DNA from: an uncultured Flavobacteriales bacterium
GTDB taxonomy: Bacteria > Bacteroidota > Bacteroidia > Flavobacteriales_G > JALEGO01
NCBI GenBank assembly: GCA_964403835.1
Contig: CAYOHR010000001.1
Coordinates: forward strand, 5,862-69,861
DNA length: 64,000 nucleotides
Reading direction: 5' to 3'
Shown: positions 1 through 64,000 of the stretch, piece after piece
How positions within the stretch are numbered: position 1 is the first letter of the stretch
Layout: every line of letters begins with the position of its first letter
Translations under genes and position numbers: made by a program
The notes under the pieces: model-generated
Told to the model about the DNA's origin: nothing
Databases searched by the model: none
The model's input: the letters and a program-made list of their open reading frames with translations, nothing else

Positions 1-3000
1 AGTGGTCCTGGAGCTAAGATGGTTGGCAATATAACTCCGGGAGTAAGTTCTCGTTTCAACTTTGGCACCCCTACTTTTACTCCTTCGGTAGATTTACCTA
101 TGACAAATTTTACGGCAACCGGCCGGTTTACAGTAGGCGCCGAACTTTTGGTATTGCATCCAAATGCTTTTGTTTCAGGATATTTTTCTTCGCAAGTATT
201 GGCAGAAAATACTAGTAAAAATCCATCTTTTGGTTATATGCATTCCGAAGAAGGACAAAAAAACAATAGTGCCATTATGGATTTTAACCGTGAAAACGAT
301 GGAGGATTTACTCCCAACACGTTAAATATGCCCATAACCAATTACACGTATGATGTTTATGGTGTTTCCGGACAAGGAATTGGAGGAAGTTATAGACCTG
401 TTAGAAATGATATAGGCTATGTTTTTGATGCCGAAAGCTATTCAACCAGTGGAGATTTTTCATTAAGTGTTGAACTTGGAGTTGGGAATTCATTCCATGC
501 AGGAGGCGATGTTATGGTAAATACGGTAAATACGTATTCAAAACCATGGACAAATGACAACAAAGCCTCAAATTTATTGGCATTTCGTGCTACAGGAGCA
601 GATGACACATACGAAAAATTTTACTTTAAAGAAGCTTCCGAAAAAACGGTTGATCAAAACGCTAATTGGATTCCTTCCATTGGGGGTTATGAACCGGTTC
701 GAATCCAATTAAAAGAAAACAGCAAATACAATGTAGAGGGCTCTAATCAATTTATCGATAATAATAACGTTACTAAAGCTATTCCAAGCAATAACTACAA
801 AGCTATTCGTGATCCTCGCAGTCAGGTTATTTCTTATTTAACTTGGCAAGAAATGGCTGATTTTGGACTGGTTAACACGCTTAATCCAAGTAATTATCCA
901 AGTCATCACATTGCTGAAATATCTACATTAAATCCTTCGGGACAAAGATACGTGTATGGTATTCCGGCCTACAATAAATCTCAAAAAGAAGTAACTTTTG
1001 CAGTTGGTCAAACAGCAGCCTATGGCAATGGTCATACGGGCGATTGTCAATCAGGTTTAGTTAATTATACCGAGGGTATTGATAATAGCATGTCGAATAA
1101 ATTAGGTATTGATAATTATTACACCTCTACCACTACCCCTGCCTATGCGCACGCATACCTGCTTACCTCTGTTTTAAGTAACGATTATATTGATGTTGAT
1201 CAGGTAAGAGGCCCTAGTGATAACGATTTTGGATCATATACTAACTTTTATTATTCTAAAATCCCAAATTATAAATGGAGAACGCCCTTTCAGGATGCCA
1301 ATTATTCAGAAGGTTTAAAATCTGATAAAATGGACGATAAAGCCAGTTATATTTATGGTGAAAAAGAGCTTAATTACTTAGATTCTATTGTAACCAAAAA
1401 TCACATTGCCATTTTTTATAAAGATAATCGCGAAGATGGGTTTGGAGTAAAAGGAGAAGACGGAATATTAGAACCTGCAGTAGCTCAAAAAAAATTGACA
1501 AAAATAAGTCTGTTTTCTAAGCCGGATTATCGAAAAAATGGTGTTAATGCGGTTCCTTTAAAAGAAGTTCATTTCGAATATGATTATACTCTTTGTCCAG
1601 GCCTGCCAAACAACATAAATAATGGTGGTAAATTAACTTTAAAAAAGATATATTTCACCTATCAAAGCTCCTTTAAGGGCAAGTTAAATCCTTACGAATT
1701 TGTTTATTCTGATTTTAACCCGAGTTATAATATAAAAAACTATGACCGATGGGGCAATTATAAACCAAATCCAATCACTGGTAATTGCGCTATTTTAGAC
1801 TCTATTACAACCGCTGAGTTTCCTTATGCTGAGCAAAACCAAACTAAAGCAAATAAATATGCAAGTGCTTGGTCTTTAACAGGAATTAAATTGCCTTCCG
1901 GAGGAACCATGAATGTGGAATATGAAAGTGATGATTATGCGTATGTTCAAAATAAAAGGGCAGGGCAAATGTTTAAAATTGTGGGCAGTTCTCCAACCGT
2001 TCCCAATAGTTCAACTAATATTTCAACCTCACCGGCACTTCTCCCATTAAGTAATAACAGTGAAAAAAATCACTATTTAATTTTTGAATTACAACCTGGA
2101 TTTACAGATATTGATGAATATTTTAAAGATATTGATTTACTTTATTTCCGCTTTTTAATGTTGTTTGACAACACCAATAGTAAATATGACTATGTTTCAG
2201 GATATGCCGATTTAGGCACTAATAATCAGTCTACTAAAGGGGTTGTAAATATTGGTGGCGTTAGTTATGGTTATATAAAAATTAAATCTGTTTCTTTGGG
2301 TGACAATGGAAGTAATGCTGATTATAACCCTATTTGTAAAGCCGCTTTGCAATTTGGCCGATTACATTTATCCAAATTTATTTGGGATCAGCCGGGCATT
2401 TCTGACAACCTAGGTTTTGGAAAACAGATATTAGATGCCATTATTAATTCAAGCTTTGCTAAAAACATTGGCGAAACCATTAAAGGCCCTAACAAAAGTA
2501 TATGGGATAAAAGCCGAGGAAGAGATTTTATTGCTCAAAAATCCTTTTTCAGACTTAATAATCCAAATAAAAAGAAATTAGGAGGCGGTTGCCGCGTAAA
2601 AAAAATATATGTGAATGATGAATGGAGTACCATGACTCAAAACCAACATACATCAAACACTTATGGCCAACAATACTATTATAATCTTGAAGACGGAACT
2701 TCAAGCGGTGTTGCAGCCTATGAACCCCAGTTAGGAGGTGATGAAAACTCAATGAAACGGCCTGTTTTTTTCAAGCAGGAAAACACACTTGTCCCTGATG
2801 AGCAATTTTATCACGAAGAACCCTTTGGTGAAGCTTTCTTCCCATCACCAACCGTTGGGTATAGCATGGTTACCGTTAAAAATTTAGATAGACCTAATGT
2901 AAGCAGGCATGCTACCGGAAAAACCGTACATGAATATTATACATCGAAAGATTTTCCAACTATTACAAAACATACCTCTGTCGATTCTAAACATCACAAA

Positions 3001-4758
3001 TCAGACCCATTTAGTTTATCTTCTTTGTTTTCTATTAATGTGAAAGATTACATGACTGCTAGTCAGGGTTACTTGGTAGAGTTAAATGACATGCACGGAA
3101 AAGAAAAGGCACAAAAAATATTTGCCGAAAATAAAACAAGCCCAATAAGTGCTATTACCTATAAATATAAACAAGATCCGTATCTTGAAAATGCAAACAG
3201 ATTGCGAAATAATGCCCCTGTGATAGATCAGGAAGGAAATGTTTCTGAAAAAGAAATTGGCGTTTTTGTAGATGTGGTTGCCGACATGAGACAACAAAGA
3301 ACTGAAATGGCTAGTTATGGCGCTCAGCTTAACTTAGATGCGTTTTTTATTCCGCCTTTCTTTTTTATTCCACTACCTACCGTTTGGCCTTCGTATACAA
3401 GTGAAGCAACTCAGTTTAGAAGTGCTGTAACAACCAAAGTAGTACAAAAATTTGGTATGTTAGAAGAAACCATTGCCGAAGATTTAGGTTCAATTATTAG
3501 TACAAAAAATATTGCTTATGAAGCAAATACAGGCACTCCAATAATTAATCAGGTTACCACTAATTTTAATGATTTAGTTTACAATTCAACCCTACCAGCA
3601 TATTGGTTTTATGATGGAATGGGCTTGGCTTATAAAAACATTAATTTAAGCATGAAAAATGTATCGTTTAACAGCAGTGGTATTGCTACCGTTAATAACG
3701 CTACTACTTTTGCCGAAGGGGATGAACTTGCTCTATCAACAGGCGAAAAAGCTTGGGTTACCGCTGTAACGGCAAATACTATTAAATTACAAAAGAAAGA
3801 TGGGCAAGCTGTAAGTGGAACTTTTGATATTCGAGTACTTAAATCGGGTAGAAAAAATATTTTATCGGCAGATATGGCTACTATCAGTACCCTTACCAAC
3901 CCTTTAAATAATATTAAAAATAATATTTATGAAAATGTGTTGCACGCTTCTGCCATTGAATATTCGCAAATTTGGAGAACGTACTGCAACTGCATAGATC
4001 CAAGTTTAACCAACAATGATTTTAACTCTCTTATATTAGGAGTTCAAGGAAATTGGAGTCCTGTTAGAAGCCATGCGCACTTAGCAGGTCGAACACAAAG
4101 TAATTACAATAACCAAACCAATATCCGAAAAGACGGGGTATTTACCTCTTTTTCTCCCTTTTATAAATTAGATCCTAATAAAAAATGGGATAGAGATGCA
4201 CAAAATTGGACTTTTATAAGTCAAATTACCGAGTATACTCCTTATGGGCAAGAACTTGAAAGCAAAGATGCTTTAAACATATATTCTTCGGCCATTTTCG
4301 GTTATAATAGCACCATAGCTACTGCCGTTGGATCAAATACCAGACATCGTGAATTAGGGTTTGACAATTTTGAAGATTATGATTATAATCTATGTATTGA
4401 TGGGCATTTTAAATTTCCATCTAACGTGTCTATCAATAACACAAATGCACATTCAGGTACAAAAAGTTTAAAAGTATCAAGCGGAACACCCGTTGAAATG
4501 TCGAAAGATATTGTTGCTTGTGACTTTAGTGATTGCAACGTAGTATTAAATGGAGCAGATATTGGAAATAAATTTGTTATTAGCGTTTTTGGAGGTACCG
4601 GTCCGTACGAATTTGATTGGGAAATTTTAAGTGGCTCACCTACTATTTTACCTTCCATTAACCAAAATAGTATTGATGTTTCCGGGTCATCCTATTCAAT
4701 TACCGTTAAGGTAACTGATTATAAAGGATGTTCAATTATTAAGACGTATAATAAGTAA
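1..4758 (+). CDS. Giant secreted/surface protein, 5'-partial (continues upstream of the window); divergent YD/Rhs-like hairpin motifs; C-terminal SprB/Ig-type repeat; function unknown
   Basis: Frame 1 is open from nt 1 (SGPGAK precedes the first ATG at 19), so the true start is outside the window. 1579 aa are visible. Motifs: VHFEYDY, IYFTYQ, PSGGTMNVEYESDDYAY, YYYNLEDGTSSG, ITYKYKQD. The C-terminus is GGTGPYEFDW...VKVTDYKGC. I saw no enzyme or toxin motif. Confidence 0.7.
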   Translation, partial: SGPGAKMVGNITPGVSSRFNFGTPTFTPSVDLPMTNFTATGRFTVGAELLVLHPNAFVSGYFSSQVLAENTSKNPSFGYMHSEEGQKNNSAIMDFNRENDGGFTPNTLNMPITNYTYDVYGVSGQGIGGSYRPVRNDIGYVFDAESYSTSGDFSLSVELGVGNSFHAGGDVMVNTVNTYSKPWTNDNKASNLLAFRATGADDTYEKFYFKEASEKTVDQNANWIPSIGGYEPVRIQLKENSKYNVEGSNQFIDNNNVTKAIPSNNYKAIRDPRSQVISYLTWQEMADFGLVNTLNPSNYPSHHIAEISTLNPSGQRYVYGIPAYNKSQKEVTFAVGQTAAYGNGHTGDCQSGLVNYTEGIDNSMSNKLGIDNYYTSTTTPAYAHAYLLTSVLSNDYIDVDQVRGPSDNDFGSYTNFYYSKIPNYKWRTPFQDANYSEGLKSDKMDDKASYIYGEKELNYLDSIVTKNHIAIFYKDNREDGFGVKGEDGILEPAVAQKKLTKISLFSKPDYRKNGVNAVPLKEVHFEYDYTLCPGLPNNINNGGKLTLKKIYFTYQSSFKGKLNPYEFVYSDFNPSYNIKNYDRWGNYKPNPITGNCAILDSITTAEFPYAEQNQTKANKYASAWSLTGIKLPSGGTMNVEYESDDYAYVQNKRAGQMFKIVGSSPTVPNSSTNISTSPALLPLSNNSEKNHYLIFELQPGFTDIDEYFKDIDLLYFRFLMLFDNTNSKYDYVSGYADLGTNNQSTKGVVNIGGVSYGYIKIKSVSLGDNGSNADYNPICKAALQFGRLHLSKFIWDQPGISDNLGFGKQILDAIINSSFAKNIGETIKGPNKSIWDKSRGRDFIAQKSFFRLNNPNKKKLGGGCRVKKIYVNDEWSTMTQNQHTSNTYGQQYYYNLEDGTSSGVAAYEPQLGGDENSMKRPVFFKQENTLVPDEQFYHEEPFGEAFFPSPTVGYSMVTVKNLDRPNVSRHATGKTVHEYYTSKDFPTITKHTSVDSKHHKSDPFSLSSLFSINVKDYMTASQGYLVELNDMHGKEKAQKIFAENKTSPISAITYKYKQDPYLENANRLRNNAPVIDQEGNVSEKEIGVFVDVVADMRQQRTEMASYGAQLNLDAFFIPPFFFIPLPTVWPSYTSEATQFRSAVTTKVVQKFGMLEETIAEDLGSIISTKNIAYEANTGTPIINQVTTNFNDLVYNSTLPAYWFYDGMGLAYKNINLSMKNVSFNSSGIATVNNATTFAEGDELALSTGEKAWVTAVTANTIKLQKKDGQAVSGTFDIRVLKSGRKNILSADMATISTLTNPLNNIKNNIYENVLHASAIEYSQIWRTYCNCIDPSLTNNDFNSLILGVQGNWSPVRSHAHLAGRTQSNYNNQTNIRKDGVFTSFSPFYKLDPNKKWDRDAQNWTFISQITEYTPYGQELESKDALNIYSSAIFGYNSTIATAVGSNTRHRELGFDNFEDYDYNLCIDGHFKFPSNVSINNTNAHSGTKSLKVSSGTPVEMSKDIVACDFSDCNVVLNGADIGNKFVISVFGGTGPYEFDWEILSGSPTILPSINQNSIDVSGSSYSITVKVTDYKGCSIIKTYNK

Positions 4759-4763
4759 CAAAA

Positions 4764-6866
4764 ATGATTTTAAAACATAACATAAAAATTTCCTCTATAA
4801 ATTTATTTTTAATTGGAATATTCTGTTTTTTCGGTTATTCAATACAAGCTCAAAACTGCGGGTTAATAAATGCCTATGGTAATGCAGGCACTACTAAGTT
4901 TTTGGATGATCTTTTTTACGATGCTACCAATAACGAATTTGCAGGAGTGGGTAGATATGGTGATAAAATGTTTTTTACAAAAACAGGTGCTTCAGGAAAT
5001 GCTATTTTTACAAAAATTTATGATCGGAGATATCACCCAACTTCTATTATTAAAACCGGATCTAATTTCTTAATCCTTGCCGACTCTTCTGTTAGTAGTG
5101 CAAAAAAAGGAGATATTTTTTTAATGAGAACAGATAATGCCGGGCAAATTTTATGGTCAAAAAGATATTCCACACCAAACAGAGACCGAAATGCAAAAAT
5201 TATTGAGGTAGGTCCTAATCAATATTTCATATTATTTAATAAAACCAATATGGGTACCATTGAAGATTTATTTATCATTAAAGTTGATGGCTCAGGTTCT
5301 GTGATATGGAAAAGAGAATATAATTTTGGAAGTGATGATGAATTTTATAATTACATACCCAATGGCACAGGTGGTGTAGTAATGGTCGGAGGATTAAATT
5401 CCGGAACTCGCTCTGGTATTTTAGTAGAAGTAAATGGCAACGGAACAATAAGTCCCGGAAAGTCAAAGAGAATAAGAAATGCACAGTCAAATTTGATCAG
5501 CGAATTTTCTAATATTATTAAAACAACTGGAGGGTATTTAACTACCGGCGAAATTCCAAATCCTACTAATTCTTTCTCTATCGATTTGAGCCTTAAAAAA
5601 TTTGATACCAATTTTAATTTATTATGGAATAAAACCATTACGGTTAATACTACTGATTATCCCTTTATTGCTTTTAATGGTTTATCCGATGATGCTTCCG
5701 GAAATTTTTATGTTTGCTTAAAACAACCCATTTCGGGCGGAACGGTGGCTAAAATTCTTAAGTTTTCTAGCACAGGAGCTTTCAAATGGGCGAAAGAATT
5801 AAAAGGAATATCCTCCGTAAATTTGAAACAAATTAATAATGCATCTAGTAACAATATCATTCTATACGGAAATTACTCAAAAACAGGAGCGCAAGACTCT
5901 TTTCTGATTGCACGAACGGATACGTCTCTTGCAACATGCTTAACCGTACCAAGCAGCATTACTATTCAAGCGCCTTCTTCTTATACCGTAAGCGATTTAA
6001 ATTATACTGTTGGAGACAGTGCTTTAGTCATAATATCAGAAAACATTACTGAATCATCTGTAAGTTTACCTCCTTTTGATTTATGTAATACTTTTCTTGG
6101 CTGTAACGTTACAGGTGATTTTACATTTACATCTAATACATGTGTCGGGCAACCTATTCAATTTACAAATTTATCAAGAAACGCTAATGCACAAGCGCTT
6201 ACCCAATACAAATGGAATTTTGGTGAAGGAACTATTCAATCAGGTGTGGCTTCACCCGTTTTTTCTTATAGTGCAGCAGGCACTTACCTTGTAACATTAA
6301 TTGTTGGGTATGAGGAAAATTGCAATAATTGTTATGATACCGTACAAAAACAAATTATTATTTCAACCACTTGCGGAGGTTTAGATTGTGAAGAGTGTAT
6401 TGGTTCTTTTGCTCCAATACCCGGAAAAAAATATGTTATCAGTGCTTGGGCCAAAGAAGCGAATGCCCCTGCAACTAAAACAAGCTATACCACGCCTAAA
6501 ATACATGTACAATTTTTACCCGGTGGATTTGCAGGCCCTTTTAGCCCAAAAGGCTTAATTATTGATGGGTGGCAGCGTATTGAAGAGGTGTTTACAATTC
6601 CTTCTAATGCAACTAATATTAAATTGAGGCTTACCTCAACCAGCGGAGATGTTTATTATGATGATATTCGTATTTTTCCGTTTGATGGCAATATGAAATC
6701 ATTTGTCTATGACCCTGTTACATTGCGCCTTTCAGCAGAATTAGACGAGCAAAATTATGCTACTTTTTATGAATATGATGAAGAAGGAAAGCTAGTTAGG
6801 GTAAAAAAGGAAACTGAAAAAGGTGTAATGACCATTCAAGAAAACAAAACTTATCTTAAAAAATAA
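4764..6866 (+). CDS. Secreted protein: beta-propeller-type (SBBP-like) repeats + PKD domain + C-terminal jelly-roll-like region ending in a YD repeat
   Basis: Starts 5 nt after the upstream stop. Signal peptide LFLIGIFCFFGYSIQA/QN. At least six repeats of the type IFLMRTDNAGQILWSKRY / LFIIKVDGSGSVIWKREY. PKD signature YKWNFGEG...AGTYLVTLIV. C-terminal ATFYEYDEEGKLVRVKKETEKG. Confidence 0.8.
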   Translation: MILKHNIKISSINLFLIGIFCFFGYSIQAQNCGLINAYGNAGTTKFLDDLFYDATNNEFAGVGRYGDKMFFTKTGASGNAIFTKIYDRRYHPTSIIKTGSNFLILADSSVSSAKKGDIFLMRTDNAGQILWSKRYSTPNRDRNAKIIEVGPNQYFILFNKTNMGTIEDLFIIKVDGSGSVIWKREYNFGSDDEFYNYIPNGTGGVVMVGGLNSGTRSGILVEVNGNGTISPGKSKRIRNAQSNLISEFSNIIKTTGGYLTTGEIPNPTNSFSIDLSLKKFDTNFNLLWNKTITVNTTDYPFIAFNGLSDDASGNFYVCLKQPISGGTVAKILKFSSTGAFKWAKELKGISSVNLKQINNASSNNIILYGNYSKTGAQDSFLIARTDTSLATCLTVPSSITIQAPSSYTVSDLNYTVGDSALVIISENITESSVSLPPFDLCNTFLGCNVTGDFTFTSNTCVGQPIQFTNLSRNANAQALTQYKWNFGEGTIQSGVASPVFSYSAAGTYLVTLIVGYEENCNNCYDTVQKQIIISTTCGGLDCEECIGSFAPIPGKKYVISAWAKEANAPATKTSYTTPKIHVQFLPGGFAGPFSPKGLIIDGWQRIEEVFTIPSNATNIKLRLTSTSGDVYYDDIRIFPFDGNMKSFVYDPVTLRLSAELDEQNYATFYEYDEEGKLVRVKKETEKGVMTIQENKTYLKK

Positions 6867-6921
6867 TTCTCAATCCGTTTTTCATCTTTTTTTTATTACT
6901 TTGCATTCGAAATTGTTTTTT

Positions 6922-7116
6922 ATGAAAAATATTCTTTCCGCCTTTTTAGTAGTTATTTGTTGTCTTTCTTTCTCTTGCAAAAAGTGTTCAACCTGCACAT
7001 ATACTGATTCTGCAAAGGCTGTTACTACTACTTCTGAATTCTGTAGTACCGGGCATGTTTATAAGAATCAATTAGACCAATACGAGAAATCGGGTTGGAA
7101 ATGTGTAGATAAATAA
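6922..7116 (+). CDS. Small Cys-rich lipoprotein (64 aa)
   Basis: The ATG at 6922 gives MKNILSAFLVVICCLSFSC (lipobox LSFSC). The mature part has CKKCSTC...C...C. The track start at 6901 is a TTG extension. Confidence 0.55.
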   Translation: MKNILSAFLVVICCLSFSCKKCSTCTYTDSAKAVTTTSEFCSTGHVYKNQLDQYEKSGWKCVDK

Positions 7117-7303
7117 TGGTTTAAAACTATTATTTAAACTGAATCTACTTAAAATTAAATCTTAATTGTTTCCCTAATTTTGAAGGGCATGCCTATCGGT
7201 AATTAATGCAAAACCATTAATTATTAGGTATATAGCTTTTCCGATTTTCCGTTATACCGCCGGGGCTAAAGCTAGCAAAACTTGGATTTAATAATTCTAT
7301 AAA

Positions 7304-7891
7304 ATGGAAAATTACAAAGAACTAATTGAAAAAATTAAAATTGAGATAACGGGGGACAAATTTCTCATTAATCAATTAAAAAAAACAAAAGAATTATTGA
7401 ATTCCAATTCAATAAGTTCTTTAGAATCCAATACAAATCTCGCTTATTGGTTATATGTTTATGGACATGAAAATTTGGCTTTAAAATTATGCAATGTTCT
7501 TTCAACAACCGATTTTGATGGAAAATTTGATAAGTGGACTTGGGTAGAATATTCCATTTCACTTGCTATAATTATTTATGAGCAAAAAAAGTTAATAGAT
7601 AATGTAAATGCTTTATCTTCCATTTTAACTACACCCTACGACTCTATTGACAAGGAAAAAAAATTATTGAATGAGAAAGCACTTAATCGGCGTTTAAATG
7701 GTGATTTATTGTATACCGCTGAAATTGAGGAAGCCATAGATGATAAAAATGCTGAAGAAGAAATAGAATATCGGTTTTTGCAATTACAAGAACTATGTTT
7801 TATTTATGCAAAAGGAGGATCTAAAAAATTTCCGAGAGAGAAAGTAAAAAATGAAATTTCTGAAAATCTTAAAAAGATTAAAAGGAATTGA
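7304..7891 (+). CDS. Hypothetical protein (195 aa), possible immunity-type protein
   Basis: Clean ATG ORF in the AT-rich island with no enzymatic motif. The helical-repeat-like core NLAYWLYVYGHENLALKLCNVL...WTWVEYSISLAIIIYEQ recalls small immunity-associated families (from memory, unverified). Confidence 0.55.
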   Translation: MENYKELIEKIKIEITGDKFLINQLKKTKELLNSNSISSLESNTNLAYWLYVYGHENLALKLCNVLSTTDFDGKFDKWTWVEYSISLAIIIYEQKKLIDNVNALSSILTTPYDSIDKEKKLLNEKALNRRLNGDLLYTAEIEEAIDDKNAEEEIEYRFLQLQELCFIYAKGGSKKFPREKVKNEISENLKKIKRN

Positions 7892-7988
7892 TCATTAATG
7901 GTTTGCAAGCAACTAGAGCTAAATTAGAAGCAAAAGAGAATTATTGCATAAAGCTCATATGAAACTCAGTTGCTAATCTTAAAGTATA

Positions 7989-8363
7989 ATGAACATGGAA
8001 TATATGGATTATATTTTTTTATGGTTAGGTAAAACTGATAAACCGGAAACCGAATTTAACAATTATTTTAAATTAGACTATTCTAATGAAAATAAAATAT
8101 GTGGTTTTTGCATTGATATTGATCAAAAATGGTATGATGAAGACTTTATTGGATATTTGAAATTCGCAAATATTAAGAATATTTTAGAAATTTTAGATGA
8201 AGTCCCTATTAACCCATCTGAAAAAGACAAAGTACTCCAAAAGTGTAATGAAATTGACTTAAAAAAAGCAAATGCAGTCTATTGGTATTCAGGACTTATA
8301 GCTCCCAATTATGATAAAGATTATAACGGATTAAAATACATAGGAAGATATTTATTAGATTAA
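7989..8363 (+). CDS. Imm22-like immunity protein (124 aa)
   Basis: IFLWLGKTDKPETEFNNYFKLDYS...CIDIDQKWYDEDFIGY matches my recollection of the Imm22 family pattern (h-h-LW-h-G, Y-h-x-h-D-Y, YDEDF). Not confirmed by a search. Confidence 0.55.
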   Translation: MNMEYMDYIFLWLGKTDKPETEFNNYFKLDYSNENKICGFCIDIDQKWYDEDFIGYLKFANIKNILEILDEVPINPSEKDKVLQKCNEIDLKKANAVYWYSGLIAPNYDKDYNGLKYIGRYLLD

Positions 8364-8440
8364 TGGTAATTCCGCCTTTGGATTATCTTATAAGCACTTC
8401 ATAAGGCAAGGGTTTTAGCGTTTTCATGTTATAAAATTTT
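8341..8440 (+). repeat. Direct repeat copy A (covers the last 7 codons + stop of the Imm22-like gene and downstream spacer)
   Basis: 8341-8396 matches 10051-10106 with 2 mismatches over 56 bp. After a 30-bp insertion (8397-8426) the match resumes at tgttataaaattt (8427-) versus tgttataaattt (10107-). Confidence 0.9.
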
Positions 8441-8732
8441 TAAAAACCAAAACAACTAAAAAACTAGTGACAAACAAGAAAGGTTTAAAGGAGACACAAG
8501 AGAAATTGTACTTTATGATGGAAAAATAATAGAGTAATTTATGCCCCCGGCTCTATAAGAGGTAAATCTATACCCATGGACATAAAAGATAGGGCTAGTG
8601 ATACTTTAGATGATATTGAGTTATTTTTACAAAAATAGGATACCTTTATTCAAAGTAAAAGAGGAGAGTATAAAAAACGCCCACAAACAATGAGTATATA
8701 CCTATGACAGATTCCCTTTTTTAAAATAAAAA

Positions 8733-9041
8733 ATGATCGTTAAAATACATAATAATCTTAAGAAACAATCAACCATAATGGATGTTAATATTGAGATTAA
8801 ATTTATCAATGAAATACTCAAATTAGATAGGAGAGAAGTAGCTGAAAATGAAACTATTTTTTTTGAAATTCTTGAAATTCTTTCCACATCACATACACAA
8901 TCAATATTTGAAATAAACGAAACAAATATTAAAAAATTTCGAAAACTTAGTAATTGGATTAGAAGTTGGAAAAGAGAATTTAAATCGAAAGAAAATCTTT
9001 TGGAAGTCATTGCTTTAAATATGGAAGCAATTTTTTATTGA
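8733..9041 (+). CDS. Hypothetical protein (102 aa), weakly supported
   Basis: ORF on the same strand as its neighbours, ending at the start of the next ORF. A mirror antisense ORF of identical length (8702..9010) exists, so the coding status is uncertain. The region is very AT-rich. Confidence 0.3.
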   Translation: MIVKIHNNLKKQSTIMDVNIEIKFINEILKLDRREVAENETIFFEILEILSTSHTQSIFEINETNIKKFRKLSNWIRSWKREFKSKENLLEVIALNMEAIFY

Positions 9042-9076
9042 AAAAGATTAATTTTGTAAAAACCCCAAGCCCAAAA

Positions 9077-9640
9077 ATGCTTAAAACAATACCAATACTC
9101 CTGTTAATTTTTTTTACCAATTGTTCTCAAACAAACATCAATGATATGCAACCAACCATGAAATACGAAACTGCATTCAATTTATCTGTGAGTTATGGTG
9201 AGTCAAAACACCTTGATATTAAGGAAAGACTTAAGGTTAAAACCGACCAAAGGTTTAGGTTTGACTTTAATTCAACCGATATTTCTTATGATAAACGAGA
9301 CTCAACATTGGTCATCCGTTCTTGTATTGAGCGTGAAGGGGCGCCCAAAAGGGAAGATTTTCTTGCTGTTTTAGGAAATTTGAATCAAAAATATGCCCAA
9401 GAACTTGCTAATGGCTACTTAGAGTATGATGAATCTGCCTTAGAAGTAGACGGAATCGATCCGTATAGATTGAATATAAGGTATGATATTAAAGACGGAA
9501 GTTTTGATAAAAAAAATTTCATTGCAAAAGTGAATGAACTGCATATAGCCGCTAAAAGATGGGGTAACAAATATTATGATGCAGTTTATGAAGAACTGAA
9601 TAAAACATGGAAAAAAGACAGTACATTTAATAAAGAATGA
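9077..9640 (+). CDS. Hypothetical lipoprotein (187 aa)
   Basis: The ATG at 9077 gives MLKTIPILLLIFFTNCSQ (signal peptide + Cys). The track start at 9038 is a TTG extension. No recognisable domain. Confidence 0.6.
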   Translation: MLKTIPILLLIFFTNCSQTNINDMQPTMKYETAFNLSVSYGESKHLDIKERLKVKTDQRFRFDFNSTDISYDKRDSTLVIRSCIEREGAPKREDFLAVLGNLNQKYAQELANGYLEYDESALEVDGIDPYRLNIRYDIKDGSFDKKNFIAKVNELHIAAKRWGNKYYDAVYEELNKTWKKDSTFNKE

Positions 9641-10024
9641 ATGCCTCCCCACCCTATTCCAATTCTAGATATCGCAATAATAATAAACCAGTCTACTATG
9701 ATAATTTTTTCAACTTTCGAGGAATTGCTAAATAAACTATCAATTCTTGATGATGATGCTTTCTTTTATATCCCAATTGGTATTCCATTTAATCAGTTTA
9801 CTAAAATTGCATACATGAAGGAAGATGATGTGGATGAGTCTATAGAGATTAATGATGACTTAGTTCCGATTGAGATTCACAATGCAAACATGAAAAGCCT
9901 TATAGAAGTGACCACATTTAGAGATATTATTGATCTTTATTCAAAAAAGCATCCGAATGCTTCTAATGATGAATTCTTTCATGCACTTCTCTACTATTTA
10001 GAGCATGATGATTTTCTTGAATAA
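9641..10024 (+). CDS. Hypothetical small protein, possible immunity-associated family
   Basis: ATG directly follows the upstream TGA. An internal ATG at 9698 (MIIFSTFEELL) is an alternative start. The acidic middle and C-terminus FHALLYYLEHDDFLE resemble a small family I recall from immunity-gene neighbourhoods (unverified). Confidence 0.5.
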   Translation: MPPHPIPILDIAIIINQSTMIIFSTFEELLNKLSILDDDAFFYIPIGIPFNQFTKIAYMKEDDVDESIEINDDLVPIEIHNANMKSLIEVTTFRDIIDLYSKKHPNASNDEFFHALLYYLEHDDFLE

Positions 10025-10050
10025 TGAGGTTCTGCTGAAAAAAAGCAAAT

Positions 10051-10120
10051 TAGGAAGATATTTATTAGATTAATGGTAATTCCGCTTTTGGATTATCCTA
10101 TAAGCATGTTATAAATTTGA
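10051..10120 (+). repeat. Direct repeat copy B (non-coding copy of the Imm22-like gene 3' end + spacer)
   Basis: See copy A. It lies 27 nt downstream of the stop of 9641..10024 and retains ...GGAAGATATTTATTAGATTAA (GRYLLD*) without an attached gene. Confidence 0.9.
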
Positions 10121-10195
10121 TTTTTTTTAAACAAAAATGATACTATCTTTAGTTACTAGCAACTTTTATTAATTATTTAGAATCGGCAGCTTAAA

Positions 10196-10744
10196 TTATC
10201 CAAAAACACAATCTTTAACTGTTGCTTCGCCAATTTTTGTTAACTCTGTTTCAACATCCGGAATTATGATATTTGCAATTTCTGAAGTCAAGTATTTTAG
10301 TCCTTTTTGATATAGAAATTGCAAAAGTTGGTCAAAAGATTTGGCAGGAAAAATTTCTGGTTTTTCAAGGTTATGAACTGCAATTGTAATATCATCAACC
10401 ACTCTATGGCTTTGAAAAACAAGCATAAAATAAGGAAGTATTCTGCTAATTTTTAAATGTATAACTTCAATTGCACCTTCCTCCCTTACTGCATTTTCAA
10501 AATCCTTTGTGGTTAGAATAGATGAGCTTGGGTTTTTTGTGGAAATAATTTGATAGGTAAAACAGTAATCGTAGTTATAATCGGTTAGGTTAAGCACATT
10601 ATACGGAGGGAAAAGCGCTATTAGTTCGTCATAAATACCTTTTGTGTTTGACCACATTACCTTTTTAAGAATTGCGTAGTCGTTTTTACGATAAACACCT
10701 TCTATTAATGATAGGATGTCATTCGGTATTTTCATCTCATCCAA
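10196..10744 (-). CDS. Hypothetical protein (182 aa)
   Basis: Clean ATG ORF 18 nt downstream of the 233-aa gene on the same strand. No recognisable motif. Confidence 0.6.
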   Translation of the reverse strand: MDEMKIPNDILSLIEGVYRKNDYAILKKVMWSNTKGIYDELIALFPPYNVLNLTDYNYDYCFTYQIISTKNPSSSILTTKDFENAVREEGAIEVIHLKISRILPYFMLVFQSHRVVDDITIAVHNLEKPEIFPAKSFDQLLQFLYQKGLKYLTSEIANIIIPDVETELTKIGEATVKDCVFG

Positions 10745-10762
10745 ACCTTTATTAGCAATGTT

Positions 10763-11464
10763 TTAAACTATTAACTCATCCGAATCGGCTTGGAATTTAA
10801 AGCCTAAGCGTTTGCCTGTTTTAAGCGGCATATTTTTTGATATTTCTTCCATTTCGTATATAGAAAGTTCTTTCATAGCGTCATAGGAAGGAACAAACAA
10901 ATCAAAATCTAAGGCATATAATAAAAGGGATTCAATTACTTTTCTCAACTCATCCCGATCAATAACAGCATTTGAAAAATCGTTGTATAAAAACCCCATT
11001 TGTCGTTTTCCTTCTAAAAAATAATGGTTTTCTTTATTCACAAAAAGGCGAGCAATTAAATATCCCACATCATTTTTCCGATCATAAATAAACGAGTCTT
11101 TCAAAAAATTATACACATAAATAATTCCGCAATACGAACGTGTATCATCATCCTGAATATAAGATGTTTTCCACATACCATGACTTTTATCAAACTGAAA
11201 AACATTGGAATGCATGTGAAAAATAAGAACATCTCCGGCAATAATAATCTCCAATTCAAAATCGTTTTGTATTCTATAATCCAACGGAATATTGGGATCC
11301 AGGTTAGGCAACGATCTTCTTAACTCAGAAATAACCTCAGCCACAACTTGAACCATATCGTTAAATACTTTTTTCGTGTTTCGATATACCAATTGTTTCA
11401 TGGTAGCCTTTTCTGCAACCACAGTTTGCAGGGATATAAAAGATGAAGAGGGTTTCTTTGTCAT
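10763..11464 (-). CDS. Conserved Bacteroidota hypothetical protein (233 aa)
   Basis: The sequence (ILIFHMHSNVFQFDKSHGMWK...YCGIIYVYNFL...GYLIARLFVNKENHYFLEGKRQMGFLYNDF...TGKRLGFKF) matches a conserved hypothetical family I recall from Flavobacteriia. Function unknown. Confidence 0.7.
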   Translation of the reverse strand: MTKKPSSSFISLQTVVAEKATMKQLVYRNTKKVFNDMVQVVAEVISELRRSLPNLDPNIPLDYRIQNDFELEIIIAGDVLIFHMHSNVFQFDKSHGMWKTSYIQDDDTRSYCGIIYVYNFLKDSFIYDRKNDVGYLIARLFVNKENHYFLEGKRQMGFLYNDFSNAVIDRDELRKVIESLLLYALDFDLFVPSYDAMKELSIYEMEEISKNMPLKTGKRLGFKFQADSDELIV

Positions 11465-11490
11465 TATCAGCTATTTATAATTGTATAAAA

Positions 11491-12969
11491 TTAATAGGCT
11501 CGTGCAAAAACTACTTTTTTGTTCGATGGTTTACCTGAGTATATGCATACGCCTTTTTCTTCAAAAGAATCAAGCAAAATACAACGTATGGTTGCTTTGG
11601 TTTCTTCTTTTATTTTTTCTTCGGTTTCCGGCGTTCCATCCCAGTGCGCTAATACAAAGCCTCCTTTTTCATCTAAAGTTCGCTTAAACTCATCGTATGT
11701 GCTTACCTGATGGGTGTTTTCTTCACGAAACAGTTTGTTTTTATTCATTAAGTTATGCTGTATATCTTCCAACATATCTTTTACGGTATTTGAGAGCGAT
11801 TCCATGGCAATACTTGTTTTTTCTAAGGTATCTCTACGCACCACTTCAACCGTATTATTCTCCAAGTCTTTTGGGCCAATAGCAATTCTAACAGGCACCC
11901 CTTTAAACTCGTACTCAGCAAATTTCCAACCGGGTTTTTGTGTATCTCGGTTATCGTATTTTACGCTTATTCCCAGGGCTTCTAATTGTTTTTTAATTTC
12001 GTTTGCTTTTTCTGAAATAGTCATTAATTGGTCCTCCCCCTTATAAATAGGAACTATGACTACTTGAATGGGCGCTAATTTTGGTGGTAAAACCAAGCCT
12101 AAATCATCGGAATGAGACATAATCAAGGCCCCCATTAAACGCGTAGAAACGCCCCACGAAGTTGCCCATACATATTCATTTTTCCCTTCTTTTGAGGCAA
12201 ATTTTACATCAAATGCCTTGGCAAAATTTTGTCCCAAAAAGTGAGAAGTGCCTGCCTGTAAAGCTTTCCCGTCTTGCATTAATGCCTCAATGCAAAATGT
12301 TTCTAATGCGCCGGCAAAACGCTCATTGGGCGATTTTACTCCTTTTATAACCGACATGGCCATAAATTTTTCGGCAAACTCGGCATACACATATAGCATT
12401 TTTGTTGCTTCTTCAACGGCTTCCTGCTCACTGGCATGCGCCGTATGACCTTCTTGCCACAAAAACTCGGCCGTTCTTAAAAACAAGCGCGTTCTCATTT
12501 CCCAACGCACCACATTCGCCCATTGATTAATGAGTATAGGTAAATCGCGGTATGACTGTATCCAATTTTTATAAGTTTTCCATATAATAGCTTCCGAAGT
12601 AGGCCGAACAATTAATTCTTCTTCTAACTTGGCTTCCGGGTCAACCATTAATTTACCGGGCCGATCAGGGTCTGTTTTTAAACGATAATGCGTTACAACG
12701 GCACATTCTTTTGCAAAACCTGCCGCGTTTTTTTCTTCTGCTTCAAATAAACTTTTAGGGACAAAAAGAGGGAAATAAGCATTTACATGGCCCGTTTCTT
12801 TAAACATTTTATCGAGTTGCTGTTGCATTTTTTCCCATATTGCATACCCATACGGTTTAATAACCATACAACCTCGCACTTCCGAATTTTCAGCTAAATC
12901 TGCCCGTTTTACAATCTCATTATACCATTCAGAATAGTTCTCTTTTCTACTAGGAAAATCCTTTGCCAT
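11491..12969 (-). CDS. proS: Proline--tRNA ligase (archaeal/eukaryote-like class II type)
   Basis: 492 aa. N-terminus [37 protein letters not shown], with class II motifs and a C-terminal ProRS domain. Confidence 0.95.
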
Positions 12970-12988
12970 AATCTTCTTAAAATTTACT

Positions 12989-12996
12989 CAAACTTA
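12989..12996 (-). promoter_or_regulatory. Candidate Bacteroidota -7 box (TAAGTTTG) for proS
   Basis: The minus-strand sequence TAAGTTTG fits TAnnTTTG and ends 19 nt upstream of the proS ATG. Confidence 0.3.
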
Positions 12997-13184
12997 CATA
13001 AATATGAACAAAAAATTATGGAATACGGCCCGAAAATTAAACCCTATGTTAATTTTGCTTAAACTGGCCTTTTGTTGAGAAGAATTTCTGTTAAATGAAT
13101 TTATTCATACAGTTTTTTAGTATTTTTAGGTATCCATTGATTATTGCGTTATCTTATCGTTTAACTTATATATCACAAAATTTA

Positions 13185-13227
13185 GAAAACCCCTTGAAAA
13201 TAAAGGGGTTTTCTGCTTTTTTATTTT
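13185..13227 (+). terminator. Intrinsic-terminator-like hairpin (perfect 11-bp stem) + T-tract
   Basis: GAAAACCCCTT (13185-13195) / 7-nt loop / AAGGGGTTTTC (13203-13213), followed by TGCTTTTTTATTTT. It lies inside the would-be signal-peptide coding region of the downstream gene. Confidence 0.5.
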
Positions 13228-13228
13228 A

Positions 13229-14548
13229 TTGACCCTCGCTTTTCAGGCACGGGGACAAGAAAATGCAGGTTTAATTACAGATAATTACTTGCCCAGCAGT
13301 CAATTATACATTAATCCGGCTCTTATTGTTGATCAAAAACCATGGTTCGATCTACAATTGGTAGGAGTTTCGGCCTTTATTAAAAACAATTATCTTTTTG
13401 CCCCGGAAAGTAAGTTTATTAAACCGAATGAAATAAATACCTTAGGCTTAAATACCTCAATAAAACACGCTAAAGCCTATGCTAATGCACAAATTTACGG
13501 TCCTGCAGCCAGCATTTGTATCGGAAAAAACTCATTCGGGTTTCAAACCGCTGTTCGTGCCTATGGTAATGCCAATCGCATTCCGCCCCTATTAAGAGTG
13601 CTTGATAATAGCCTAGATCCGGAGTTTCAAAATCAAGTGTATGAAGTAAGCAATTTTAGGCTAAAAGCCTTGGCTTGGGCGCAATTTGGCTTAACGTATG
13701 GAAGAATTATTTTACATGAAAATGATGAAATGATTTCTGGCGGAATATCGGTTAATTATTTAAAAGGTTTAGGCAACCAAGCGCTCATTATTAAAAATGG
13801 AACTTATGATAATACCAGCGGCGATGGAGATTTATTGAATTTAGACGGTAAGTTTTCATACGCAAATCCTCAATGGTCCAATGGAAATGGCTTGAGCACC
13901 AGCATTGGGGTTACTTATAAACGTATGATTGGAAAAGCCAATAATTACGTCCCTCATTCTCCAAAATCGGGCTGTGTAGCTTCCGCTTATAAATTCCGAT
14001 TAGGTGTTTCGTTAATTGATATTGGCAGAATTAAATTTAAAGAGTACTCATATGGAGATTTTGATGTAAACACTAAACTGTCGCTGGATAGTGCTTTGGA
14101 CTTCCAAAATACCTCTGCCAGTCTTCTTAATTCAGGTAAGCAATCATCCAATTTACCTGCCGCACTTTCAGTTCAATTTGATTATAATTTAGGAGAAGGT
14201 TTTTATGCGAATGGTAGTTTAGTACAAAAACTTAGTTTGCCTCGTTCTTACAATGTGGAGCGACCTAATTTATTGCTTATGAGTATTCGGTATGAAAGAA
14301 AATGGCTAGGCGCCGGAATACCTCTTAGTTTTGTTGATTATCACCTTTATCAATTAGGGCTTTGGGTACGACTTGGACCTTTAGTAATTGGGACGGATCA
14401 TATTGTTCCTATTTTTATGTATTCAAAAATATATGGAGCCAGTGTGTATGCAAGCCTCCATATACCTCTTTTTAAAAGTTTTGCTTGTTGGAAAAAAGCC
14501 CGAAATAATACCTATGATGGCGTGCCTTGCCCAAAATGGAGATATTAA
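13229..14548 (+). CDS. Outer-membrane beta-barrel protein (DUF5723 / PorP-SprF-like); start codon uncertain
   Basis: DNYLPSSQLYINPALIVDQKPWFDLQLVGV resembles the N-terminal signature of these OM families (from memory). The in-frame upstream extension to 13172 encodes a good signal peptide but has no ATG/GTG/TTG. Confidence 0.65.
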   Translation: MTLAFQARGQENAGLITDNYLPSSQLYINPALIVDQKPWFDLQLVGVSAFIKNNYLFAPESKFIKPNEINTLGLNTSIKHAKAYANAQIYGPAASICIGKNSFGFQTAVRAYGNANRIPPLLRVLDNSLDPEFQNQVYEVSNFRLKALAWAQFGLTYGRIILHENDEMISGGISVNYLKGLGNQALIIKNGTYDNTSGDGDLLNLDGKFSYANPQWSNGNGLSTSIGVTYKRMIGKANNYVPHSPKSGCVASAYKFRLGVSLIDIGRIKFKEYSYGDFDVNTKLSLDSALDFQNTSASLLNSGKQSSNLPAALSVQFDYNLGEGFYANGSLVQKLSLPRSYNVERPNLLLMSIRYERKWLGAGIPLSFVDYHLYQLGLWVRLGPLVIGTDHIVPIFMYSKIYGASVYASLHIPLFKSFACWKKARNNTYDGVPCPKWRY

Positions 14549-14572
14549 CCCGAATTATGCAATAATTTAGGA

Positions 14573-15925
14573 TTAATTTTTTGATTTTACCCGTATGGCC
14601 CCTTTAAAATGGAGGGCTGTTTTAAAATGATTATTTTTCCAATGATATGAATTTTCTGATAGCTCGGCAGAGGTAAGAATGCCTGATTCCGGAAGGGGTT
14701 CTAAAATAATTTCTGCATCGTGTTGGTGTAATTTTACATATTCAATTCTTTGATCAAATTTTTTTGAATAGTTCAACAATATAGGATACTGAGAAAAAAC
14801 AGAATACCCATTGCCGCATAACATAAGCAGTAAGGCGATGTATGGCATCTTAAAAGAATTTGTTTTTGAACTCATCAAAAATACAAATATGAATAGGCAT
14901 AATAGCGTTATTGGCAAAGTAATTCGATCCGGCCCGGCATCATGCATGGTATATGCCACCGGGAAATGAAAAATTAAAACAAACGCTAAAATAGTGAAGA
15001 GTCCAACGATAAAAAGAGAAATATATGACCACGTTGAAATGCTTTGAATTAGAACATTTCGTTTCATTTTTAAGAGGGGGGCAAATAAGAATGCCGAAAA
15101 AAATAAAAAGATAATTTTTAATCCCCCTGTTTTCAGATAAAGATATGCTGCCAAAACATCCATTTTTAATACCGTTAAACCATTGGCTGCCGCATACGAT
15201 AATTTCCTATCCTGCGTGCCTTCTCCCATATTGCTGAGTATAAATGACCCTGCTAAAAGTAAAAAAGCTAATATTAATTTATTTCTATACCGGGTTTTTC
15301 TTGCTAAAACACACATAATCAATAAAATACCCAAACATAAAATACAGAGTGGTTCGCTGGTTCCTCCTAAATAAATAAAAGAAAAAGCGAGTATTAAATA
15401 GGTGCCAGATGTAGCCTTTGGAGATAAAATTTTACTGATTCCAAGCATTAAAAAACCAAAACTCCATAAATACGTGGTAGAAGCACAATGCCAAAACCAA
15501 ATTTCGCCAATATTAAACGTTCCTAAAAACAGGGTGTTTACAAACAAAACACTGTACAACCACACATGCATAGGCTTTTCGGCGGAAATTATTTCTTTTA
15601 AAAAAGAAAAACTAGCATATATTAAAAATAAAAGCCCAAACAGCTGAAACCCAAAAAAATTAGCAGGCGCTTGGTAAAATGATAAAACAAAATGGTTTAA
15701 AAATACAGAAGTCCAACGGCTGCAATGAATATAATATTCTTGAATAGTCGCTTCAACAGGTCCGAATTTTTGAGCAGCATTCCAAAAATAAAAATCATCA
15801 ATGGCAAATCGATTGTAATAGGCAATAATCCCGTATAAAATTAAAAAACTGAAAGATGTAAAAATAGCCAGTGATACGAATAACTTTTCCGTTAACCCCG
15901 ACTCATTCTTCAATTTTTTATCCAC
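14573..15925 (-). CDS. Polytopic integral membrane protein (>=10 predicted TM segments), function unknown
   Basis: Very hydrophobic ORF. The track start at 16000 overlaps the upstream gene by 83 nt. An in-frame GTG at 15925 or TTG at 15913 is more plausible. Confidence 0.65.
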   Translation of the reverse strand: MDKKLKNESGLTEKLFVSLAIFTSFSFLILYGIIAYYNRFAIDDFYFWNAAQKFGPVEATIQEYYIHCSRWTSVFLNHFVLSFYQAPANFFGFQLFGLLFLIYASFSFLKEIISAEKPMHVWLYSVLFVNTLFLGTFNIGEIWFWHCASTTYLWSFGFLMLGISKILSPKATSGTYLILAFSFIYLGGTSEPLCILCLGILLIMCVLARKTRYRNKLILAFLLLAGSFILSNMGEGTQDRKLSYAAANGLTVLKMDVLAAYLYLKTGGLKIIFLFFSAFLFAPLLKMKRNVLIQSISTWSYISLFIVGLFTILAFVLIFHFPVAYTMHDAGPDRITLPITLLCLFIFVFLMSSKTNSFKMPYIALLLMLCGNGYSVFSQYPILLNYSKKFDQRIEYVKLHQHDAEIILEPLPESGILTSAELSENSYHWKNNHFKTALHFKGAIRVKSKN

Positions 15926-16562
15926 GCACAAACGGATTACTTCTTTTTTCTTTGCCAATGGTAGTGGGCTCGCCATGCCCTGTGTACACAACAACCTCAT
16001 CGGGCAAGGTGTACAATTTTTTTTGAATACTATCTATTAAATCTTGGTGATTACAATTGGGTAAGTCCGTCCTTCCTATGCTGCCATTAAACAAAACATC
16101 TCCATTTATTAAAAATTGTTGTTCTTGGTTGTAAAACACCACATGACCAGGCGCATGACCAGGTGTAAAAATGACTGTTAATGCGCTTTTTCCAAAAGTG
16201 ATCACCTCTCCTTCTGTCAAAAATTCTTTAGGCAAACTGGATGTTTCATAGGGTATTCCGTACATTTTTGAAGCCAAAGGCGTCATTTCTGTTAATGTAG
16301 GCAAATCTTTTTCATGAATGATAGGGTATAAACCAAACTCATTCGTAATAAATTTATTCCCTAAAACATGGTCGATATGGCAATGCGTATTTAATAATTT
16401 AACCGGTTTTAGCTCGTTTGAATATATAAATGCCTTTAAATCAGCTTTTTCATCCTCATCAAAACACCCGGGATCTATAATTACACACTCCCCTGTTTCG
16501 TCATATAAAACGTACGAATTTTCTTGGAATGGGTTAAACGTAAATGATTGAATTTGAATCAT
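15918..16562 (-). CDS. MBL-fold metallo-hydrolase (glyoxalase II-like)
   Basis: HCHIDH metal-binding motif, later TPGHAPGH and GD..F...GR.D. 214 aa. Confidence 0.85.
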   Translation of the reverse strand: MIQIQSFTFNPFQENSYVLYDETGECVIIDPGCFDEDEKADLKAFIYSNELKPVKLLNTHCHIDHVLGNKFITNEFGLYPIIHEKDLPTLTEMTPLASKMYGIPYETSSLPKEFLTEGEVITFGKSALTVIFTPGHAPGHVVFYNQEQQFLINGDVLFNGSIGRTDLPNCNHQDLIDSIQKKLYTLPDEVVVYTGHGEPTTIGKEKRSNPFVRG

Positions 16563-16631
16563 AATATTGATAATTATACAAAGTTATAGTAAAAGTATTT
16601 TATGATTATATAAATATTGCTATATTTAAAA

Positions 16632-17753
16632 ATGCCTCAACCCAACCATGATTTATTATACAAAATTGGCTTAACGCTGTTGCCTAAAATTGGCCCCATA
16701 AATTCGAAGCGTTTGCTAGCATACATGGGAAGTGCAGAGGCCGTCTTTAACGACCCCAAATCAACCCTTTTAAAAGTCCCGGGCATTGGTGAAATATTGG
16801 TAAAAAGCATTTTAGATGAACGAACAGAGGCTTTAAAACGCGCCGAAAAAGAACTGCTTTTTATTGAAAAATATGCCATTGATGTTCTTTTTTATTTAGA
16901 TAAACAATATCCGGAAAAATTAACCCATTGCGAAGATGGCCCCTTGTTATTATACAAAAAAGGCAATGGAAATTTTAATTCGTCGAAAATTTTAGCAGTG
17001 GTGGGAACCCGCAACGCCACTAAATATGGCAAAGAATATTGCGAAAAAATTATTTCAGACTTAGCTCATCATTCTGATTTATTAATTTTAAGCGGATTGG
17101 CTTCCGGCATAGATGTATGTGCGCACAAGGCTGCATTAGAGAACAATATCCCCACATCGGGTGTGTTAGGCCATGGCTTAGACCGAATTTATCCCCCTTC
17201 TCATCGAGAAACATCTTTAAAAATGTTAACCAGTGGTTGCTTAATTACCGAATTTATGAGTGAAACCAATCCGGATCGTGAAAATTTCCCGAAAAGAAAC
17301 CGCATTGTAGCCGGTATTTGTGATGCTTTATTAGTGATTGAGTCTGATATAAAAGGAGGTTCCATGATCACCGCCAAACTGGCCAGTGCCTACAACAGAG
17401 ATGTATTTGCGCTGCCCGGTCATGTAGACCATCAATACAGCAAAGGCTGCAACTATTTAATTAAAACAAATCAAGCTTCGTTAATAGTAGATGCGAGGGA
17501 TATTGAGCATATTATGGGATGGAACAGTCCAAAAAATAAAACAAAAGGTAACCAAACTGCTTTATTTGTAGACTTATCGGATGAAGAACAAAAAATAGTA
17601 GATTTATTAAAAGAAAAAGGAGATTTAAAAGTGGATCAAATTTCTTTATTTTTGGAATTAAAAATGAGCGATGTGCTTGCTTATTTATTAAATTTAGAGA
17701 TGAATATGATGGTTCGGGCACTGCCTGGTAAAATTTATAGTTTAGCTGTTTAA
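16632..17753 (+). CDS. dprA: DNA-processing protein DprA
   Basis: LLYKIGLTLLPKIGPINSKRLL...; Rossmann-like core AVVGTRNATKYG...SGLASGIDVCAHKAAL...GGSMITA. The ATG at 16632 is preferred over the TTG at 16617. Confidence 0.9.
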   Translation: MPQPNHDLLYKIGLTLLPKIGPINSKRLLAYMGSAEAVFNDPKSTLLKVPGIGEILVKSILDERTEALKRAEKELLFIEKYAIDVLFYLDKQYPEKLTHCEDGPLLLYKKGNGNFNSSKILAVVGTRNATKYGKEYCEKIISDLAHHSDLLILSGLASGIDVCAHKAALENNIPTSGVLGHGLDRIYPPSHRETSLKMLTSGCLITEFMSETNPDRENFPKRNRIVAGICDALLVIESDIKGGSMITAKLASAYNRDVFALPGHVDHQYSKGCNYLIKTNQASLIVDARDIEHIMGWNSPKNKTKGNQTALFVDLSDEEQKIVDLLKEKGDLKVDQISLFLELKMSDVLAYLLNLEMNMMVRALPGKIYSLAV

Positions 17754-17787
17754 AAAAGATTGTATTTTTACGCACAAAGTTTTTAAT

Positions 17788-18561
17788 ATGCCACGAAAAA
17801 GAATTGCTTTTTTAGGAAACAAAGATATTGGTTACGAGTGTTTTTATTATTTATTAGAAAACCGCGATGTGTTAGGTATTGATATTGCAGCGGTCATTAC
17901 CAACGATAAATCGCCTTTATTAAGCAAAGGAAAAAGCATTTTAAAACTAGCCAAAAAACATAATATTCCTACCTTAAAAAAATCGCATGATTTATTATCT
18001 ATTACAGACATAGATATTTTACTGAGTGTACAATACCATGACATTTTAAAAGAACAACAAATTAAGGTTGCTAAACAAATTGCCGTTAATTTACACATGG
18101 CTCCCTTGCCCGATTACAGAGGCTGCAACCAATTTTCTTTTGCCATATTAGATAATGCGAAAGAGTTTGGATCTACCCTGCACCGGATAGAAAAAGGAAT
18201 TGATACCGGCGATATTTTGTTTGAACACCGATTTATGATAGAACCCAATTCGACCGTGACCGAATTATACGAAAAAACCTATAAATCGGCTGTGTACCTT
18301 TTTAAATCTTCCATTAAGCGCATTGTGGATGGAGATTATGTACTGGTTCCTCAAAAAAGTTTAATAGCATTTAGGGGCAGTGCTTTTCATCAAAGAAAAG
18401 AGATAGATAAAATAAAAGAAATAGACTTAAGTTGGCCTACTGAAAAAATTAAAAAACAGGTTCGGGCTACGTACTTCCCCCCTTTTTCGCCCCCTTTTGC
18501 TTTGGTTGATGGAAAAAAAATTGATATTACTCCCGAATGGATCTTAGATAACCTGGATTAA
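17788..18561 (+). CDS. Formyltransferase-family protein (N-terminal formyl_trans domain only)
   Basis: NLHMAPLPDYRGCN (variant of the N-x-H-x-S-L-L-P-x-x-R-G motif) and IDTGDIL. 257 aa. Confidence 0.75.
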   Translation: MPRKRIAFLGNKDIGYECFYYLLENRDVLGIDIAAVITNDKSPLLSKGKSILKLAKKHNIPTLKKSHDLLSITDIDILLSVQYHDILKEQQIKVAKQIAVNLHMAPLPDYRGCNQFSFAILDNAKEFGSTLHRIEKGIDTGDILFEHRFMIEPNSTVTELYEKTYKSAVYLFKSSIKRIVDGDYVLVPQKSLIAFRGSAFHQRKEIDKIKEIDLSWPTEKIKKQVRATYFPPFSPPFALVDGKKIDITPEWILDNLD

Positions 18562-19661
18562 TGGCGCATATTATTTTTGCCATCACCAACGATATTCCGT
18601 TCGACCAGCGAATGAAAAAAATCTGCACCTCCCTTTCGGGTGCGGGTTTTGAAGTAACCTTGGTTGGGCGTGCTAAAAAAACAGAAGTTGCTTTACCCCA
18701 AGCCACCTATCACCAAAAAAGGATTTATTGCTTTTTTACAAAAGGAAAACTTTTTTATATAGAGTTCAATATCCGATTGTTCTTTTTTCTTCTGTTTGCA
18801 AGGAATTATACTGTTATAAGCGCCGTTGATACGGATACCCTTTTAGCCTGTTGGGCTGCAGCTAAAATAAAAAGAAAGAAATTTGTTTTTGATGCGCACG
18901 AGTATTTTACTCAAATGGAAGAAGTGATTCACCGCCCCATTACTAAAAAAATATGGACCTGGGTCGAAAATATTTGTATTCCCTCCGTGCATGCCGCATA
19001 TACCATTTCGCAAGGATATGCCGACCTTTTTGAAAAGCGATTTCATCAACATTTTTCCATTGTAAGAAACGCTACTGTTTTAAAAGATAAAGAGGTTTTG
19101 ACTAGTCAAGAACGAAAATTTATTTTGTACCAAGGTTCCGTAAATGTAGGTCGGGGTTTAGAAGAATTAATTGAGGCCATGCCTCTTATTGATTTTCCTT
19201 TAGTTATTTGCGGCGAAGGTGATTTATACCTCCCGCTTCAACAAAAGGTAAAGGAACTTCAACTGCAAGACAAGGTAAGCTTTACAGGGTATCTTACGCC
19301 GGAAGTCCTGCTCACCTACACGTACCAGGCAAAAATTGGAATTACCTTGTTTTCTAATGATGGGTTAAGTAACCATCACTCCTTATGCAACCGGTTTTTC
19401 GATTATATGCATGCAGGGGTTCCTCAAATTTGCACTAATTACCCGGAATATGAAGAGTTCAATAAAGAATTTAAAGTATCTGTTTTAATTGACACCATTA
19501 CACCTGCCCAAATAGCGACTGTAATCAATCAATTACTCGCAAAGGAGCATGAGTATAACTTCATGCTAGAAGAGTGCTTAAAAGCCCGGAAAACAAACAC
19601 CTGGCAGCAAGAGGAGAGCAAATTGATTAATATTTATAAAGAAGTCATTTCATTATCATGA
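18561..19661 (+). CDS. Glycosyltransferase (GT4/GT1-like, GT-B fold)
   Basis: 366 aa. C-terminal half with the typical GxG...E..GI pattern (ILYQGSVNVGRGLEELIEA...). Its start overlaps the upstream stop (TAATG). Confidence 0.75.
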   Translation: MAHIIFAITNDIPFDQRMKKICTSLSGAGFEVTLVGRAKKTEVALPQATYHQKRIYCFFTKGKLFYIEFNIRLFFFLLFARNYTVISAVDTDTLLACWAAAKIKRKKFVFDAHEYFTQMEEVIHRPITKKIWTWVENICIPSVHAAYTISQGYADLFEKRFHQHFSIVRNATVLKDKEVLTSQERKFILYQGSVNVGRGLEELIEAMPLIDFPLVICGEGDLYLPLQQKVKELQLQDKVSFTGYLTPEVLLTYTYQAKIGITLFSNDGLSNHHSLCNRFFDYMHAGVPQICTNYPEYEEFNKEFKVSVLIDTITPAQIATVINQLLAKEHEYNFMLEECLKARKTNTWQQEESKLINIYKEVISLS

Positions 19662-20131
19662 ATAAATTAAAGGAACTTATACAGGAACTAGAGGCAGCTA
19701 TTCCGCACCAAGAATTAGTCAATACGGCTGTTTCAAAAGCCTCCGTTGGATGGCACATAGAACACACGCTGTTAACCATGCACATGATTATTAAGACTTT
19801 AAAAAATTCGGACTCAGCCACGTATAAGCGAAAATTTAACTGGAGTAGGACGCTCGTATTCACCATCAATAAAATTCCGAGAGGAAAGGCAAAAGCGCCA
19901 AGTCGGGTTCAGCCAAGAGATGAATTTACAGCGGAAACCCTTCACAGGCATATTCAATCAGTAAGAGAAAAACTTCAGGAATTAGATGCGTTGGAACCCA
20001 ATAATTATTTTGAACATCCTTTTTTTGGGCATTTAAATTTAAAACCAACCCGAAAATTTCTTAAAATTCATACGGCACATCACCTTCATATAATAAGGGA
20101 TATTATTAAAAGCCAAGGGAAATCGTTATAA
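19658..20131 (+). CDS. DinB-superfamily protein (DUF1569-like)
   Basis: 157 aa. W-H-x-x-H near the N-terminus (GWHIEHTL) and HTAHHLHII near the C-terminus. ATGA overlap with the upstream gene. Confidence 0.65.
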   Translation: MNKLKELIQELEAAIPHQELVNTAVSKASVGWHIEHTLLTMHMIIKTLKNSDSATYKRKFNWSRTLVFTINKIPRGKAKAPSRVQPRDEFTAETLHRHIQSVREKLQELDALEPNNYFEHPFFGHLNLKPTRKFLKIHTAHHLHIIRDIIKSQGKSL

Positions 20132-20223
20132 ATTTAAGAAGAAAGAATCTGATTCGTTTAGGTGTAAAACCAAGAGATGCATAGTTGGGGGAGAATCAAT
20201 TAGATGAATATTGTTACCAAATT

Positions 20224-20298
20224 ATCTAAATTCTAAATTCTATTTATCTAATATCTATTTGTCTAACATCTAAAAATCTAACATCTAAAAATCTAACA
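20224..20298. repeat. TCTAA-rich low-complexity tract ending in a perfect 15-bp tandem repeat
   Basis: CTAACATCTAAAAAT at 20263-20277 and again at 20278-20292, then CTAACA. It is preceded by several ATCTAA/TTCTAA units. Confidence 0.85.
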
Positions 20299-20312
20299 CA
20301 ACTCTCCAAGCA

Positions 20313-20987
20313 CTAAACACCCCAATCAATCGGTTTTTCTCCCACAGATTTCAAAATTTCATTGGTTTTAGAAAAATGTTTACATCCTAAAAACCCGGTA
20401 TGTGCTGAAAACGGAGATGGGTGAGGCGCTTTTAAAATATAGTGTTTCGTAGTATCAATTAAACTCACTTTGTTTTGAGCAAAGCGGCCCCACAATAAAA
20501 AAACAACCCCTGTTTTTTTATTGGATATGGTTTTAATAACAGCATCGGTAAAGGTTTCCCAACCATGATTTTGATGCGATGCCGGTTGGTTTGCGCGCAC
20601 CGTTAAAATGGCATTTAATAAGAAAACTCCTTGTTTTGCCCATTTTTCTAAGTTTCCGTGTTTGGGAATAGGCAAGCCTAAGTCGGCATGTATTTCTTTA
20701 AAAATATTTTGAAGCGAAGGGGGTTGCTTTATCCCCGGTGGGACTGAAAAAGACAGTCCGTGTGCTTGGCCATCTCCATGATATGGATCTTGCCCCAGGA
20801 TAACTACTTTTACCTCCTCAAAGGGAGTTAAATTAAAAGCCTCAAAAATCTTCGGTCCGGGAGGATATATCTGGTAATTGCCCTTTTCTGCCAGCAAAAA
20901 CCTTTTTAAATCTAAAAAATAGTTCGATTGAAATTCATGTTCTAAAACATCCTTCCAACTCTTATGAATACTAGGATTAATAGACAA
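20313..20987 (-). CDS. ung: Uracil-DNA glycosylase (family 1)
   Basis: GQDPYHGDGQAHGLSFSV and HPSPFSAH motifs. 224 aa. Confidence 0.95.
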   Translation of the reverse strand: MSINPSIHKSWKDVLEHEFQSNYFLDLKRFLLAEKGNYQIYPPGPKIFEAFNLTPFEEVKVVILGQDPYHGDGQAHGLSFSVPPGIKQPPSLQNIFKEIHADLGLPIPKHGNLEKWAKQGVFLLNAILTVRANQPASHQNHGWETFTDAVIKTISNKKTGVVFLLWGRFAQNKVSLIDTTKHYILKAPHPSPFSAHTGFLGCKHFSKTNEILKSVGEKPIDWGV

Positions 20988-21091
20988 TTTTTATAGCTTT
21001 GCAACAAAGTTAAATTAATAACGTTATAATAGTATATTTTTATTATTAAATCGAAATATCTAGATTTGTAAACTTTTATTATATTTATTAA

Positions 21092-21223
21092 ATGAAAAAA
21101 GCAGCAATTATACGTTTTGGGTTAGTTTTTCTTTCCTTGGTTATTTTTTCGTCTTGCAAAACACATGAACGTTGCCCTGCTTATGGAAAAGCGGTTACGC
21201 ATACGGCTGAAAAAAACGGATAA
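21092..21223 (+). CDS. Small lipoprotein (43 aa), KTHERCPAYG type
   Basis: Not in the ORF track (<60 aa). MKKAAIIRFGLVFLSLVIFSSC followed by KTHERCPAYGK. The CPAY motif after the lipobox recurs in small Bacteroidota lipoproteins (from memory). Confidence 0.5.
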   Translation: MKKAAIIRFGLVFLSLVIFSSCKTHERCPAYGKAVTHTAEKNG

Positions 21224-21229
21224 TCCTGC

Positions 21230-21581
21230 GTGCTCCAACGGGTAGGATTTCTTAATTTCTAAGCCTATTAAATCGAGCACCCGGTCAACTGCGGTTGATG
21301 CCATATCTTCAAAAGTAGAAGGTTTACTATAAAATGAAGGAGTAGCCGGGCAAATAATACCCCCAGCTTCTGTAACAATTTTCATATTGTTTATGTGAAT
21401 TAAATTGTACAGAGTATCTCGCAAAACCATTACCAGCTTTTGTTCCTTTAACTGCGCGTGTCATTAAGTCGTTTGAAATTCCTTGCGCTACACGTCCTAA
21501 AGTGCCCATAGAACACAGGCAAATAATCATGCTGCTAAATTGTGCCGAACCGGAAACAAAAGGGGCTGAAAAATCTTGCGT
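21230..21581 (-). pseudogene. ubiX: Remnant of flavin prenyltransferase UbiX (5'-deleted and frameshifted)
   Basis: Track ORFs 21327..21530 and 21122..21430 together align by eye to E. coli UbiX residues ~85-175 (DFSAPFVSGS...MIICLCSMGTLGRVAQGISNDLMTRA // QLKEQKLVMVLRDTLYNLIHINNMKIVTEAGGIICPATPSFYSKPSTFEDM...VDRVLDLIG). There is a frame change near 21452. The N-terminal ~85 aa are absent. Confidence 0.65.
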
Positions 21582-22220
21582 TTATTCCCCTGTATTTGAT
21601 TTACTTTTAAATGTATATTGAAAAGTAACACTCATATATTGGTTATAGGCTCCTCCAAAAAGTCCCAAAAAAAGCTTATCGAAAACAACCCGGTTTGCTA
21701 TCGGTAAAATACTAACCGAACTTTGCCAGCATACCGCCCATCGATCGGTTAAATTATAATCAACCCCAATTAAAGTCGCTATTTCCGTTTTTTTAAAGGG
21801 CCCAATAAATGGCGCAGGTAAAAGACCATTAATATCATACTGTTTTTGGCTTGTTAATATCCCAAAAGAAGCCCCTGCATTAAAATTCACTTTTTTAAAC
21901 TGGTATTTAAAAATCAGCGGAATTTCAATATAGCTCAATTTAATTCTCTTTAAGGTGTATTTGCCAATCAGATAATTAGGCGGATCATAACTGCCTTTGG
22001 TAATATAGGTTAGTTCACCCTGAAATGTTACTTTATCGGATAATTTGGTTTTTAAAATAAACCCACCTACTATGCCTGCTTTATCAAACCCTGAGTATCC
22101 ATCGCCATTTATTTGAGATGTATTTAACCCCAAAATGATTCCCCCTTTAAAAACATTTTTGTTTTGAGTAAAAGCCGGTAACCCTGCAAATATTAAAACA
22201 AACACAAAATAAAACCTCAT
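21582..22220 (-). CDS. Small outer-membrane beta-barrel protein (porin-family/OmpA-like barrel)
   Basis: The ATG at 22220 gives MRFYFVFVLIFAGLPAFTQ (signal peptide). Alternating-hydrophobic strands throughout. 212 aa. Confidence 0.7.
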   Translation of the reverse strand: MRFYFVFVLIFAGLPAFTQNKNVFKGGIILGLNTSQINGDGYSGFDKAGIVGGFILKTKLSDKVTFQGELTYITKGSYDPPNYLIGKYTLKRIKLSYIEIPLIFKYQFKKVNFNAGASFGILTSQKQYDINGLLPAPFIGPFKKTEIATLIGVDYNLTDRWAVCWQSSVSILPIANRVVFDKLFLGLFGGAYNQYMSVTFQYTFKSKSNTGE

Positions 22221-22225
22221 CCGAA

Positions 22226-24103
22226 TCAATTATTATTGAGTAACACCATTTGCTTCGAAAATATTTTGTTACCGGAAGTAACCCGAAGTAAATAGATCCC
22301 ATTTACCTGGGAAGGAAATTGCATTTTTAAGGTTTCATTGCTTATAAAAACTGATTTTTCGAAAACTTTTTTTCCGTAAACATCATATAATTCTAACACC
22401 CCTGTATTGGATGGATTTGCCTTAATTTGTATGTTTATATCGCCGTTGGATGGATTTGGAAAAACAACTATATCGCCCGTATTTAAAGGCATCTCTTCCA
22501 CTTCTAATGGCCAAAAAGACCCATTTACCTGAGTTATTTCTTTTGTTAAGGTATCTTGTAAAAATGCCATCACAAAAACATTGTGTTCATTAACAGATGT
22601 AAAGCTACCTGAACCAAATAAAACCGGTTTTTCAATGGTTATTTTTTTAGTAAAGGCAAAAGCATATACCGAATCTTGCTTTAAAACCGGGGGCATCGCA
22701 TCCCCTTCTTCTTGTGACAAGAATTGCCTAACCACCGCTTTAAAAGAAGTATCTTGGGCTGACATACCATTTAAAAACATCCAGTTTTCTATGGCTATAA
22801 CCCATAATTTACATCTGTTTGATGAAAGATTTATTTGAGACTTTACCTGCACATTTACCCGTAAAGAATCATTTAAAAGGCTATGCCCTAATTGAACATA
22901 AAACGGAGTTTGGGTTTGAATGTTTCGAATAGCCGAGTTTTGTTGAATAAAACCTAAATTTTGAGGATCATCTTGACCATTCACTATATAATAAGGATCT
23001 TCTAAACTACCATACAAGCCTTTTCTAAAGGTATTTTCGGTAATATAGGCATCATCATTCGATAAAATGGAGTTAAAGTGATACTGAGCCAGAAAAAACC
23101 GACCCTCAAAGGCATTTACGGCCAAATTTTCAAAATACAGGTCCGATATTTCTTTTATTTCGTAACAATTTGCACATCTATTACTGGTAAAGGTTTCTAT
23201 TAAAGTATTTTGAATGTTTTTTACCGGCAGCAATAATACAGCGTGACTAAGACTATCGTTTAGTTTGTTTTGATCGAGGTTCAAGCTGTCCGAAACCCAT
23301 GTTTGAAGCAATGTATCCGACCCATGATAAATTGGATAATTAATAGCAATTTGAACACTTGAAAACGGGTTTATGGTATTGATTACCTTTTGCTGAATAA
23401 ATGTATCAGCAGTTTGAATGTTAAAATAAATATTTTGAAGGGTATCTGCCGATAAATTAGAAATTTCTCCCTTCAAGGGCAAGGTAGAACCCAAAGAGTA
23501 ATAATGATCATCTGTATTTAATGATAGTTTTATATCATGCGATATAGGTGTGTATAACTCAATATTATCTAAGGCTAAGCCAAATAACCAACCACCATTA
23601 TCAGCATATTTAAACCCTATTTTAATGCTGTCAAAAGAGGTAAATGCGGATACGTTCCAAAAATAGGTTTGCCAATCATTTTTCCCTTTTAGCGTATCTA
23701 TAAAAACGGTATCTGTTTGATGTATAATAAACACAAAGGCTTCTTCAATATCATTTTGGTATGCGCCTCCATTAAAAAAAACATCTGCCTTTAAAATGAG
23801 TGAAGCGGGATTGTTTAAGTGAATATTGCCTGAAACTAATTGAGTGTTTAAACTATTACAATTACATTGGTCGTCATTAATTGCTATAAAACGGCTATGA
23901 CTGGGTATTTTCCAATTTTCACTTTGTTGAGTATAAGATTCTCCAACAAGCCAATGATTTACGTTATCGCTTGAATAATACTGCCAATTTTGAAACGTGT
24001 TTTCAAAATCTTCTTTAAAAACGGCCTGCGCAGTTAATAAATTTGTAAATAAACCACAAATTAAAAAAATCCAAACCGTTTTAAAAGAAAGCTGTTTAAT
24101 CAT
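22226..24103 (-). CDS. T9SS type-A C-terminal-domain secreted protein with thioredoxin-like CxxC segment
   Basis: Signal peptide. C-terminal VVFPNPSNGDINIQI...LELYDVYGKKVFE...NGIYLLRVTSGNKIFSKQMVL (Por secretion tail). Internal LIETFTSNRCANCYE. Confidence 0.8.
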   Translation of the reverse strand: MIKQLSFKTVWIFLICGLFTNLLTAQAVFKEDFENTFQNWQYYSSDNVNHWLVGESYTQQSENWKIPSHSRFIAINDDQCNCNSLNTQLVSGNIHLNNPASLILKADVFFNGGAYQNDIEEAFVFIIHQTDTVFIDTLKGKNDWQTYFWNVSAFTSFDSIKIGFKYADNGGWLFGLALDNIELYTPISHDIKLSLNTDDHYYSLGSTLPLKGEISNLSADTLQNIYFNIQTADTFIQQKVINTINPFSSVQIAINYPIYHGSDTLLQTWVSDSLNLDQNKLNDSLSHAVLLLPVKNIQNTLIETFTSNRCANCYEIKEISDLYFENLAVNAFEGRFFLAQYHFNSILSNDDAYITENTFRKGLYGSLEDPYYIVNGQDDPQNLGFIQQNSAIRNIQTQTPFYVQLGHSLLNDSLRVNVQVKSQINLSSNRCKLWVIAIENWMFLNGMSAQDTSFKAVVRQFLSQEEGDAMPPVLKQDSVYAFAFTKKITIEKPVLFGSGSFTSVNEHNVFVMAFLQDTLTKEITQVNGSFWPLEVEEMPLNTGDIVVFPNPSNGDINIQIKANPSNTGVLELYDVYGKKVFEKSVFISNETLKMQFPSQVNGIYLLRVTSGNKIFSKQMVLLNNN

Positions 24104-26565
24104 TAGAATTTAAAAGAAAACTGTAACGCAAATGTTCTTGGTCTTTCCACTAACAATGGACGTAACATATATTCTTTATTAAAAAGATTATCAGACAACA
24201 AAGATATTTTAAAGTTGCTGTTAACTTCATAAATAAGACGAAGATCAACTACTACTATACCCTCGTTTAAGTGTTTTTGTCTGTAATCTACAATTCCGGT
24301 AGGTAATAAATTAGTGGTATCTAAAACATTAAATACAACATCGTAATTCTTCATAAATGATAAATATCGGTAACTTAAACCCACGGTCCATTTTTCGTAA
24401 GAAAACTGGATATCTCCTTTAAACATATGTTCAAATCGGTATTTTAATATACCGGATGTATCAACGCTAGCACTTTTGTATGATATTTTTTGATTATTTG
24501 AGGTATCAATGTAAGCACTTGGGTCTAAGTTAAAAGGCTCAATGTAGGTGTATCCGGCTAATACCCCAATATCAAGCTTACCAATTTTACCCATTCCTGC
24601 AATAGAAGTTTCATATCCTTGTATTCTTGATTCTTTAATATTAATGGATTTAAATCCTAATTTTTGAGAAACGTTTGAAACCGTAATGGGTGGAGCGCCA
24701 AATAATCCAAAATTGAATTCAATAGCATCTTTCACCTGCTGACGGAAACCTGCCACGTCAATAAATCCTTTGAAATTTCCAATTTTAAATCCTTGTTTTA
24801 CACCAAGCTCCATATTCCAGCTTTCTTCCGGTTTTAAATCATAGTTTGGAAAAATACGAACTGGTCCAACTTGCGTAGCAATATACTTTTCAGCAATGGT
24901 TGGAAAACGGAAACCTTGCCCCCATGAAGCTCGTGCATAAGTGGCTTTTAAAACTCTTAGATTGGCTCCGGCTCTAAAAACCGGCTTCACGATCTCATTA
25001 TCGTTAATTTTAAAACGCTCTACCCTTCCTCCTCCTGAAACACTTAATCTATCAAAAAACTTTTTATCTAACTGTACATAAACGGCATTATTCATAGCAG
25101 TACTTAAACCATCTCCACTTTCATTCCCTGCAAAAAGTTGCGACGTCGATTTGGTAAAGCTGCTCATAAGTCCAGCGGTAAAATTTAAGTCAATAACTTT
25201 AATTTTTTGATAGTATTGATACTCCCCAAAAAACCAATCAGAAAGATTTGATTGATTGTTGTTATTATTTAAATCATTGTGATACCAGCGACCACGAAGA
25301 GTTTGTTTTCGGTCTCTTTTGGCATATGTAATAAATGGATCAACATACCAATTGTTATTTCTTCCATAACTTTGCGTTCCGGGATAATTTTTATATATAC
25401 CGCTATCCGCATCTAACATCATTAAAGAACTGACTTCGGTTTTTACCATGGCGTTTGAATTAACACCAAAAGTTAGACCCTCTATGCTTTTTGAACGATA
25501 ACGCAAGTTTACATTCATTCTAGCTCTTTTCTCAAAATTTCTAGGTTTGGTTGAATTGCTGTAATACGTAGTATCAGCAAGAGCTCCAGATAAAGTATCT
25601 TGGTTTAATATTCCTACACCATTAATCGCAATTCTATTGCCTGATATTTTTTTTACACTTATTTTATCAGGTTCAGGGCCAATATATCCTTCATCAGAAA
25701 ATAAATTACCTCCCACAACTAAATCCAAATTTCCGAATTTTTGTGAGTGAAAGAAATTTAAGTTTGTATATGTAGGATTTCCTCCTGCATTCCAATATTT
25801 AGCACTACTTGATCTAGGGTTATCATATATTCCCGTGTTCAAATTTATTTTTGTTAAAGGTTTATCGGTTGGATATGCGGTTCTGATATTAATAACACCA
25901 CTTAAGGCCGAAGAACCATAAAGTACCGATGCTGCTCCTTTTAAAACCTCAATTTGCTCTAAATTTTCCATCGGAAGAAAAGACCAGGATGGTCGACCGG
26001 CATCACCCGATAAAACCGGAATATCATCTACCAATATCATTACCCGGCTTCCGGCCCCAAAGTTATATCCACTACCCCCTCTAATTTGTGGCTCACCATC
26101 TACTATTTGCACCCCGGGAGACTGATTAATAGCGGTTTGAATATTAGTAGCTGCCTTGTCTTGCGTTAAATTGGGTCTTATAATATCAATAGACATCGTA
26201 ACTTCTTCTATTTTTTGATCGTATTTGCTGCCCGTTACAACAACCTGACCTAAAAGTTTAGACATTTCAACCAGTGAAACATTTAAGGTTTTAATTTCAT
26301 CTGCTACCAGGGTAACACTTTTTGTTAATGAATCATATCCTAAAAAACGATAAGATAAATTATAAGTTCCGGGATCTACCTGAAATTTATAATTTCCATC
26401 AATGTCGCTATTAACGGCGGTATTATTATAAATCACATTTACAGAAGGGATTCCCTCTTTTGTATTTGCATCAATTATTCTTCCTTGAATAGTAGCTTTT
26501 TGAGCTGATAAATTTGTTACCGTAAAGCCTAAAAAACCAATAAAATAAAATAGTATCTTTTTCAT
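24103..26565 (-). CDS. TonB-dependent receptor with N-terminal carboxypeptidase-regulatory-like domain
   Basis: Signal peptide. TIQGRIIDANTKEGIPSVNVIY (CarbopepD_reg). Plug region (IEVLKGAASVLYGSSALSGVINI). C-terminal ...RTFALQFSFKF. Confidence 0.9.
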   Translation of the reverse strand: MKKILFYFIGFLGFTVTNLSAQKATIQGRIIDANTKEGIPSVNVIYNNTAVNSDIDGNYKFQVDPGTYNLSYRFLGYDSLTKSVTLVADEIKTLNVSLVEMSKLLGQVVVTGSKYDQKIEEVTMSIDIIRPNLTQDKAATNIQTAINQSPGVQIVDGEPQIRGGSGYNFGAGSRVMILVDDIPVLSGDAGRPSWSFLPMENLEQIEVLKGAASVLYGSSALSGVINIRTAYPTDKPLTKINLNTGIYDNPRSSSAKYWNAGGNPTYTNLNFFHSQKFGNLDLVVGGNLFSDEGYIGPEPDKISVKKISGNRIAINGVGILNQDTLSGALADTTYYSNSTKPRNFEKRARMNVNLRYRSKSIEGLTFGVNSNAMVKTEVSSLMMLDADSGIYKNYPGTQSYGRNNNWYVDPFITYAKRDRKQTLRGRWYHNDLNNNNNQSNLSDWFFGEYQYYQKIKVIDLNFTAGLMSSFTKSTSQLFAGNESGDGLSTAMNNAVYVQLDKKFFDRLSVSGGGRVERFKINDNEIVKPVFRAGANLRVLKATYARASWGQGFRFPTIAEKYIATQVGPVRIFPNYDLKPEESWNMELGVKQGFKIGNFKGFIDVAGFRQQVKDAIEFNFGLFGAPPITVSNVSQKLGFKSINIKESRIQGYETSIAGMGKIGKLDIGVLAGYTYIEPFNLDPSAYIDTSNNQKISYKSASVDTSGILKYRFEHMFKGDIQFSYEKWTVGLSYRYLSFMKNYDVVFNVLDTTNLLPTGIVDYRQKHLNEGIVVVDLRLIYEVNSNFKISLLSDNLFNKEYMLRPLLVERPRTFALQFSFKF

Positions 26566-26641
26566 AAATATTTAAAAAGCAATTTGCAATTTTACAAAAA
26601 TTTATTTCAGACAAACACATTCTTATATATTAAATTGTTAA

Positions 26642-27439
26642 ATGGTAGATAATTTGAGGGTTTCAGTAATACAAACCGAATTGTTTTGGGAAGATAAAAA
26701 GCAAAACTTGAATCATTTTAGTACGTTAATCTCTACTATTAACGATACTGATCTTATTGTCTTGCCTGAAATGTTTACTACCGGGTTTTCGATGAATTGT
26801 TCTGCTTTGTTTGATGAACATCCCGGAAAAACATTGGCATGGATGCAAGAAATAGCCCAGAAAAAGAAGGTGGCCATCACCGGAAGTGCTATTATTAAAG
26901 AAAATAACAGTTATTACAACCGATTGTACTTTGTTTTTCCCAATGGAGAATTTAAAACGTATGATAAGCGACATTTATTTCGCATGGCCGATGAAACTAG
27001 CTATTATACCGCCGGTAAAGAAAAAATTATTGTGGAATATAAAGGGTGGAAAATTTGTCCTTTAATATGTTTTGACCTTCGGTTTCCGGTGTTTAGCAGA
27101 AATAAGTACCATGCCGACACAAACCAATTTGATTATGACTGCCTTATTTATGTTGCAAACTGGCCGGCTGCCCGCAGAAAAGCATGGAATTGTTTGCTGG
27201 AAGCCCGTGCCCATGAAAACTTATGTTATGTGGTTGGGGTAAATAGAATTGGCCTGGATGGAACCAATAAGAACTATGCCGGTGATACACATGTATTTGA
27301 TTTTAAAGGAACCGATTGCATTGCTATTGAACCCGAAAAGGAGGCCATAGCTACGATTGAACTAGATAAGCCTTCCCTCACCGAATACAGAAGTAAATTT
27401 AATACGGGTTTGGATGCAGATATTTTTAGCTTAAAATAA
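26642..27439 (+). CDS. Carbon-nitrogen hydrolase family amidohydrolase (omega-amidase/YafV-like)
   Basis: 265 aa. E (LPEMF), K (YDKRHLF) and C (ICFDLRFP) catalytic-triad contexts. Confidence 0.85.
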   Translation: MVDNLRVSVIQTELFWEDKKQNLNHFSTLISTINDTDLIVLPEMFTTGFSMNCSALFDEHPGKTLAWMQEIAQKKKVAITGSAIIKENNSYYNRLYFVFPNGEFKTYDKRHLFRMADETSYYTAGKEKIIVEYKGWKICPLICFDLRFPVFSRNKYHADTNQFDYDCLIYVANWPAARRKAWNCLLEARAHENLCYVVGVNRIGLDGTNKNYAGDTHVFDFKGTDCIAIEPEKEAIATIELDKPSLTEYRSKFNTGLDADIFSLK

Positions 27440-27501
27440 ATCCAAATTATTCTAGATTTCTGTTAATTATTTTCCTTTAATTTGTTAAAAATTCATTCCG
27501 C

Positions 27502-30500
27502 ATGTTTAAAAAATGCTCTACCCTCCTCTTTGTAGCTGTTTTTATTTTTAGTTGCAGCAATAAAAAATTTGATAGAAAAACAAGTATTAATCCTGAGTTT
27601 GCAAAGTATATAAGCGCTTTTACTTCAGGTATGGTTTCTACGCATACTCCTATTCGGGTTCGCTTAACCAGCCCCGCCCAAGGAAAACTAGATGCCGAAT
27701 CTGCAAAAAGTCTTTTTGAATTTGAGCCGGCCATAAATGGTACAGCCCGTTGGACTGATGAATATACTGTTGAATTTTTACCGGCAGGGCCCCTTCCCCA
27801 GAATGAATTTTACCAGGCCCGTTTTCATTTAAACAAATTAATTAGTCCTTTAGCGAAAAATTTAGGCGTGTTTGAGTTCGATTTTAAAACCTTTAAACAA
27901 CATATTAGCATAGAAGTCGATGATATTAAAACGTACGACAAAAATGATCTCACACATTTAAAACTTACTTGCAAAATTCTTTTAGCAGATCAGCCTCTTA
28001 TAGAGGATTTACAAAAAACAATTACTGTTTTACACGAAGGCAAAACCATGCAAATTGAATGGTTGCAAAATGAAGGAGCCAATGTTTATTATTTTCAGAT
28101 AGATAGCATTCAACGCAGAAAAACGCCCTCTTCCTTAATCATCAATTTCGATGGAAAGCCTATTAAAGCTAAAGAAACCGGATCTCAATCAGTAAAAATT
28201 CCTGCCCTGGGCCAATTTCAGATCCTAAACACCAAAGTACATGAAGAACCTAATCAATATATCTCCATCCAGTTTTCTGATCCACTTGAAGAAAATCAAG
28301 ATTTATCAGGCCTTTTAGAGTTAGAAGGATTTTCAAAATACCGAAACACTTTATCTAAAAATTCTCAAAACGATAACGAATACTATTACAACAATTACAA
28401 CACAATTGATGTCTCTATAGAAGACAATCAAATTAAGCTTTTTCCTCCTTCTCATATTTCGGGAACCAAACAATTGATTATTCATGCCGGCATTAAAAAT
28501 AGCCTAAATCAATCCTTGTTAAATGAAGAGAAAATTAGCGTGCAGTTCGAAGACTTAAAACCCGCTGCCAGACTGTTAGGAGACGGAGTCATTATCCCTA
28601 ATTCGGAAGGACTTATTTTTCCTTTTGAAGCCGTTAATTTAAATGCTGTTGATGTAAAAATATATGAAATATATGAAAACAACATGAAACAGTTTTTGCA
28701 AGTCAATAATATGAATGGCGAAAATCAATTGCAACGTGTTGGAAAAGCTGTTTACAAGGGGCGGCTAAATTTAATTTCGGATAAATCCCTGGATTATAGC
28801 CGCTGGAATTCCTTTAAATTAGATATTTCTAAATTAATTACTCCCACTGCTGGTGCTTTGTACCGGGTCGAACTTTCGTTCCGGAAAAAATATTCTTTGT
28901 ACCCCTGTGCAAATGATGAAAAAGCAGAAGATAAAAGCATGGCCGAAATAGAAGATTCCAAATTAGATGAGGATGATCAAAACCATGAATATGATATGTA
29001 TGATGGAGATTATTATGAGGAAGATTATTACGAAGACTATGATTATCAGCAAAGAGATAACCCTTGCCATCAAACATACTATACACAATACAATAAAAAA
29101 ATTGCACGAAATATTTTCTCTTCAAACTTGGGTATTATTGCCAAACGAGGCGATAACGGAAAAATGACCGTAGCTATCAGCAATTTAATTAATACAAAAC
29201 CCGAATCGTCTGTTTTGGTTGAAGTTTATAATTATCAAAATCAATTATTGGGTAGTTCTTCAACCGGCCCAAGCGGTATTGCCGAAATAAACATTACCGG
29301 TAAACCTTATATGCTGGTAGCCAAAAAAGAAGCACAACGCGGCTACCTTCGCGTCGATGATGGCTCATCTTTATCATTAAGTATGTTTGAAGTAGGCGGA
29401 GGAGAAACCCAAAAGGGCCTAAAGGGCTTTTTATATGGCGAACGAGGGGTTTGGAGACCTGGCGATTCCTTGCATTTAACCTTTATTTTACAAGATAAAG
29501 AGCATACGCTGCCCCCGCAATACCCGGTTTTGTTGGAATTATATAATCCACAAGGACAATTATACAAACGTGTAATGAATAATAAACCGGTTGATTATTT
29601 TTATCATTTTGCTATGAGTACTGATGCCAATGCGCCCACCGGTGCATGGACAGCTAAAGTAAAAGCGGGCGGCGCAAGCTTTGAACAAGCTATTCGCATC
29701 GAAACCATTAAACCTAATCGGCTCAAAATTCAATTTACTCCAAACAGCCATTTTGTGAAAGCAAATGAGCCTTTTAGCGGTAAATTACAAGTCAATTGGA
29801 TGCACGGTGCCATTGCTAAAAACTTAAATACGACCATTAATGCTTCTTTAAGCCCCACCAAAACGGCATTTAAACCTTTTAAAGACTACATTTTTGATTA
29901 TCCGGCCAGTGATTATAGCCCCGAAGATATCGAGGTTTTTGATGGTTCTGTGGATGAAAATGGCCTTGCCGATATTAATGCAGACTTTAGCATTAGTGAC
30001 AACGCTCCTGGTATGATGAAAGCTAATTTTTTAATTCGCGTGTTCGAAAACGGAGGCGATTTTAGCATCGACCAGTTTTCGACTACTATTTCGCCCTATT
30101 CGCATTACGTAGGTTTAAAAATGCCCGAACCCAAAACCAAAAGTTATTATTTAGAAACCGATTCCACCCATAAAATACAAATTGCTACGGTCGATCAAAT
30201 GGGAAATCCCGTTGCCCGGCAAAACCTAGAAGTAACCATTTACAAAATTGATTGGCGCTGGTGGTGGGAAAACTCAAATAACAATGGCCTATCAAGCTAT
30301 CGGAATAATTCCTCCTATAAAAAAGTGAGTGAAGGTACTGCGTATACCAATTCAAAAGGAATGGGCACCTTCCCCTTTAAAATTAATAGCCCCGAATATG
30401 GCCGGTATATGGTTGTAATTACAGATCCTGAATCGAAACACGTGACAGGCTCAACCTTTTATTGCGATTGGCCGGGCTGGATGGACCGTTCAAATAGAAA

Positions 30501-33150
30501 AGAACAAACCGGAGCTACACAATTATCTTTTTCACTCGACAAAACCACCTATAAAACTGGTGAAACAGCCAAGGTAAGCATCCCAAGTAGTTCAGGGGCA
30601 AGAGCCTTTGTATCGATAGAAACAGGTTCAAAAATATTAAAAGCGGAATACATTGAAACACAAGATAATACAACCGATTATGCGTTTGCGATTACCAAAG
30701 AAATGACTCCGAATATTTTTGTGCATGTAACCCTAGTACAGCCTCATAATTTCACACGTAACGACCAACCCATTCGGTTGTATGGAGTAGTGCCTGTGAT
30801 GGTAGAAGACCCGGCAACCCGGCTGACTCCGGTTATTACCATGCCGAAAGAATTGCGTCCTCAAGAAAAATTTACCGTACAAGTAAAAGAGAAAGATGCA
30901 AAAGAAATGACTTATACCTTAGCCATTGTTGATGAGGGTTTGCTGGATATTACCCATTTTAAAACGCCTGATCCGTATAATTATTTCTACGCCAAAGAAG
31001 CCCTAGGTATTAAAACCTTTGATATGTATGATTTAGTGATGGGTGCTTTTGGTGGCGAGTTAAGCAGCTTATTAGCAGCCGGTGGTAGCGACGAGGCCGA
31101 AGGTAAAAAAGGACGAAAAGCGCAGCGATTTAAACCCGTTGTAAAATTTATGGGCCCTTTTCACCTAAAAGCAGGTACGGCACAAAACCACACCATTACT
31201 TTGCCCGAATACATTGGCTCGGTACGTACCATGGTTATTGCAGGGCATGATAATGCCTATGGTTCAGCCGAGAAATCGACTCCGGTTAAAAAACCATTGA
31301 TGATATTAGCCACCGCTCCGCGCGTAATTGGCCCCGACGAAACATTTAAAGTCCCGGTCACCGTTTTTGTGTCCGATGCCAGCATTAAAAATACACAAGT
31401 TAGCATTTCGGTAAATGGAATGCTCCAGGTGCAAGGCGAAAAAACAAAACAAGTCAGTTTCAAAAAACCCGGCGAAGAAACCATTCCTTTCGAAATAACA
31501 TCAAACAAGGGGATTGGTATAGCCAATATTGAAGTGGTAGCTACCAGCGGTAAAGAAACCACTAAATACACCATTGAAATGGATGTACGCGCTTCTAACC
31601 CTGTGACTACCCAAACCATAGAACAAATAGTTCAAGCGGGCGAAACCAAAGAAATAGCGTACGAATTATTTGGATATGATGGCACCAATAAAGCGAGCAT
31701 TGAATTATCTGCTATTCCGGCCATTGATTTGGAACGCAGATTGAATTATTTGCTTCAATATCCGCATGGATGTGTCGAACAAACCACTTCATCTGTATTT
31801 CCGCAATTATTTGTGGGCAACTTTGTAGATTTACCGGAGGTTCGAAAAAAAGAGATTGCCCGTAATATTAAAGCTGGAATTACTCGTTTGCAATCATTTC
31901 AAACCTACGACGGCGGCTTTGCTTATTGGCCCGGCAATAGCGATGCCGATAGCTGGGGAAGTAATTATGCCATTCATTTCTTGTTAGAAGCTGAAAAACA
32001 AGGCTATTCTTTGCCCGGAAATTTGAAAAACAAAATGATGGAATTTCAGAAAAAACGAGCTCAAAACTGGAGTGGCGGAAAAACCTATTATGATGAAGAT
32101 GCCATACAATCGTATCGCTTATATACATTAGCTTTAGCCGGTAAGTCAGAATTAGGCGCTATGAACCGTTTGCGAGAGAAAAAGAATTTAAGCAACAATG
32201 CCAAGTGGAGATTGGCAGCCAGTTATTTATTAGCCGGACAAACCGAAGTAGCTAAAAAATTAACTACCACAGCCACTACAGCGGTTCCTAAATATCAAGA
32301 ATTGTCCTACACATACGGCTCTGATACACGCGATCAAGCGATGATTTTAGAAACCATGGTTTTAATGGGCGATATATCTAAAACCAAATCATTGGTTGAT
32401 GATATTTCTGCGAGTCTGCGGTCGCAAAATTGGATGAGTACCCAATCTACGGCATATTCTTTGCTTGGTTTATCTAAATTTATGGAGAAAAACAAGTTCG
32501 ATAAATCTTTAAATGCAACTGTACAAGCCAATGCGCAGGCGGCTATTAAAATAATAAGCCGTAAAGCCATGGCTAGTCAAAAATTAGATATTCAAAAGAC
32601 CAAAACAGGTAAAATAAAAATTAGCAATGCCGGAGGCGGAATGATTTACGCTCGTTTGATTATGGAAGGTGTCCCGGCACAAGGTCAGGAACAAGCCGCT
32701 AACAACCATCTTTCTATGCAAATTACTTACCAAGATTTAGATGGAAACCCAATAGATGTAAGTGCTTTACAACAGGGCACCGATTTTGTGGCGGAAGTGG
32801 TGATCTCAAACCCCGGAAGCAGGGGAAATTTGCAAGAATTGGCCTTGACACAAATATTTCCATCCGGTTGGGAAATTATGAATACCCGCTTTTTAGAGGG
32901 GTCTTTTGCTAAACAAAAAGGAGCTTCTTCCTATGATTATCAAGATGTGCGTGATGATCGGGTATATACTTATTTTGATTTGAATTCGAATAAGAAAGTA
33001 TCTTATAAGGTGGTATTAAATGCCTCGTATATTGGCAAGTATTATTTGCCGGCCACTTATTGCGAAGCCATGTACGATCATAGCATTAATGCCAGCAACA
33101 CCGGTAAATGGGTGCAAGTGGTAGAAACAGGTAAGTTGAGTATGAAATAA
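27502..33150 (+). CDS. Bacterial alpha-2-macroglobulin family lipoprotein (YfhM/ECAM-like)
   Basis: 1882 aa. Lipobox VFIFSCSN. Thioester motif GCVEQ. MG-domain-like repeats. Followed by pbpC, as is typical. Confidence 0.9.
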   Translation: MFKKCSTLLFVAVFIFSCSNKKFDRKTSINPEFAKYISAFTSGMVSTHTPIRVRLTSPAQGKLDAESAKSLFEFEPAINGTARWTDEYTVEFLPAGPLPQNEFYQARFHLNKLISPLAKNLGVFEFDFKTFKQHISIEVDDIKTYDKNDLTHLKLTCKILLADQPLIEDLQKTITVLHEGKTMQIEWLQNEGANVYYFQIDSIQRRKTPSSLIINFDGKPIKAKETGSQSVKIPALGQFQILNTKVHEEPNQYISIQFSDPLEENQDLSGLLELEGFSKYRNTLSKNSQNDNEYYYNNYNTIDVSIEDNQIKLFPPSHISGTKQLIIHAGIKNSLNQSLLNEEKISVQFEDLKPAARLLGDGVIIPNSEGLIFPFEAVNLNAVDVKIYEIYENNMKQFLQVNNMNGENQLQRVGKAVYKGRLNLISDKSLDYSRWNSFKLDISKLITPTAGALYRVELSFRKKYSLYPCANDEKAEDKSMAEIEDSKLDEDDQNHEYDMYDGDYYEEDYYEDYDYQQRDNPCHQTYYTQYNKKIARNIFSSNLGIIAKRGDNGKMTVAISNLINTKPESSVLVEVYNYQNQLLGSSSTGPSGIAEINITGKPYMLVAKKEAQRGYLRVDDGSSLSLSMFEVGGGETQKGLKGFLYGERGVWRPGDSLHLTFILQDKEHTLPPQYPVLLELYNPQGQLYKRVMNNKPVDYFYHFAMSTDANAPTGAWTAKVKAGGASFEQAIRIETIKPNRLKIQFTPNSHFVKANEPFSGKLQVNWMHGAIAKNLNTTINASLSPTKTAFKPFKDYIFDYPASDYSPEDIEVFDGSVDENGLADINADFSISDNAPGMMKANFLIRVFENGGDFSIDQFSTTISPYSHYVGLKMPEPKTKSYYLETDSTHKIQIATVDQMGNPVARQNLEVTIYKIDWRWWWENSNNNGLSSYRNNSSYKKVSEGTAYTNSKGMGTFPFKINSPEYGRYMVVITDPESKHVTGSTFYCDWPGWMDRSNRKEQTGATQLSFSLDKTTYKTGETAKVSIPSSSGARAFVSIETGSKILKAEYIETQDNTTDYAFAITKEMTPNIFVHVTLVQPHNFTRNDQPIRLYGVVPVMVEDPATRLTPVITMPKELRPQEKFTVQVKEKDAKEMTYTLAIVDEGLLDITHFKTPDPYNYFYAKEALGIKTFDMYDLVMGAFGGELSSLLAAGGSDEAEGKKGRKAQRFKPVVKFMGPFHLKAGTAQNHTITLPEYIGSVRTMVIAGHDNAYGSAEKSTPVKKPLMILATAPRVIGPDETFKVPVTVFVSDASIKNTQVSISVNGMLQVQGEKTKQVSFKKPGEETIPFEITSNKGIGIANIEVVATSGKETTKYTIEMDVRASNPVTTQTIEQIVQAGETKEIAYELFGYDGTNKASIELSAIPAIDLERRLNYLLQYPHGCVEQTTSSVFPQLFVGNFVDLPEVRKKEIARNIKAGITRLQSFQTYDGGFAYWPGNSDADSWGSNYAIHFLLEAEKQGYSLPGNLKNKMMEFQKKRAQNWSGGKTYYDEDAIQSYRLYTLALAGKSELGAMNRLREKKNLSNNAKWRLAASYLLAGQTEVAKKLTTTATTAVPKYQELSYTYGSDTRDQAMILETMVLMGDISKTKSLVDDISASLRSQNWMSTQSTAYSLLGLSKFMEKNKFDKSLNATVQANAQAAIKIISRKAMASQKLDIQKTKTGKIKISNAGGGMIYARLIMEGVPAQGQEQAANNHLSMQITYQDLDGNPIDVSALQQGTDFVAEVVISNPGSRGNLQELALTQIFPSGWEIMNTRFLEGSFAKQKGASSYDYQDVRDDRVYTYFDLNSNKKVSYKVVLNASYIGKYYLPATYCEAMYDHSINASNTGKWVQVVETGKLSMK
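31771..31782 (+). other. Thioester motif CVEQ of the alpha-2-macroglobulin
   Basis: TGT GTC GAA CAA in frame (codon 1424 = Cys), in the context YPHGCVEQTTSS. Confidence 0.85.
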
Positions 33151-33180
33151 AGGAAAGAGGATGATTTCTTCTTTTAATTC

Positions 33181-35559
33181 ATGAAACAAAAACTGGTTAA
33201 TATTATCAATCGAAAAAGTGTTCGATTAGCAATAGGAATCGTGCTTGTTTTCTTGTGTATTAAAATTTTCTTTCCAAAAACCCTTTTTGAAGCGAGTTAT
33301 TGCACGGTTTTGTTGGATAAAGAAGGAAATGTTTTATCGGCTCGTATAGCCAAAGATGCCCAGTGGCGTTTCCCGGAGCGCGATTCCGTGCCAGAAAAAT
33401 ACAAAAAATGCCTCCTGTATTTCGAAGATGAATATTTCTATTATCATCCGGGGATTAATATAGGGTCCATTGGCCGGGCTATCCAGCAAAATATTTCTAA
33501 AAAGCGGGTATTTAGTGGGGGCAGCACCATTACCATGCAATTGGCGCGTATCTCGGGCAATCATGCAAAGCGAGGTTTTTTGATCAAATGCTGGGAAGCC
33601 ATTCAGGCTATTGGCATAGAAATTGCCTATCCAAAAGAAAAAATACTCAATCTATATGTCAGTCATGCTCCTTTTGGAAGTAATGTTGTTGGTTTAGATG
33701 CTGCTTCGTGGCGATATTTTGGTTTAGCTCCCGAAAAACTATCCTGGGCCGAAAGCGCTACCCTGGCTGTATTACCCAATGCTCCTTCTTTAATTTATCC
33801 GGGAAAAAACCAGGATAAATTGCGCTTAAAACGGAATAGACTGCTTTTAAAAATGCTAAACAAACAAGTATTTGATTCCACCACCTATCTTTTGGCTATA
33901 TCAGAACCCTTGCCACAAGGTAGTTTTCCAATTCCTAAATTTGCACCGCACTTGCTCGATCGGGCTGTACAAGAGGGTATGGATGAAGCTATTACTAAAA
34001 CTACTCTGGATGCCAATCTTCAAAAAAATGTGATGGATATTTGTCGTATTCATCATCAAACCTTAAAAGGAAATCACATTTACAATATTGCTGCCCTGGT
34101 CATCAATGTTGAAACAGGGAATGCCTTGGCTTATGTAGGAAATACACCCTTTGATTACAGCAAAAAACATGGGGCCGAAGTAGATATTATTAAAGCCCAA
34201 AGAAGTACAGGAAGCATCTTAAAACCCTTTTTATATGCCGCTTGCATAGAAGAAGGCACTACCCTGCCCGACATGTTAGTGCCGGATGTACCCAGCTATT
34301 TTGAAGGTTATTCTCCAAAAAACTATGCCGAAACGTTTGATGGAGCCGTGCCCGCCCATAAAAGCTTAGCGCGCTCACTCAATATCCCCTCGGTATTAAT
34401 GCTTAAAAAACAGGGTATTCCCAAGTTTTTAAATACCCTAAATAAAGTAGGATTAAATTCCATCAAAGAATCGGCCGATCATTATGGTTTATCGCTTATT
34501 TTAGGAGGTGCCGAATCAAATTTATGGGAGTTATGTGGTGCTTACGCCAGCATGACGCGTACGTTGAATCATTATACCTTGTACAATGGGAAATATAATG
34601 CCTCCGACCTGCATCCATTGAATTATTTATATGCATGGAATGCACCTACTCCGCTCTTAAAAGAAAATTCGTCCTTGCCCTTTAGTGCCGCCAGCATTTG
34701 GTTTACGTATGATGCATTATTAAAAGTAAACCGACCCGAAGAAGAAGCCAGTTGGGATTTATTTTCATCCTCCCAAAAAATTGCTTGGAAAACCGGCACC
34801 AGCTTTGGCATGCGCGATGCATGGGCCATTGGAAGTACGCCCAAATATTTGGTGGGTGTTTGGGTCGGGAATGCAGATGGAGAAGGTCGTCCGGGATTAA
34901 CCGGGACCGCCGTGGCAGCACCTGTTATGTTTCATATTTTTAATGCTTTGCCTAAACAATATGAGTGGTTTAATAAACCTTTTGATGAGATGACACAAGT
35001 ACCCATTTGCCACGAGAGTGGACATAGAAATTCACCTTTGTGTGAGCATATAGATACTTGTTGGATACCTAAAACTGCCTTGCGAAGCCAGGCTTGCCCG
35101 TATCATAAACTCATTCACCTCGATCAACAAAGTATATATCGAGTAAATGAAAGCTGCGAAGAACCGGAAAAAATGAAGCATGTGCCCTGGTTTATTTTAC
35201 CCCCTTCCATGGCGTATTATTATCAGCAAAAACATGCCGATTATAAACCTTTACCCCCATATAGAGCCGATTGCGAAGGTTTTGAAAAAAGAGCGATGGA
35301 AATTGTTTACCCCCTTGCAAATTCTAAACTCTTTATTCCCCGCGATTTTGATCAAAAACCCACCCAAATTATTTTTGAAGCGGTTCACCAGCACCCAAAA
35401 ACACAGGTATTCTGGCATATAGATGGTCAGTATATAGGAGCCACAACCCATATTCATCAACAAGCGCTGCAACCCAAGGTAGGAAAACATACCTTGGTTT
35501 TAGTAGATCAGCAAGGCGAGGAAGTTTCGGTTAAGTTTGAGGTGGTTGAGAAGAATTAA
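33181..35559 (+). CDS. pbpC: Penicillin-binding protein 1C (bifunctional transglycosylase/transpeptidase)
   Basis: FEDEYFYYHPGIN and GGSTITMQLAR (GT51). STGSILKP and KTGTS (transpeptidase). 792 aa, adjacent to A2M. Confidence 0.9.
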   Translation: MKQKLVNIINRKSVRLAIGIVLVFLCIKIFFPKTLFEASYCTVLLDKEGNVLSARIAKDAQWRFPERDSVPEKYKKCLLYFEDEYFYYHPGINIGSIGRAIQQNISKKRVFSGGSTITMQLARISGNHAKRGFLIKCWEAIQAIGIEIAYPKEKILNLYVSHAPFGSNVVGLDAASWRYFGLAPEKLSWAESATLAVLPNAPSLIYPGKNQDKLRLKRNRLLLKMLNKQVFDSTTYLLAISEPLPQGSFPIPKFAPHLLDRAVQEGMDEAITKTTLDANLQKNVMDICRIHHQTLKGNHIYNIAALVINVETGNALAYVGNTPFDYSKKHGAEVDIIKAQRSTGSILKPFLYAACIEEGTTLPDMLVPDVPSYFEGYSPKNYAETFDGAVPAHKSLARSLNIPSVLMLKKQGIPKFLNTLNKVGLNSIKESADHYGLSLILGGAESNLWELCGAYASMTRTLNHYTLYNGKYNASDLHPLNYLYAWNAPTPLLKENSSLPFSAASIWFTYDALLKVNRPEEEASWDLFSSSQKIAWKTGTSFGMRDAWAIGSTPKYLVGVWVGNADGEGRPGLTGTAVAAPVMFHIFNALPKQYEWFNKPFDEMTQVPICHESGHRNSPLCEHIDTCWIPKTALRSQACPYHKLIHLDQQSIYRVNESCEEPEKMKHVPWFILPPSMAYYYQQKHADYKPLPPYRADCEGFEKRAMEIVYPLANSKLFIPRDFDQKPTQIIFEAVHQHPKTQVFWHIDGQYIGATTHIHQQALQPKVGKHTLVLVDQQGEEVSVKFEVVEKN

Positions 35560-35655
35560 ATGAATATCATAGAATATTACCTGAGTGGTTTATAATCTAT
35601 TATGATGTATCGCTAATTGTTTATTATATTTGCTAAAATTTTCGGTTTAAAACCT

Positions 35656-36567
35656 ATGGAATTATTAAAATCTAAGCCGTTTTCTCTTCCTAGTTCAAGA
35701 GTTGATCAAGTCTCCGTAGAAGAACGCGTTGCTCGTTTTCAATCAAGAAGTATCAAAAAAGAATCGAAGTTGCAAGGACTAAAATTAGCCCTAAACATGA
35801 TTGATTTGACCACTTTAGAAGGGAAAGACACCATTCATAAAGTACAGCAATTGTGTTATAAAGCGCAACATTTGCATGATGCCTATGAGGGTTTACCCAC
35901 GGTAGCCGCCATTTGCGTATACCCATCGATGGTTAAAACCGCAAAAGCAGCCCTTAAAAATTCAGGCATTAAAGTCGCCTCCGTTTCTACCGCTTTTCCA
36001 AGCGGACAAGCCCCTTTAAACATTAAAATTGAAGATACCCAATTTGCAGTATCAGAAGGAGCCGATGAAATTGATATGGTTATTTCGAGAGGGAAATTTT
36101 TAACGGGCGATTATCAATATGTTTTTGATGAAATTGCAGCCATTAAAGAGGCTTGCGGAAAAGCACGCTTAAAAGTGATTTTAGAAACCGGTGAAATTGG
36201 TTCATTAGATAAAATAAGAAAGGCGAGCGATATCGCCATTTTAGCCGGTGCTGATTTTATTAAAACCTCTACCGGAAAAATAGCTCCTGCAGCTACCATG
36301 CCTGTTACCTTGGTTATGTTAGAAGCCATTAAAGATCATTTTTATAAAACCGGTAAAATGGTGGGTATGAAGCCTGCCGGGGGAATTTCAACCTCTAAAT
36401 TAGCGCTTCAATATTTAGTCATGCTGCACGAAACATTAGGTGCCGCTTGGATGAGCAATACTTGGTTCCGATTTGGAGCCAGTAGCTTAGCAAACGATTT
36501 ACTGATGCAAATTGGCAAGGAAAAAACAGGGGTTTATCAATCAAAAGACTATTTTTCAATCGATTAA
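35656..36567 (+). CDS. deoC: Deoxyribose-phosphate aldolase (long, type-2 form)
   Basis: GADEIDMVI and ADFIKTSTGK (Schiff-base Lys context). The ATG at 35656 is preferred over the TTG at 35617. Confidence 0.85.
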   Translation: MELLKSKPFSLPSSRVDQVSVEERVARFQSRSIKKESKLQGLKLALNMIDLTTLEGKDTIHKVQQLCYKAQHLHDAYEGLPTVAAICVYPSMVKTAKAALKNSGIKVASVSTAFPSGQAPLNIKIEDTQFAVSEGADEIDMVISRGKFLTGDYQYVFDEIAAIKEACGKARLKVILETGEIGSLDKIRKASDIAILAGADFIKTSTGKIAPAATMPVTLVMLEAIKDHFYKTGKMVGMKPAGGISTSKLALQYLVMLHETLGAAWMSNTWFRFGASSLANDLLMQIGKEKTGVYQSKDYFSID

Positions 36568-36619
36568 GAACATTTAAGACTTCAAATAATTTTTAATTTA
36601 ACATAGAATATAATTAAAC

Positions 36620-37282
36620 ATGAAATCAAAATTTTTTTTCTCAATATCATCTCTTATTATTTTGTTAATGAATGATATAAAATCACAAACAACTACAACT
36701 GAGAGTAAAAAAAGTATTGGGATTTCACTGGGAAGTGGTGTGATATTTCAAAAAAATCAGACTAATCAGGCTAATTTTTTTATTTTTGCACCTAGCTTTT
36801 TTATAAGCAAAAACAAGCATTCTATTGAAATAGCACCTATTTTCATAAATAATAATCCCCGGGAATACCAGGATAAAGGAAAATACTATGGATTAACTGG
36901 ATCTTATTCTTGGTTTCCAAATGGCAATGAAAATAGATTTAATTTGCTCTTAAAATATCAATTTGCAGCCACTTTTAATATTTATTCAGGAGGTCCGTGG
37001 ACCTCTTACGATTTAAAATATGGGATACCAACTTATGAACTAAAACGACAAGTATTAAATCAGAATTATATTAATTCTCTCCTTACTGGGTTTTCTTTTA
37101 ATATTAATAAAAAATTCTTTGCACAATATGAAGTTGGTATTGGAAATCTTATTTACGTGCAAAAAAGCAAAGACAACACTAAGGACTATAGACTAAACTC
37201 TCAATATGAAGATACATACAAATATCATGGTCAAATTTTTCCTGTAATTCTTACTAAAGTATCAATTGGGATAAGATTATAG
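36620..37282 (+). CDS. Hypothetical secreted protein, possibly a small OM beta-barrel
   Basis: Signal peptide MKSKFFFSISSLIILLMNDIKSQ. Alternating-pattern strands. No known motif. Confidence 0.55.
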   Translation: MKSKFFFSISSLIILLMNDIKSQTTTTESKKSIGISLGSGVIFQKNQTNQANFFIFAPSFFISKNKHSIEIAPIFINNNPREYQDKGKYYGLTGSYSWFPNGNENRFNLLLKYQFAATFNIYSGGPWTSYDLKYGIPTYELKRQVLNQNYINSLLTGFSFNINKKFFAQYEVGIGNLIYVQKSKDNTKDYRLNSQYEDTYKYHGQIFPVILTKVSIGIRL

Positions 37283-37316
37283 ATAAAAATCGGCCTTCAT
37301 AAAACATTTCATCAAT

Positions 37317-38783
37317 ATGATCAAAGAACCTACCTTAGAATTCAATACAGCCTGGGCCTATGCGCCTTCGCCTGAAAGCACTTCGCATATCAATATTCAA
37401 AAAAAATACGACCTATTTATTGATGGAAAATGGGTAAAGCCCAGTTCCGGTAAGTATTTCGATACCATTAACCCGGCTACCGAAGAAAAATTGGCTGAAA
37501 TTGCTTTGGGCAGTGAAAAAGATGTGGATAAGGCTGTAAAAGCGGCTCGCAAAGCCTATGAAAACGTGTGGAGTAAAATATCGGCCAGTGAACGAAGCAA
37601 ATATCTATATAGAATTGCTCGCTTAATACAAGAACGGGCTCGCGAATTTGCTGTTATTGAAACTTTAGATGGCGGAAAACCCATTCGCGAATCACGCGAT
37701 ATTGATATTCCTTTGGTTGCGGCACATTTCTTTTATTATGCAGGTTGGGCCGATAAATTAGAATATGCTTTTCCGGGTAAAAAAGTTTCTTCTATTGGAG
37801 TTGCAGGACAAATTATTCCCTGGAATTTCCCATTGTTAATGGCCGCCTGGAAAATAGCGCCCGCCTTAGCTGCAGGAAATACCGTAGTTTTAAAACCAGC
37901 CGAAACTACCTCTTTAACAGCTTTAAAATTAGCCGAATTATTACAAGATGCCGGTTTACCTGATGGTGTGGTAAATATTGTTACCGGCGCCGGCGAAACA
38001 GGTGCAGCCTTGGTTAACCACCCGGACATCAATAAAATAGCCTTTACCGGTTCCACCAATGTGGGCAAATTAATTCAAAAAAGCATTGCAAATACCTCTA
38101 AAAAATTAACACTTGAATTAGGCGGAAAAGCAGCGAATATCATTTTTGAAGATGCCCCTATCAACCAAGCTATTGAAGGGGTTATTAACGGAATATATTT
38201 CAATCAAGGGCATGTTTGTTGTGCCGGATCTCGCTTATTTGTTGAAGAATCGGTGTACGATGAAGTAATTAGAAAGCTGAAAGACCGCATGAGTACTTTG
38301 GTGGTAGGTAATCCTTTAGATAAAAACACCGATGTAGGTGCCATTAACTCAAAAGAACAATTAAATACCATTAACAAATACTTAAAAATTGGTAAAGAAG
38401 AAGGCTCTGAAATGTTTCAAGCCGCTTGTGAATTGCCAAAAAAAGGATTTTGGTGTAAACCTACCTTGTTTTTAAACACCAGTCAATCGAACCGCATTGT
38501 GCAGGAAGAAATTTTTGGACCCGTTTTAGCAGTGCAAACTTTTAGAACCATCGATGAAGTCTTAGAAAAAGCAAATAACACGCCTTACGGCTTATCTGCT
38601 GGTGTTTGGACAGACAAAGGCTCGAAGATATTTAATTTAACCAATAAATTGCGCGCAGGGGTTATTTGGGCCAATACCTATAACAAATTTGATCCTACTT
38701 CTCCTTTTGGAGGGTATAAAGAAAGCGGATTTGGTCGCGAAGGAGGCTTGCATGGCTTATTACCTTATGTTTCGTTGAGTTAA
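37317..38783 (+). CDS. NAD(P)-dependent aldehyde dehydrogenase
   Basis: 488 aa. PWNFP, FTGSTNVG, ELGGKAANIIF and catalytic FNQGHVCCAGSR motifs are all present. Confidence 0.9.
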   Translation: MIKEPTLEFNTAWAYAPSPESTSHINIQKKYDLFIDGKWVKPSSGKYFDTINPATEEKLAEIALGSEKDVDKAVKAARKAYENVWSKISASERSKYLYRIARLIQERAREFAVIETLDGGKPIRESRDIDIPLVAAHFFYYAGWADKLEYAFPGKKVSSIGVAGQIIPWNFPLLMAAWKIAPALAAGNTVVLKPAETTSLTALKLAELLQDAGLPDGVVNIVTGAGETGAALVNHPDINKIAFTGSTNVGKLIQKSIANTSKKLTLELGGKAANIIFEDAPINQAIEGVINGIYFNQGHVCCAGSRLFVEESVYDEVIRKLKDRMSTLVVGNPLDKNTDVGAINSKEQLNTINKYLKIGKEEGSEMFQAACELPKKGFWCKPTLFLNTSQSNRIVQEEIFGPVLAVQTFRTIDEVLEKANNTPYGLSAGVWTDKGSKIFNLTNKLRAGVIWANTYNKFDPTSPFGGYKESGFGREGGLHGLLPYVSLS

Positions 38784-38784
38784 G

Positions 38785-39300
38785 ATGAAGTCGAAAGTTA
38801 AAAGTCAAAAGTTGAAAGTCTTTTTCAGTTGGGGATTGGGATTGCTAATTTTCTTTATTTCAGCCTGTTCATCCAATGGAGGGGGTAAAATACCTGCTTT
38901 TAGCACAAAAACGATAGACGAAAAATCTATTAGTAACGAATCGCTCAAAGGAAAAATAGTTGTTTTAAATATTTGGGCAAGCTGGTGCGGGCCTTGCCTA
39001 AAGGAAATTCCGGAATTAAATGAATTGGTTGATTTATATGCCACCGATACCAATGTTGTTTTTATAGCCATGACCGATGATAAACCCGAAACGGTAAAAG
39101 CTTTTTTAGAAACACATCCTTTTAAATATCAACACATTTCCGAAACCAAATCTTTCTTAAAACAATTTAGCAAAACCTTAATTTTCTCATATCCACAAAG
39201 CTTTGTCATTGACAAACAAGGGAATATTATTTTTGAATCAGCAGGAACATCCAACACCTTAAAAACAGAATTGCAACAAAAAATTGAATCAGCAAAATAA
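38785..39300 (+). CDS. TlpA/AhpC-type thioredoxin-fold lipoprotein
   Basis: Lipobox FFISACSS. WASWCGPC active site. 171 aa. Confidence 0.85.
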   Translation: MKSKVKSQKLKVFFSWGLGLLIFFISACSSNGGGKIPAFSTKTIDEKSISNESLKGKIVVLNIWASWCGPCLKEIPELNELVDLYATDTNVVFIAMTDDKPETVKAFLETHPFKYQHISETKSFLKQFSKTLIFSYPQSFVIDKQGNIIFESAGTSNTLKTELQQKIESAK

Positions 39301-39302
39301 CT

Positions 39303-40187
39303 ATGAAAACAATTACTGAACGTTTAGAAATACTAAAAACATACAAATTATATATTGATGGGCAATTTCCCCGAACAGAATCGGGTCGGTATTATTCTCC
39401 CAAAAATAAAGAAGGGGTTGCTTTAGGAAACATCTGTCTTTCATCGCGCAAAGATTTTAGAAATGCCGTAGTGGCTGCTCGCAAAGCGCAAGGTTCGTGG
39501 GCAAGTAAAACCGCCTATAACCGCAGTCAAATTATTTATCGCATAGCGGAAATGCTCGAAACCCGAAAAGCCCAGTTTATTGAAGAGTTAACTCTTATGG
39601 GATTTTCTAAAAAAGAAGCCGAGCAAGAAGTTATTAAAACCATTGATTTAATTGTGTATTACTCAGGCTGGGCCGATAAATATCAGCAAGTATTTAGCTC
39701 CGTAAACCCCGTAGCAGGTTCTTTTTTCAATTTCTCGGTATATGAACCAACCGGAGTGGTTGCAGCGATATCAACCGAAGAGTCTCCTTTATTTGATTTA
39801 ATATCTATCATTATACCCTGCATATTAGGCGGAAATTCCATCATTATCCTTGCTTCTGAAAGCCTTCCTTTATGCGCTGTTACCTTTGGTGAAGTTTTAA
39901 ATTCATCTGATTTACCAGGCGGCGTAGTTAATATTTTAACGGGTAATCGCAAAGAATTACTAGAACATTTTTCGAACCACATGGATGTAAACGCTATTGT
40001 GTATGCGGGAAATGAAATTGATGAGATTACAAAAATAAAAGAAGTAGCGGGCATGAATTTAAAAAGAGTCATTAATTATTACAAAAAGTTTAAAGAAGGC
40101 TCTCCCTATTTTATTTTAGATACTCAAGAGGTTAAAACAACCTGGCATCCGATTGAAAACATAGGTACTTCCGGAGGAAAGTATTAA
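39303..40187 (+). CDS. ALDH-like protein lacking the catalytic domain (294 aa)
   Basis: The N-terminal two thirds are clearly homologous to ALDHs (YKLYIDGQF..., YYSGWADKY versus YYAGWADKL upstream). STEESP replaces PWNFP, NLKRV replaces ELGGK, and the ORF ends ~45 aa later with no Cys-containing catalytic domain. Confidence 0.75.
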   Translation: MKTITERLEILKTYKLYIDGQFPRTESGRYYSPKNKEGVALGNICLSSRKDFRNAVVAARKAQGSWASKTAYNRSQIIYRIAEMLETRKAQFIEELTLMGFSKKEAEQEVIKTIDLIVYYSGWADKYQQVFSSVNPVAGSFFNFSVYEPTGVVAAISTEESPLFDLISIIIPCILGGNSIIILASESLPLCAVTFGEVLNSSDLPGGVVNILTGNRKELLEHFSNHMDVNAIVYAGNEIDEITKIKEVAGMNLKRVINYYKKFKEGSPYFILDTQEVKTTWHPIENIGTSGGKY

Positions 40188-40195
40188 TTGTAAAC

Positions 40196-40597
40196 ATGCG
40201 TAATTACGTAATTCTTATATGCCTAATTTTACTTGCATCCAGTTGCCGGGTGAAAAAAGATGGTGGCATTTTTGGAGCGAAGCAAGAAAATTTTGATGAA
40301 TTTAATGCTCGTTTTCACAAAGATTTGGCTTTTCAGTTGGAACGTATTGCTTTTCCAATAGGCGGAAAATCCATTGACGGAGCTAAACAACACGACTGGA
40401 ACGCAAAAAACTGGAAAATGCTAAAAACTCCGGTGCTCGAAAAAAGCGAAATGAAAGAATATAAACACAGCCTTCAAAAAACCGATGATTTAGTGGTTGA
40501 AAAATACTGGATTGACAACAGCGAATTTAAGGTAGAAAGGCAGTTCAAGCGCATAAAACGCAAATGGTTTTTGACCTATTATAACGATGTAAATTAA
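40196..40597 (+). CDS. Small lipoprotein (DUF4348-like)
   Basis: Lipobox LLASSC. FDEFNARFHKDLAFQLERIAFPI resembles the DUF4348 N-terminal signature (from memory). Confidence 0.55.
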   Translation: MRNYVILICLILLASSCRVKKDGGIFGAKQENFDEFNARFHKDLAFQLERIAFPIGGKSIDGAKQHDWNAKNWKMLKTPVLEKSEMKEYKHSLQKTDDLVVEKYWIDNSEFKVERQFKRIKRKWFLTYYNDVN

Positions 40598-40843
40598 TTG
40601 GTTTTAAATCCCAAAAGAAAATGATTAGAAGTCTCGTTTTTCGGTCCTTTTTATCAAGTTTATTAATTTTTGAATAATCTTAACGGTATGAATCGGCATT
40701 ATTTCTTTTTCATCTAGGAAAAAGATAAAATGTCATTTTTTAAAACATTGATTTACAATTATTTAAATTCTATTTACTTAAGAGAAAAAAGGACAGAAGC
40801 CAATTCAGAAATGTGCTCTTCCCATGCGGCTTGAAGCACTTAC

Positions 40844-41725
40844 TTAATTCCTTTTATCCGCACCCCAATTCAGCTTATTTCTTAGGGTTGTGAGGTAAGA
40901 ATGACCGGGTAAACGCACCAAATACACTTGATGCGGATGTTTTTTTACAATAAGCTCCGTATTTGGTTTTATAATGGATGTTCGCGAATCGAGAGTAGCT
41001 AAAAATGAATCGGCCCGGCCTTCCACTTTTATCCGCAAAACTCCGGTATCCGCAATTACTAACGGGCGAACATTTAAATTATGCGGAGCAATAGGGGTTA
41101 TAATTAAATTGTTTGAATCAGGCATTACGATAGGCCCTCCTCCACTTAAAGAATATGCCGTAGAACCTGTTGGGGTCGAAACAATTAATCCATCGGACCA
41201 ATAAGTATTTAAATACTCATCATTTAAATACACCGTGGTCATAATCATGGAAGAAGTATCGCGCTTTGAGACCGCCAGTTCATTTAATGCAAAATTTTCA
41301 TTCCCAAACAATTTATCCTTGGTTTTTAACTCTAATAAAGACCGTTTATCAATCACATAATCAATATTTATGATATCATCAATACTTTCCTCTACTTCAT
41401 CAATAGAAATGCTCGAAAGAAACCCTAAACGCCCCGTATTAATCCCTAAAATGGGTATTTTACTGCCCATAACCATAGCGGCAGCCTGTAATATGGTCCC
41501 ATCGCCCCCAATACTTACTACAACTTTCGGATTTAAATCCTTTAATTCTTGTGATGTATTAAAAATAGTTACTTCCGGAATTTGAATATTACAAGTTTTA
41601 AAAAACTCGGCAAAAGGTTCAAATATTGAAATTTGGACGTTTAATTCAACTAATTTTTCAATGAGTAAGCGAATTCGATCAATGTACTCGTCCGAAAAAT
41701 TTTTTCCAAATAAGGCTATTTTCAT
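40844..41725 (-). CDS. nadK: NAD kinase
   Basis: SIGGDGTILQAA motif, NxGxLGFL (NTGRLGFLS), TPTGSTAYSLSGGGPI. 293 aa. Confidence 0.95.
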   Translation of the reverse strand: MKIALFGKNFSDEYIDRIRLLIEKLVELNVQISIFEPFAEFFKTCNIQIPEVTIFNTSQELKDLNPKVVVSIGGDGTILQAAAMVMGSKIPILGINTGRLGFLSSISIDEVEESIDDIINIDYVIDKRSLLELKTKDKLFGNENFALNELAVSKRDTSSMIMTTVYLNDEYLNTYWSDGLIVSTPTGSTAYSLSGGGPIVMPDSNNLIITPIAPHNLNVRPLVIADTGVLRIKVEGRADSFLATLDSRTSIIKPNTELIVKKHPHQVYLVRLPGHSYLTTLRNKLNWGADKRN

Positions 41726-42438
41726 AAATTCAAATAATTCATAAATTCACCAAACCGATTTTTCATATTCTCTTCGTATTGTTTGTTATCAAACGTGGCA
41801 GAAATTGAATACCCATATCGCTCAAAGGTTTGTATAATAGCTCCTAAATCATATTTATTTACCTTAATAGTAACCTCCATTTGGCTTGAATTGTCGTCAG
41901 CAATAATATATGAACCCAATATTTGAGCCCCATCTGATTCAATAATATTTGCAATTTGAGTCATGGAATACTTGTGTTGATTCATTTGCAAGCTAATAAT
42001 TCCGCCATAATCTTTAAAGAAAGAAATTTCCATTAGCCCCTTAAAAAGCGAAATATAACTTACACATCCTTTATACTGTTCTTCCCCATCAACAATAGGA
42101 ATTACGGAAAGATTCGATTGAGAAAAAATGCGAATAACATCTAAAAAATGTTGATCTGTCTTAAAAGAAGTAAGATCTGATGCAATAGCTAGCTCACTAA
42201 TCAACGCAGAAGCATTGTTAGAATCAATTAAATCGGTTTCGGACACATTTCCCAAAAACTTACCTTGCTCATTGACCAAAGGCAAATGATAGACCTTAAA
42301 TTCATCCATCCAGTCAATGCCACGTTGAACCGTATCGGTTGTTTTTAAAGGGGGAATATCCGTATTTATAATAGATAAAGGCACGTCTTTATTAATAAAT
42401 TGCTTAACTTGGTAAATGTAGAAAAATAATGTGTTCAT
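41722..42438 (-). CDS. CBS-domain pair protein
   Basis: Two CBS-like modules (HLPLVNEQGKFLGNVSETDLI; IPIVDGEEQYKGCVS). Its stop overlaps the nadK start (ATGA). The ATG at 42438 is preferred over the longer track ORF. Confidence 0.75.
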   Translation of the reverse strand: MNTLFFYIYQVKQFINKDVPLSIINTDIPPLKTTDTVQRGIDWMDEFKVYHLPLVNEQGKFLGNVSETDLIDSNNASALISELAIASDLTSFKTDQHFLDVIRIFSQSNLSVIPIVDGEEQYKGCVSYISLFKGLMEISFFKDYGGIISLQMNQHKYSMTQIANIIESDGAQILGSYIIADDNSSQMEVTIKVNKYDLGAIIQTFERYGYSISATFDNKQYEENMKNRFGEFMNYLNL

Positions 42439-43153
42439 GCCAAAATTAAGTGTTAATATCAATAAAATTGCTACTATTCGAAATGCACGCGGAGGAAATA
42501 TCCCTAACGTACAAAAAGCAGCTATAGATATACAAAAATTTGGTGCTGAGGGAATTACAGTACATCCACGCCCAGATCAGCGCCATATTACCTATCAAGA
42601 TGTGCGTTTGTTAAAACCATTAGTATATACCGAATTTAATATAGAAGGGTATCCCAACGAAGATTTTTTAAATTTAGTTTTTGAAGTACAGCCCCAGCAA
42701 GTAACCTTTGTACCCGATCCGCCAAATGTATTAACATCCAATGCAGGTTGGGACACCATTGCTCATTTTCAGCTCTTAAAAGAAGTAACCGATGAATGCA
42801 AAAAAAGAAATATCCGAGTTTCCTTTTTTATAGAAAATAATTTGAAATTTATCGAATCAGCCAAAAAAGCAGGCGCTGATCGAATTGAATTATACACCGA
42901 AGAATACGCAAAAAAATATACCGAAGATAAAAAAGCAGCCATACATCCTTACTTAGAATCGGCTAATTACGCCAAAAAAATCGGTTTAGGCGTGAATGCC
43001 GGCCACGATTTAAATTTAGAAAATTTGAGGTTTTTTATTGAAACCATTCCCTTTATTGACGAGGTTTCTATAGGACATGCTTTAATTTCTGATGCCTTGT
43101 ATTATGGCTTGCAAAACATTGTGCCCATGTACAAAGGAAAAATGATCCTGTAA
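42437..43153 (+). CDS. pdxJ: Pyridoxine 5'-phosphate synthase
   Basis: MPKLSVNINKIATIRNARGGNIPNV..., HPRPDQRHI, NAGHDLN. The ATG at 42437 is preferred over the GTG at 42431. Confidence 0.95.
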   Translation: MPKLSVNINKIATIRNARGGNIPNVQKAAIDIQKFGAEGITVHPRPDQRHITYQDVRLLKPLVYTEFNIEGYPNEDFLNLVFEVQPQQVTFVPDPPNVLTSNAGWDTIAHFQLLKEVTDECKKRNIRVSFFIENNLKFIESAKKAGADRIELYTEEYAKKYTEDKKAAIHPYLESANYAKKIGLGVNAGHDLNLENLRFFIETIPFIDEVSIGHALISDALYYGLQNIVPMYKGKMIL

Positions 43154-43184
43154 AATGAAAAAGAATCCATGATTGCCATTCCAA

Positions 43185-43213
43185 CTTTAGGAGGAATCTA
43201 ATTTCTCCTAAAG
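43185..43213. terminator. Hairpin between convergent pdxJ and the Kunitz gene (possible bidirectional terminator)
   Basis: CTTTAGGAG (43185-43193) and CTCCTAAAG (43205-43213), a perfect 9-bp stem. No clear U-tract on either side. Confidence 0.3.
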
Positions 43214-43247
43214 TCGAGATAACCTATTTATTAGTGGGAGTTTTATG

Positions 43248-43532
43248 TTATTGGCATCCACATTTTTCGCACTCTTCTATGGTATTGAACGGAACTGCAC
43301 CATCACAACCACCCCAAATAAATTCTTTACACTTTTTTTCTGTTTGATCGAAATAAAACTTCGGAAAAGCAGCATTACAATCTCCCGCATCCGGCCTTAA
43401 ATCACATCTTTTATCATTTGGTTTTGTTTCTTCAGTCATTGGCTCGGCACCAGCTTGTTCTTCTGTTTTTGAGCTACTACAACTAACTAAAAAAAGCCCC
43501 ATTCCGCATATAAGTAGTAAACTTTTTTTCAT
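43248..43532 (-). CDS. Lipoprotein with a BPTI/Kunitz-type protease-inhibitor domain
   Basis: Lipobox LFLVSCSS. Cys spacing C-8-C-15-C-7-C-11-C plus F-x-W-G-G-C-x-G...F...EEC, which matches the BPTI pattern C-8-C-15-C-7-C-12-C-3-C. Confidence 0.75.
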   Translation of the reverse strand: MKKSLLLICGMGLFLVSCSSSKTEEQAGAEPMTEETKPNDKRCDLRPDAGDCNAAFPKFYFDQTEKKCKEFIWGGCDGAVPFNTIEECEKCGCQ

Positions 43533-43633
43533 AATATATATTTATAATAACGAACATAGTGATTTTTCTTCAATAAAATAATTTATCTTACGCATTACTT
43601 GATTTTTAAAAAAATTAATCATTTATTCGCTTG

Positions 43634-46093
43634 ATGAATTACTCATTCTTTGATATATCTAAAAATATTGCTTGTAAAAATGTGCATGTTTTTGATAAAT
43701 CACATGCTATCACCAGTGTTTTTATTGATAGTCGCCAAAAAACCGATTTAAGCAATGCACTTTTTTTCGCCATTAAAGGCGTTCGAAACGATGGGCATCA
43801 ATTTATACATGAATTATACAAGAAAGGCTGTAGAAACTTTGTAGTAGAAGAAAAATTAACCCTTAAAAACGCAAATTTTATAGTGGTTCAAAATTCCTTG
43901 GCCGCATTACAAGAATTTGCCACATTTCATCGCAAAAAATTTAAATACCCCGTTATTGCAATAGCCGGAAGTAACGGAAAAACCATAGTAAAAGAGTGGT
44001 TACATGAACTGTTATGGAAAGATTATTACATTGTACGCAGTCCAAAAAGTTATAATTCACAAGTAGGTGTTCCACTTTCTGTTTTGCAAATGGAACCCTC
44101 TCATCAATTGGCTTTCATCGAAGCAGGCATATCAAAGCCGGATGAAATGAAAAAATTAAACAAAATTATTGCCCCTACTGTTGGCATTTTTACCAATATT
44201 GGCCAGGCTCATGACGAGGGATTTTTAGACTTAACACAAAAAATACATGAAAAAGTATTGCTTTTTAAAAACTGTGAAACCGTCCTTTTTTGTGAAGATC
44301 ATCAAGCCATTAAAAAGGAACTCTCTCAACTAAAAGCAAAAAAAATAAGCTGGTCCAAAACCAATAAAAAAGCCCATTTATGGGTATCTAATATAAAAAG
44401 TGAAAACAATAAAACCCATTTATCTGGCGTGTTTAATGGTAAAAATCAAGAAATCATCATTCCGTTTACCGACCTAGCTTCTATTGAAAATTCCATTCAT
44501 TGCTGGTTGTTTTTACTTTGGATGGAATGCCCTGAAAATGACATTAAGGCTCGAATGCTGGAGTTACACCCCATCGAAATGAGACTACAACTCAAAGAGG
44601 GGGTAAACAATTGCCTATTAATTAACGACACATACAACTCCGATATTCATTCGCTTCGCATTGCGCTTGATTTTTTGAGTCAAATGCAAAACAATAAAAA
44701 GAAAAAAATAGTCATCCTTTCCGAAATTCTTCAAAGTGGCAAAACCGAAAAAGAATTAAATACAGAAATTTTAAGCCTGTTAAAGCAACATAAAATTGAT
44801 CAGTTTATAGGCGTAGGTTCAAAATTTAAAAGCAGCCAATTTCGTTTTAAAAAAACCGATTTATTATTTAAAACCACCGCTGATTTACTTCAACATTTAA
44901 AAGCTGCAAACCTTGAAAATGCAGCTGTTTTAATAAAAGGAGCGCGTTTATTTGAATTTGAAAAAATTCTCAAAAAATTAGAAATCCATACCCACGAAAC
45001 TCGCCTCGAAATTGATTTAAAAGCATTGGAGCACAATTATAATTTTTATAAATCGCTGCTTCAACCTAAAACCAAAATGATGGTTATGCTAAAAGCATTT
45101 TCATACGGAAATGGTTCCCACGAAATTGCTCGCATGATGGAATATAACCGGGTCGATTATATTGGAGTTGCTTATACCGACGAAGGAATAGAACTTCGCC
45201 GGTTTGGCATTAAAACTCCCATCATGATTATGAATCCGGAAAGCTATCAATACGATGTTTTATGCGAATTTCAATTAGAACCCGTTATTTATTCTAAAAG
45301 AATTCTGGATGAAATACATGATTATTTGGCAAATCATCCAAAACAAACCCTAAATGCCCACATAGAATTAGATACAGGCATGCATCGGCTAGGTTTTGGC
45401 ATCAATGAAGCCAATTTGGTAGTTAAGACCTTAAAACCCTTAAAACGAGTAAAAATAAAAACCATTTTTTCGCATTTAGCTTCTAGCGAAATGCCAAAAG
45501 ATGACGCTTTTACCAAAAAACAAATCAGTGAATTTAAAAAAGCTGCCAAAAAAATAAATGAAGGTTTAAAAGCAAATGCCTTATTGCACATTTTAAACTC
45601 GTCAGGGATTGAACGTTTTCCGGAAGCACATTTAGATATGGTTCGCTTAGGTATTGGCTTATATGGTGTGAGTACTAATCCCACTATTCAAAACAAACTC
45701 CGGTTAATTGGAAAACTAAAAACATCCATTTCTCAAATAAATAAAATAAAAAAAGGCACCACCGTAGGATATAGCACTCAAAATAAAGTGAATAAAAACT
45801 CAGTAATAGCAACCATTCCGGTTGGATACGCCGATGGAATAAACAGAAAAATGGGGAACGGAGCCGTTTCCTTTTATATTAATGGCATGTTTGCCAAAAC
45901 CGTCGGAAACATCTGCATGGATATGTGCATGCTCGATATTACAGACATTCCGGATGCCCAGGAAGGGGATGAAGTCATTATTTTTGGAGAACAAAACTCA
46001 CCCCACAATTTAGCAAAAGGCATTGAAACTATTTCGTATGAAATATTTACTTCTATATCTAATCGGGTAAAACGCGTGTATTTTAACGAATGA
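43634..46093 (+). CDS. murF/alr: Bifunctional UDP-MurNAc-tripeptide--D-Ala-D-Ala ligase (MurF) / alanine racemase (Alr) fusion
   Basis: N-terminal half has the Mur ligase P-loop IAGSNGKT. C-terminal half has VMLKAFSYGNG (PLP-Lys context) and an Alr C-terminal domain. 819 aa from the ATG at 43634. Confidence 0.9.
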   Translation: MNYSFFDISKNIACKNVHVFDKSHAITSVFIDSRQKTDLSNALFFAIKGVRNDGHQFIHELYKKGCRNFVVEEKLTLKNANFIVVQNSLAALQEFATFHRKKFKYPVIAIAGSNGKTIVKEWLHELLWKDYYIVRSPKSYNSQVGVPLSVLQMEPSHQLAFIEAGISKPDEMKKLNKIIAPTVGIFTNIGQAHDEGFLDLTQKIHEKVLLFKNCETVLFCEDHQAIKKELSQLKAKKISWSKTNKKAHLWVSNIKSENNKTHLSGVFNGKNQEIIIPFTDLASIENSIHCWLFLLWMECPENDIKARMLELHPIEMRLQLKEGVNNCLLINDTYNSDIHSLRIALDFLSQMQNNKKKKIVILSEILQSGKTEKELNTEILSLLKQHKIDQFIGVGSKFKSSQFRFKKTDLLFKTTADLLQHLKAANLENAAVLIKGARLFEFEKILKKLEIHTHETRLEIDLKALEHNYNFYKSLLQPKTKMMVMLKAFSYGNGSHEIARMMEYNRVDYIGVAYTDEGIELRRFGIKTPIMIMNPESYQYDVLCEFQLEPVIYSKRILDEIHDYLANHPKQTLNAHIELDTGMHRLGFGINEANLVVKTLKPLKRVKIKTIFSHLASSEMPKDDAFTKKQISEFKKAAKKINEGLKANALLHILNSSGIERFPEAHLDMVRLGIGLYGVSTNPTIQNKLRLIGKLKTSISQINKIKKGTTVGYSTQNKVNKNSVIATIPVGYADGINRKMGNGAVSFYINGMFAKTVGNICMDMCMLDITDIPDAQEGDEVIIFGEQNSPHNLAKGIETISYEIFTSISNRVKRVYFNE

Positions 46094-46155
46094 AAAATAT
46101 TTAAAGCTCACAAAATTTTGGTTTCATTAATAATTATATTTTTGTCAAAAAAACG

Positions 46156-46905
46156 ATGGATACTTTACTTTCTTTAGACGGCTTAATTGCTCTTTTAACC
46201 TTGGTTGTCATGGAAGTGGTACTAGGCATTGATAATATCATATTCATATCCATTTTTGCAGGAAAATTACCGAAAGAACAACAACCCAAAGCACGCTTTA
46301 TTGGCCTAATGTTAGCTTTACTTTTTCGAATTATTTTACTTATAAGTATCACATGGATTATTAGCATGAAAGAACCCCTCATTAATATCGATTTAACAAG
46401 ATATCATTTTAAAGATGTTGAAGCCCTAAAATTAAGCGTGCGCGACTTAATTTTATTAGCCGGAGGAATTTTCTTAATCGTTAAAACAGTTACCGAAATA
46501 CACCATAAAATTGAAGATAAACCCGAAAAAGAAAAAATAGGCAAAGCGGTGAAAAGTCTTACTCAGGTAGTCATACAAATTGGTTTAATTGATATTGTTT
46601 TTTCATTCGATTCTATTTTAACCGCTATTGGTTTAGTAAATGAAGTTGCCATTATGATTCTTGCAGTTGTTATCTCTATGATTATTATGCTTCTTTTCTC
46701 CAAATACGTAAGCGATTTTATCGAAAAACACCCGACCATAAAAATGTTGGCACTTTCCTTCCTGATTATGATCGGATTTATGTTGGTTGCCGAGGCGTTT
46801 TCAGCATCTTTTAACATCCATTTCCCAAAAGGAACTGTGTACTTTGGAATGGCATTTGCCTTCTTTGTGGAGCTTTTAAATATGCGCGCACGAAAAAAAC
46901 AATAA
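46156..46905 (+). CDS. TerC-family integral membrane protein
   Basis: 249 aa, multi-TM, with LGIDNIIFISIF and FSFDSILTAIG motifs typical of TerC/Alx. Confidence 0.85.
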   Translation: MDTLLSLDGLIALLTLVVMEVVLGIDNIIFISIFAGKLPKEQQPKARFIGLMLALLFRIILLISITWIISMKEPLINIDLTRYHFKDVEALKLSVRDLILLAGGIFLIVKTVTEIHHKIEDKPEKEKIGKAVKSLTQVVIQIGLIDIVFSFDSILTAIGLVNEVAIMILAVVISMIIMLLFSKYVSDFIEKHPTIKMLALSFLIMIGFMLVAEAFSASFNIHFPKGTVYFGMAFAFFVELLNMRARKKQ

Positions 46906-46971
46906 GATCTTTGATGATTTAATGCAACAAAAAGTTAATTTCTGCGTATCACCATTGCTTATAAGATCACT

Positions 46972-49900
46972 TTGATTTACAAATACGCGCTATACCTGGC
47001 ATTCCTTATGTTTTTTATGGGTTGTAAAAACAGCAGCCCAAAAAAGGATGTTCCTGCATTACAAACTCAAAAACTAGGCCAGCCCATTACTAGCGCTAAA
47101 AAAGTTGTTCCAGCTCAAAAACCCGAAATAAATTACGCTGCCAAAAAAAACTTTAAACTCTACACCGTCGATCAGGGTCTTTCATCCAATGTTATTCGCA
47201 ATATAAAGGAAGATTTTTCAGGAAACATTTGGTTTGCTACAGAAATTGGGGTAAATAAATTTGACGGGATTGAATACACCCAATACCTTACCAATCATGA
47301 AATTATGTCAATTGAACAAGGCAATGATTCAAGCTTATGGTTTGCCACGTATAAATCGGGTTTGATAAATTTTGACGGAAAAAACTTCATTCAATACACC
47401 CAAAAAGATGGCTTACCCGACATCTCTTTTCGAGTAGTTTATAAAGATAAAAAAGGTAGAATTTGGGCTGGAGGAATGGATCGTGGAGGCTTAGTTTGTT
47501 ATGAAAATGGGAAATTTACTTCCTTTGCCCTCCATCAAAGAAGTTATGGAAATACAGTCTCAAAAATTTACGAAGATAAACGTGGAATTATTTGGGTGTG
47601 TACCTTTGGAGGCGGCTTATTTTCTTATGATGGACAAACGTTTAAAAATTATAAGCTAAAGAAATTACAGCCCCAATGGTTAATTGATGACGATTTACAT
47701 CAAAATAAATTCATGGCCATAACCGAAGATATAAACGGCAATTTATGGATTGGCACGCGTTTTTCCGGGATTTATTTTTTCAAAAACGGAGCGTTTATAG
47801 AAAAATTTAGCCCCAAATTAAATAACTTTCCTGCAACGTGTGTGCGCGATTTAAAAAGCGATCCATCAGGTGCAGTTTGGATTTCAACCGATGATGGTTT
47901 ATTTAAATACGATCATAACAAAATGACTCCTTTTAGTCAAAAAGATGGATTAAATACTTCTAAACTTGGCCGCTTATTTTTTGATTCAGGCAAAAACCTT
48001 TGGGTCACCAGTGGAAGTGGCGCCAACAAATACAGAGAGGGAGGTTTTGAATACCATAGTTTTGAATCAGCCAAAACCAATAAAATTACCGCTATTAAAG
48101 ATCTCAAAATCAATAAATCTCATCTCAATATTTTAACTGAAGACCGTATTATTATTTGTGATTCTGCCTTTAATATCATAAAAAAAACACCCATCCCCCT
48201 CAAACCTGCCAATTCATTGCTTATTGATGCTTTAGGAAATACATGGGTCTCAACATTTGGAGCAGGTATTTTTAAATTTGAGAAACACGATTCCCTCCCT
48301 ACTATTTATAAAAATTTCGGAGAAGAAGGAAGAAATACCTTTTTTACTTCAAGCGTTAAAAATAAAGCAGGAAAATTGTTTTTTGGAGCTTTAGAAGGGC
48401 TGGTAATATACGACGGAAAAACATTTAAAAACTTCAACGAAAGAGATAACTTAAAAAATTACGAAATACTTTGTTTGGGAATTGATGAAAATGAGCAATT
48501 ATGGATTGGTTCAGAAACAGGAATTAGTATTTTAGATCACGATTCTTTTATAAATCCTGCTATCCTTCAAAAGGTAGCTATAACATCCATTCAAAAAGGC
48601 TTAAACAAAGGTGAAATGTTAATTGGCACAAAGTATTTTGGAATATGGAAATATTCTACAAAAAATAATACCATTGAAAAATTTACCGAAGAAAATGGAT
48701 TAGCAAGCAATTTCATAAAAAGCATTCAGCTCGATGCCCAATCTAATATATGGATTGGCACCGACAATGGAGTAAGCCTTTGGAAAAAAGAAAATTACAC
48801 AAAGATTCCTGCACACAAAAACATCTTTTTAAATTTTGGATCCGAAGAAGGTTTTATATCTAAAGATTGTTCAATCAATGCTGTAAGCATTTATAAAAAT
48901 GAAATTATTTGGGGAACTTCTAAAAATATTACCCGGCTAAAGTATTCAAATGATGCTCAAAAAAATATTAAACCTCGGGTTTTACTTAAATCTGTAAAAA
49001 TATTTTTTAAAGAAATAAATTGGAATGATGAGAAAGAGCTTCAGGGCATTTCGTTTTCAAAGGTTGATAAATGGAAAAACCTGCCTGCAAATCTCGAACT
49101 TTCTCATACTCAAAACCATGTTACCTTTAGCTTTGTTGGTATTGATTGGCGCTACCCAAGTACTATTAAATATTCTTTTATTCTCGAAAATGTAGATAAA
49201 ACCTGGAGCGATCCTTCATATAAAAATGAGGTGACCTATTCAAGCCTAGCCCCCGGACATTATACATTTAAGGTAGTAGCCATCAATAAAAATAATTTAA
49301 AAAGTAAAAATATTGAAACCATTGAATTTACCGTAAACCCGCCGTTTTGGAGAACCTGGTGGTTTTATGGAGGTACTTTCGGACTGCTTTTAATAAGCAT
49401 TTTCTCCTATATTAAAAACCGTGAAAATGTTTTGAAAGAACGTCAAAAATTTCTAGAAAGTGAAGTAGCAAACAGAACCCACGATTTGCAACTAGAAAAA
49501 AATAAGGTTGAGCAGCAAAATAAAAAAATTACCGAAAGTATTGAATATGCCAAAAGAATTCAAGATGCTATTCTCCCTCCCCCAAAGGTTTTTCAAAATT
49601 ATTTTAAAGATTCGTTCATATTTTTTAAACCTAAAGATATTGTTAGTGGCGATTTTTATTGGATATACGAACAAGATGATAAAGTATTTATTGCCGTAGT
49701 AGATTGTACAGGACATGGCGTGCCAGGCGCATTTATGTCCATCATTGGGAAAAATTTATTAGATAAAATTGTGAAAGAATTGGGCATTACCCAACCCGAT
49801 CTTATTTTAGAAGAATTAAACAGCGAACTATTGGCTTTTTTACAACAAGAAGGTCAATATTACGAAGTAAAAGATGGAATGAACATAGCTATTTGCGTTA

Positions 49901-50280
49901 TTCATAAAGAATCGCTGATGCTTGATTTTTCAGGCTCATACAACCCCATGTATTTACTGCGAAATAATGATATACAAGTATTTAAAGGCGACCGGATACC
50001 CATTGGAAAACCCAAGTATTTACGAGAGAATACCTTTGTATGTATACACCAACAACTGCAAAAAAATGATCTTATTTATTTGTTTACCGATGGCTTTCCC
50101 GATCAAAAAGGCGGTCCTGAAAGCCGAAAGTTTTTTTACCAGCAATTCAGAGAATTACTTTTATCTTTCAGCTCAAAACCGATGCTTGAACAAGCTCGTT
50201 TGTTAGATATTGAATTGCAAAACTGGAAAGGCAATAACGAACAAACCGATGATGTATGTGTTATTGGAATTAAAATATAA
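46972..50280 (+). CDS. Periplasmic double beta-propeller (two-component-regulator propeller / Y_Y_Y) sensor fused to a cytoplasmic PP2C/SpoIIE phosphatase
   Basis: TTG start gives MIYKYALYLAFLMFFMGCKN (lipobox). Repeated ...G.IWhGT..GL..a propeller blades. TM (WWFYGGTFGLLLISIFSYI), coiled coil, then SGDFYWIY...VVDCTGHGVPGAFMS...DGF.DQ...DD. Confidence 0.85.
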   Translation: MIYKYALYLAFLMFFMGCKNSSPKKDVPALQTQKLGQPITSAKKVVPAQKPEINYAAKKNFKLYTVDQGLSSNVIRNIKEDFSGNIWFATEIGVNKFDGIEYTQYLTNHEIMSIEQGNDSSLWFATYKSGLINFDGKNFIQYTQKDGLPDISFRVVYKDKKGRIWAGGMDRGGLVCYENGKFTSFALHQRSYGNTVSKIYEDKRGIIWVCTFGGGLFSYDGQTFKNYKLKKLQPQWLIDDDLHQNKFMAITEDINGNLWIGTRFSGIYFFKNGAFIEKFSPKLNNFPATCVRDLKSDPSGAVWISTDDGLFKYDHNKMTPFSQKDGLNTSKLGRLFFDSGKNLWVTSGSGANKYREGGFEYHSFESAKTNKITAIKDLKINKSHLNILTEDRIIICDSAFNIIKKTPIPLKPANSLLIDALGNTWVSTFGAGIFKFEKHDSLPTIYKNFGEEGRNTFFTSSVKNKAGKLFFGALEGLVIYDGKTFKNFNERDNLKNYEILCLGIDENEQLWIGSETGISILDHDSFINPAILQKVAITSIQKGLNKGEMLIGTKYFGIWKYSTKNNTIEKFTEENGLASNFIKSIQLDAQSNIWIGTDNGVSLWKKENYTKIPAHKNIFLNFGSEEGFISKDCSINAVSIYKNEIIWGTSKNITRLKYSNDAQKNIKPRVLLKSVKIFFKEINWNDEKELQGISFSKVDKWKNLPANLELSHTQNHVTFSFVGIDWRYPSTIKYSFILENVDKTWSDPSYKNEVTYSSLAPGHYTFKVVAINKNNLKSKNIETIEFTVNPPFWRTWWFYGGTFGLLLISIFSYIKNRENVLKERQKFLESEVANRTHDLQLEKNKVEQQNKKITESIEYAKRIQDAILPPPKVFQNYFKDSFIFFKPKDIVSGDFYWIYEQDDKVFIAVVDCTGHGVPGAFMSIIGKNLLDKIVKELGITQPDLILEELNSELLAFLQQEGQYYEVKDGMNIAICVIHKESLMLDFSGSYNPMYLLRNNDIQVFKGDRIPIGKPKYLRENTFVCIHQQLQKNDLIYLFTDGFPDQKGGPESRKFFYQQFRELLLSFSSKPMLEQARLLDIELQNWKGNNEQTDDVCVIGIKI

Positions 50281-50293
50281 AACCCGTTAACCC

Positions 50294-51064
50294 ATTCAAA
50301 ATCCGCAAAAAATATCAGCCCTTATTATTACCTTCAACGAAGAGAGAAACATTGCTCGTTGCGTTCACTCTGTGCTGCCCTTAGCCGATGAAGTAATTGT
50401 GCTGGATTCGTTTTCGACCGATAAAACCAAAGAGATTTGTGAACAATTGGGGGTTACTTTTATACAAAAAGAATGGATGGGTTATGGCCCAACTAAAAAT
50501 TATGGGCATTCTATTTGCAAACACGATTATATTTTATCGATTGATGCGGATGAAGAAATCTCTAAAGAGCTCCAAAAATCCATTTTACAGGAGCAACAAA
50601 TGGGTTTAACCGGCGCTTACGAATTTAATCGTTTAAATAATTATGCCGGTAAATGGATAAAATATGCCGGTTGGTATCCCGATAAAAAAATACGGCTATT
50701 TTTAAAAACTCAGGTTTCGTGGAATGAGCGAGAAGTGCATGAAACTCCCGTTTTATCAAAGAATACAAAGGTTAAATGGCTGTCGGGTAACTTATTGCAT
50801 TATTCATTTAATACCTATGCCGATCATCAAAAAAAAATCGGGAAATACGCTCAATTAGCTTCGCAAAACTTAGCCTCTCAACCTAAAATACTTCTGCTTT
50901 TTAAAATGCTTTTTAATCCGATTATTCGGTTTTTTAAAATGTACTTTATAAAACTTGGCTTTCTATCGGGCATACAAGGCCTTATTTTATGCTACTACAC
51001 CAGCAAAGAAGTGTTTCTAAAGTATTTTTTCGCCCTTCAAAAAACTACTTCCCGTAAACCGTAA
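50294..51064 (+). CDS. Family-2 glycosyltransferase (WaaE/KdtX-like); no canonical start codon
   Basis: The GT-A core KISALIITFNEERNIARCVHSV...DEVIVLDSFSTDKT...IDADE lies partly upstream of the only canonical start (GTG 50372). The open frame begins after TAA 50288-50290 and contains only ATT (50294) and ATA (50312). Confidence 0.6.
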   Translation: MQNPQKISALIITFNEERNIARCVHSVLPLADEVIVLDSFSTDKTKEICEQLGVTFIQKEWMGYGPTKNYGHSICKHDYILSIDADEEISKELQKSILQEQQMGLTGAYEFNRLNNYAGKWIKYAGWYPDKKIRLFLKTQVSWNEREVHETPVLSKNTKVKWLSGNLLHYSFNTYADHQKKIGKYAQLASQNLASQPKILLLFKMLFNPIIRFFKMYFIKLGFLSGIQGLILCYYTSKEVFLKYFFALQKTTSRKP

Positions 51065-52331
51065 TGGTTCCCTGAAATTCTTCATCAATACCTTGTTCAG
51101 ACTTCACATAGGCCATCCAAATATAGGTTTCTCCTACTTTTGCTTGTACCCCTTGCGGACGAATAATTCCGTCCCATTTAATATCTTTATTTTTAGTCGT
51201 AAAAACCAGCCCTTTATTGCGATCGTAAATATTTAATACAAACTCGTATTTGCCACTTTCCAGGGCTTTGGGCATCCAATTATCATCAATCCCATCTGCA
51301 TTTGGACTAAAAGCCGTAGGGGCCATTAAATTGTTGATTTGGGTTTGATCCACATACAATTCTTTGGTTTCTTCTTTCATACAACCTTTATTGCTAGTTG
51401 TTTTAATGGTGTAAGAATAATTCCCTTTGACTTTAAACGATCTTTTAAAATTTGCTTTATCGTATTCTTGCCCATCAGAAAACCGAATGTTTAAGGCCGA
51501 TAAATTTTCTCCAGTTTCATAACTTGAAAACTCAAAATACGGAATGTATTCTTCAATATTAAACTTGCTCGATAAATCAATATATGGCAAAGGATAAACC
51601 GTTACATTTTTGCTCACTTCTTTTTGTGCTCCAGGATGGCTTACTTTTAATGATACATCAAAGGTTCCTTCATTATTAAATACATAATTAATGGATTTTC
51701 CTTTACGGGTTTGTCCTTGTCCAAAATCCCACTCATACTCACAATCAGAACATTTAGATTGAGCAGTAAAAAGAATTTCTTTTTCAGCACAAGTTAAAGG
51801 CCCAAAAGAGAAATCTGTTTCTTCCAATAATTTATTAATCAGATTTGTTTTTGGTTTCTCTTCTTGTGTTGTTGGATTTGACACTTGTTTAGCCAACACT
51901 GCCGGCGCTTCTTCTTTCTTTGGAGCTGTTTCTGGATGCTCCATAACAATAGCAGGCACATCCTTTTTGGCTGGGGCTACAGGAGGTAGAGTGGCAATTT
52001 CCGGTGTTTTATTGACCGGTTTTTCCATATTTTGTGGACTAACTATATTCTCTGGTTTTGTACTTTCAACCATGGCTACGGGTTGCTCTTCAATAGCAAT
52101 CGCTTTTTGTTCTGGTTCATTGTTCAAATACAAATACCCTAATATTGTTACAACAGCTGCTCCTAAGCCTATAAATTTAAGCCAAGAAGAATAGTTTTTG
52201 GGCGATTTATTTTTAGAAGCACCCGCTTGTTGATCAAGCTTTTTTTCAAGCTCATTCCAATCACTTGGATTATACTCGACCGAGTATTGATCCAACGATT
52301 CTTTTATGGTTTCTTCAAATGTTTTATTCAT
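51045..52331 (-). CDS. Anti-sigma-slot membrane protein with PKD-like domain and T9SS type-B C-terminal sorting domain
   Basis: 4 nt downstream of the ECF sigma gene. Hydrophilic N-terminus, single TM WLKFIGLGAAVVTILGYLYL, P/K/E-rich linker, EYEWDFGQG...GTFDVSLKV, C-terminal APTAFSPNADGIDDNW...IKWDG...GETYIWMAYV...GTITVY. Confidence 0.8.
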   Translation of the reverse strand: MNKTFEETIKESLDQYSVEYNPSDWNELEKKLDQQAGASKNKSPKNYSSWLKFIGLGAAVVTILGYLYLNNEPEQKAIAIEEQPVAMVESTKPENIVSPQNMEKPVNKTPEIATLPPVAPAKKDVPAIVMEHPETAPKKEEAPAVLAKQVSNPTTQEEKPKTNLINKLLEETDFSFGPLTCAEKEILFTAQSKCSDCEYEWDFGQGQTRKGKSINYVFNNEGTFDVSLKVSHPGAQKEVSKNVTVYPLPYIDLSSKFNIEEYIPYFEFSSYETGENLSALNIRFSDGQEYDKANFKRSFKVKGNYSYTIKTTSNKGCMKEETKELYVDQTQINNLMAPTAFSPNADGIDDNWMPKALESGKYEFVLNIYDRNKGLVFTTKNKDIKWDGIIRPQGVQAKVGETYIWMAYVKSEQGIDEEFQGTITVYGK

Positions 52332-52335
52332 AACC

Positions 52336-52911
52336 TTATTTTGAAACGTATTTCGTTAATTTCTTTTTTAAATTCATTTTTGCTTTTGCCAAATTCGATT
52401 TGGAAGTCCCTTCATTAATCCCTAACGTTTCTGCAATTTGTTTATGGGTATATCCCTCCATTACATACATGTTAAACACCATTCTGTAAGCCGGCGACAA
52501 TTCTTGTATTTCTGCCATAACTACTTTTGGATCAATTTGGTACAGAAAACCCTCCTCTTCTTCCTCCTCTTTCATAGAGCCATCCTCAGCCATATCAAAC
52601 AAATAATCAGAATTGGTGCTAATAAAATTCTCTCGTTTCTTTTTTCTATAATAATCAATGGCTGTATTTACTATAATTCTCTTCATCCAACCTTCAAAAG
52701 AACCCGTATCGGTATATACTTTAATGCTTGCAAAAATTTTTAAAAATCCTTCTTGTAATACATCTTTTGCATCATCAGCATCATGAGAATATCTTAAACA
52801 AATGGTCATTAGTCTACTATAATATTTTTCATAAATCAGCTTTTGGCTTTTCCTGTCATCCACTTTACAGCCAGAAATGGCGGTTTCTATTTCTTTTGGT
52901 AATAAGCTCAT
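52336..52911 (-). CDS. ECF-type RNA polymerase sigma-70 family factor
   Basis: Region 2 (DADDAKDVLQEGFLKIF...W..RI..N..IDYYRK) and region 4 HTH (YTHKQIAETLGINEGTSKSNLAKAKMNLKK). Confidence 0.9.
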   Translation of the reverse strand: MSLLPKEIETAISGCKVDDRKSQKLIYEKYYSRLMTICLRYSHDADDAKDVLQEGFLKIFASIKVYTDTGSFEGWMKRIIVNTAIDYYRKKKRENFISTNSDYLFDMAEDGSMKEEEEEEGFLYQIDPKVVMAEIQELSPAYRMVFNMYVMEGYTHKQIAETLGINEGTSKSNLAKAKMNLKKKLTKYVSK

Positions 52912-53064
52912 TACTAATTATATATTATAAACGACAACAAATTAAAAGGTTGCCTTCAATTTAGATGTTTTTAGCAAGAAAAGAATGTTTTTTTGAAAAA
53001 ATAAAAAGAGTGTGCCGAATTATTTATTCAACACACTCTTTTGACCTTCTTAGAAATGCTTTTT

Positions 53065-56000
53065 TTACCTCATTATAGGATTAAGGAGGGTAAAGTACCC
53101 TTCTAGGGTTTGGGGTTGTCCCTTAAAGTCTTTATATTTTACATGATATACATACACAGCCTCTGGGCTAACAGAGCCGGTATTATTATATTTTCCATTC
53201 CATTTATCGCCCAATTTATTGGTACTAAAAATAGTATTTCCCCATCTGTCCAACACCGAAAATTCATATCCATCATTCTTCAATCCTTCACCAACCGGTC
53301 CAAATTCGTTATTAATATAATCTCGATTAGGAGTAAACGCATTGGGAATAAAAATAACCGTTTCGTATTCAACTTTAACTATAGCTTGGCCCGTATCGGC
53401 ACACCCCTTTTTATTTTCAACAATTAATTTTATGGGATGTTCGCCTACTTCTTCAAATTTATGATGAAATTCCTGTTCAGTAAAAAGATCAGTGCCATCA
53501 ATACTCCACAACCAACTAACAGCCCCTGGTGTTCTATCCTGAAATGTTACATTTGGCGATAAATTGGTCGGATTTAGTGGGGAAAACGAAAACTTAATCT
53601 CGGGCTTTTCATAAATATTAATCATACAAGGCTTGGTAAAAGTAGATACACAGCCCGAATCAGAAGTTACTCGTAAAGAAACATCTTTACAGCCTGAATT
53701 TTGATAATTGAAAGTTGAGTTAGCTCCTGATGTTTGTTGACTTCCCTCCCCATAACTCCACAAGTATTGATATTTTGAATTGTAGTTAGGTATTGAGAAT
53801 GTTATTTCAGCATTCGGACAACCATCTTTTTTATCTGATGTAAATAGCACGACAGGATTTTTAATAACGCCAATTACTATAGAATCGACTTTGGGTGTAT
53901 TAGCACAATCCCCTCCATTAGAAACCGTTACATAGTATTTTTGTGTTTGTGTGGGCGTTAAAACTATAGAAGATGTATTTCCTCCTGTACTCCACTGATA
54001 ATTAAAAATCTCATTTCCACCGGTTGCATTGGCAACCAAAGTAGCGCTGTGACCCTCACAAACAGAGGTAACTAAAGGAACTGCGAGAGAAATATCCGGA
54101 AAAAGATTTACTGTAACACTTATTACATTGGTGGATACACATCCATTTACATCGGTAGCCGTTACTGAATAAACAGTTTGACTTGTTGGTGATACTTGTA
54201 TACTTTGAGCATTTATGTTGTTTGACCAAGAGTAAGAAAAACCTCCATTTCCACCACTTGCATTCGCTTGTAAAGTAGCCGTTCCGAAGTTACATATAGA
54301 CGTATCCTTGATATCACTCAGCTCAACAGGCGGAGGAGATGTAATGGTAACAGATAAATTCGCTTGACATCCATTGGCATCGGTTGTGGTTACAGAATAA
54401 TTTCCGGCGCTCAAAGAGGTTAAATTATCATCGGTTATGGTATTTGACCATAAAAAGGTATAAGGGGATGTTCCGGAAGATGCCGCAACTTTCACACTTC
54501 CATCGTTTGATGCATTACATGTTGTATTATTTACATAAACGGTTGATAAAGCAGGTGCCGGTTGCGTTGTATGTGCAACAGTTACATTGGTATTAGCAGT
54601 ACACCCATTGGCATCTGTAATAGAAACCGAATAAGTATTGTTTGCCAAAGAAGTAACGGTATTTACATTGGAGGCTGATCCGTTTATAGTAGCAGGGATA
54701 CTCCATTGATAATCAAAAGGACCGGTTCCATTACTTACAGTTACTGTAGCTGTTCCATTTGCATTTGTACATATAGATGGGGTAGATGCTGTAGTCAAGG
54801 TTATATTTCCATTGTCTTGCAAAACAGTTGCGCTAGCATTTGCCGAACAACCATTTGCATCAGTGACTGTTACTGATTGAGGGCCTGCCGTTAAGCCGAT
54901 TATTTGGTCGGTAGTAGCCGCGCTTGGATGCACAGGCCCAAAACTCCATGTATAGGTATAAGGTCCTACTCCGTTACTTACTGTTGCTGTTACTGTACCA
55001 GAATGATTAGTACATAAAGCATCATCATTAGAAACCGCATTTAAACTTATATTTCCGTTGCTTTGCGTGACTGTAATATTATTGTCAGTGCCAGTACAGC
55101 CATTGGCATCCGTAATGGTAACAGTAACTGTGCCCGGGCTTAAATTAGTGATGGTATTTGAGTTAGAAGCTGAATTATTAGTAGAGGCAGTAGTGCTCCA
55201 CAAATAATCAAAAGGGCCGGTTCCATTAGTTACGGTAACCGTAGCTGTTCCATTATTAGAGGCACACAGGGAAGGAGTGGTATTGTCGGTTGTATTTAAA
55301 TTGGTTACTGTATTTGGTACTGTAATATTAACAATGGCGGGGCATCCGCCTGCATCTGTAACGGTTACCGTGTAAGGACCTGATGATAAACCACTTATAG
55401 TGTTGCTTGTTGCATTGATATTGTAAAAGGTGGCTCCGGTACTCCACTCATAGGAATATGGGGCTGTGCCCAATCCCACATTTACAGTAGCAGTTCCGTT
55501 AGAGCCGGTACAAATTTCGGCGGTAGAACTATTTGTTAAAGTATTGGATGAAGTTAAATTAAAAGTGATGGTTTCTCCTAATGCGGAGTTTCCACACAAA
55601 TCTACTAATAGCCCATTTACTGTTATGGTGTAGGTTCCGGCTACATTTAACGGCGGACTAAAAACAAAATTAAACTCGTTATCTTTATTTGAAAAACCAT
55701 TTACACAATTGGTTGAAACAACGCTTGCTAAAGCAACAATATTATTTCCGGCATCTCTTACTTCAAATTTATTTGGAGTAACTGTGCTGCAGTCTAGGGG
55801 TTCAGAGAAGGTAACTTTCACCGTGTCTTCACCACAAGCAACCGGTGACTGTGCAGATTCTAAAATTGGGCTTATATTGTCAAATAAAGAAGCTGTACTG
55901 GTTGGCTCTACCTGAATGGTTAAGCTGCTTGGCACAGTGCTATACTGACCAACATACAGCATAAATTCTTGCCCCGCAACAACGTTTAAACAAGGATTGT

Positions 56001-56511
56001 TTTCTTTAGGGCCTCCGGGGTTAGGCAGTCCATTTGGACCGGTTGTATTTACTGCATTGTTGCTTAAAAAATTACAATCAATAATAAGGCTTTGGTCTGT
56101 TTTAATATCAGCACAAGTTTTATTGGTTACATCAAAAATAATCCAATCATAATCTTGTGGAGAGACAATACTTAAACAAATAGTTCCGGGGGTTTGAGCC
56201 TGAAAATAATACCAAGCTTCGGCGTTTTGAGTAACGGTAGTCCAATTAGCCTGATTAGTTGTTCCTTGATTATTGTAACATTCATTTCCGTTTTTATTTA
56301 TTATACCAATGGTATTATACTCCCAATTTGGCGGTAAGGGCCATTTGTTTTCAATTAATCCGGTGGTAGATAAACCAGTGGGATAAACAAAGGTATTTTG
56401 ACAAATAGTTTGAGCACCAATACAATCAGCTATAGATTGAGCAAAAAATGGGGTATGGAACGAAAATAAAAAGAAGCATACTAAGACACTTGCTATATTT
56501 TTAATTTTCAT
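53065..56511 (-). CDS. Large adhesin-like protein: SprB-type repeats + PKD domain + T9SS type-B C-terminal sorting domain
   Basis: Signal peptide. Five C..NG.ATV.V..G.GP(Y/F).Y.WS repeats plus two related Ig-like repeats. C-terminal IPNAFTPNRDYINNEF...DRWGNTIF...KWNG...YVYHVKY...GYFTLL. Confidence 0.9.
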   Translation of the reverse strand: MKIKNIASVLVCFFLFSFHTPFFAQSIADCIGAQTICQNTFVYPTGLSTTGLIENKWPLPPNWEYNTIGIINKNGNECYNNQGTTNQANWTTVTQNAEAWYYFQAQTPGTICLSIVSPQDYDWIIFDVTNKTCADIKTDQSLIIDCNFLSNNAVNTTGPNGLPNPGGPKENNPCLNVVAGQEFMLYVGQYSTVPSSLTIQVEPTSTASLFDNISPILESAQSPVACGEDTVKVTFSEPLDCSTVTPNKFEVRDAGNNIVALASVVSTNCVNGFSNKDNEFNFVFSPPLNVAGTYTITVNGLLVDLCGNSALGETITFNLTSSNTLTNSSTAEICTGSNGTATVNVGLGTAPYSYEWSTGATFYNINATSNTISGLSSGPYTVTVTDAGGCPAIVNITVPNTVTNLNTTDNTTPSLCASNNGTATVTVTNGTGPFDYLWSTTASTNNSASNSNTITNLSPGTVTVTITDANGCTGTDNNITVTQSNGNISLNAVSNDDALCTNHSGTVTATVSNGVGPYTYTWSFGPVHPSAATTDQIIGLTAGPQSVTVTDANGCSANASATVLQDNGNITLTTASTPSICTNANGTATVTVSNGTGPFDYQWSIPATINGSASNVNTVTSLANNTYSVSITDANGCTANTNVTVAHTTQPAPALSTVYVNNTTCNASNDGSVKVAASSGTSPYTFLWSNTITDDNLTSLSAGNYSVTTTDANGCQANLSVTITSPPPVELSDIKDTSICNFGTATLQANASGGNGGFSYSWSNNINAQSIQVSPTSQTVYSVTATDVNGCVSTNVISVTVNLFPDISLAVPLVTSVCEGHSATLVANATGGNEIFNYQWSTGGNTSSIVLTPTQTQKYYVTVSNGGDCANTPKVDSIVIGVIKNPVVLFTSDKKDGCPNAEITFSIPNYNSKYQYLWSYGEGSQQTSGANSTFNYQNSGCKDVSLRVTSDSGCVSTFTKPCMINIYEKPEIKFSFSPLNPTNLSPNVTFQDRTPGAVSWLWSIDGTDLFTEQEFHHKFEEVGEHPIKLIVENKKGCADTGQAIVKVEYETVIFIPNAFTPNRDYINNEFGPVGEGLKNDGYEFSVLDRWGNTIFSTNKLGDKWNGKYNNTGSVSPEAVYVYHVKYKDFKGQPQTLEGYFTLLNPIMR
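54337..55518 (-). repeat. Tandem array of five ~80-aa SprB-type repeats inside the adhesin gene
   Basis: aa 332-725 by my count. The units begin EICTGSNGTATVNV, SLCASNNGTATVTV, ALCTNHSGTVTATV, SICTNANGTATVTV and TTCNASNDGSVKVA, and each ends ...VT(V/I)TDANGC. Confidence 0.8.
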
Positions 56512-56763
56512 AAACTAGAATTTATTAACTTAACGTTGTATTTCAAAATCGGTTGCCTCTTTATTTTAAATAGATACGCAAAAAACACGTTTTTTATAAC
56601 ATCATCAAACATTTTAACGATATATTAAGAAATAAGGTTTCGAAATAATCTATTTATGATATTAAATCTGCGCTGTGACTCATTTGAAATTTTTAAGATT
56701 AATAAATATTCATATTTCGGAAGAAGATTTTTGATTTACTAGCAAAAGCTAGTTTGTTTTTAA

Positions 56764-56771
56764 TAATTTTG
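56764..56771 (+). promoter_or_regulatory. Candidate Bacteroidota -7 box (TAATTTTG) for mdh
   Basis: Fits TAnnTTTG. It ends 32 nt upstream of the mdh ATG. Confidence 0.3.
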
Positions 56772-56803
56772 TTTCCATAAAATAATTCATTAAAATTTTT
56801 ACC

Positions 56804-57742
56804 ATGAAAGTTACGGTTATAGGAGCAGGAAATGTTGGAGCCACCTGCGCTGATGTGTTAGCTCACAGAGAAATTGCCAACGAAATAGTTCTTTTAGATA
56901 TTAAAGAAGGTTTTGCCGAGGGAAAAGCCCTTGATATTTGGCAAACATCGCCTGTAAATTTATATGATAGTAAAACGATTGGAGTAACCAATGATTACGA
57001 AAAAACAAAAGATTCGGAAGTAATTGTGATAACATCAGGTATTCCAAGAAAACCGGGCATGACCAGAGATGATTTAATTGCTACCAATGCAAATATTGTA
57101 AAAGGAGTGACAGAAAATGCTGTAAAGTATTCTCCAAATGCAAAAATTATTGTGGTTTCAAATCCTTTAGATGTAATGACTTATTGCGCTTTTTTAGCTG
57201 CAAAAGTAGATCATAAAAAAGTATTTGGAATGGCTGGTATTTTAGATACTGCGAGATACAGAGCTTTTTTAGCGACTGAATTAAATGTTTCTCCAAAAGA
57301 TATACAAGCGGTGTTAATGGGCGGACATGGTGATACTATGGTTCCACTTCCTAGATATACTACTGTGGGTGGAATTCCTGTAACAGAACTTATTTCTGCC
57401 GAAAAATTAAATGCTATTGTTGAAAGAACAAAAGTAGGTGGGGGAGAAATTGTTCAATTGTTAGGTACTTCTGCTTGGTATGCACCGGGTGCTGCTGCAG
57501 CGCAAATGGTTGAAGCTATTGTAAAAGATCAGCGTAAAGTAGTTCCTGTATGTGCTTGGTTACAAGGCGAATATGGATTAAAAGACATTTATTTGGGAAC
57601 TCCTGTAATTTTAGGTAAAAACGGAATTGAAAAAATTATTGAACTAAAATTAAATAATGATGAAATGGCGCTGTTAAATAATTCGGCCAGTGCTGTTAAA
57701 TCAGTGATGGATGTATTAGATAATATGAGTATTATGGCGTAA
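56804..57742 (+). CDS. mdh: Malate dehydrogenase (LDH-like type)
   Basis: MKVTVIGAGNVGATCA..., ITSGIPRKPGMTRDDL, GGHGDTMVP. 312 aa. Confidence 0.95.
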   Translation: MKVTVIGAGNVGATCADVLAHREIANEIVLLDIKEGFAEGKALDIWQTSPVNLYDSKTIGVTNDYEKTKDSEVIVITSGIPRKPGMTRDDLIATNANIVKGVTENAVKYSPNAKIIVVSNPLDVMTYCAFLAAKVDHKKVFGMAGILDTARYRAFLATELNVSPKDIQAVLMGGHGDTMVPLPRYTTVGGIPVTELISAEKLNAIVERTKVGGGEIVQLLGTSAWYAPGAAAAQMVEAIVKDQRKVVPVCAWLQGEYGLKDIYLGTPVILGKNGIEKIIELKLNNDEMALLNNSASAVKSVMDVLDNMSIMA

Positions 57743-57804
57743 TTTAATTACGAATTACGAATTAGTTATTTTTAGTTAAGATTCTTAATGGAAAATCATT
57801 CACA

Positions 57805-57839
57805 AAAGCCCTTGGTTAAAAAACCAGGGCTTTTTTTTA
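57805..57839 (+). terminator. Rho-independent terminator after mdh (also serves the convergent gene)
   Basis: AAGCCCTTGGTT-AAAA-AACCAGGGCTT (one bulge) followed by a T8 run. The A-run on the other side makes it bidirectional. Confidence 0.75.
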
Positions 57840-57840
57840 T

Positions 57841-58323
57841 TTAAAACCATCCATTGGTAGGGATTTGCCCATCTTTTAGCATGTCTATTATTTTTATTGC
57901 TTTATCAATGCGTAACTGCGATGATTTGATGGAAATTATTTTTTGAAGGATATACCGCTGTTTACTTAAAGATAGTTGAGAAAATTTTCTTTCTCCTTCA
58001 ACATCTTGCTGCAAAACTTCTGTAAACTCAATGGGAACTTCCACTCCGTATTTGCTTTCATCTTTTTTAAGAGTAACCTCCACCTCATCCCCTAATTTTA
58101 AACCGGAAGCTTTCATTCTTTGATTGTTTATGCTAACATACGCGCATCCCTTCCCTAAAGCTACTAAACCTGCTTGAAATGTAATCAACTTATTTAAAGT
58201 ACACCACACACGTTGATTTATTTTTCCGCCTAAACCCTGAACCATTTCATGCGGAACATCAATATAGTGCGTATTTATTAGATGAGATAAAAGACCTATG
58301 CGGGTTTTGTATTGCACTTCCAT
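57841..58323 (-). CDS. YdeI/DUF1905-family protein
   Basis: DUF1905-like N-terminal barrel (GKINQRVWCTLN...GCAYVSINNQRMKASGLKLGDEVEVTL) and a YdeI-like C-terminal helix region. The ATG at 58323 is preferred over the TTG at 58341. Confidence 0.6.
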   Translation of the reverse strand: MEVQYKTRIGLLSHLINTHYIDVPHEMVQGLGGKINQRVWCTLNKLITFQAGLVALGKGCAYVSINNQRMKASGLKLGDEVEVTLKKDESKYGVEVPIEFTEVLQQDVEGERKFSQLSLSKQRYILQKIISIKSSQLRIDKAIKIIDMLKDGQIPTNGWF

Positions 58324-58410
58324 TGACTCAGTTTTAAACAAAATTAAAGAAACTACCTTTTACTTATTCTTTTGAGTTAAATTTGAGTTTATTTTTTAAA
58401 AAACTTTGAG

Positions 58411-59163
58411 GTGGCTATAAACTCAACTGAAAAAGATATTATTTCTTTATTTACGAATAATACATTAGATTCTGAATCGAAAGAATACTTGCATACGCAT
58501 GCCAAACGCTATGCTTTTAATATAAATACGATTGAATCACTTAAAACCGCTTTTCCTGAAAACGCAAAAATTTTAGATATTGGACCTTCTTTTTTTATTG
58601 AAATATTACGGCATTATTTTCCTAAAAACGAAGTTTATACCATAGGCTTTAAAGCAGAGGAAAGCAGAGGAGGTCATTTTCCTGCTTTTATTGAAGTATT
58701 AGATGATCATTATTATGTTTTTAACTTAAATGATACCCAGGTAAAAGAAAAATGGATTCAAACGCAGGCGCATGATTTAATCATTTTTTCGGAGGTGATT
58801 GAACATTTATATACTTCTCCGAATTTAGTTTTAGCCTTTTTATCGACTTGCTTAAAGAAAAATGGATATATTCTTATTCAAACGCCCAATGCAGTTTCTT
58901 TAATCAAACGCATTAAAATGTTATTTGGAGTGCATCCTTACGAACAAATTCGTGAAAATCATTTAAATCCGGGTCATTATCGTGAATATACTCAAAAAGA
59001 ATTGCGAACAATGTTGGAAAAAAATGGTTTTACTGTAAAAGAGGTATTTTATAAAAGCTATTTTTCAAAATCGTCTTTAAAAGGCAAACTGTACAATAAA
59101 ATTCAATCTTTTATGCCAGGTTCTTGGCGAGATGCCATTACGCTGGTTGCTCAAAAAAATTAG
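58411..59163 (+). CDS. Class I SAM-dependent methyltransferase
   Basis: AKILDIGPS (motif I variant) and DLIIFSEVIEHLYTSPNLVLAFLSTCLKKNGYILIQTPN (motifs II-III). GTG start. Confidence 0.7.
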   Translation: MAINSTEKDIISLFTNNTLDSESKEYLHTHAKRYAFNINTIESLKTAFPENAKILDIGPSFFIEILRHYFPKNEVYTIGFKAEESRGGHFPAFIEVLDDHYYVFNLNDTQVKEKWIQTQAHDLIIFSEVIEHLYTSPNLVLAFLSTCLKKNGYILIQTPNAVSLIKRIKMLFGVHPYEQIRENHLNPGHYREYTQKELRTMLEKNGFTVKEVFYKSYFSKSSLKGKLYNKIQSFMPGSWRDAITLVAQKN

Positions 59164-59168
59164 TGGAT

Positions 59169-60212
59169 ATGAGTTTAAAAATGAAATTACTCATTGCTTT
59201 AATACTTGCAGTAACCATCCTAGTCTTTATTGGTGGTATTTTTTATTTTAAAAATTTCGTTGTTTCTAATGTGGATACCCATGGTAAGGAAACTTTTTTA
59301 TTTATTCCCCGGGGCGCTACCCAAGAGACTGTTGTTGAACAAATTATTCAAGCGGGCTTTATAAAAAACGAATCTACCTTTAAGTGGATGGTCAAAAAGA
59401 AAAATTACCGAGGTCGAAATATTGTTCCTGGCAAATACAAAATAACCAATGGGTGGTCAAATAACGCTTTAATTAACCATTTGCGAGCCGGAAATGGCCG
59501 TATTGATGTATATGTTCGGTTTAATCAAGTTCGAACGTTAAAAGATTTATCGGTTCGGTTAACCAAAGAAATCCCATTAGACTCAAATGAAGTATATAAT
59601 TGGCTTTTAAACCCGGATTCGGTAAAACAATTCGGGTTTAACGAAAACAACATCATTTGTATGTTTATTCCGAATACCTATTTTGTTGATTGGGATATTA
59701 CAACCCCTGAATTAATGAGAAAAATGTACAAGGAATATATTAAGTTTTGGAATACCGAACGGTTAGAGAAAGCGAAGCAATGTGGCCTTAGCCCTGCAGA
59801 AGTAAGTACTTTAGCGTCTATTGTTTATTGGGAAACCAAAGTCCCTGAGGATATGCCTGTTGTTGCGGGGGTTTATATGAACCGGCTCCGAATAGGAATG
59901 GCTTTACAAGCTGATCCCACCATTATTTTTGCTTTAAATGATTATACTATTCGCCGGGTTTTAAAGGGCCATAAAGAGGTTGATTCGCCTTACAATACAT
60001 ATAAATACCCCGGATTACCTCCCGGACCTATCTTAATTCCCCCTATTTCATACATTGATGCCGTATTAAATTATAGTAAGCACAATTATTTGTATTTTGT
60101 TGCTAAAGAAGATCTTTCGGGATACAGCTATTTCTCAACCAATTATAATCAACACATGATTTATGCTGAAAAGTACCACAAAGCATTAAATGAACAGAAG
60201 ATTTTGAAATAG
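59169..60212 (+). CDS. mltG: Endolytic murein transglycosylase MltG (YceG family)
   Basis: N-terminal TM. ASIVYWETKVPEDMPVVAGVYMNRL and SPYNTYKYPGLPPGPI motifs. The ATG at 59169 follows the upstream stop by 5 nt. Confidence 0.9.
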   Translation: MSLKMKLLIALILAVTILVFIGGIFYFKNFVVSNVDTHGKETFLFIPRGATQETVVEQIIQAGFIKNESTFKWMVKKKNYRGRNIVPGKYKITNGWSNNALINHLRAGNGRIDVYVRFNQVRTLKDLSVRLTKEIPLDSNEVYNWLLNPDSVKQFGFNENNIICMFIPNTYFVDWDITTPELMRKMYKEYIKFWNTERLEKAKQCGLSPAEVSTLASIVYWETKVPEDMPVVAGVYMNRLRIGMALQADPTIIFALNDYTIRRVLKGHKEVDSPYNTYKYPGLPPGPILIPPISYIDAVLNYSKHNYLYFVAKEDLSGYSYFSTNYNQHMIYAEKYHKALNEQKILK

Positions 60213-60234
60213 ATCGCTACAAATATTTTAAAAA

Positions 60235-61353
60235 ATGAATCAAAAATTATCGCTTCTAAATATTGCTGCTCTCTTTATTGTTATAGCCCTGAGCCTATAT
60301 TTGATATACGTAGCAAATAACTTAATTACACCTTTATTTTTTGCATTTCTATTTTCAATACTGCTACTCCCTTTAGTTGGTCTTTTACAGAAAAAATTAA
60401 AATTCCCACGAATAATTGCCATTATTACTAGCATTTTGGCGGCAGGAATTGTTTTACTGAGTATTCTTCTGTTTTTGGGTATTGAAATAAATTTATTTAC
60501 TCAGCAATGGCCGGCTATTAAGAGTAATGTGTTTTTGCATTTGCAAAACCTACAACATTGGATTGAAGTCCATTTTAATATAAGTTATAAAAATCAGCAA
60601 AGCTACATAAGTCAAATAAGCGAAAGAGCCGTGCAAGAAGGGACAGGGCTTATTGGGGATGTTTTAGGTGCATTTACAGGTACATTCTTAAATTTTATTT
60701 TAATTCCCATTTACACTTTTCTCTTAATGCTTTATCAAGATTTGTTTTTAAATGCGATACAAGCTTTTATTAAACCGCTTCATCATATTAAATTAAATGA
60801 GATATTAAAAAGCATTAAATCGGCCATTCAAAATTATATTGTTGGATTGTTAATAGAAATGGTTGTTGTAGCGTTTTTAAATGCAATTGGTTTATGGATC
60901 ATTGGGGTTGATTATATTATTTTATTAGCGGTTATCACAGGCATTTTAAATATTATTCCGTACATAGGCATTATTATAGCAACTTTTTTCTCGGTTATAG
61001 TTACTCTATCCGGATCGCCTGAAATCTCTGATATTATGGGGGTAATTATAGTGAATATAATTGTACAGGTGATTGATAATAATTTTTTGGTTCCGAAAAT
61101 TATTGGCTCAAAGGTTAGCATTAATGCTTTATTCTCGATGGTAGGAGTTATTGTTGGCGGGGCTCTTGCCGGAATAGCAGGCATGTTTTTAGCCATCCCG
61201 GCTTTAGCTATATTAAAAGTAATATCGGATCATGTTTCTGCGTTAAAACCTTTAGGTATGTTGTTGGGAGATATAAAAAAGGTAAAAAATCCAATTCCTG
61301 TGCCCATACCTAATCAAGAAAATACCGATCCCCCTATTTCAAAAAAAGTATAG
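60235..61353 (+). CDS. AI-2E family transporter (PerM/UPF0118)
   Basis: 372 aa, ~8 TM, with the typical ...IPYIG... and FLVPKIIG... segments. Confidence 0.85.
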   Translation: MNQKLSLLNIAALFIVIALSLYLIYVANNLITPLFFAFLFSILLLPLVGLLQKKLKFPRIIAIITSILAAGIVLLSILLFLGIEINLFTQQWPAIKSNVFLHLQNLQHWIEVHFNISYKNQQSYISQISERAVQEGTGLIGDVLGAFTGTFLNFILIPIYTFLLMLYQDLFLNAIQAFIKPLHHIKLNEILKSIKSAIQNYIVGLLIEMVVVAFLNAIGLWIIGVDYIILLAVITGILNIIPYIGIIIATFFSVIVTLSGSPEISDIMGVIIVNIIVQVIDNNFLVPKIIGSKVSINALFSMVGVIVGGALAGIAGMFLAIPALAILKVISDHVSALKPLGMLLGDIKKVKNPIPVPIPNQENTDPPISKKV

Positions 61354-61359
61354 CATATA

Positions 61360-61596
61360 ATGGAGGCAGATTCACAAATATTGGTGCAATTAGTAAAAAT
61401 GCAAATGCCTTTTGGCAAATACAAAGGCACTGTATTATGTAATTTACCGGTAACGTATTTAGAGTGGTTTCAAAGAAAGGGCTTTCCGGAAGGAAAATTA
61501 GGGATGTTATTAAACACTTTGTACGAAATAAGGTTAAATGGATTAGAGTATTTATTGGAGCCTATCAAAAAAATGAATTACCAAGGGCGAATATGA
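61360..61596 (+). CDS. DUF3820-family protein
   Basis: MPFGKYKGTVLCNLPVTYLEWFQRKGFPEGKLG is the characteristic signature of this small family. Confidence 0.75.
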   Translation: MEADSQILVQLVKMQMPFGKYKGTVLCNLPVTYLEWFQRKGFPEGKLGMLLNTLYEIRLNGLEYLLEPIKKMNYQGRI

Positions 61597-62069
61597 AAGC
61601 GGCCAGTTTACACGAAATAAAAAAAGAGCTGGAACACCTCACTCCTAAAGAGGTTTTTGATTTATGTATTCGGCTTGCAAAATACAAAAAGGAGAATAAA
61701 GAATTACTCAATTATCTTTTGTTTGAAGCCCATGATGAGGCTAAATACATAGAAAATATTAAAAAAGAGGTCGATGTACAATTTGAAGATGTAAATACCT
61801 CCCAAGTATTTTTCGCAAAAAAAACCATTCGGAAAATATTGCGAAACGTTAATAAACACATTAAATATTCAGGTCAAAAACAAACCGAAGTAGAATTATT
61901 GATTTATTTCTGCAAAAAAATGAAGCAATGTCCCATTCCATTTAAGAAATATTTAATCTTATTAAATTTATACGAGCGACAAATTACTAAAATTGAAAAG
62001 GCGCTTGTTACCCTACATGAAGACTTACAGTTTGATTACCGGAAAGATTTTGAGGATTTACAGGTATAA
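61593..62069 (+). CDS. Hypothetical protein (158 aa)
   Basis: The ATG at 61593 overlaps the upstream TGA (ATGA). The longer track ORF from 61464 would overlap the DUF3820 gene. No motif recognised. Confidence 0.6.
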   Translation: MKAASLHEIKKELEHLTPKEVFDLCIRLAKYKKENKELLNYLLFEAHDEAKYIENIKKEVDVQFEDVNTSQVFFAKKTIRKILRNVNKHIKYSGQKQTEVELLIYFCKKMKQCPIPFKKYLILLNLYERQITKIEKALVTLHEDLQFDYRKDFEDLQV

Positions 62070-62071
62070 AA

Positions 62072-62584
62072 TTACTCAAACGTAATTAAAACCTGGCTTT
62101 TTTCAACGGCATTGCCCTTTATAACATGAATTTTCTTAACAATTCCATCTCCTGCTGCTTTTATCATGTTTTCCATTTTCATGGCCTCTAAAATAATAAG
62201 CGCATCTCCTTTTTTTACTTCCAATCCCTCTTTTGCAATCACCTCCAACACCAAACCCGGCATAGGAGCTTTTAATTCTTTTATCTTTTTAGAAGCGAGC
62301 GCATCAAAACCCATTTCTTTCAATAACAAATCTAACGAGGTGTTTAATTCACATTCGTATTTATTGCCATTTACCCGTATAGTGACCTTTTTTTCCTCTT
62401 TATTCACTTTTAAAACCTCCACGCTATAGTTTACATGATCCTTGGTAACATGAAAGCTCAGTTCGCTTGTTTTATAAACATCAAACATCTTTTCTGTTCC
62501 ATTTACTAATACTTTAGAGGTATCTGAATTAGCAAACTCTATGCTAAAAGTAGCGTCTTGTATTTTTACCTGATAATTTTTCAT
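62072..62584 (-). CDS. Biotin/lipoyl-attachment domain protein (biotin carboxyl carrier-like)
   Basis: C-terminal ...GDALIILEAMKMENMIKA... (biotinyl-Lys motif EAMKM). 170 aa. Its start overlaps the kbl stop. Confidence 0.85.
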   Translation of the reverse strand: MKNYQVKIQDATFSIEFANSDTSKVLVNGTEKMFDVYKTSELSFHVTKDHVNYSVEVLKVNKEEKKVTIRVNGNKYECELNTSLDLLLKEMGFDALASKKIKELKAPMPGLVLEVIAKEGLEVKKGDALIILEAMKMENMIKAAGDGIVKKIHVIKGNAVEKSQVLITFE

Positions 62585-63768
62585 TTTATTACATTCAATT
62601 CTTTTCCAACTTTTTCAAAGGCTTCCAGGGCTTTATCTAAATGCCATTTTTCATGTCCGGCCGATATTTGCACACGAATACGCGCTTGTTCTTTAGGTAC
62701 AACCGGAAAGAAAAACCCTACCGCATATACGCCTTCTTGTAATAAGCGATCGGCAAATTTTTGAGCTAATTTGGCGTCGTACAACATAATGGGAACAATG
62801 GGTGAATCGCCCGGTTTAATATCAAACCCTAAGGTTTTAATTTTTTCTTTAAAATAGGTAGTATTTTGTTCTAATTTATCCCGTAATTGGGTTGTTTCAT
62901 TCAACATGTTTAAAACTTCGATAGAAGCTCCAACAATAATGGGCGACAAAGAATTAGAAAACAAATAAGGCCGCGATCGCTGGCGCAACATTTCAATTAT
63001 TTCTTTTTTTCCGCTGGTAAAGCCTCCCATAGCGCCGCCTAGGGCTTTCCCTAAGGTTCCGGTAATAATATCTATTTTGCCGGTTACTCCATGGTATTCC
63101 GGAGTTCCTTTGCCTGTTTTACCAATAAACCCGGTCGAATGACTCTCATCGACCATAATCATGGCTTTATATTTTTCGGCTAAAGCGCATATTTCAGGTA
63201 ATTTAGCAATGTCGCCATCCATCGAAAAAACGCCATCGGTTACAATAATTCTATTTTTTTGAGCTTGCGATTCAATTAATTTTTGTTCTAAATCGGCCAT
63301 ATTACTGTGATCATAGCGATATCTAACGGCCTTACACAAGCGCACTCCATCAATAATAGAGGCATGATTTAATGCATCGGAAATAATCGCATCTTCTTCT
63401 CCAAATAAAGGTTCGAAAACACCGCCGTTGGCATCGAAACAAGCCGCATATAAGATGGTATCTTCCATTCCTAAAAAAGAGGATAACTTTTCTTCTAATT
63501 GTTTATGAATATCTTGTGTACCGCAAATAAAACGCACCGAAGACATTCCGTATCCGTGTGTATCTAAGCTTTTTTTTGCTGCTTCTACTACTCGCGGGTG
63601 CGATGATAAACCCAGGTAATTATTGGCACACATGACTATTACTTCTTCGTTAGCAGTAGTTTTAACTACCGCTCCCTGCGGAGTTTTAATAATGCGTTCT
63701 TTTTTAAATAAGCCTGCTTCCTGTATGTTTTCGAGTTCTTTTTTGTATGTTGTTTGTGCAGTATACAT
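62581..63768 (-). CDS. kbl: Glycine C-acetyltransferase (2-amino-3-ketobutyrate CoA ligase)
   Basis: Alpha-oxoamine synthase fold. DESHSTGF and GTLGKALGGAMGGF (PLP-Lys). The ATG at 63768 (MYTAQTTYKKELENI) is preferred. Confidence 0.9.
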   Translation of the reverse strand: MYTAQTTYKKELENIQEAGLFKKERIIKTPQGAVVKTTANEEVIVMCANNYLGLSSHPRVVEAAKKSLDTHGYGMSSVRFICGTQDIHKQLEEKLSSFLGMEDTILYAACFDANGGVFEPLFGEEDAIISDALNHASIIDGVRLCKAVRYRYDHSNMADLEQKLIESQAQKNRIIVTDGVFSMDGDIAKLPEICALAEKYKAMIMVDESHSTGFIGKTGKGTPEYHGVTGKIDIITGTLGKALGGAMGGFTSGKKEIIEMLRQRSRPYLFSNSLSPIIVGASIEVLNMLNETTQLRDKLEQNTTYFKEKIKTLGFDIKPGDSPIVPIMLYDAKLAQKFADRLLQEGVYAVGFFFPVVPKEQARIRVQISAGHEKWHLDKALEAFEKVGKELNVIK

Positions 63769-63886
63769 GAGCAATAAATAAAAAATATGCTTGTAAAAGT
63801 ACAAAATACTTCTTTTGATTTATATATCATCTTTATACACGAAACTATTCTTTTAAAAAATCGTTTAAGTACTAAGCTTAACTCTT

Positions 63887-64000
63887 ATGAGTTTAAATAA
63901 ACATATTATCCTACTTATTGCTTTAACCAGCTCATTATCTGTGTTTTCTCAAGATTGCCCCATTCAAAAAAGTTATTTTAAAGGGGGCGAAAAAATTTCG
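63887..64000 (+). CDS. N-terminus of a secreted protein, 3'-truncated by the window edge
   Basis: The ATG at 63887 gives MSLNKHIILLIALTSSLSVFSQ (signal peptide). The frame is open to nt 64000. Confidence 0.4.
   Translation, partial: MSLNKHIILLIALTSSLSVFSQDCPIQKSYFKGGEKIS

Follow-up and report, generated by a model that had tools for sequence, protein, structure and literature searches.

A probable small heterogeneous polyimmunity islet in an uncultured Flavobacteriales-like bacterium

Genes and features of the AT-rich stretch

The DNA analysed, here called the window, is a 64-kb stretch (64,000 nucleotides) from an uncultured Flavobacteriales-like bacterium, in which some 3.6 kb of AT-rich DNA lie between a giant-protein operon and a block formed by a 233-aa gene and proS. 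A first-pass annotation had placed seven short ORFs here (64, 195, 124, 102, 187, 127 and 182 aa), and the ORF list has all of them at those positions and lengths, with the motifs IFLWLGKT, YFKLDYS, WYDEDFIGY and ...ALLYYLEHDDFLE that had been quoted from them. Its spot counts of 13 G+C in 8701-8760 and 28 in 12301-12360 were exact. The AT-rich island itself stood, as the G+C content of 6901-10760 is 29.4% against 35.1% for the window (sd 2.3% among equal-length stretches), and only 1% of equal-length stretches are as low, every one of them overlapping the island. The wording "far more" AT-rich, however, overstated a 6-point difference, the comparator being the G+C-rich proS (37-42% in 500-nt windows, among the richer stretches sampled; elsewhere in the window values reach ~41%). 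Conservation of the block of proS and the 233-aa gene extends to 87 of 133 related loci, and no islet ORF occurs in any of these; each islet protein forms a singleton cluster at 90% identity, with no close relative. The features are as follows.

6922..7116, plus strand: 64-aa Cys-rich putative lipoprotein ORF; no family above noise
7119..7159, unstranded: 41-nt imperfect direct repeat, left copy; tentative left edge of an insertion (30/41 match to 10760-10800)
7304..7891, plus strand: DUF6707-family gene, 195 aa (PF20453)
7884..7976, plus strand: frameshifted relic of a toxin gene 3' end (blastn, conceptual translation, alignment)
7989..8363, plus strand: Imm22-family gene, 124 aa (PF14112)
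8341..8404, plus strand: 64-nt direct repeat, copy 1 (33-nt exact core)
8405..8732, unstranded: non-coding remainder of the 369-nt gap 8364-8732, past Imm22 and its repeat copy; stop-interrupted frames
8733..9041, plus strand: 102-aa ORF; gene call in the public record, no family
9077..9640, plus strand: 187-aa putative lipoprotein; one homologue, no family
9641..10024, plus strand: DUF7716-family gene, 127 aa (PF24832)
10035..10114, plus strand: 3'-terminal relic of a second Imm22 gene with downstream flank; repeat copy 2 at 10051-10114 (92% identity to 8341-8404)
10196..10744, minus strand: 182-aa ORF (179 aa from the first ATG); self match only
10760..10800, unstranded: 41-nt imperfect direct repeat, right copy; overlaps the 233-aa gene end

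Three genes of immunity-linked families

A Pfam profile search, which the first-pass annotation had proposed, matched three island ORFs above the gathering scores of families tied to toxin immunity (PMC3482391, PMC13224477, PMC11669294): DUF6707 (7304-7891), Imm22 (7989-8363) and DUF7716 (9641-10024). The three genes are intact and co-directional, and on these family matches each is predicted to encode a cytoplasmic orphan immunity protein. The toxins paired with the three families in other genomes are nuclease domains, mostly C-terminal on T6SS-fired Rhs proteins: NucA_B-type domains pair with DUF6707, and HNH/ColE7-like domains with DUF7716, a family found in addition in the tail of an Rhs locus with an AHH tip.

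The 195-aa ORF matched DUF6707 (E=4.1e-41, 141.7 bits, cut-off 27) over profile positions 88-278 of 279. In Salmonella, an Rhs-NucA_B DNase has a 204-aa DUF6707 protein as its predicted immunity partner (PMC11669294), and on a Hymenobacter plasmid another homologue lies within a long small-ORF array. The 127-aa ORF, ending in ...HDDFLE and likened earlier to a family of immunity neighbourhoods, is a DUF7716 protein (E=4.6e-12, 46.6 bits, cut-off 26) whose residues 26-127 align to profile positions 4-101 of 102; given a start at ATG 9698, it would have 108 aa. DUF7716 is the predicted immunity partner of a Salmonella HNH/ColE7-like T6SS DNase (PMC13224477), and a Ralstonia homologue is found two genes past a PAAR-Rhs-AHH nuclease.

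The Imm22 pattern noticed earlier in ORF 7989..8363 was borne out by the profile (E=1.6e-20, 74.5 bits, cut-off 27), the protein having 124 aa, or 122 aa with ATG 7995 as its start, as given in the public record. The Imm22 immunity family is known for its occurrence in heterogeneous polyimmunity loci (PMC3482391), and one Imm22 protein, RehhI, has been shown experimentally to neutralise the DNase Rehh (bioRxiv 10.64898/2026.09.22.753552). PF14112 was present in all 34 of the 34 homologues found, and the window protein retains all 22 invariant residues of its clade, including W46-Y47-D48-E49-D50-F51. Genes of this clade have 24-30% G+C irrespective of the host locus. Eight independent neighbourhoods of the closest homologues (48-69% identity) were read. 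In four of them Imm22 lies directly 3' of a toxin gene, which is a full-length Rhs toxin in three (L139, L146/L147 and L150, the last with Hcp, VgrG and a 453-aa ORF in addition) and an orphan copy of their C-terminal toxin domain in one (L137). At P0014 it lies farther along an Rhs tail, adjoining Imm26, and three of the eight are toxin-free arrays or solitary genes (L140, with Imm51; L142; L144). The nearest homologues directly downstream of Rhs toxins have hosts in the Flavobacteriia.

Defence islands too are typically AT-rich with small ORFs, and the stretch could on that account serve a function outside interbacterial conflict, e.g., anti-phage defence or toxin-antitoxin modules. We consider this highly improbable, as all three assignable genes indicate polymorphic-toxin immunity, PADLOC matched none of eight proteins, and no DNA similarity to phage or plasmid was found.

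Relics of a toxin gene and a second Imm22 gene

In agreement with the first-pass annotation, a domain scan of the 41 window ORFs of at least 140 aa and of the smaller island ORFs found no toxin domain, recombinase or transposase, and there is no T6SS or Rhs gene within the 64 kb. The trace of a toxin lies in the 103-nt gap separating DUF6707 from Imm22, a frameshifted remnant of the final ~30 codons and stop of a toxin domain. Window positions 7894-8364 matched L137 and L138 by blastn at 71% identity, reaching ~95 nt 5' of the Imm22 start, and the intergenic stretch alone gave z ~10 for L137 and L146 (2000 shuffles). Its conceptual translation, LIINGLQATRAKLEAKE / HKAHMKLSC and a stop, compares with ...LIKDLQGAKTKLEAKKIIAKHHKAHMKLKCK and a stop in the toxin genes, and alignment to the 3' ends of those genes places a 7-nt deletion in the relic. 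As judged from these alignments, 7884-7976 is the end of the Rhs-associated C-terminal toxin domain that is the cognate toxin of the window's Imm22 clade, a ~130-aa domain with the signature R-x5-HE...H. The toxin has been cut to ~90 nt beside an intact Imm22, which, because this relic occupies the gap before it, is on sequence grounds an orphan whose partner decayed.

The second relic was revealed by a 64-nt direct repeat in two copies (8341-8404 and 10051-10114, 92% identity), with a 33-nt core exact in both, for which shuffles gave 0 expected matches. Copy 1 takes in the Imm22 stop, the 7 codons before it and 41 nt downstream; the relic with the other copy follows DUF7716 and translates as ...KKSKLGRYLLD and a stop. 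A weak colinearity of the 16-mer 10035-10050 with 8258-8273 faintly suggests a 67-nt deletion in this second Imm22 relic.

The toxin relic bears on the earlier proposal of an immunity tail of the giant-protein locus. On that reading the operon of the giant and 700-aa proteins upstream would deliver toxins, and its cognate and spare immunity genes would lie in the islet. The islet does lie immediately downstream on the same strand, and by inspection the 700-aa protein ends with two YD-like repeats. The relic, however, is of Rhs type, homologous to Rhs tips and not to the giant or 700-aa protein, and G+C falls at the end of the operon. The giant protein (truncated by the window start) has no toxin domain and no Pfam, NCBIfam or PDB match, its family of 3611 representatives is annotated solely as hypothetical, and four full-length members are devoid of toxin, Rhs, PAAR and HINT domains, one of them ending in PKD and SdrD_B; the 700-aa protein matches only PKD and beta-propeller-like models. 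The proposal is thus very unlikely to be correct.

The remaining ORFs and the edges of the islet

Three small ORFs without an assigned role and the decayed gene relics surround the three immunity genes. Family support extends to just three of the 6-7 ORFs, and family searches indicated no immunity role for the 64-, 102-, 187- and 182-aa ORFs; the orphan-immunity array proposed earlier thus held for the three immunity-family ORFs, on firmer evidence than before, which includes the Rhs-adjacent homologues and the toxin relic of Imm22, and lacked support for the other four. The 64-aa ORF (71 aa from TTG) probably ends the upstream operon and lies outside the islet: its G+C of 33.8% is like that of the upstream 700-aa gene (33.9%) and unlike the islet genes, it falls outside the possible 41-nt bracket described below, and family searches found nothing above noise. 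The 102-aa ORF (23.6% G+C) has a gene call in the public record, and family and plasmid searches returned no family and no plasmid homologue; its coding status is uncertain because an equally long ORF occupies the opposite strand, and it may not be a gene. The 187-aa ORF (200 aa from TTG), preceded 28 nt upstream by a Bacteroidetes -7-like TAnnTTTG, has no family match, an unusable structure model (pLDDT 41.6) and, among 5.8 billion proteins, a single homologue (P0007, 54% identity), whose neighbourhood is uninformative. In the two lipoproteins reported earlier a Cys does follow a hydrophobic N-terminus (LSFSC, FFTNC), and by inspection they are putative lipoproteins. The 182-aa ORF matched only itself among the same 5.8 billion proteins, is missing from all 133 loci having the neighbouring 233-aa gene, and likewise gave an unusable model (pLDDT 35.6); its islet membership is uncertain, and array membership may be doubtful for this minus-strand ORF and the 64-aa lipoprotein ORF alike.

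Within 8405-8732 there is no ORF of at least 50 aa, only short stop-interrupted frames, with no Pfam match of the fragments, no Rfam match, no tblastx match to related loci and an RNA fold that is not unusual (z=+1.16); it is possibly a decayed gene. The 41-nt repeat (7119-7159 and 10760-10800) is identical at 30 of 41 positions, the best non-self match among the window's 127,920 41-mers (next 27), and its right copy overlaps the end of the conserved 233-aa gene on the minus strand, over the final 12 codons and the stop. Spotted post hoc, it is tentatively taken as the edge bracket of an insertion.

These repeats, one in two copies of 64 nt and one a possible bracket, together with co-directional small genes, skewed low G+C and orphan immunity content (cf. 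bioRxiv 10.1101/471110), might recall rAID-1 or integron-like acquisition, which works by tyrosine-recombinase capture of immunity cassettes at recurring junctions. Yet the 64-nt repeat is a gene relic rather than a junction motif, the other intergenic regions contain no recurring motif, the DNA 5' of the array encodes a 700-aa PKD protein and a 64-aa lipoprotein, and no ORF of at least 140 aa in the 64 kb has a recombinase or transposase domain. Reports of rAID-1 recombinases are restricted to Bacteroidales (bioRxiv 10.1101/471110). A recombinase-driven system within the window is largely refuted, and we accord this route of acquisition scant probability. The conserved junction repeats that had been anticipated were not found as a family, and the supposed likeness to recombinase-associated AID failed for want of a XerD-like recombinase, 5' or anywhere in the 64 kb, and of a repeated intergenic motif.

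Two gene relics, a 369-nt non-coding gap with frames full of stops, and unassignable ORFs in very AT-rich DNA, one of them mirrored on the opposite strand, would be in keeping with genomic debris, i.e., a functionless decaying Rhs toxin-immunity locus or transferred fragment whose intact ORFs have simply not yet been hit. Promoters and terminators not above chance agree with this as well: a sigma-70 scan was at chance level, and no terminators were found. TAnnTTTG motifs precede genes in only two places. The decay is uneven, however, with a toxin of ~90 nt and a frameshift against an Imm22 that keeps every invariant clade residue, and DUF6707 and DUF7716 match their profiles up to the last residues. 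Both relic junctions lie just outside retained genes, as expected under selection against gene-damaging deletions. Debris is therefore an unlikely reading, if one deserving some weight.

Comparison with known systems

The stretch from ~7119 to 10760 is probably a small free-standing heterogeneous polyimmunity islet. The locus type is already known, and the AT-rich 3.6-kb stretch is one further example. Like the polyimmunity loci described by Zhang, de Souza, Anantharaman, Iyer and Aravind in 2012 (PMC3482391), in which Imm22 is expressly noted to occur and which are reported in Bacteroidetes, it has tandem co-directional genes of unrelated immunity families and no intact toxin gene. It differs in having three assignable genes, whereas "extended" polyimmunity loci have four or more, in wider gaps (187, 103 and 369 nt, exceeding those typical of tight polyimmunity operons), in the relics of a toxin and a duplicate immunity gene, and in the lack of an adjacent XerC/D recombinase.

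The orphan cassettes trailing Rhs/T6SS loci (L137, L145-L147 and the P0014 contig) share with the islet the Imm22 clade, the toxin C-terminal domain, AT-richness and a single orientation. Unlike them, the islet has no full-length Rhs, VgrG, Hcp or PAAR upstream and no Rhs-core fragment, and its toxin is down to ~90 nt. AID-1/2 and rAID-1 of gut Bacteroidales (Ross et al. 2019; bioRxiv 10.1101/471110) likewise consolidate orphan immunity genes of skewed G+C, AID-1 also having pseudogenised remnants, and by analogy the islet's role would, as in those systems, be protective rather than self-protective; the islet differs from them in its Flavobacteriales-like host and in having, within 64 kb, no XerD-like recombinase, integron-like intergenic repeats or mobile-element genes. 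In Salmonella Typhi, a putative T6SS immunity islet (Barretto & Fowler 2020, PMC7400221), whose target effectors are absent from the host genome, is also recombinase-free and chromosomal, with mostly orphan immunity genes. Ours belongs to another phylum, has other families and is smaller, and both were recognised in silico.

RehhI, the partner of the Tox-REHH DNase Rehh (bioRxiv 10.64898/2026.09.22.753552), bears an Imm22 domain like the window gene, and its interface residues D45 and D47 have the spacing of the invariant D48 and D50 (WYDEDF) of the window protein. The flavobacterial partner toxin, R-x5-H-E-x48-H, has the spacing of Rehh R46, H52, E53 and H102, but no His at the spacing of H121; no Pfam model exists and no PDB sequence matched, and its resemblance to Tox-REHH is a lead only.

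Proposed origin and function

We propose that the islet genes arrived as AT-rich toxin-immunity cassettes like those trailing Rhs loci. With no protein to deliver them, the toxin parts would have been of no use and would have been deleted or decayed, and the immunity genes kept intact. Each immunity protein would bind the active site of an incoming toxin from neighbouring bacteria and block it, and the cell may thereby survive toxins that are of foreign origin, not self-made.

Gene content of the islet

The AT-rich run of small ORFs between the giant-protein operon and proS is a real but ordinary small orphan-immunity islet, with family support in about half of its ORFs. All seven ORFs on which the first-pass annotation had based its proposal of an orphan-immunity array were present at the listed lengths, the peptide motifs quoted from them were found, and the two spot counts offered as a sign of AT-richness (13 and 28 G+C) were exact on recount.

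ORFs of the islet and its right-hand flank (window coordinates)
6922-7116, plus strand: 64-aa ORF, putative lipoprotein (71 aa from an upstream TTG)
7304-7891, plus strand: 195-aa ORF, DUF6707 (Pfam PF20453)
7989-8363, plus strand: 124-aa ORF, Imm22 (Pfam PF14112)
8733-9041, plus strand: 102-aa ORF, no family
9077-9640, plus strand: 187-aa ORF, putative lipoprotein (200 aa from TTG), no family
9641-10024, plus strand: 127-aa ORF, DUF7716 (Pfam PF24832)
10196-10744, minus strand: 182-aa ORF, no family
10763-11464, minus strand: 233-aa gene, no Pfam or NCBIfam match
11491-12969, minus strand: proS, directly upstream of the 233-aa gene

Six of the islet ORFs are co-directional, with gaps of 187, 103, 369, 35 and 57 nt between them, and the 182-aa ORF lies on the opposite strand. 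The G+C content over 6901-10760 was 29.4% versus a window average of 35.1% (sd 2.3% for stretches of equal length), and an equally low value was reached in 1% of same-length stretches, every one of which overlaps the island. The compositional signal is real, and moderate.

With family membership defined as a score above the Pfam gathering threshold, the Imm22 resemblance that had been proposed from short motifs was confirmed: the 124-aa ORF matched PF14112 (DUF4284) at 74.5 bits (cut-off 27, E=1.6e-20), its residues 9-121 aligning with positions 1-118 of the 121 in the profile. The hallmark residues of Imm22 are a conserved W and Y and an acidic residue (Zhang et al. 2012, PMC3482391); W10, Y24 and the W46-Y47-D48-E49-D50 block, which are invariant or nearly so in 14 homologues, are all present in the window protein, and the ORF retains 22/22 of the invariant positions of its clade. 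It had no sequence relatives in the PDB. The 195-aa ORF matched DUF6707 at 141.7 bits (cut-off 27, E=4.1e-41), spanning only profile positions 88-278 of 279, as does the 204-aa Salmonella protein, and the 127-aa ORF matched DUF7716 at 46.6 bits (cut-off 26, E=4.6e-12) over profile positions 4-101 of 102.

The Imm22 protein RehhI of Salmonella neutralises the T6SS DNase Rehh experimentally, and it is for RehhI in Salmonella only that toxin binding and neutralisation by an Imm22 protein have been demonstrated (bioRxiv 10.64898/2026.09.22.753552). Also in Salmonella, the predicted toxin partners are an HNH/ColE7-like T6SS DNase for DUF7716 (PMC13224477) and an Rhs-NucA_B DNase for DUF6707 (PMC11669294). 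The immunity function of DUF7716 is predicted at the level of the family; a Ralstonia homologue (PF24832, E=2.5e-13) is encoded two genes after a PAAR-Rhs-AHH protein. One annotated DUF6707 homologue was found on a Hymenobacter plasmid, within a long run of small hypothetical ORFs with no recognised toxin.

The 64-, 102-, 187- and 182-aa ORFs and the adjacent 233-aa gene had no match in Pfam, NCBIfam or PADLOC, the last of these serving as the search for other defence roles. The homologue search with the 182-aa ORF returned itself only. A single homologue of the 187-aa protein, with an uninformative neighbourhood, came from a concatenated query of the 64-, 102- and 187-aa proteins, a query whose negatives for the 64- and 102-aa ORFs are unreliable, as it missed known exact self matches. 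The 182-aa ORF, modelled with AlphaFold from a single sequence (pLDDT 35.6), and the 187-aa ORF, modelled from two (pLDDT 41.6), gave no usable structure. Among the intergenic stretches, translated fragments of 7117-7303 and 8364-8732 had neither a Pfam nor a tblastx match, and the non-coding stretches yielded no Rfam family and no stable RNA fold. The 369-nt gap at 8364-8732 holds only stop-interrupted frames, e.g., KGDTREIVLYDGKIIE and APGSIRGKSIPMDIKDRASDTLDDIELFLQK, each ending at a stop; protein, RNA and DNA comparisons of this gap were all without a match, and it may be another decayed gene. A sigma-70 promoter scan stayed at chance level with no terminators, a result of little weight in a Bacteroidota genome. 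TAnnTTTG motifs lie 129 nt ahead of the DUF6707 ORF and 28 nt ahead of the 187-aa ORF, a hint that the islet may be transcribed as two units.

Imm22 beside Rhs toxins, and the relic of a toxin gene

The search for Imm22 homologues gave 34 proteins including the query, all 34 with PF14112 and the named ones mostly from Flavobacteriia, and eight independent neighbourhoods were read.

Neighbourhoods of the closest Imm22 homologues (locus or contig, identity to the window protein, gene order)
L139 (Flavobacterium sp. N502540), 56%: 442-aa ORF, Rhs, Imm22 directly after
L150 (Lacinutrix salivirga), 48%: Hcp, Hcp, VgrG, 453-aa ORF, Rhs, Imm22 directly after
L145-L147, 69%: large Rhs-type ORF, Imm22, orphan Rhs tip with Tox-URI2, Imm44, Rhs tip with AHH
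L137, 67%: VgrG, 442-aa ORF, Rhs, 101-aa ORF, 136-aa orphan toxin domain, Imm22, further small ORFs
P0014 contig, 58%: Imm22 farther along an Rhs tail, beside Imm26
L140, 58%: mini-array without toxin, with Imm51
L142, 56%: small-ORF run
L144, 53%: solitary Imm22 between gyrB and a Sua5-type gene

Imm22 was found directly 3' of a full-length Rhs gene in L139, L146/L147 and L150, and of an orphan toxin C-terminal domain in L137. The first-pass annotation would have been undone had its ORFs never stood next to toxins elsewhere; homologues of its Imm22 directly follow Rhs toxins. The clade thus occurs both as a cognate partner of Rhs toxins and as an orphan. Imm22 genes of the clade have 24-30% G+C in loci of 28-45% (L137, L139, L140, L142, L144-L146 and L150), that of L137, for example, being at 25% within a locus of 45%; they are AT-rich whatever the host locus, so low G+C travels with the cassettes.

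Two features of these loci are recorded for their own sake. A conserved ORF of 442-453 aa with no Pfam domain precedes Rhs in three flavobacterial loci, L137 (1464-2792), L139 (2113-3441) and L150 (2475-3836), and in L137 and L150 it is placed between VgrG and Rhs; an uncharacterised adaptor or chaperone of T6SS-iii is one possible role. In L140, at 3.5 kb from the Imm51-Imm22 mini-array, a protein of >1,678 aa is encoded (11954-16381, minus strand) that combines DUF6891, SMI1_KNR4, SUKH_6, DUF7738 and DUF6892 domains and has the look of a giant polyimmunity protein.

In L137, L139, L145-L147 and L150, the toxins encoded ahead of Imm22 have one domain of ~130 aa in common past the Rhs cleavage motif, ending in ...GRHFHNKLIKDLQGAKTKLEAKKIIAKHHKAHMKLKCK and a stop; it belongs to no Pfam family and had no sequence relative in the PDB. 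Its trace was found in the window. At the DNA level the window was 71% identical to L137/L138 over 485 aligned columns, and the similarity extends ~95 nt 5' of the Imm22 start, to window position 7894, where conceptual translation gives LIINGLQATRAKLEAKE, a 7-nt deletion and then HKAHMKLSC and a stop. On its own, the 109-nt stretch that separates DUF6707 from Imm22 scored 30 (L137) and 29 (L146) against the toxin 3' ends, versus a mean of 10.7 and a maximum of 21 in 2000 shuffles (z ~10 for the real scores). This match to a toxin 3' end indicates that the Imm22 gene of the window was once preceded by its toxin gene, of which, as read from the alignments, the remnant is the last ~30 codons, out of frame. 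The Imm22 ORF, by contrast, is intact at every invariant position of the clade. DUF6707 is matched up to profile position 278 of 279, which places the breakpoint just beyond its end.

A second relic was provided by a 64-nt direct repeat (8341-8404 and 10051-10114) whose copies are 92% identical and share an exact core of 33 nt, with 0 such matches expected by chance. The repeated sequence spans the final seven codons of Imm22, its stop and 41 nt of 3' flank. Copy 2, which starts a few bases past the DUF7716 stop and reads ...KKSKLGRYLLD and a stop, is interpreted as the 3' remnant of another Imm22 gene, most of which was deleted. The repeat was also considered as a junction motif and rejected, there being two copies only and no motif that recurs in the other gaps.

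Surroundings and edges of the islet

The islet proteins and the 233-aa protein each formed a singleton cluster at 90% identity, the nearest relatives of the latter being 61% (GTDB genomes) and 55% (JGI metagenomes) identical. Across Bacteroidota the 233-aa protein shows a conservation of 34-61% identity, and the presence of proS upstream of its gene in 87 of 133 loci makes the two a conserved gene pair. The islet ORFs and the giant protein were absent from all 133 loci with the 233-aa gene, and the genes that follow it differ even between the two closest genomes. Among relatives as distant as these, synteny is limited to proS and the 233-aa gene. With the islet ORFs missing and the downstream genes varying in this way, the islet lies outside the conserved block.

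To its left, the giant ORF (1-4758, plus strand) extends past the window start, with ~285 N-terminal residues beyond it. One suggestion had been that the islet is the immunity tail of this locus. The giant protein had no Pfam, NCBIfam or PDB match; its family, of ~1,850-2,250-aa Bacteroidota proteins (3,611 representatives at E<=1e-3 and 2,405 at E<=1e-30), is annotated only as "hypothetical protein", with Pfam matches limited to occasional C-terminal Ig-like modules. The 700-aa protein of the operon had PKD and beta-propeller-like matches only. A link of the islet to the giant-protein operon was not supported.

The other 50 kb of the window contain housekeeping genes, T9SS cargo and an alpha-2-macroglobulin/PBP1C pair. 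The pair comprises a bacterial alpha-2-macroglobulin of 1,882 aa followed by a PBP1C-type penicillin-binding protein (27502-35559, plus strand). Three T9SS cargo proteins (Por_Secre_tail, CHU_C, SprB repeats; 22226-24103, 51045-52331 and 53065-56511, all minus strand) imply a type IX secretion system in this organism. Across the 64-kb window, ORFs of at least 140 aa contained no recombinase, integrase or transposase domain, confirming for ORFs of this size the earlier remark that the window has neither recombinase nor transposase. T6SS/Rhs genes (RHS_repeat, TEN_YD-shell, DUF6531, PAAR, VgrG, Hcp) had no match in the window, which also has no tRNA gene. DNA comparisons with plasmids and phages gave no similarity, and no plasmid homologues of Imm22 or the 102-aa ORF were found.

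A 41-nt imperfect direct repeat (30/41) is present at exactly the two edges of the AT-rich stretch: at 7119-7159, 3 nt past the stop of the 64-aa ORF, and at 10760-10800, where it overlaps the final 12 codons and the stop of the 233-aa gene. Of the 127,920 41-mers in the window, the right copy was, self excluded, the one that best matched the left copy (the next best having 27 matches). The pair may be an att-like bracket, and is tentatively compatible with an insertion where the 233-aa gene ends; it was noticed post hoc, and ~1 such 30/41 pair is expected by chance within 5 kb of AT-rich DNA (an estimate from the match-count tail), which keeps the bracket tentative. It would put the 182-aa ORF within the islet and the 64-aa lipoprotein outside, the 33.8% G+C of the latter being consistent with a place outside. 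The fullest reading would make the islet a discrete 3.6-kb cassette at the 3' end of the 233-aa gene, with att-like 41-nt brackets, moved without a resident recombinase, its 102-, 187- and 182-aa ORFs being new immunity families and the 187-aa lipoprotein directed against a periplasm-acting toxin; taken jointly, these propositions are improbable.

Comparison with known systems

The best fit to the islet is a heterogeneous polyimmunity locus (Zhang et al. 2012, PMC3482391). Imm22 is among the families noted for such loci in that study. Like them, the islet has three unrelated immunity families and no intact toxin (only the ~90-nt relic); the genes of these families share one orientation, with the 182-aa ORF on the other strand. 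Unlike typical ones, it is small and loosely packed, with no neighbouring recombinase, and its three family-supported ORFs fall below the four or more genes of extended loci. The array proposed at first sight is right in its central idea, and its analogy with the recombinase-associated (rAID) clusters is not supported. Six co-directional ORFs and a low, skewed G+C are all that the islet has in common with rAID-1 (Ross et al. 2019; bioRxiv 10.1101/471110). There is no recombinase among the ORFs of at least 140 aa in the 64 kb, the genes 5' of the islet encode the PKD protein and the 64-aa putative lipoprotein, and integron-like intergenic repeats are replaced by a lone two-copy repeat that is a gene relic, with no recurring junction motif. 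Membership of rAID-1 therefore fails on recombinase and intergenic repeats. Nor is the islet a polymorphic toxin locus, as it has no delivery protein; going by the toxin relic, it descends from cassettes trailing Rhs toxin loci.

There are also likenesses to Rehh-RehhI. In the invariant WYDEDF patch of the window Imm22, the D-x-D is spaced like D45 and D47 at the interface of RehhI, and the R-x5-HE-x48-H of the partner toxin has the spacing of R46, H52, E53 and H102 in Rehh, an agreement of spacing only. As a lead, the recently described Tox-REHH DNases may include the ~130-aa Rhs-tip domain.

Function and significance

No signal peptide is apparent in the DUF6707, Imm22 and DUF7716 proteins, which probably reside in the cytoplasm. 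Their predicted action is to bind incoming nuclease toxins and occlude the active sites of these. A guard role in the periplasm for the two putative lipoproteins would be speculative. The islet is otherwise ordinary and opens no long-standing question. Should the discrete-cassette reading hold, it would point to a way in which immunity cassettes move in environmental Flavobacteriales without a recombinase. A concrete candidate pairing is offered by the window Imm22 and the ~130-aa Rhs-tip domain of Flavobacterium sp. N502540 and Lacinutrix salivirga. The retention of immunity genes against toxins that the cell does not make has been documented so far mainly in gut Bacteroidales and enterobacteria, and the islet is an environmental case from an uncultured, Flavobacteriales-like bacterium, in which the surviving 3' relic of a toxin gene shows the orphan origin directly: the cassette loses its toxin and keeps the antidote.

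Follow-up and report, generated by a model that had tools for sequence, protein, structure and literature searches.

Why does the end of an immunity gene occur on both sides of a block of small genes? In the stretch of DNA analysed here (64,000 nucleotides from an uncultured Flavobacteriales bacterium; the window), the 3' end of an Imm22 gene and the sequence behind it recur downstream as a direct repeat, R. An initial annotation, made from the sequence letters and a list of open reading frames, had read this arrangement as the scar of a cassette insertion or duplication by recombination at a conserved gene-end site, integron/attC-like or rAID-like, and had named a REP-like terminator as the alternative. 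According to our analysis, R most probably derives from a toxin-immunity gene: it would be a dead fragment that stayed behind when a borrowed block of immunity genes was inserted. Its features do not suggest a new type of mobile-element site or a regulatory element.

The direct repeat and its copy number

The two copies of R, 8341-8396 and 10051-10106, are identical at 54 of 56 positions, the mismatches being C/T at 8376 and T/C at 8388; extended without gaps, the likeness covers 64 nt at 92% identity. A search of both strands of the 64-kb window that allowed up to three mismatches returned exactly two copies, and 100 shuffles returned none. The pair is the sole high-identity dispersed direct repeat of the window. 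The first base of copy A is the second base of the Ile codon in ...YIGRYLLD*, the end of ORF 7989..8363, and copy B begins 26 nt past the stop of ORF 9641..10024. Copy A has 30 additional nucleotides (8397-8426) between its repeat parts, past which the likeness resumes with TGTTATAAAATTT (8427-8439) versus TGTTATAAATTT (10107-10118). The segment between the copies, 8397-10050, comprises 1654 nt and carries ORFs 8733..9041, 9077..9640 and 9641..10024 as well as a stretch of broken frames. The initial annotation had described the repeat pair, the segment present in copy A only with the resumed similarity behind it, and the ORFs and broken frames in between; all of these were found again.

R is absent at the other cassette junctions of the locus: a self-comparison of the island found the R pair only, and no copy follows DUF6707, orf102 or orf200. 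Exact matches to the 23-nt core of R (GGTAATTCCGCYTTTGGATTATC) numbered zero in 185,579 species genomes and zero in a metagenome collection. Apart from R, the string ATTAATGG recurs at three junctions of the array, a recurrence that is not significant. The coordinates of all features are collected in Table 1.

Table 1. Coordinates of the repeats, genes and gene remnants of the island (positions of the window)
Feature	Coordinates	Strand	Description
Outer repeat, orphan copy	7119..7191	-	Decayed duplicate of the last ~23 codons and stop of the 233-aa gene
DUF6707 gene	7304..7891	+	PF20453, E 4e-41
Toxin-gene remnant, last ~31 codons	7894..7976	+	Homologous to the toxin upstream of Imm22 in L001, L003 and L155
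Imm22/DUF4284 gene, intact	7989..8363	+	PF14112, E 1.6e-20
Repeat copy A	8341..8439	+	Last 23 nt of Imm22 (…IGRYLLD*), 33 nt downstream, 30-nt A-specific segment 8397-8426, TGTTATAAAATTT
Broken-frame stretch	8460..8635	+	KGDTREIVLYDGK… / …RVIYAPGSIRGKSIPMDIKD…; no homolog found
orf102, 102 aa	8733..9041	+	No family; no database match other than the source genome's copy
orf200, 187 aa	9077..9640	+	No family; N-terminal signal-like segment ends in Cys
DUF7716 gene	9641..10024	+	PF24832, E 4.6e-12
Repeat copy B	10035..10118	+	10035-10050 resembles 8258-8273; 10051-10106 resembles 8341-8396; 10107-10118 resembles 8427-8439
182-aa ORF	10196..10744	-	Within the island, no family; absent beside the 233-aa gene in relatives
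Outer repeat, intact copy	10760..10832	-	3' end of the 233-aa gene (10763-11464, minus strand)

Gene content of the island

The repeat is located in a low-GC island of 3.6 kb that consists of orphan immunity genes (DUF6707, Imm22 and DUF7716) and genes without a family. GC content is 0.27-0.30 within 6800-10600 and 0.33-0.39 in the flanks, and the island is bounded by a 71-aa ORF and by the conserved ProRS/233-aa gene pair. The neighbours of the array are the 71-aa ORF, a 700-aa PKD protein, the 233-aa gene and ProRS. DUF6707, Imm22, orf102, orf200 and DUF7716 are co-oriented on the plus strand; the gaps between them measure 97, 369, 35 and 0 nt, and no terminator-like site was found there. 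The array contains dead toxin fragments and no intact toxin gene. Neither the two large upstream ORFs, 19..4758 and 4764..6866, nor the rest of the window yielded a match to a toxin, Rhs or T6SS family. All island ORFs were also scanned with NCBIfam and PADLOC, which returned nothing relevant, and a blastn search with the island found no counterpart in plasmids or phages.

The Pfam match of ORF 7989..8363 (Table 1) bears out its earlier label as Imm22-like; the gene probably starts at ATG 7995. Homologs of Imm22 directly follow Rhs/YD-shell toxin tips in T6SS arrays, and one was also found in a small polyimmunity island. Upstream of the gene, starting 3 nt past the DUF6707 stop, lies a toxin remnant that ends in …HKAHMKLSC*, compared with …HKAHMKLKCK* elsewhere. 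It has suffered an 8-nt deletion and a frameshift, and its alignment scored 38.5, compared with 12.6±2.2 for shuffles. The DUF6707 family has been described as the candidate immunity partner of an Rhs-NucA_B effector (PMC11669294). DUF7716 has been paired with an HNH DNase effector (PMC13224477), and the gene in our island, which probably starts at ATG 9698, is ~86% identical in nucleotides to a metagenomic gene (L093) located directly after an HNH-like toxin end. This homology extends from 20 nt upstream of the ATG, just past the L093 toxin stop, exactly to the stop codon.

Judged by eye, the product of ORF 9077..9640 is a probable lipoprotein; the AlphaFold model of orf200 has a pLDDT of 36 and was unusable. 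The broken frames at 8460-8635 had no Pfam match and no hit among 1.84 billion representative proteins, and they showed no similarity by tblastn or tblastx to the Rhs modules of the fetched loci. We therefore did not adopt a toxin-remnant identity for this stretch. Repeats also occur in the related Rhs arrays L001, L003 and L155, where they are Rhs-core fragments outside the immunity genes; the one in L001 begins ~50 nt past the Imm22 stop. As these repeats are Rhs-core fragments instead, the three arrays were rejected as further cases of gene-end duplication.

Copy B is a fragment of the Imm22 gene

In copy A the 3' end of Imm22 is intact, and copy B is an orphan, untranslatable 3' fragment of the Imm22 gene that contains stops when read in the Imm22 frame. 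The initial annotation had called the two a gene end and an orphan gene end, which holds. It had delimited the repeat as 8341-8396 and 10051-10106; these segments stand, but the left limit does not, as copy B reaches further left. Positions 10035-10050 (CTGAAAAAAAGCAAAT) match Imm22 positions 8258-8273 at 15 of 16 nucleotides, collinear and on the same strand, and a 67-nt deletion follows. Among the 127,586 16-mers of the window, six match the Imm22 body as well as this one. Because the 16 nt that abut R match Imm22, copy B is a collinear gene remnant and no minimal att core.

The 30-nt difference between the copies is probably a deletion in copy B; alternatively, it could be an insertion in copy A. 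We also weighed unequal crossing-over between the two 16-mers but rejected it: the whole block would then be expected twice, and there is no second copy of it.

A probably older duplication encloses the island

The whole island is enclosed by an outer repeat, which duplicates the 3' end of the 233-aa gene. Its orphan copy, located 2 nt past the stop of the 71-aa ORF, contains stops and two single-nucleotide gaps and is ~71% identical to the intact copy. The comparison of 7119-7191 with 10760-10832 scores 27, while the next-best match window-wide scores 16 and random 73-mers score 12-18. The outer duplication is probably older than the R pair. Given its identity of 71%, it must stem either from a very old event or from a divergent donor; with a divergent donor, homologous anchoring would be inefficient. 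No motif common to R and the outer repeat was found, as expected if each duplication simply copies the local gene end.

Relatives of the locus were retrieved via ProRS (genomes) and via the 233-aa gene (metagenomes), and these two genes are the only syntenic ones. The nearest public relatives are distant, with ProRS at most 79% and the 233-aa neighbour at most 55% identical. The 233-aa gene is the conserved downstream neighbour of ProRS and is syntenic in 10 related loci, in which nothing to its left is syntenic.

Folding, terminator and promoter analyses

The GGTAATTC/GGATTATC hairpin that the initial annotation had drawn within R lies outside the predicted minimum-energy fold. RNA and single-stranded DNA folds of both copies of R (both strands for DNA) were no better than those of shuffles, with z values of -1.1 to +1.4. 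A terminator scan of 6800-11600 found no terminator-like site, and Rfam and tRNA scans gave no match. Readings of R as a hairpin, an attC site or a terminator were thus rejected, with RNA folding, DNA folding and terminator scan all negative.

Copy B fits the Bacteroidetes-type -33/-7 promoter pattern, TTTG-N21-TAAATTTG. The pattern occurs four times in the window, where 5.6 occurrences are expected, and a promoter in copy B was dismissed on this chance-level frequency and on its pointing at no plus-strand gene. In Flavobacterium branchiophilum, orphan Rhs fragments have a leader (TAATTCCCCCTTTGG) that the non-coding part of R (TAATTCCGCCTTTGG) resembles. This resemblance is marginal, 4 of 300 shuffles being equal to it before correction for multiple tests, and it was set aside.

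Origin of the repeat

We consider R a passive scar of displacement-type recombination, that is, of a homologous anchor combined with an illegitimate join, and the two duplications as nested scars; we assign this reading a probability of about 0.55. The repeat itself, the gene-fragment character of copy B, the orphan immunity genes, the toxin remnant and the enclosing outer repeat are shown directly. We infer the order of events and the mechanism of anchor plus illegitimate join from the layout of the locus, for which one displacement-type event would be the most economical history. The incoming DNA would have consisted of Imm22, its flank and the 1.65-kb block with the broken frames, orf102, orf200 and DUF7716. 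On its upstream side it would have entered by homologous recombination, while its non-homologous downstream end would have been joined illegitimately inside the resident Imm22 gene. Because of this join, the resident Imm22 3' stub and flank would have been stranded just beyond the new block, as copy B. Copy A would thus represent the working Imm22 end with its native downstream flank, and copy B the 3' region of another Imm22 allele with the same flank, cut inside the gene; later deletions of 67 nt and 1 nt, and probably another of 30 nt, would have eroded copy B. [quoted passage not shown]

The locus has several traits that suit such a history. Truncated 3' stubs are found at module junctions (the toxin at 7894-7976, Imm22 at 10035-10118 and the 233-aa gene at 7119-7191), and homologs of the orphan Imm22 and DUF7716 genes belong to intact toxin-immunity pairs at other loci. 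A full-length upstream toxin, the usual conserved anchor of displacement arrays, was not found in the window. Since the window holds no toxin, Rhs or T6SS family, the anchor would have to have been the array DNA itself.

The geometry of intact gene end, insert and orphan gene end fits a single crossover or a site-specific integration equally. Two full Imm22 modules could once have flanked the block, the second being whittled by deletions to the present 84-nt fragment, without any illegitimate join. Such a pair might go back to a segmental duplication, to a Campbell-type single crossover of a circle carrying the Imm22 end, or to the independent acquisition of two near-identical alleles. Copy B is indeed eroded by deletions (67 nt, 30 nt and 1 nt), paralogous immunity genes are often present in polyimmunity loci (PMC3482391), and a single crossover is the textbook route to an insert between direct repeats. 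However, this history takes more events: a duplication or a second acquisition must be combined with a deletion whose end lies at most 10 nt from the DUF7716 stop, and nothing else upstream of copy B points to a second Imm22 body or its toxin stub. A circular donor with R beside the block moreover presupposes the structure to be explained. We regard this history as possible but unlikely. Quite unlikely, in our opinion, is an origin of R as an attachment site, used by a tyrosine recombinase acting in trans (of the integron, rAID, Xer/dif-module or CIME type) to insert the block at the end of Imm22. The element would have brought the replacement gene end, copy A would be attL and copy B attR, and the outer repeat would have formed likewise at the 233-aa gene. 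The geometry of integration into a gene 3' end is present at both nesting levels, and in the rAID-1 arrays of Bacteroidales, orphan immunity genes are found together with repetitive motifs in the intergenic regions (10.1101/471110). R also contains a short imperfect inverted repeat, TAATTC-N7-GGATTA, with a 7-nt spacer, but chance alone would be expected to yield an imperfect inverted repeat of 6 bp. No integrase, transposase or tyrosine recombinase domain was found in 40 ORFs across the window, and none adjoins the array. R does not recur between the other genes of the array, has no motif in common with the outer repeat and is not structured beyond shuffles. Its core is absent from the scanned public genomes and metagenomes, the island matches no plasmid or phage, and copy B includes a further stretch of Imm22 coding sequence that is not contiguous with the first.

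Of the proposal in the initial annotation, the insertion or duplication scar at the Imm22 end with an orphan piece as copy B is thus retained, and the integron/attC- or rAID-like site is not supported. Highly unlikely is the broader proposition that a dedicated trans-acting recombination system grows polyimmunity islands in Flavobacteriales by placing integrase-less immunity cassettes into the 3' ends of resident genes, with a replacement end each time, so that the nested duplications would be attL/attR footprints and R one of the sites. As to the REP-like terminator of the initial annotation, we see hardly any chance that R serves as a REP-like element, a terminator or a promoter, overlapping the stop codon and following several genes. 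Its gene-end location, the short imperfect palindrome and the promoter pattern in copy B would be in keeping with such an element. The two copies in 64 kb are both at this locus, however, and none was detected in the other genomes and metagenomes scanned; there is no stable stem, T-run, terminator-like site or Rfam family, and the promoter pattern is no more frequent than expected and has no plus-strand gene ahead of it. In addition, Imm22 coding sequence makes up 23 nt of R as well as the extra 16-mer.

Implications

Read as the outcome of displacement-type recombination, the locus offers a clean small example of orphan immunity gene accumulation in a poorly sampled Flavobacteriales lineage, in which toxin genes shrink to 3' stubs and the insertion of new blocks leaves stubs of the genes that it cuts. 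The process would be nested, with an insertion inside an older island that had in turn truncated a housekeeping-neighbour gene at its end. Such a locus supports a wider displacement model, one that was put forward for Vibrio T6SS and Rhs loci and would also cover polyimmunity islands that stand alone; no new mechanism comes to light. It also calls for caution, as gene-end repeats in such arrays are not always integron-like sites. The sole likely present-day effect of R is that its 56-nt identity could let RecA delete the three-gene block or, rarely, loop it out.

Comparison with known systems

Integron cassette arrays also consist of small promoterless genes in one orientation, with a repeat over an ORF end. 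In our locus, however, there is no IntI with attI and Pc, the repeat does not follow each cassette, and the attC palindrome, which in integrons follows every cassette and forms a hairpin in single-stranded DNA, is lacking. Integrase-borne islands at the 3' end of genes share with both nesting levels the succession of intact gene end, insert and orphan gene-end copy, with direct repeats of which one copy completes the target. They differ in that no integrase was found in or beside either insert (none of the ORFs within 7192-10759, i.e. DUF6707, Imm22, orf102, orf200, DUF7716 and the 182-aa ORF, has an integrase domain), that there is no perfect core, and that the duplicated sequences of the two levels are unrelated.

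With rAID-1 (recombinase-associated acquired interbacterial defence; Ross et al. 2019, bioRxiv 10.1101/471110; PMC12247911), the island shares an array of short, co-oriented orphan immunity genes in a Bacteroidota genome and a GC content unlike that of the surroundings. Unlike rAID-1, it has no XerD-like recombinase and no conserved motif repeated between genes; its one repeat is a gene fragment that is present twice. Heterogeneous polyimmunity loci (Zhang, de Souza, Anantharaman, Iyer & Aravind 2012, PMC3482391) likewise contain unrelated immunity genes in tandem and in one orientation, with no intact toxin between them and among ordinary genes, as is the case here for DUF6707, Imm22 and DUF7716; a comparable mini-island of Imm51 and Imm22 is found in L153. 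Compared with these loci, ours is small, one gap of 369 nt contains broken frames, and two ORFs have no recognisable immunity family.

The sequential displacement of effector-immunity modules (HFIR model) has been proposed for the T6SS immunity arrays of Vibrio cholerae (Kirchberger et al. 2017, PMC5361080). Our locus differs from these and from Rhs C-terminal displacement and orphan modules in that it belongs to an uncultured-type Flavobacteriales lineage and that no full-length toxin or T6SS gene, and hence no conserved upstream anchor, is found beside the array. The truncated resident is an immunity gene here, and a housekeeping-neighbour gene at the outer level, whereas it is an effector there. 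The likenesses are that orphan immunity genes have homologs in intact pairs elsewhere, that 3' stubs of toxins lie upstream of orphan immunity genes, that truncated resident genes lie downstream of newly inserted DNA, and that the proposed mechanism is the same, a homologous anchor on one side and an illegitimate join on the other.

Sequence and copy number of the inner repeat

The inner direct repeat (R) brackets a 1.65-kb block that carries broken reading frames, two ORFs of 102 and 187 aa and a DUF7716 gene. Its copies at 8341-8396 and 10051-10106 share 54 of 56 nucleotides. With up to three mismatches allowed on both strands, only these two copies were found in the 64-kb window and none in 100 shuffles, and the pair is the sole high-identity dispersed direct repeat of the window. 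The initial annotation had given these coordinates exactly and described the observation correctly; the repeat is genuine. Copy A has 30 private nucleotides (8397-8426), beyond which similarity picks up again (TGTTATAAAATTT vs TGTTATAAATTT). Within 8387-8426, the first part of the private stretch nearly repeats in tandem the 10 nt before it (CTTATAAGCA / CTTCATAAGGCA), and the stretch also holds GTTTTAGC/GTTTTCAT; the length difference may therefore reflect local slippage in copy A and not a deletion in copy B.

Copy A spans the final seven codons and the stop of ORF 7989..8363, which a Pfam scan identified as an Imm22/DUF4284 immunity protein (E 1.6e-20). Its C-terminus, YIGRYLLD, agrees with the conserved end of its homologs, YIGE[YF]xLD. 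Copy B has no sharp boundary on its left. There, the adjoining 16 nt (10035-10050, CTGAAAAAAAGCAAAT) match Imm22 8258-8273 (CTTAAAAAAAGCAAAT) at 15 of 16 positions, on the same strand and collinearly, and only 6 of the 127,586 window 16-mers outside Imm22 match the Imm22 body as well. Given this rare collinear match, copy B is a fragment of an Imm22 gene that reaches back at least 106 nt from the gene end and includes downstream flank. An internal deletion of 67 nt throws it out of frame and creates stops, and compared with copy A it also lacks 30 nt and 1 nt. Copy B thus resembles a decaying pseudogene stub, unlike a minimal recombination site.

Features of the immunity island and motifs in arrays of other genomes
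Feature	Position	Strand	Remark
DUF6707	7304-7891	+	candidate immunity partner of a Rhs-NucA_B effector in Salmonella (PMC11669294)
Imm22	7989-8363	+	PF14112
R, copy A	8341-8439		end of the intact Imm22 gene
102-aa ORF	8733-9041	+	no homolog except itself
187-aa ORF	9077-9640	+	probable lipoprotein; no family
DUF7716	9641-10024	+	predicted immunity gene against an HNH/ColE7-like T6SS DNase (PMC13224477)
R, copy B	10035-10118		orphan
GC-rich hairpin-like motifs	L003 595-625, 690-715; L093 485-525; L155 12150-12175		AT-rich toxin arrays, other Bacteroidota

The non-coding part of R (8360-8396, TAATTCCGCCTTTGG…CTTATAA; frame LMVIPPLDYLIS) is similar to the leader that orphan Rhs fragments carry in Flavobacterium branchiophilum (Rhs array L155, 14855-14900 and 12145-12185; TAATTCCCCCTTTGG…CTTATAA; AKLIIPPLGARGLI), a marginal likeness that 4 of 300 shuffles equal in score. 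One of the L155 Rhs-fragment leaders begins 43 nt past an immunity-gene stop. GC-rich hairpin-like motifs (e.g. CCCGCGAAGCTCTGCTTCGTGGG, CCCCCTTCGGGGG) recur directly 3' of immunity genes or within Rhs fragments in L155, in the Rhs array L003 and in the metagenomic locus L093.

Composition of the island

GC content is 0.27-0.30 over approximately 6900 to 10600, compared with 0.33-0.39 on either flank. Homologs of Imm22 with 67-69% identity lie directly 3' of Rhs/YD-shell toxin tips in VgrG-containing T6SS loci, where orphan Rhs-tip/immunity modules follow downstream; one homolog sits in a small Imm51-Imm22 island amid housekeeping genes. The closest homolog of DUF7716 (83% aa, ~86% nt), in L093, is directly 3' of an ORF ending in ...DHQDHKINHGLYHPDGVGG, which by eye looks like the end of an HNH-type toxin; Pfam gave no match for a 40-residue fragment of this end. 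The DNA homology (window 9678-10024, L093 131-477) starts 20 nt before the ATG at 9698, just past the stop position of the putative L093 toxin, and ends exactly at the stop codon with nothing beyond. The annotated 5' extension of DUF7716 (9641-9697) is probably non-coding.

Between DUF6707 and Imm22, the 97-nt spacer consists almost wholly of a dead toxin-gene end (7894-7976), a copy of the final ~31 codons of the toxin found upstream of Imm22 in other genomes (...AKLEAKENYC/HKAHMKLSC* vs ...TKLEAKKIIAKHHKAHMKLKCK*; score 38.5 vs 12.6±2.2 for shuffles). This stub starts 3 nt past the DUF6707 stop and contains an 8-nt deletion. Given the immunity families, their toxin-linked homologs and the toxin stub, the locus is a heterogeneous polyimmunity or orphan-immunity island in the sense of Zhang et al. 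2012 (PMC3482391), and its genes derive from toxin-immunity pairs whose toxins were lost.

Just within the island, at its left edge, lies a perfect 9-bp inverted repeat (TAATTAATG-N6-CATTAATTA, 7200-7223). The ATTAATGG motif is also present directly after the DUF6707 stop (7894) and, in both copies of R, over the Imm22 stop (8359, 10069); its enrichment is weak and may be caused by AT-richness. Positions 1-4758 encode a protein of >1579 aa without a Pfam, NCBIfam or PDB sequence match; 1-18 contain no in-frame stop, so the protein probably continues beyond the left end of the window. The next ORF (4764-6866) encodes a 700-aa PKD/SBBP-like protein with a C-terminal YD-repeat-like motif (FYEYDEEGKLVRVKKE).

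An outer gene-end duplication

Positions 7119-7191 duplicate 10760-10832 in decayed form (~71% identical, with in-frame stops and two gaps of 1 nt); the latter segment holds the last ~23 codons and the stop of a 233-aa gene on the minus strand. Used as a 73-mer query, 10760-10832 scored 27 at 7119-7191; the next-best score in the window was 16, and 40 random 73-mers gave 12-18. Ten related Flavobacteriales/Bacteroidota loci share the 233-aa gene as the neighbour downstream of ProRS, a conserved pairing, and to the left of this gene the window has no synteny with them. Identity in the nearest public relatives reaches no more than 79% for ProRS and 55% for the 233-aa protein. Since the orphan gene end sits on the opposite flank of the island, the whole 3.6 kb (7192-10759) is bracketed by a gene-end duplication, like the inner block: intact gene end, insert, orphan gene end. 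Inner and outer repeats have no sequence motif in common. A further direct repeat, of 69 nt (16801-16869 and 17751-17819, 72% identity), between the interior of a dprA-like gene and the dprA end/next gene start, is probably an A-rich chance similarity.

Origin of the duplications

The initial annotation took R for the scar of a cassette insertion or duplication, integron/attC-like or rAID-like, with a REP-like terminator as its alternative. The general reading, a scar left by recombination at the end of a gene, is upheld. The integron/attC or rAID comparison is not, because no recombinase was found in the window ORFs scanned, neither copy has a significant fold, and R is missing from the remaining gene junctions of the array. 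Of 40 ORFs from the whole window, none was recognised by Pfam as an integrase, recombinase or transposase; the functions found were housekeeping ones. The predicted minimum-energy structure lacks the proposed GGTAATTC/GGATTATC hairpin, and both copies fold no better than dinucleotide shuffles on either strand (z-scores -0.94 to -0.07 as RNA, -1.08 to +1.41 as ssDNA). That R is a REP, terminator or promoter element is close to excluded. No terminator-like site was found in 6800-11600, Rfam gave no match, and the window contains no tRNA detectable by tRNA scan. An exact search for the 23-nt core of R (GGTAATTCCGCNTTTGGATTATC) in 185,579 species, with one genome each, and in a metagenome collection gave no match, and the island matched no plasmid or phage record. 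Copy B (10087-10119) does fit the Bacteroidetes -33/-7 promoter consensus (TTTG-N21-TAAATTTG), which copy A does not; however, the window holds 4 occurrences of this pattern where 5.6 are expected, and no plus-strand gene lies downstream of the match.

Displacement-type recombination fits the locus best, at a probability of roughly 0.55, because of the two-level geometry, the orphan-copy fragments, the toxin stub and the lack of a recombinase or shared site. Incoming DNA would pair homologously at one end, its non-homologous end would join illegitimately within a resident gene, and the 3' stub of that gene would stay behind, beyond the insert. In the inner event, a fragment with its own Imm22 allele, flank and the 1.65-kb block would have entered, cutting the resident Imm22 at or before 8258; the two R copies would then be donor and recipient alleles, ~4% apart. 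Two readings are not cleanly separable from displacement: two complete Imm22 copies, from duplication or single-crossover integration, that later eroded, which we consider a weaker though serious candidate, and a trans-acting site-specific system, which seems distinctly improbable.

The locus is a fresh example of a known locus type and process; the nested duplication at the outer level and the toxin stub are what add most to it. Displacement has previously been proposed for the T6SS immunity arrays of Vibrio cholerae and for Rhs loci (PMC5361080); the island resembles these arrays in that an insert is followed by the 3' stub of a resident gene, here at two levels.
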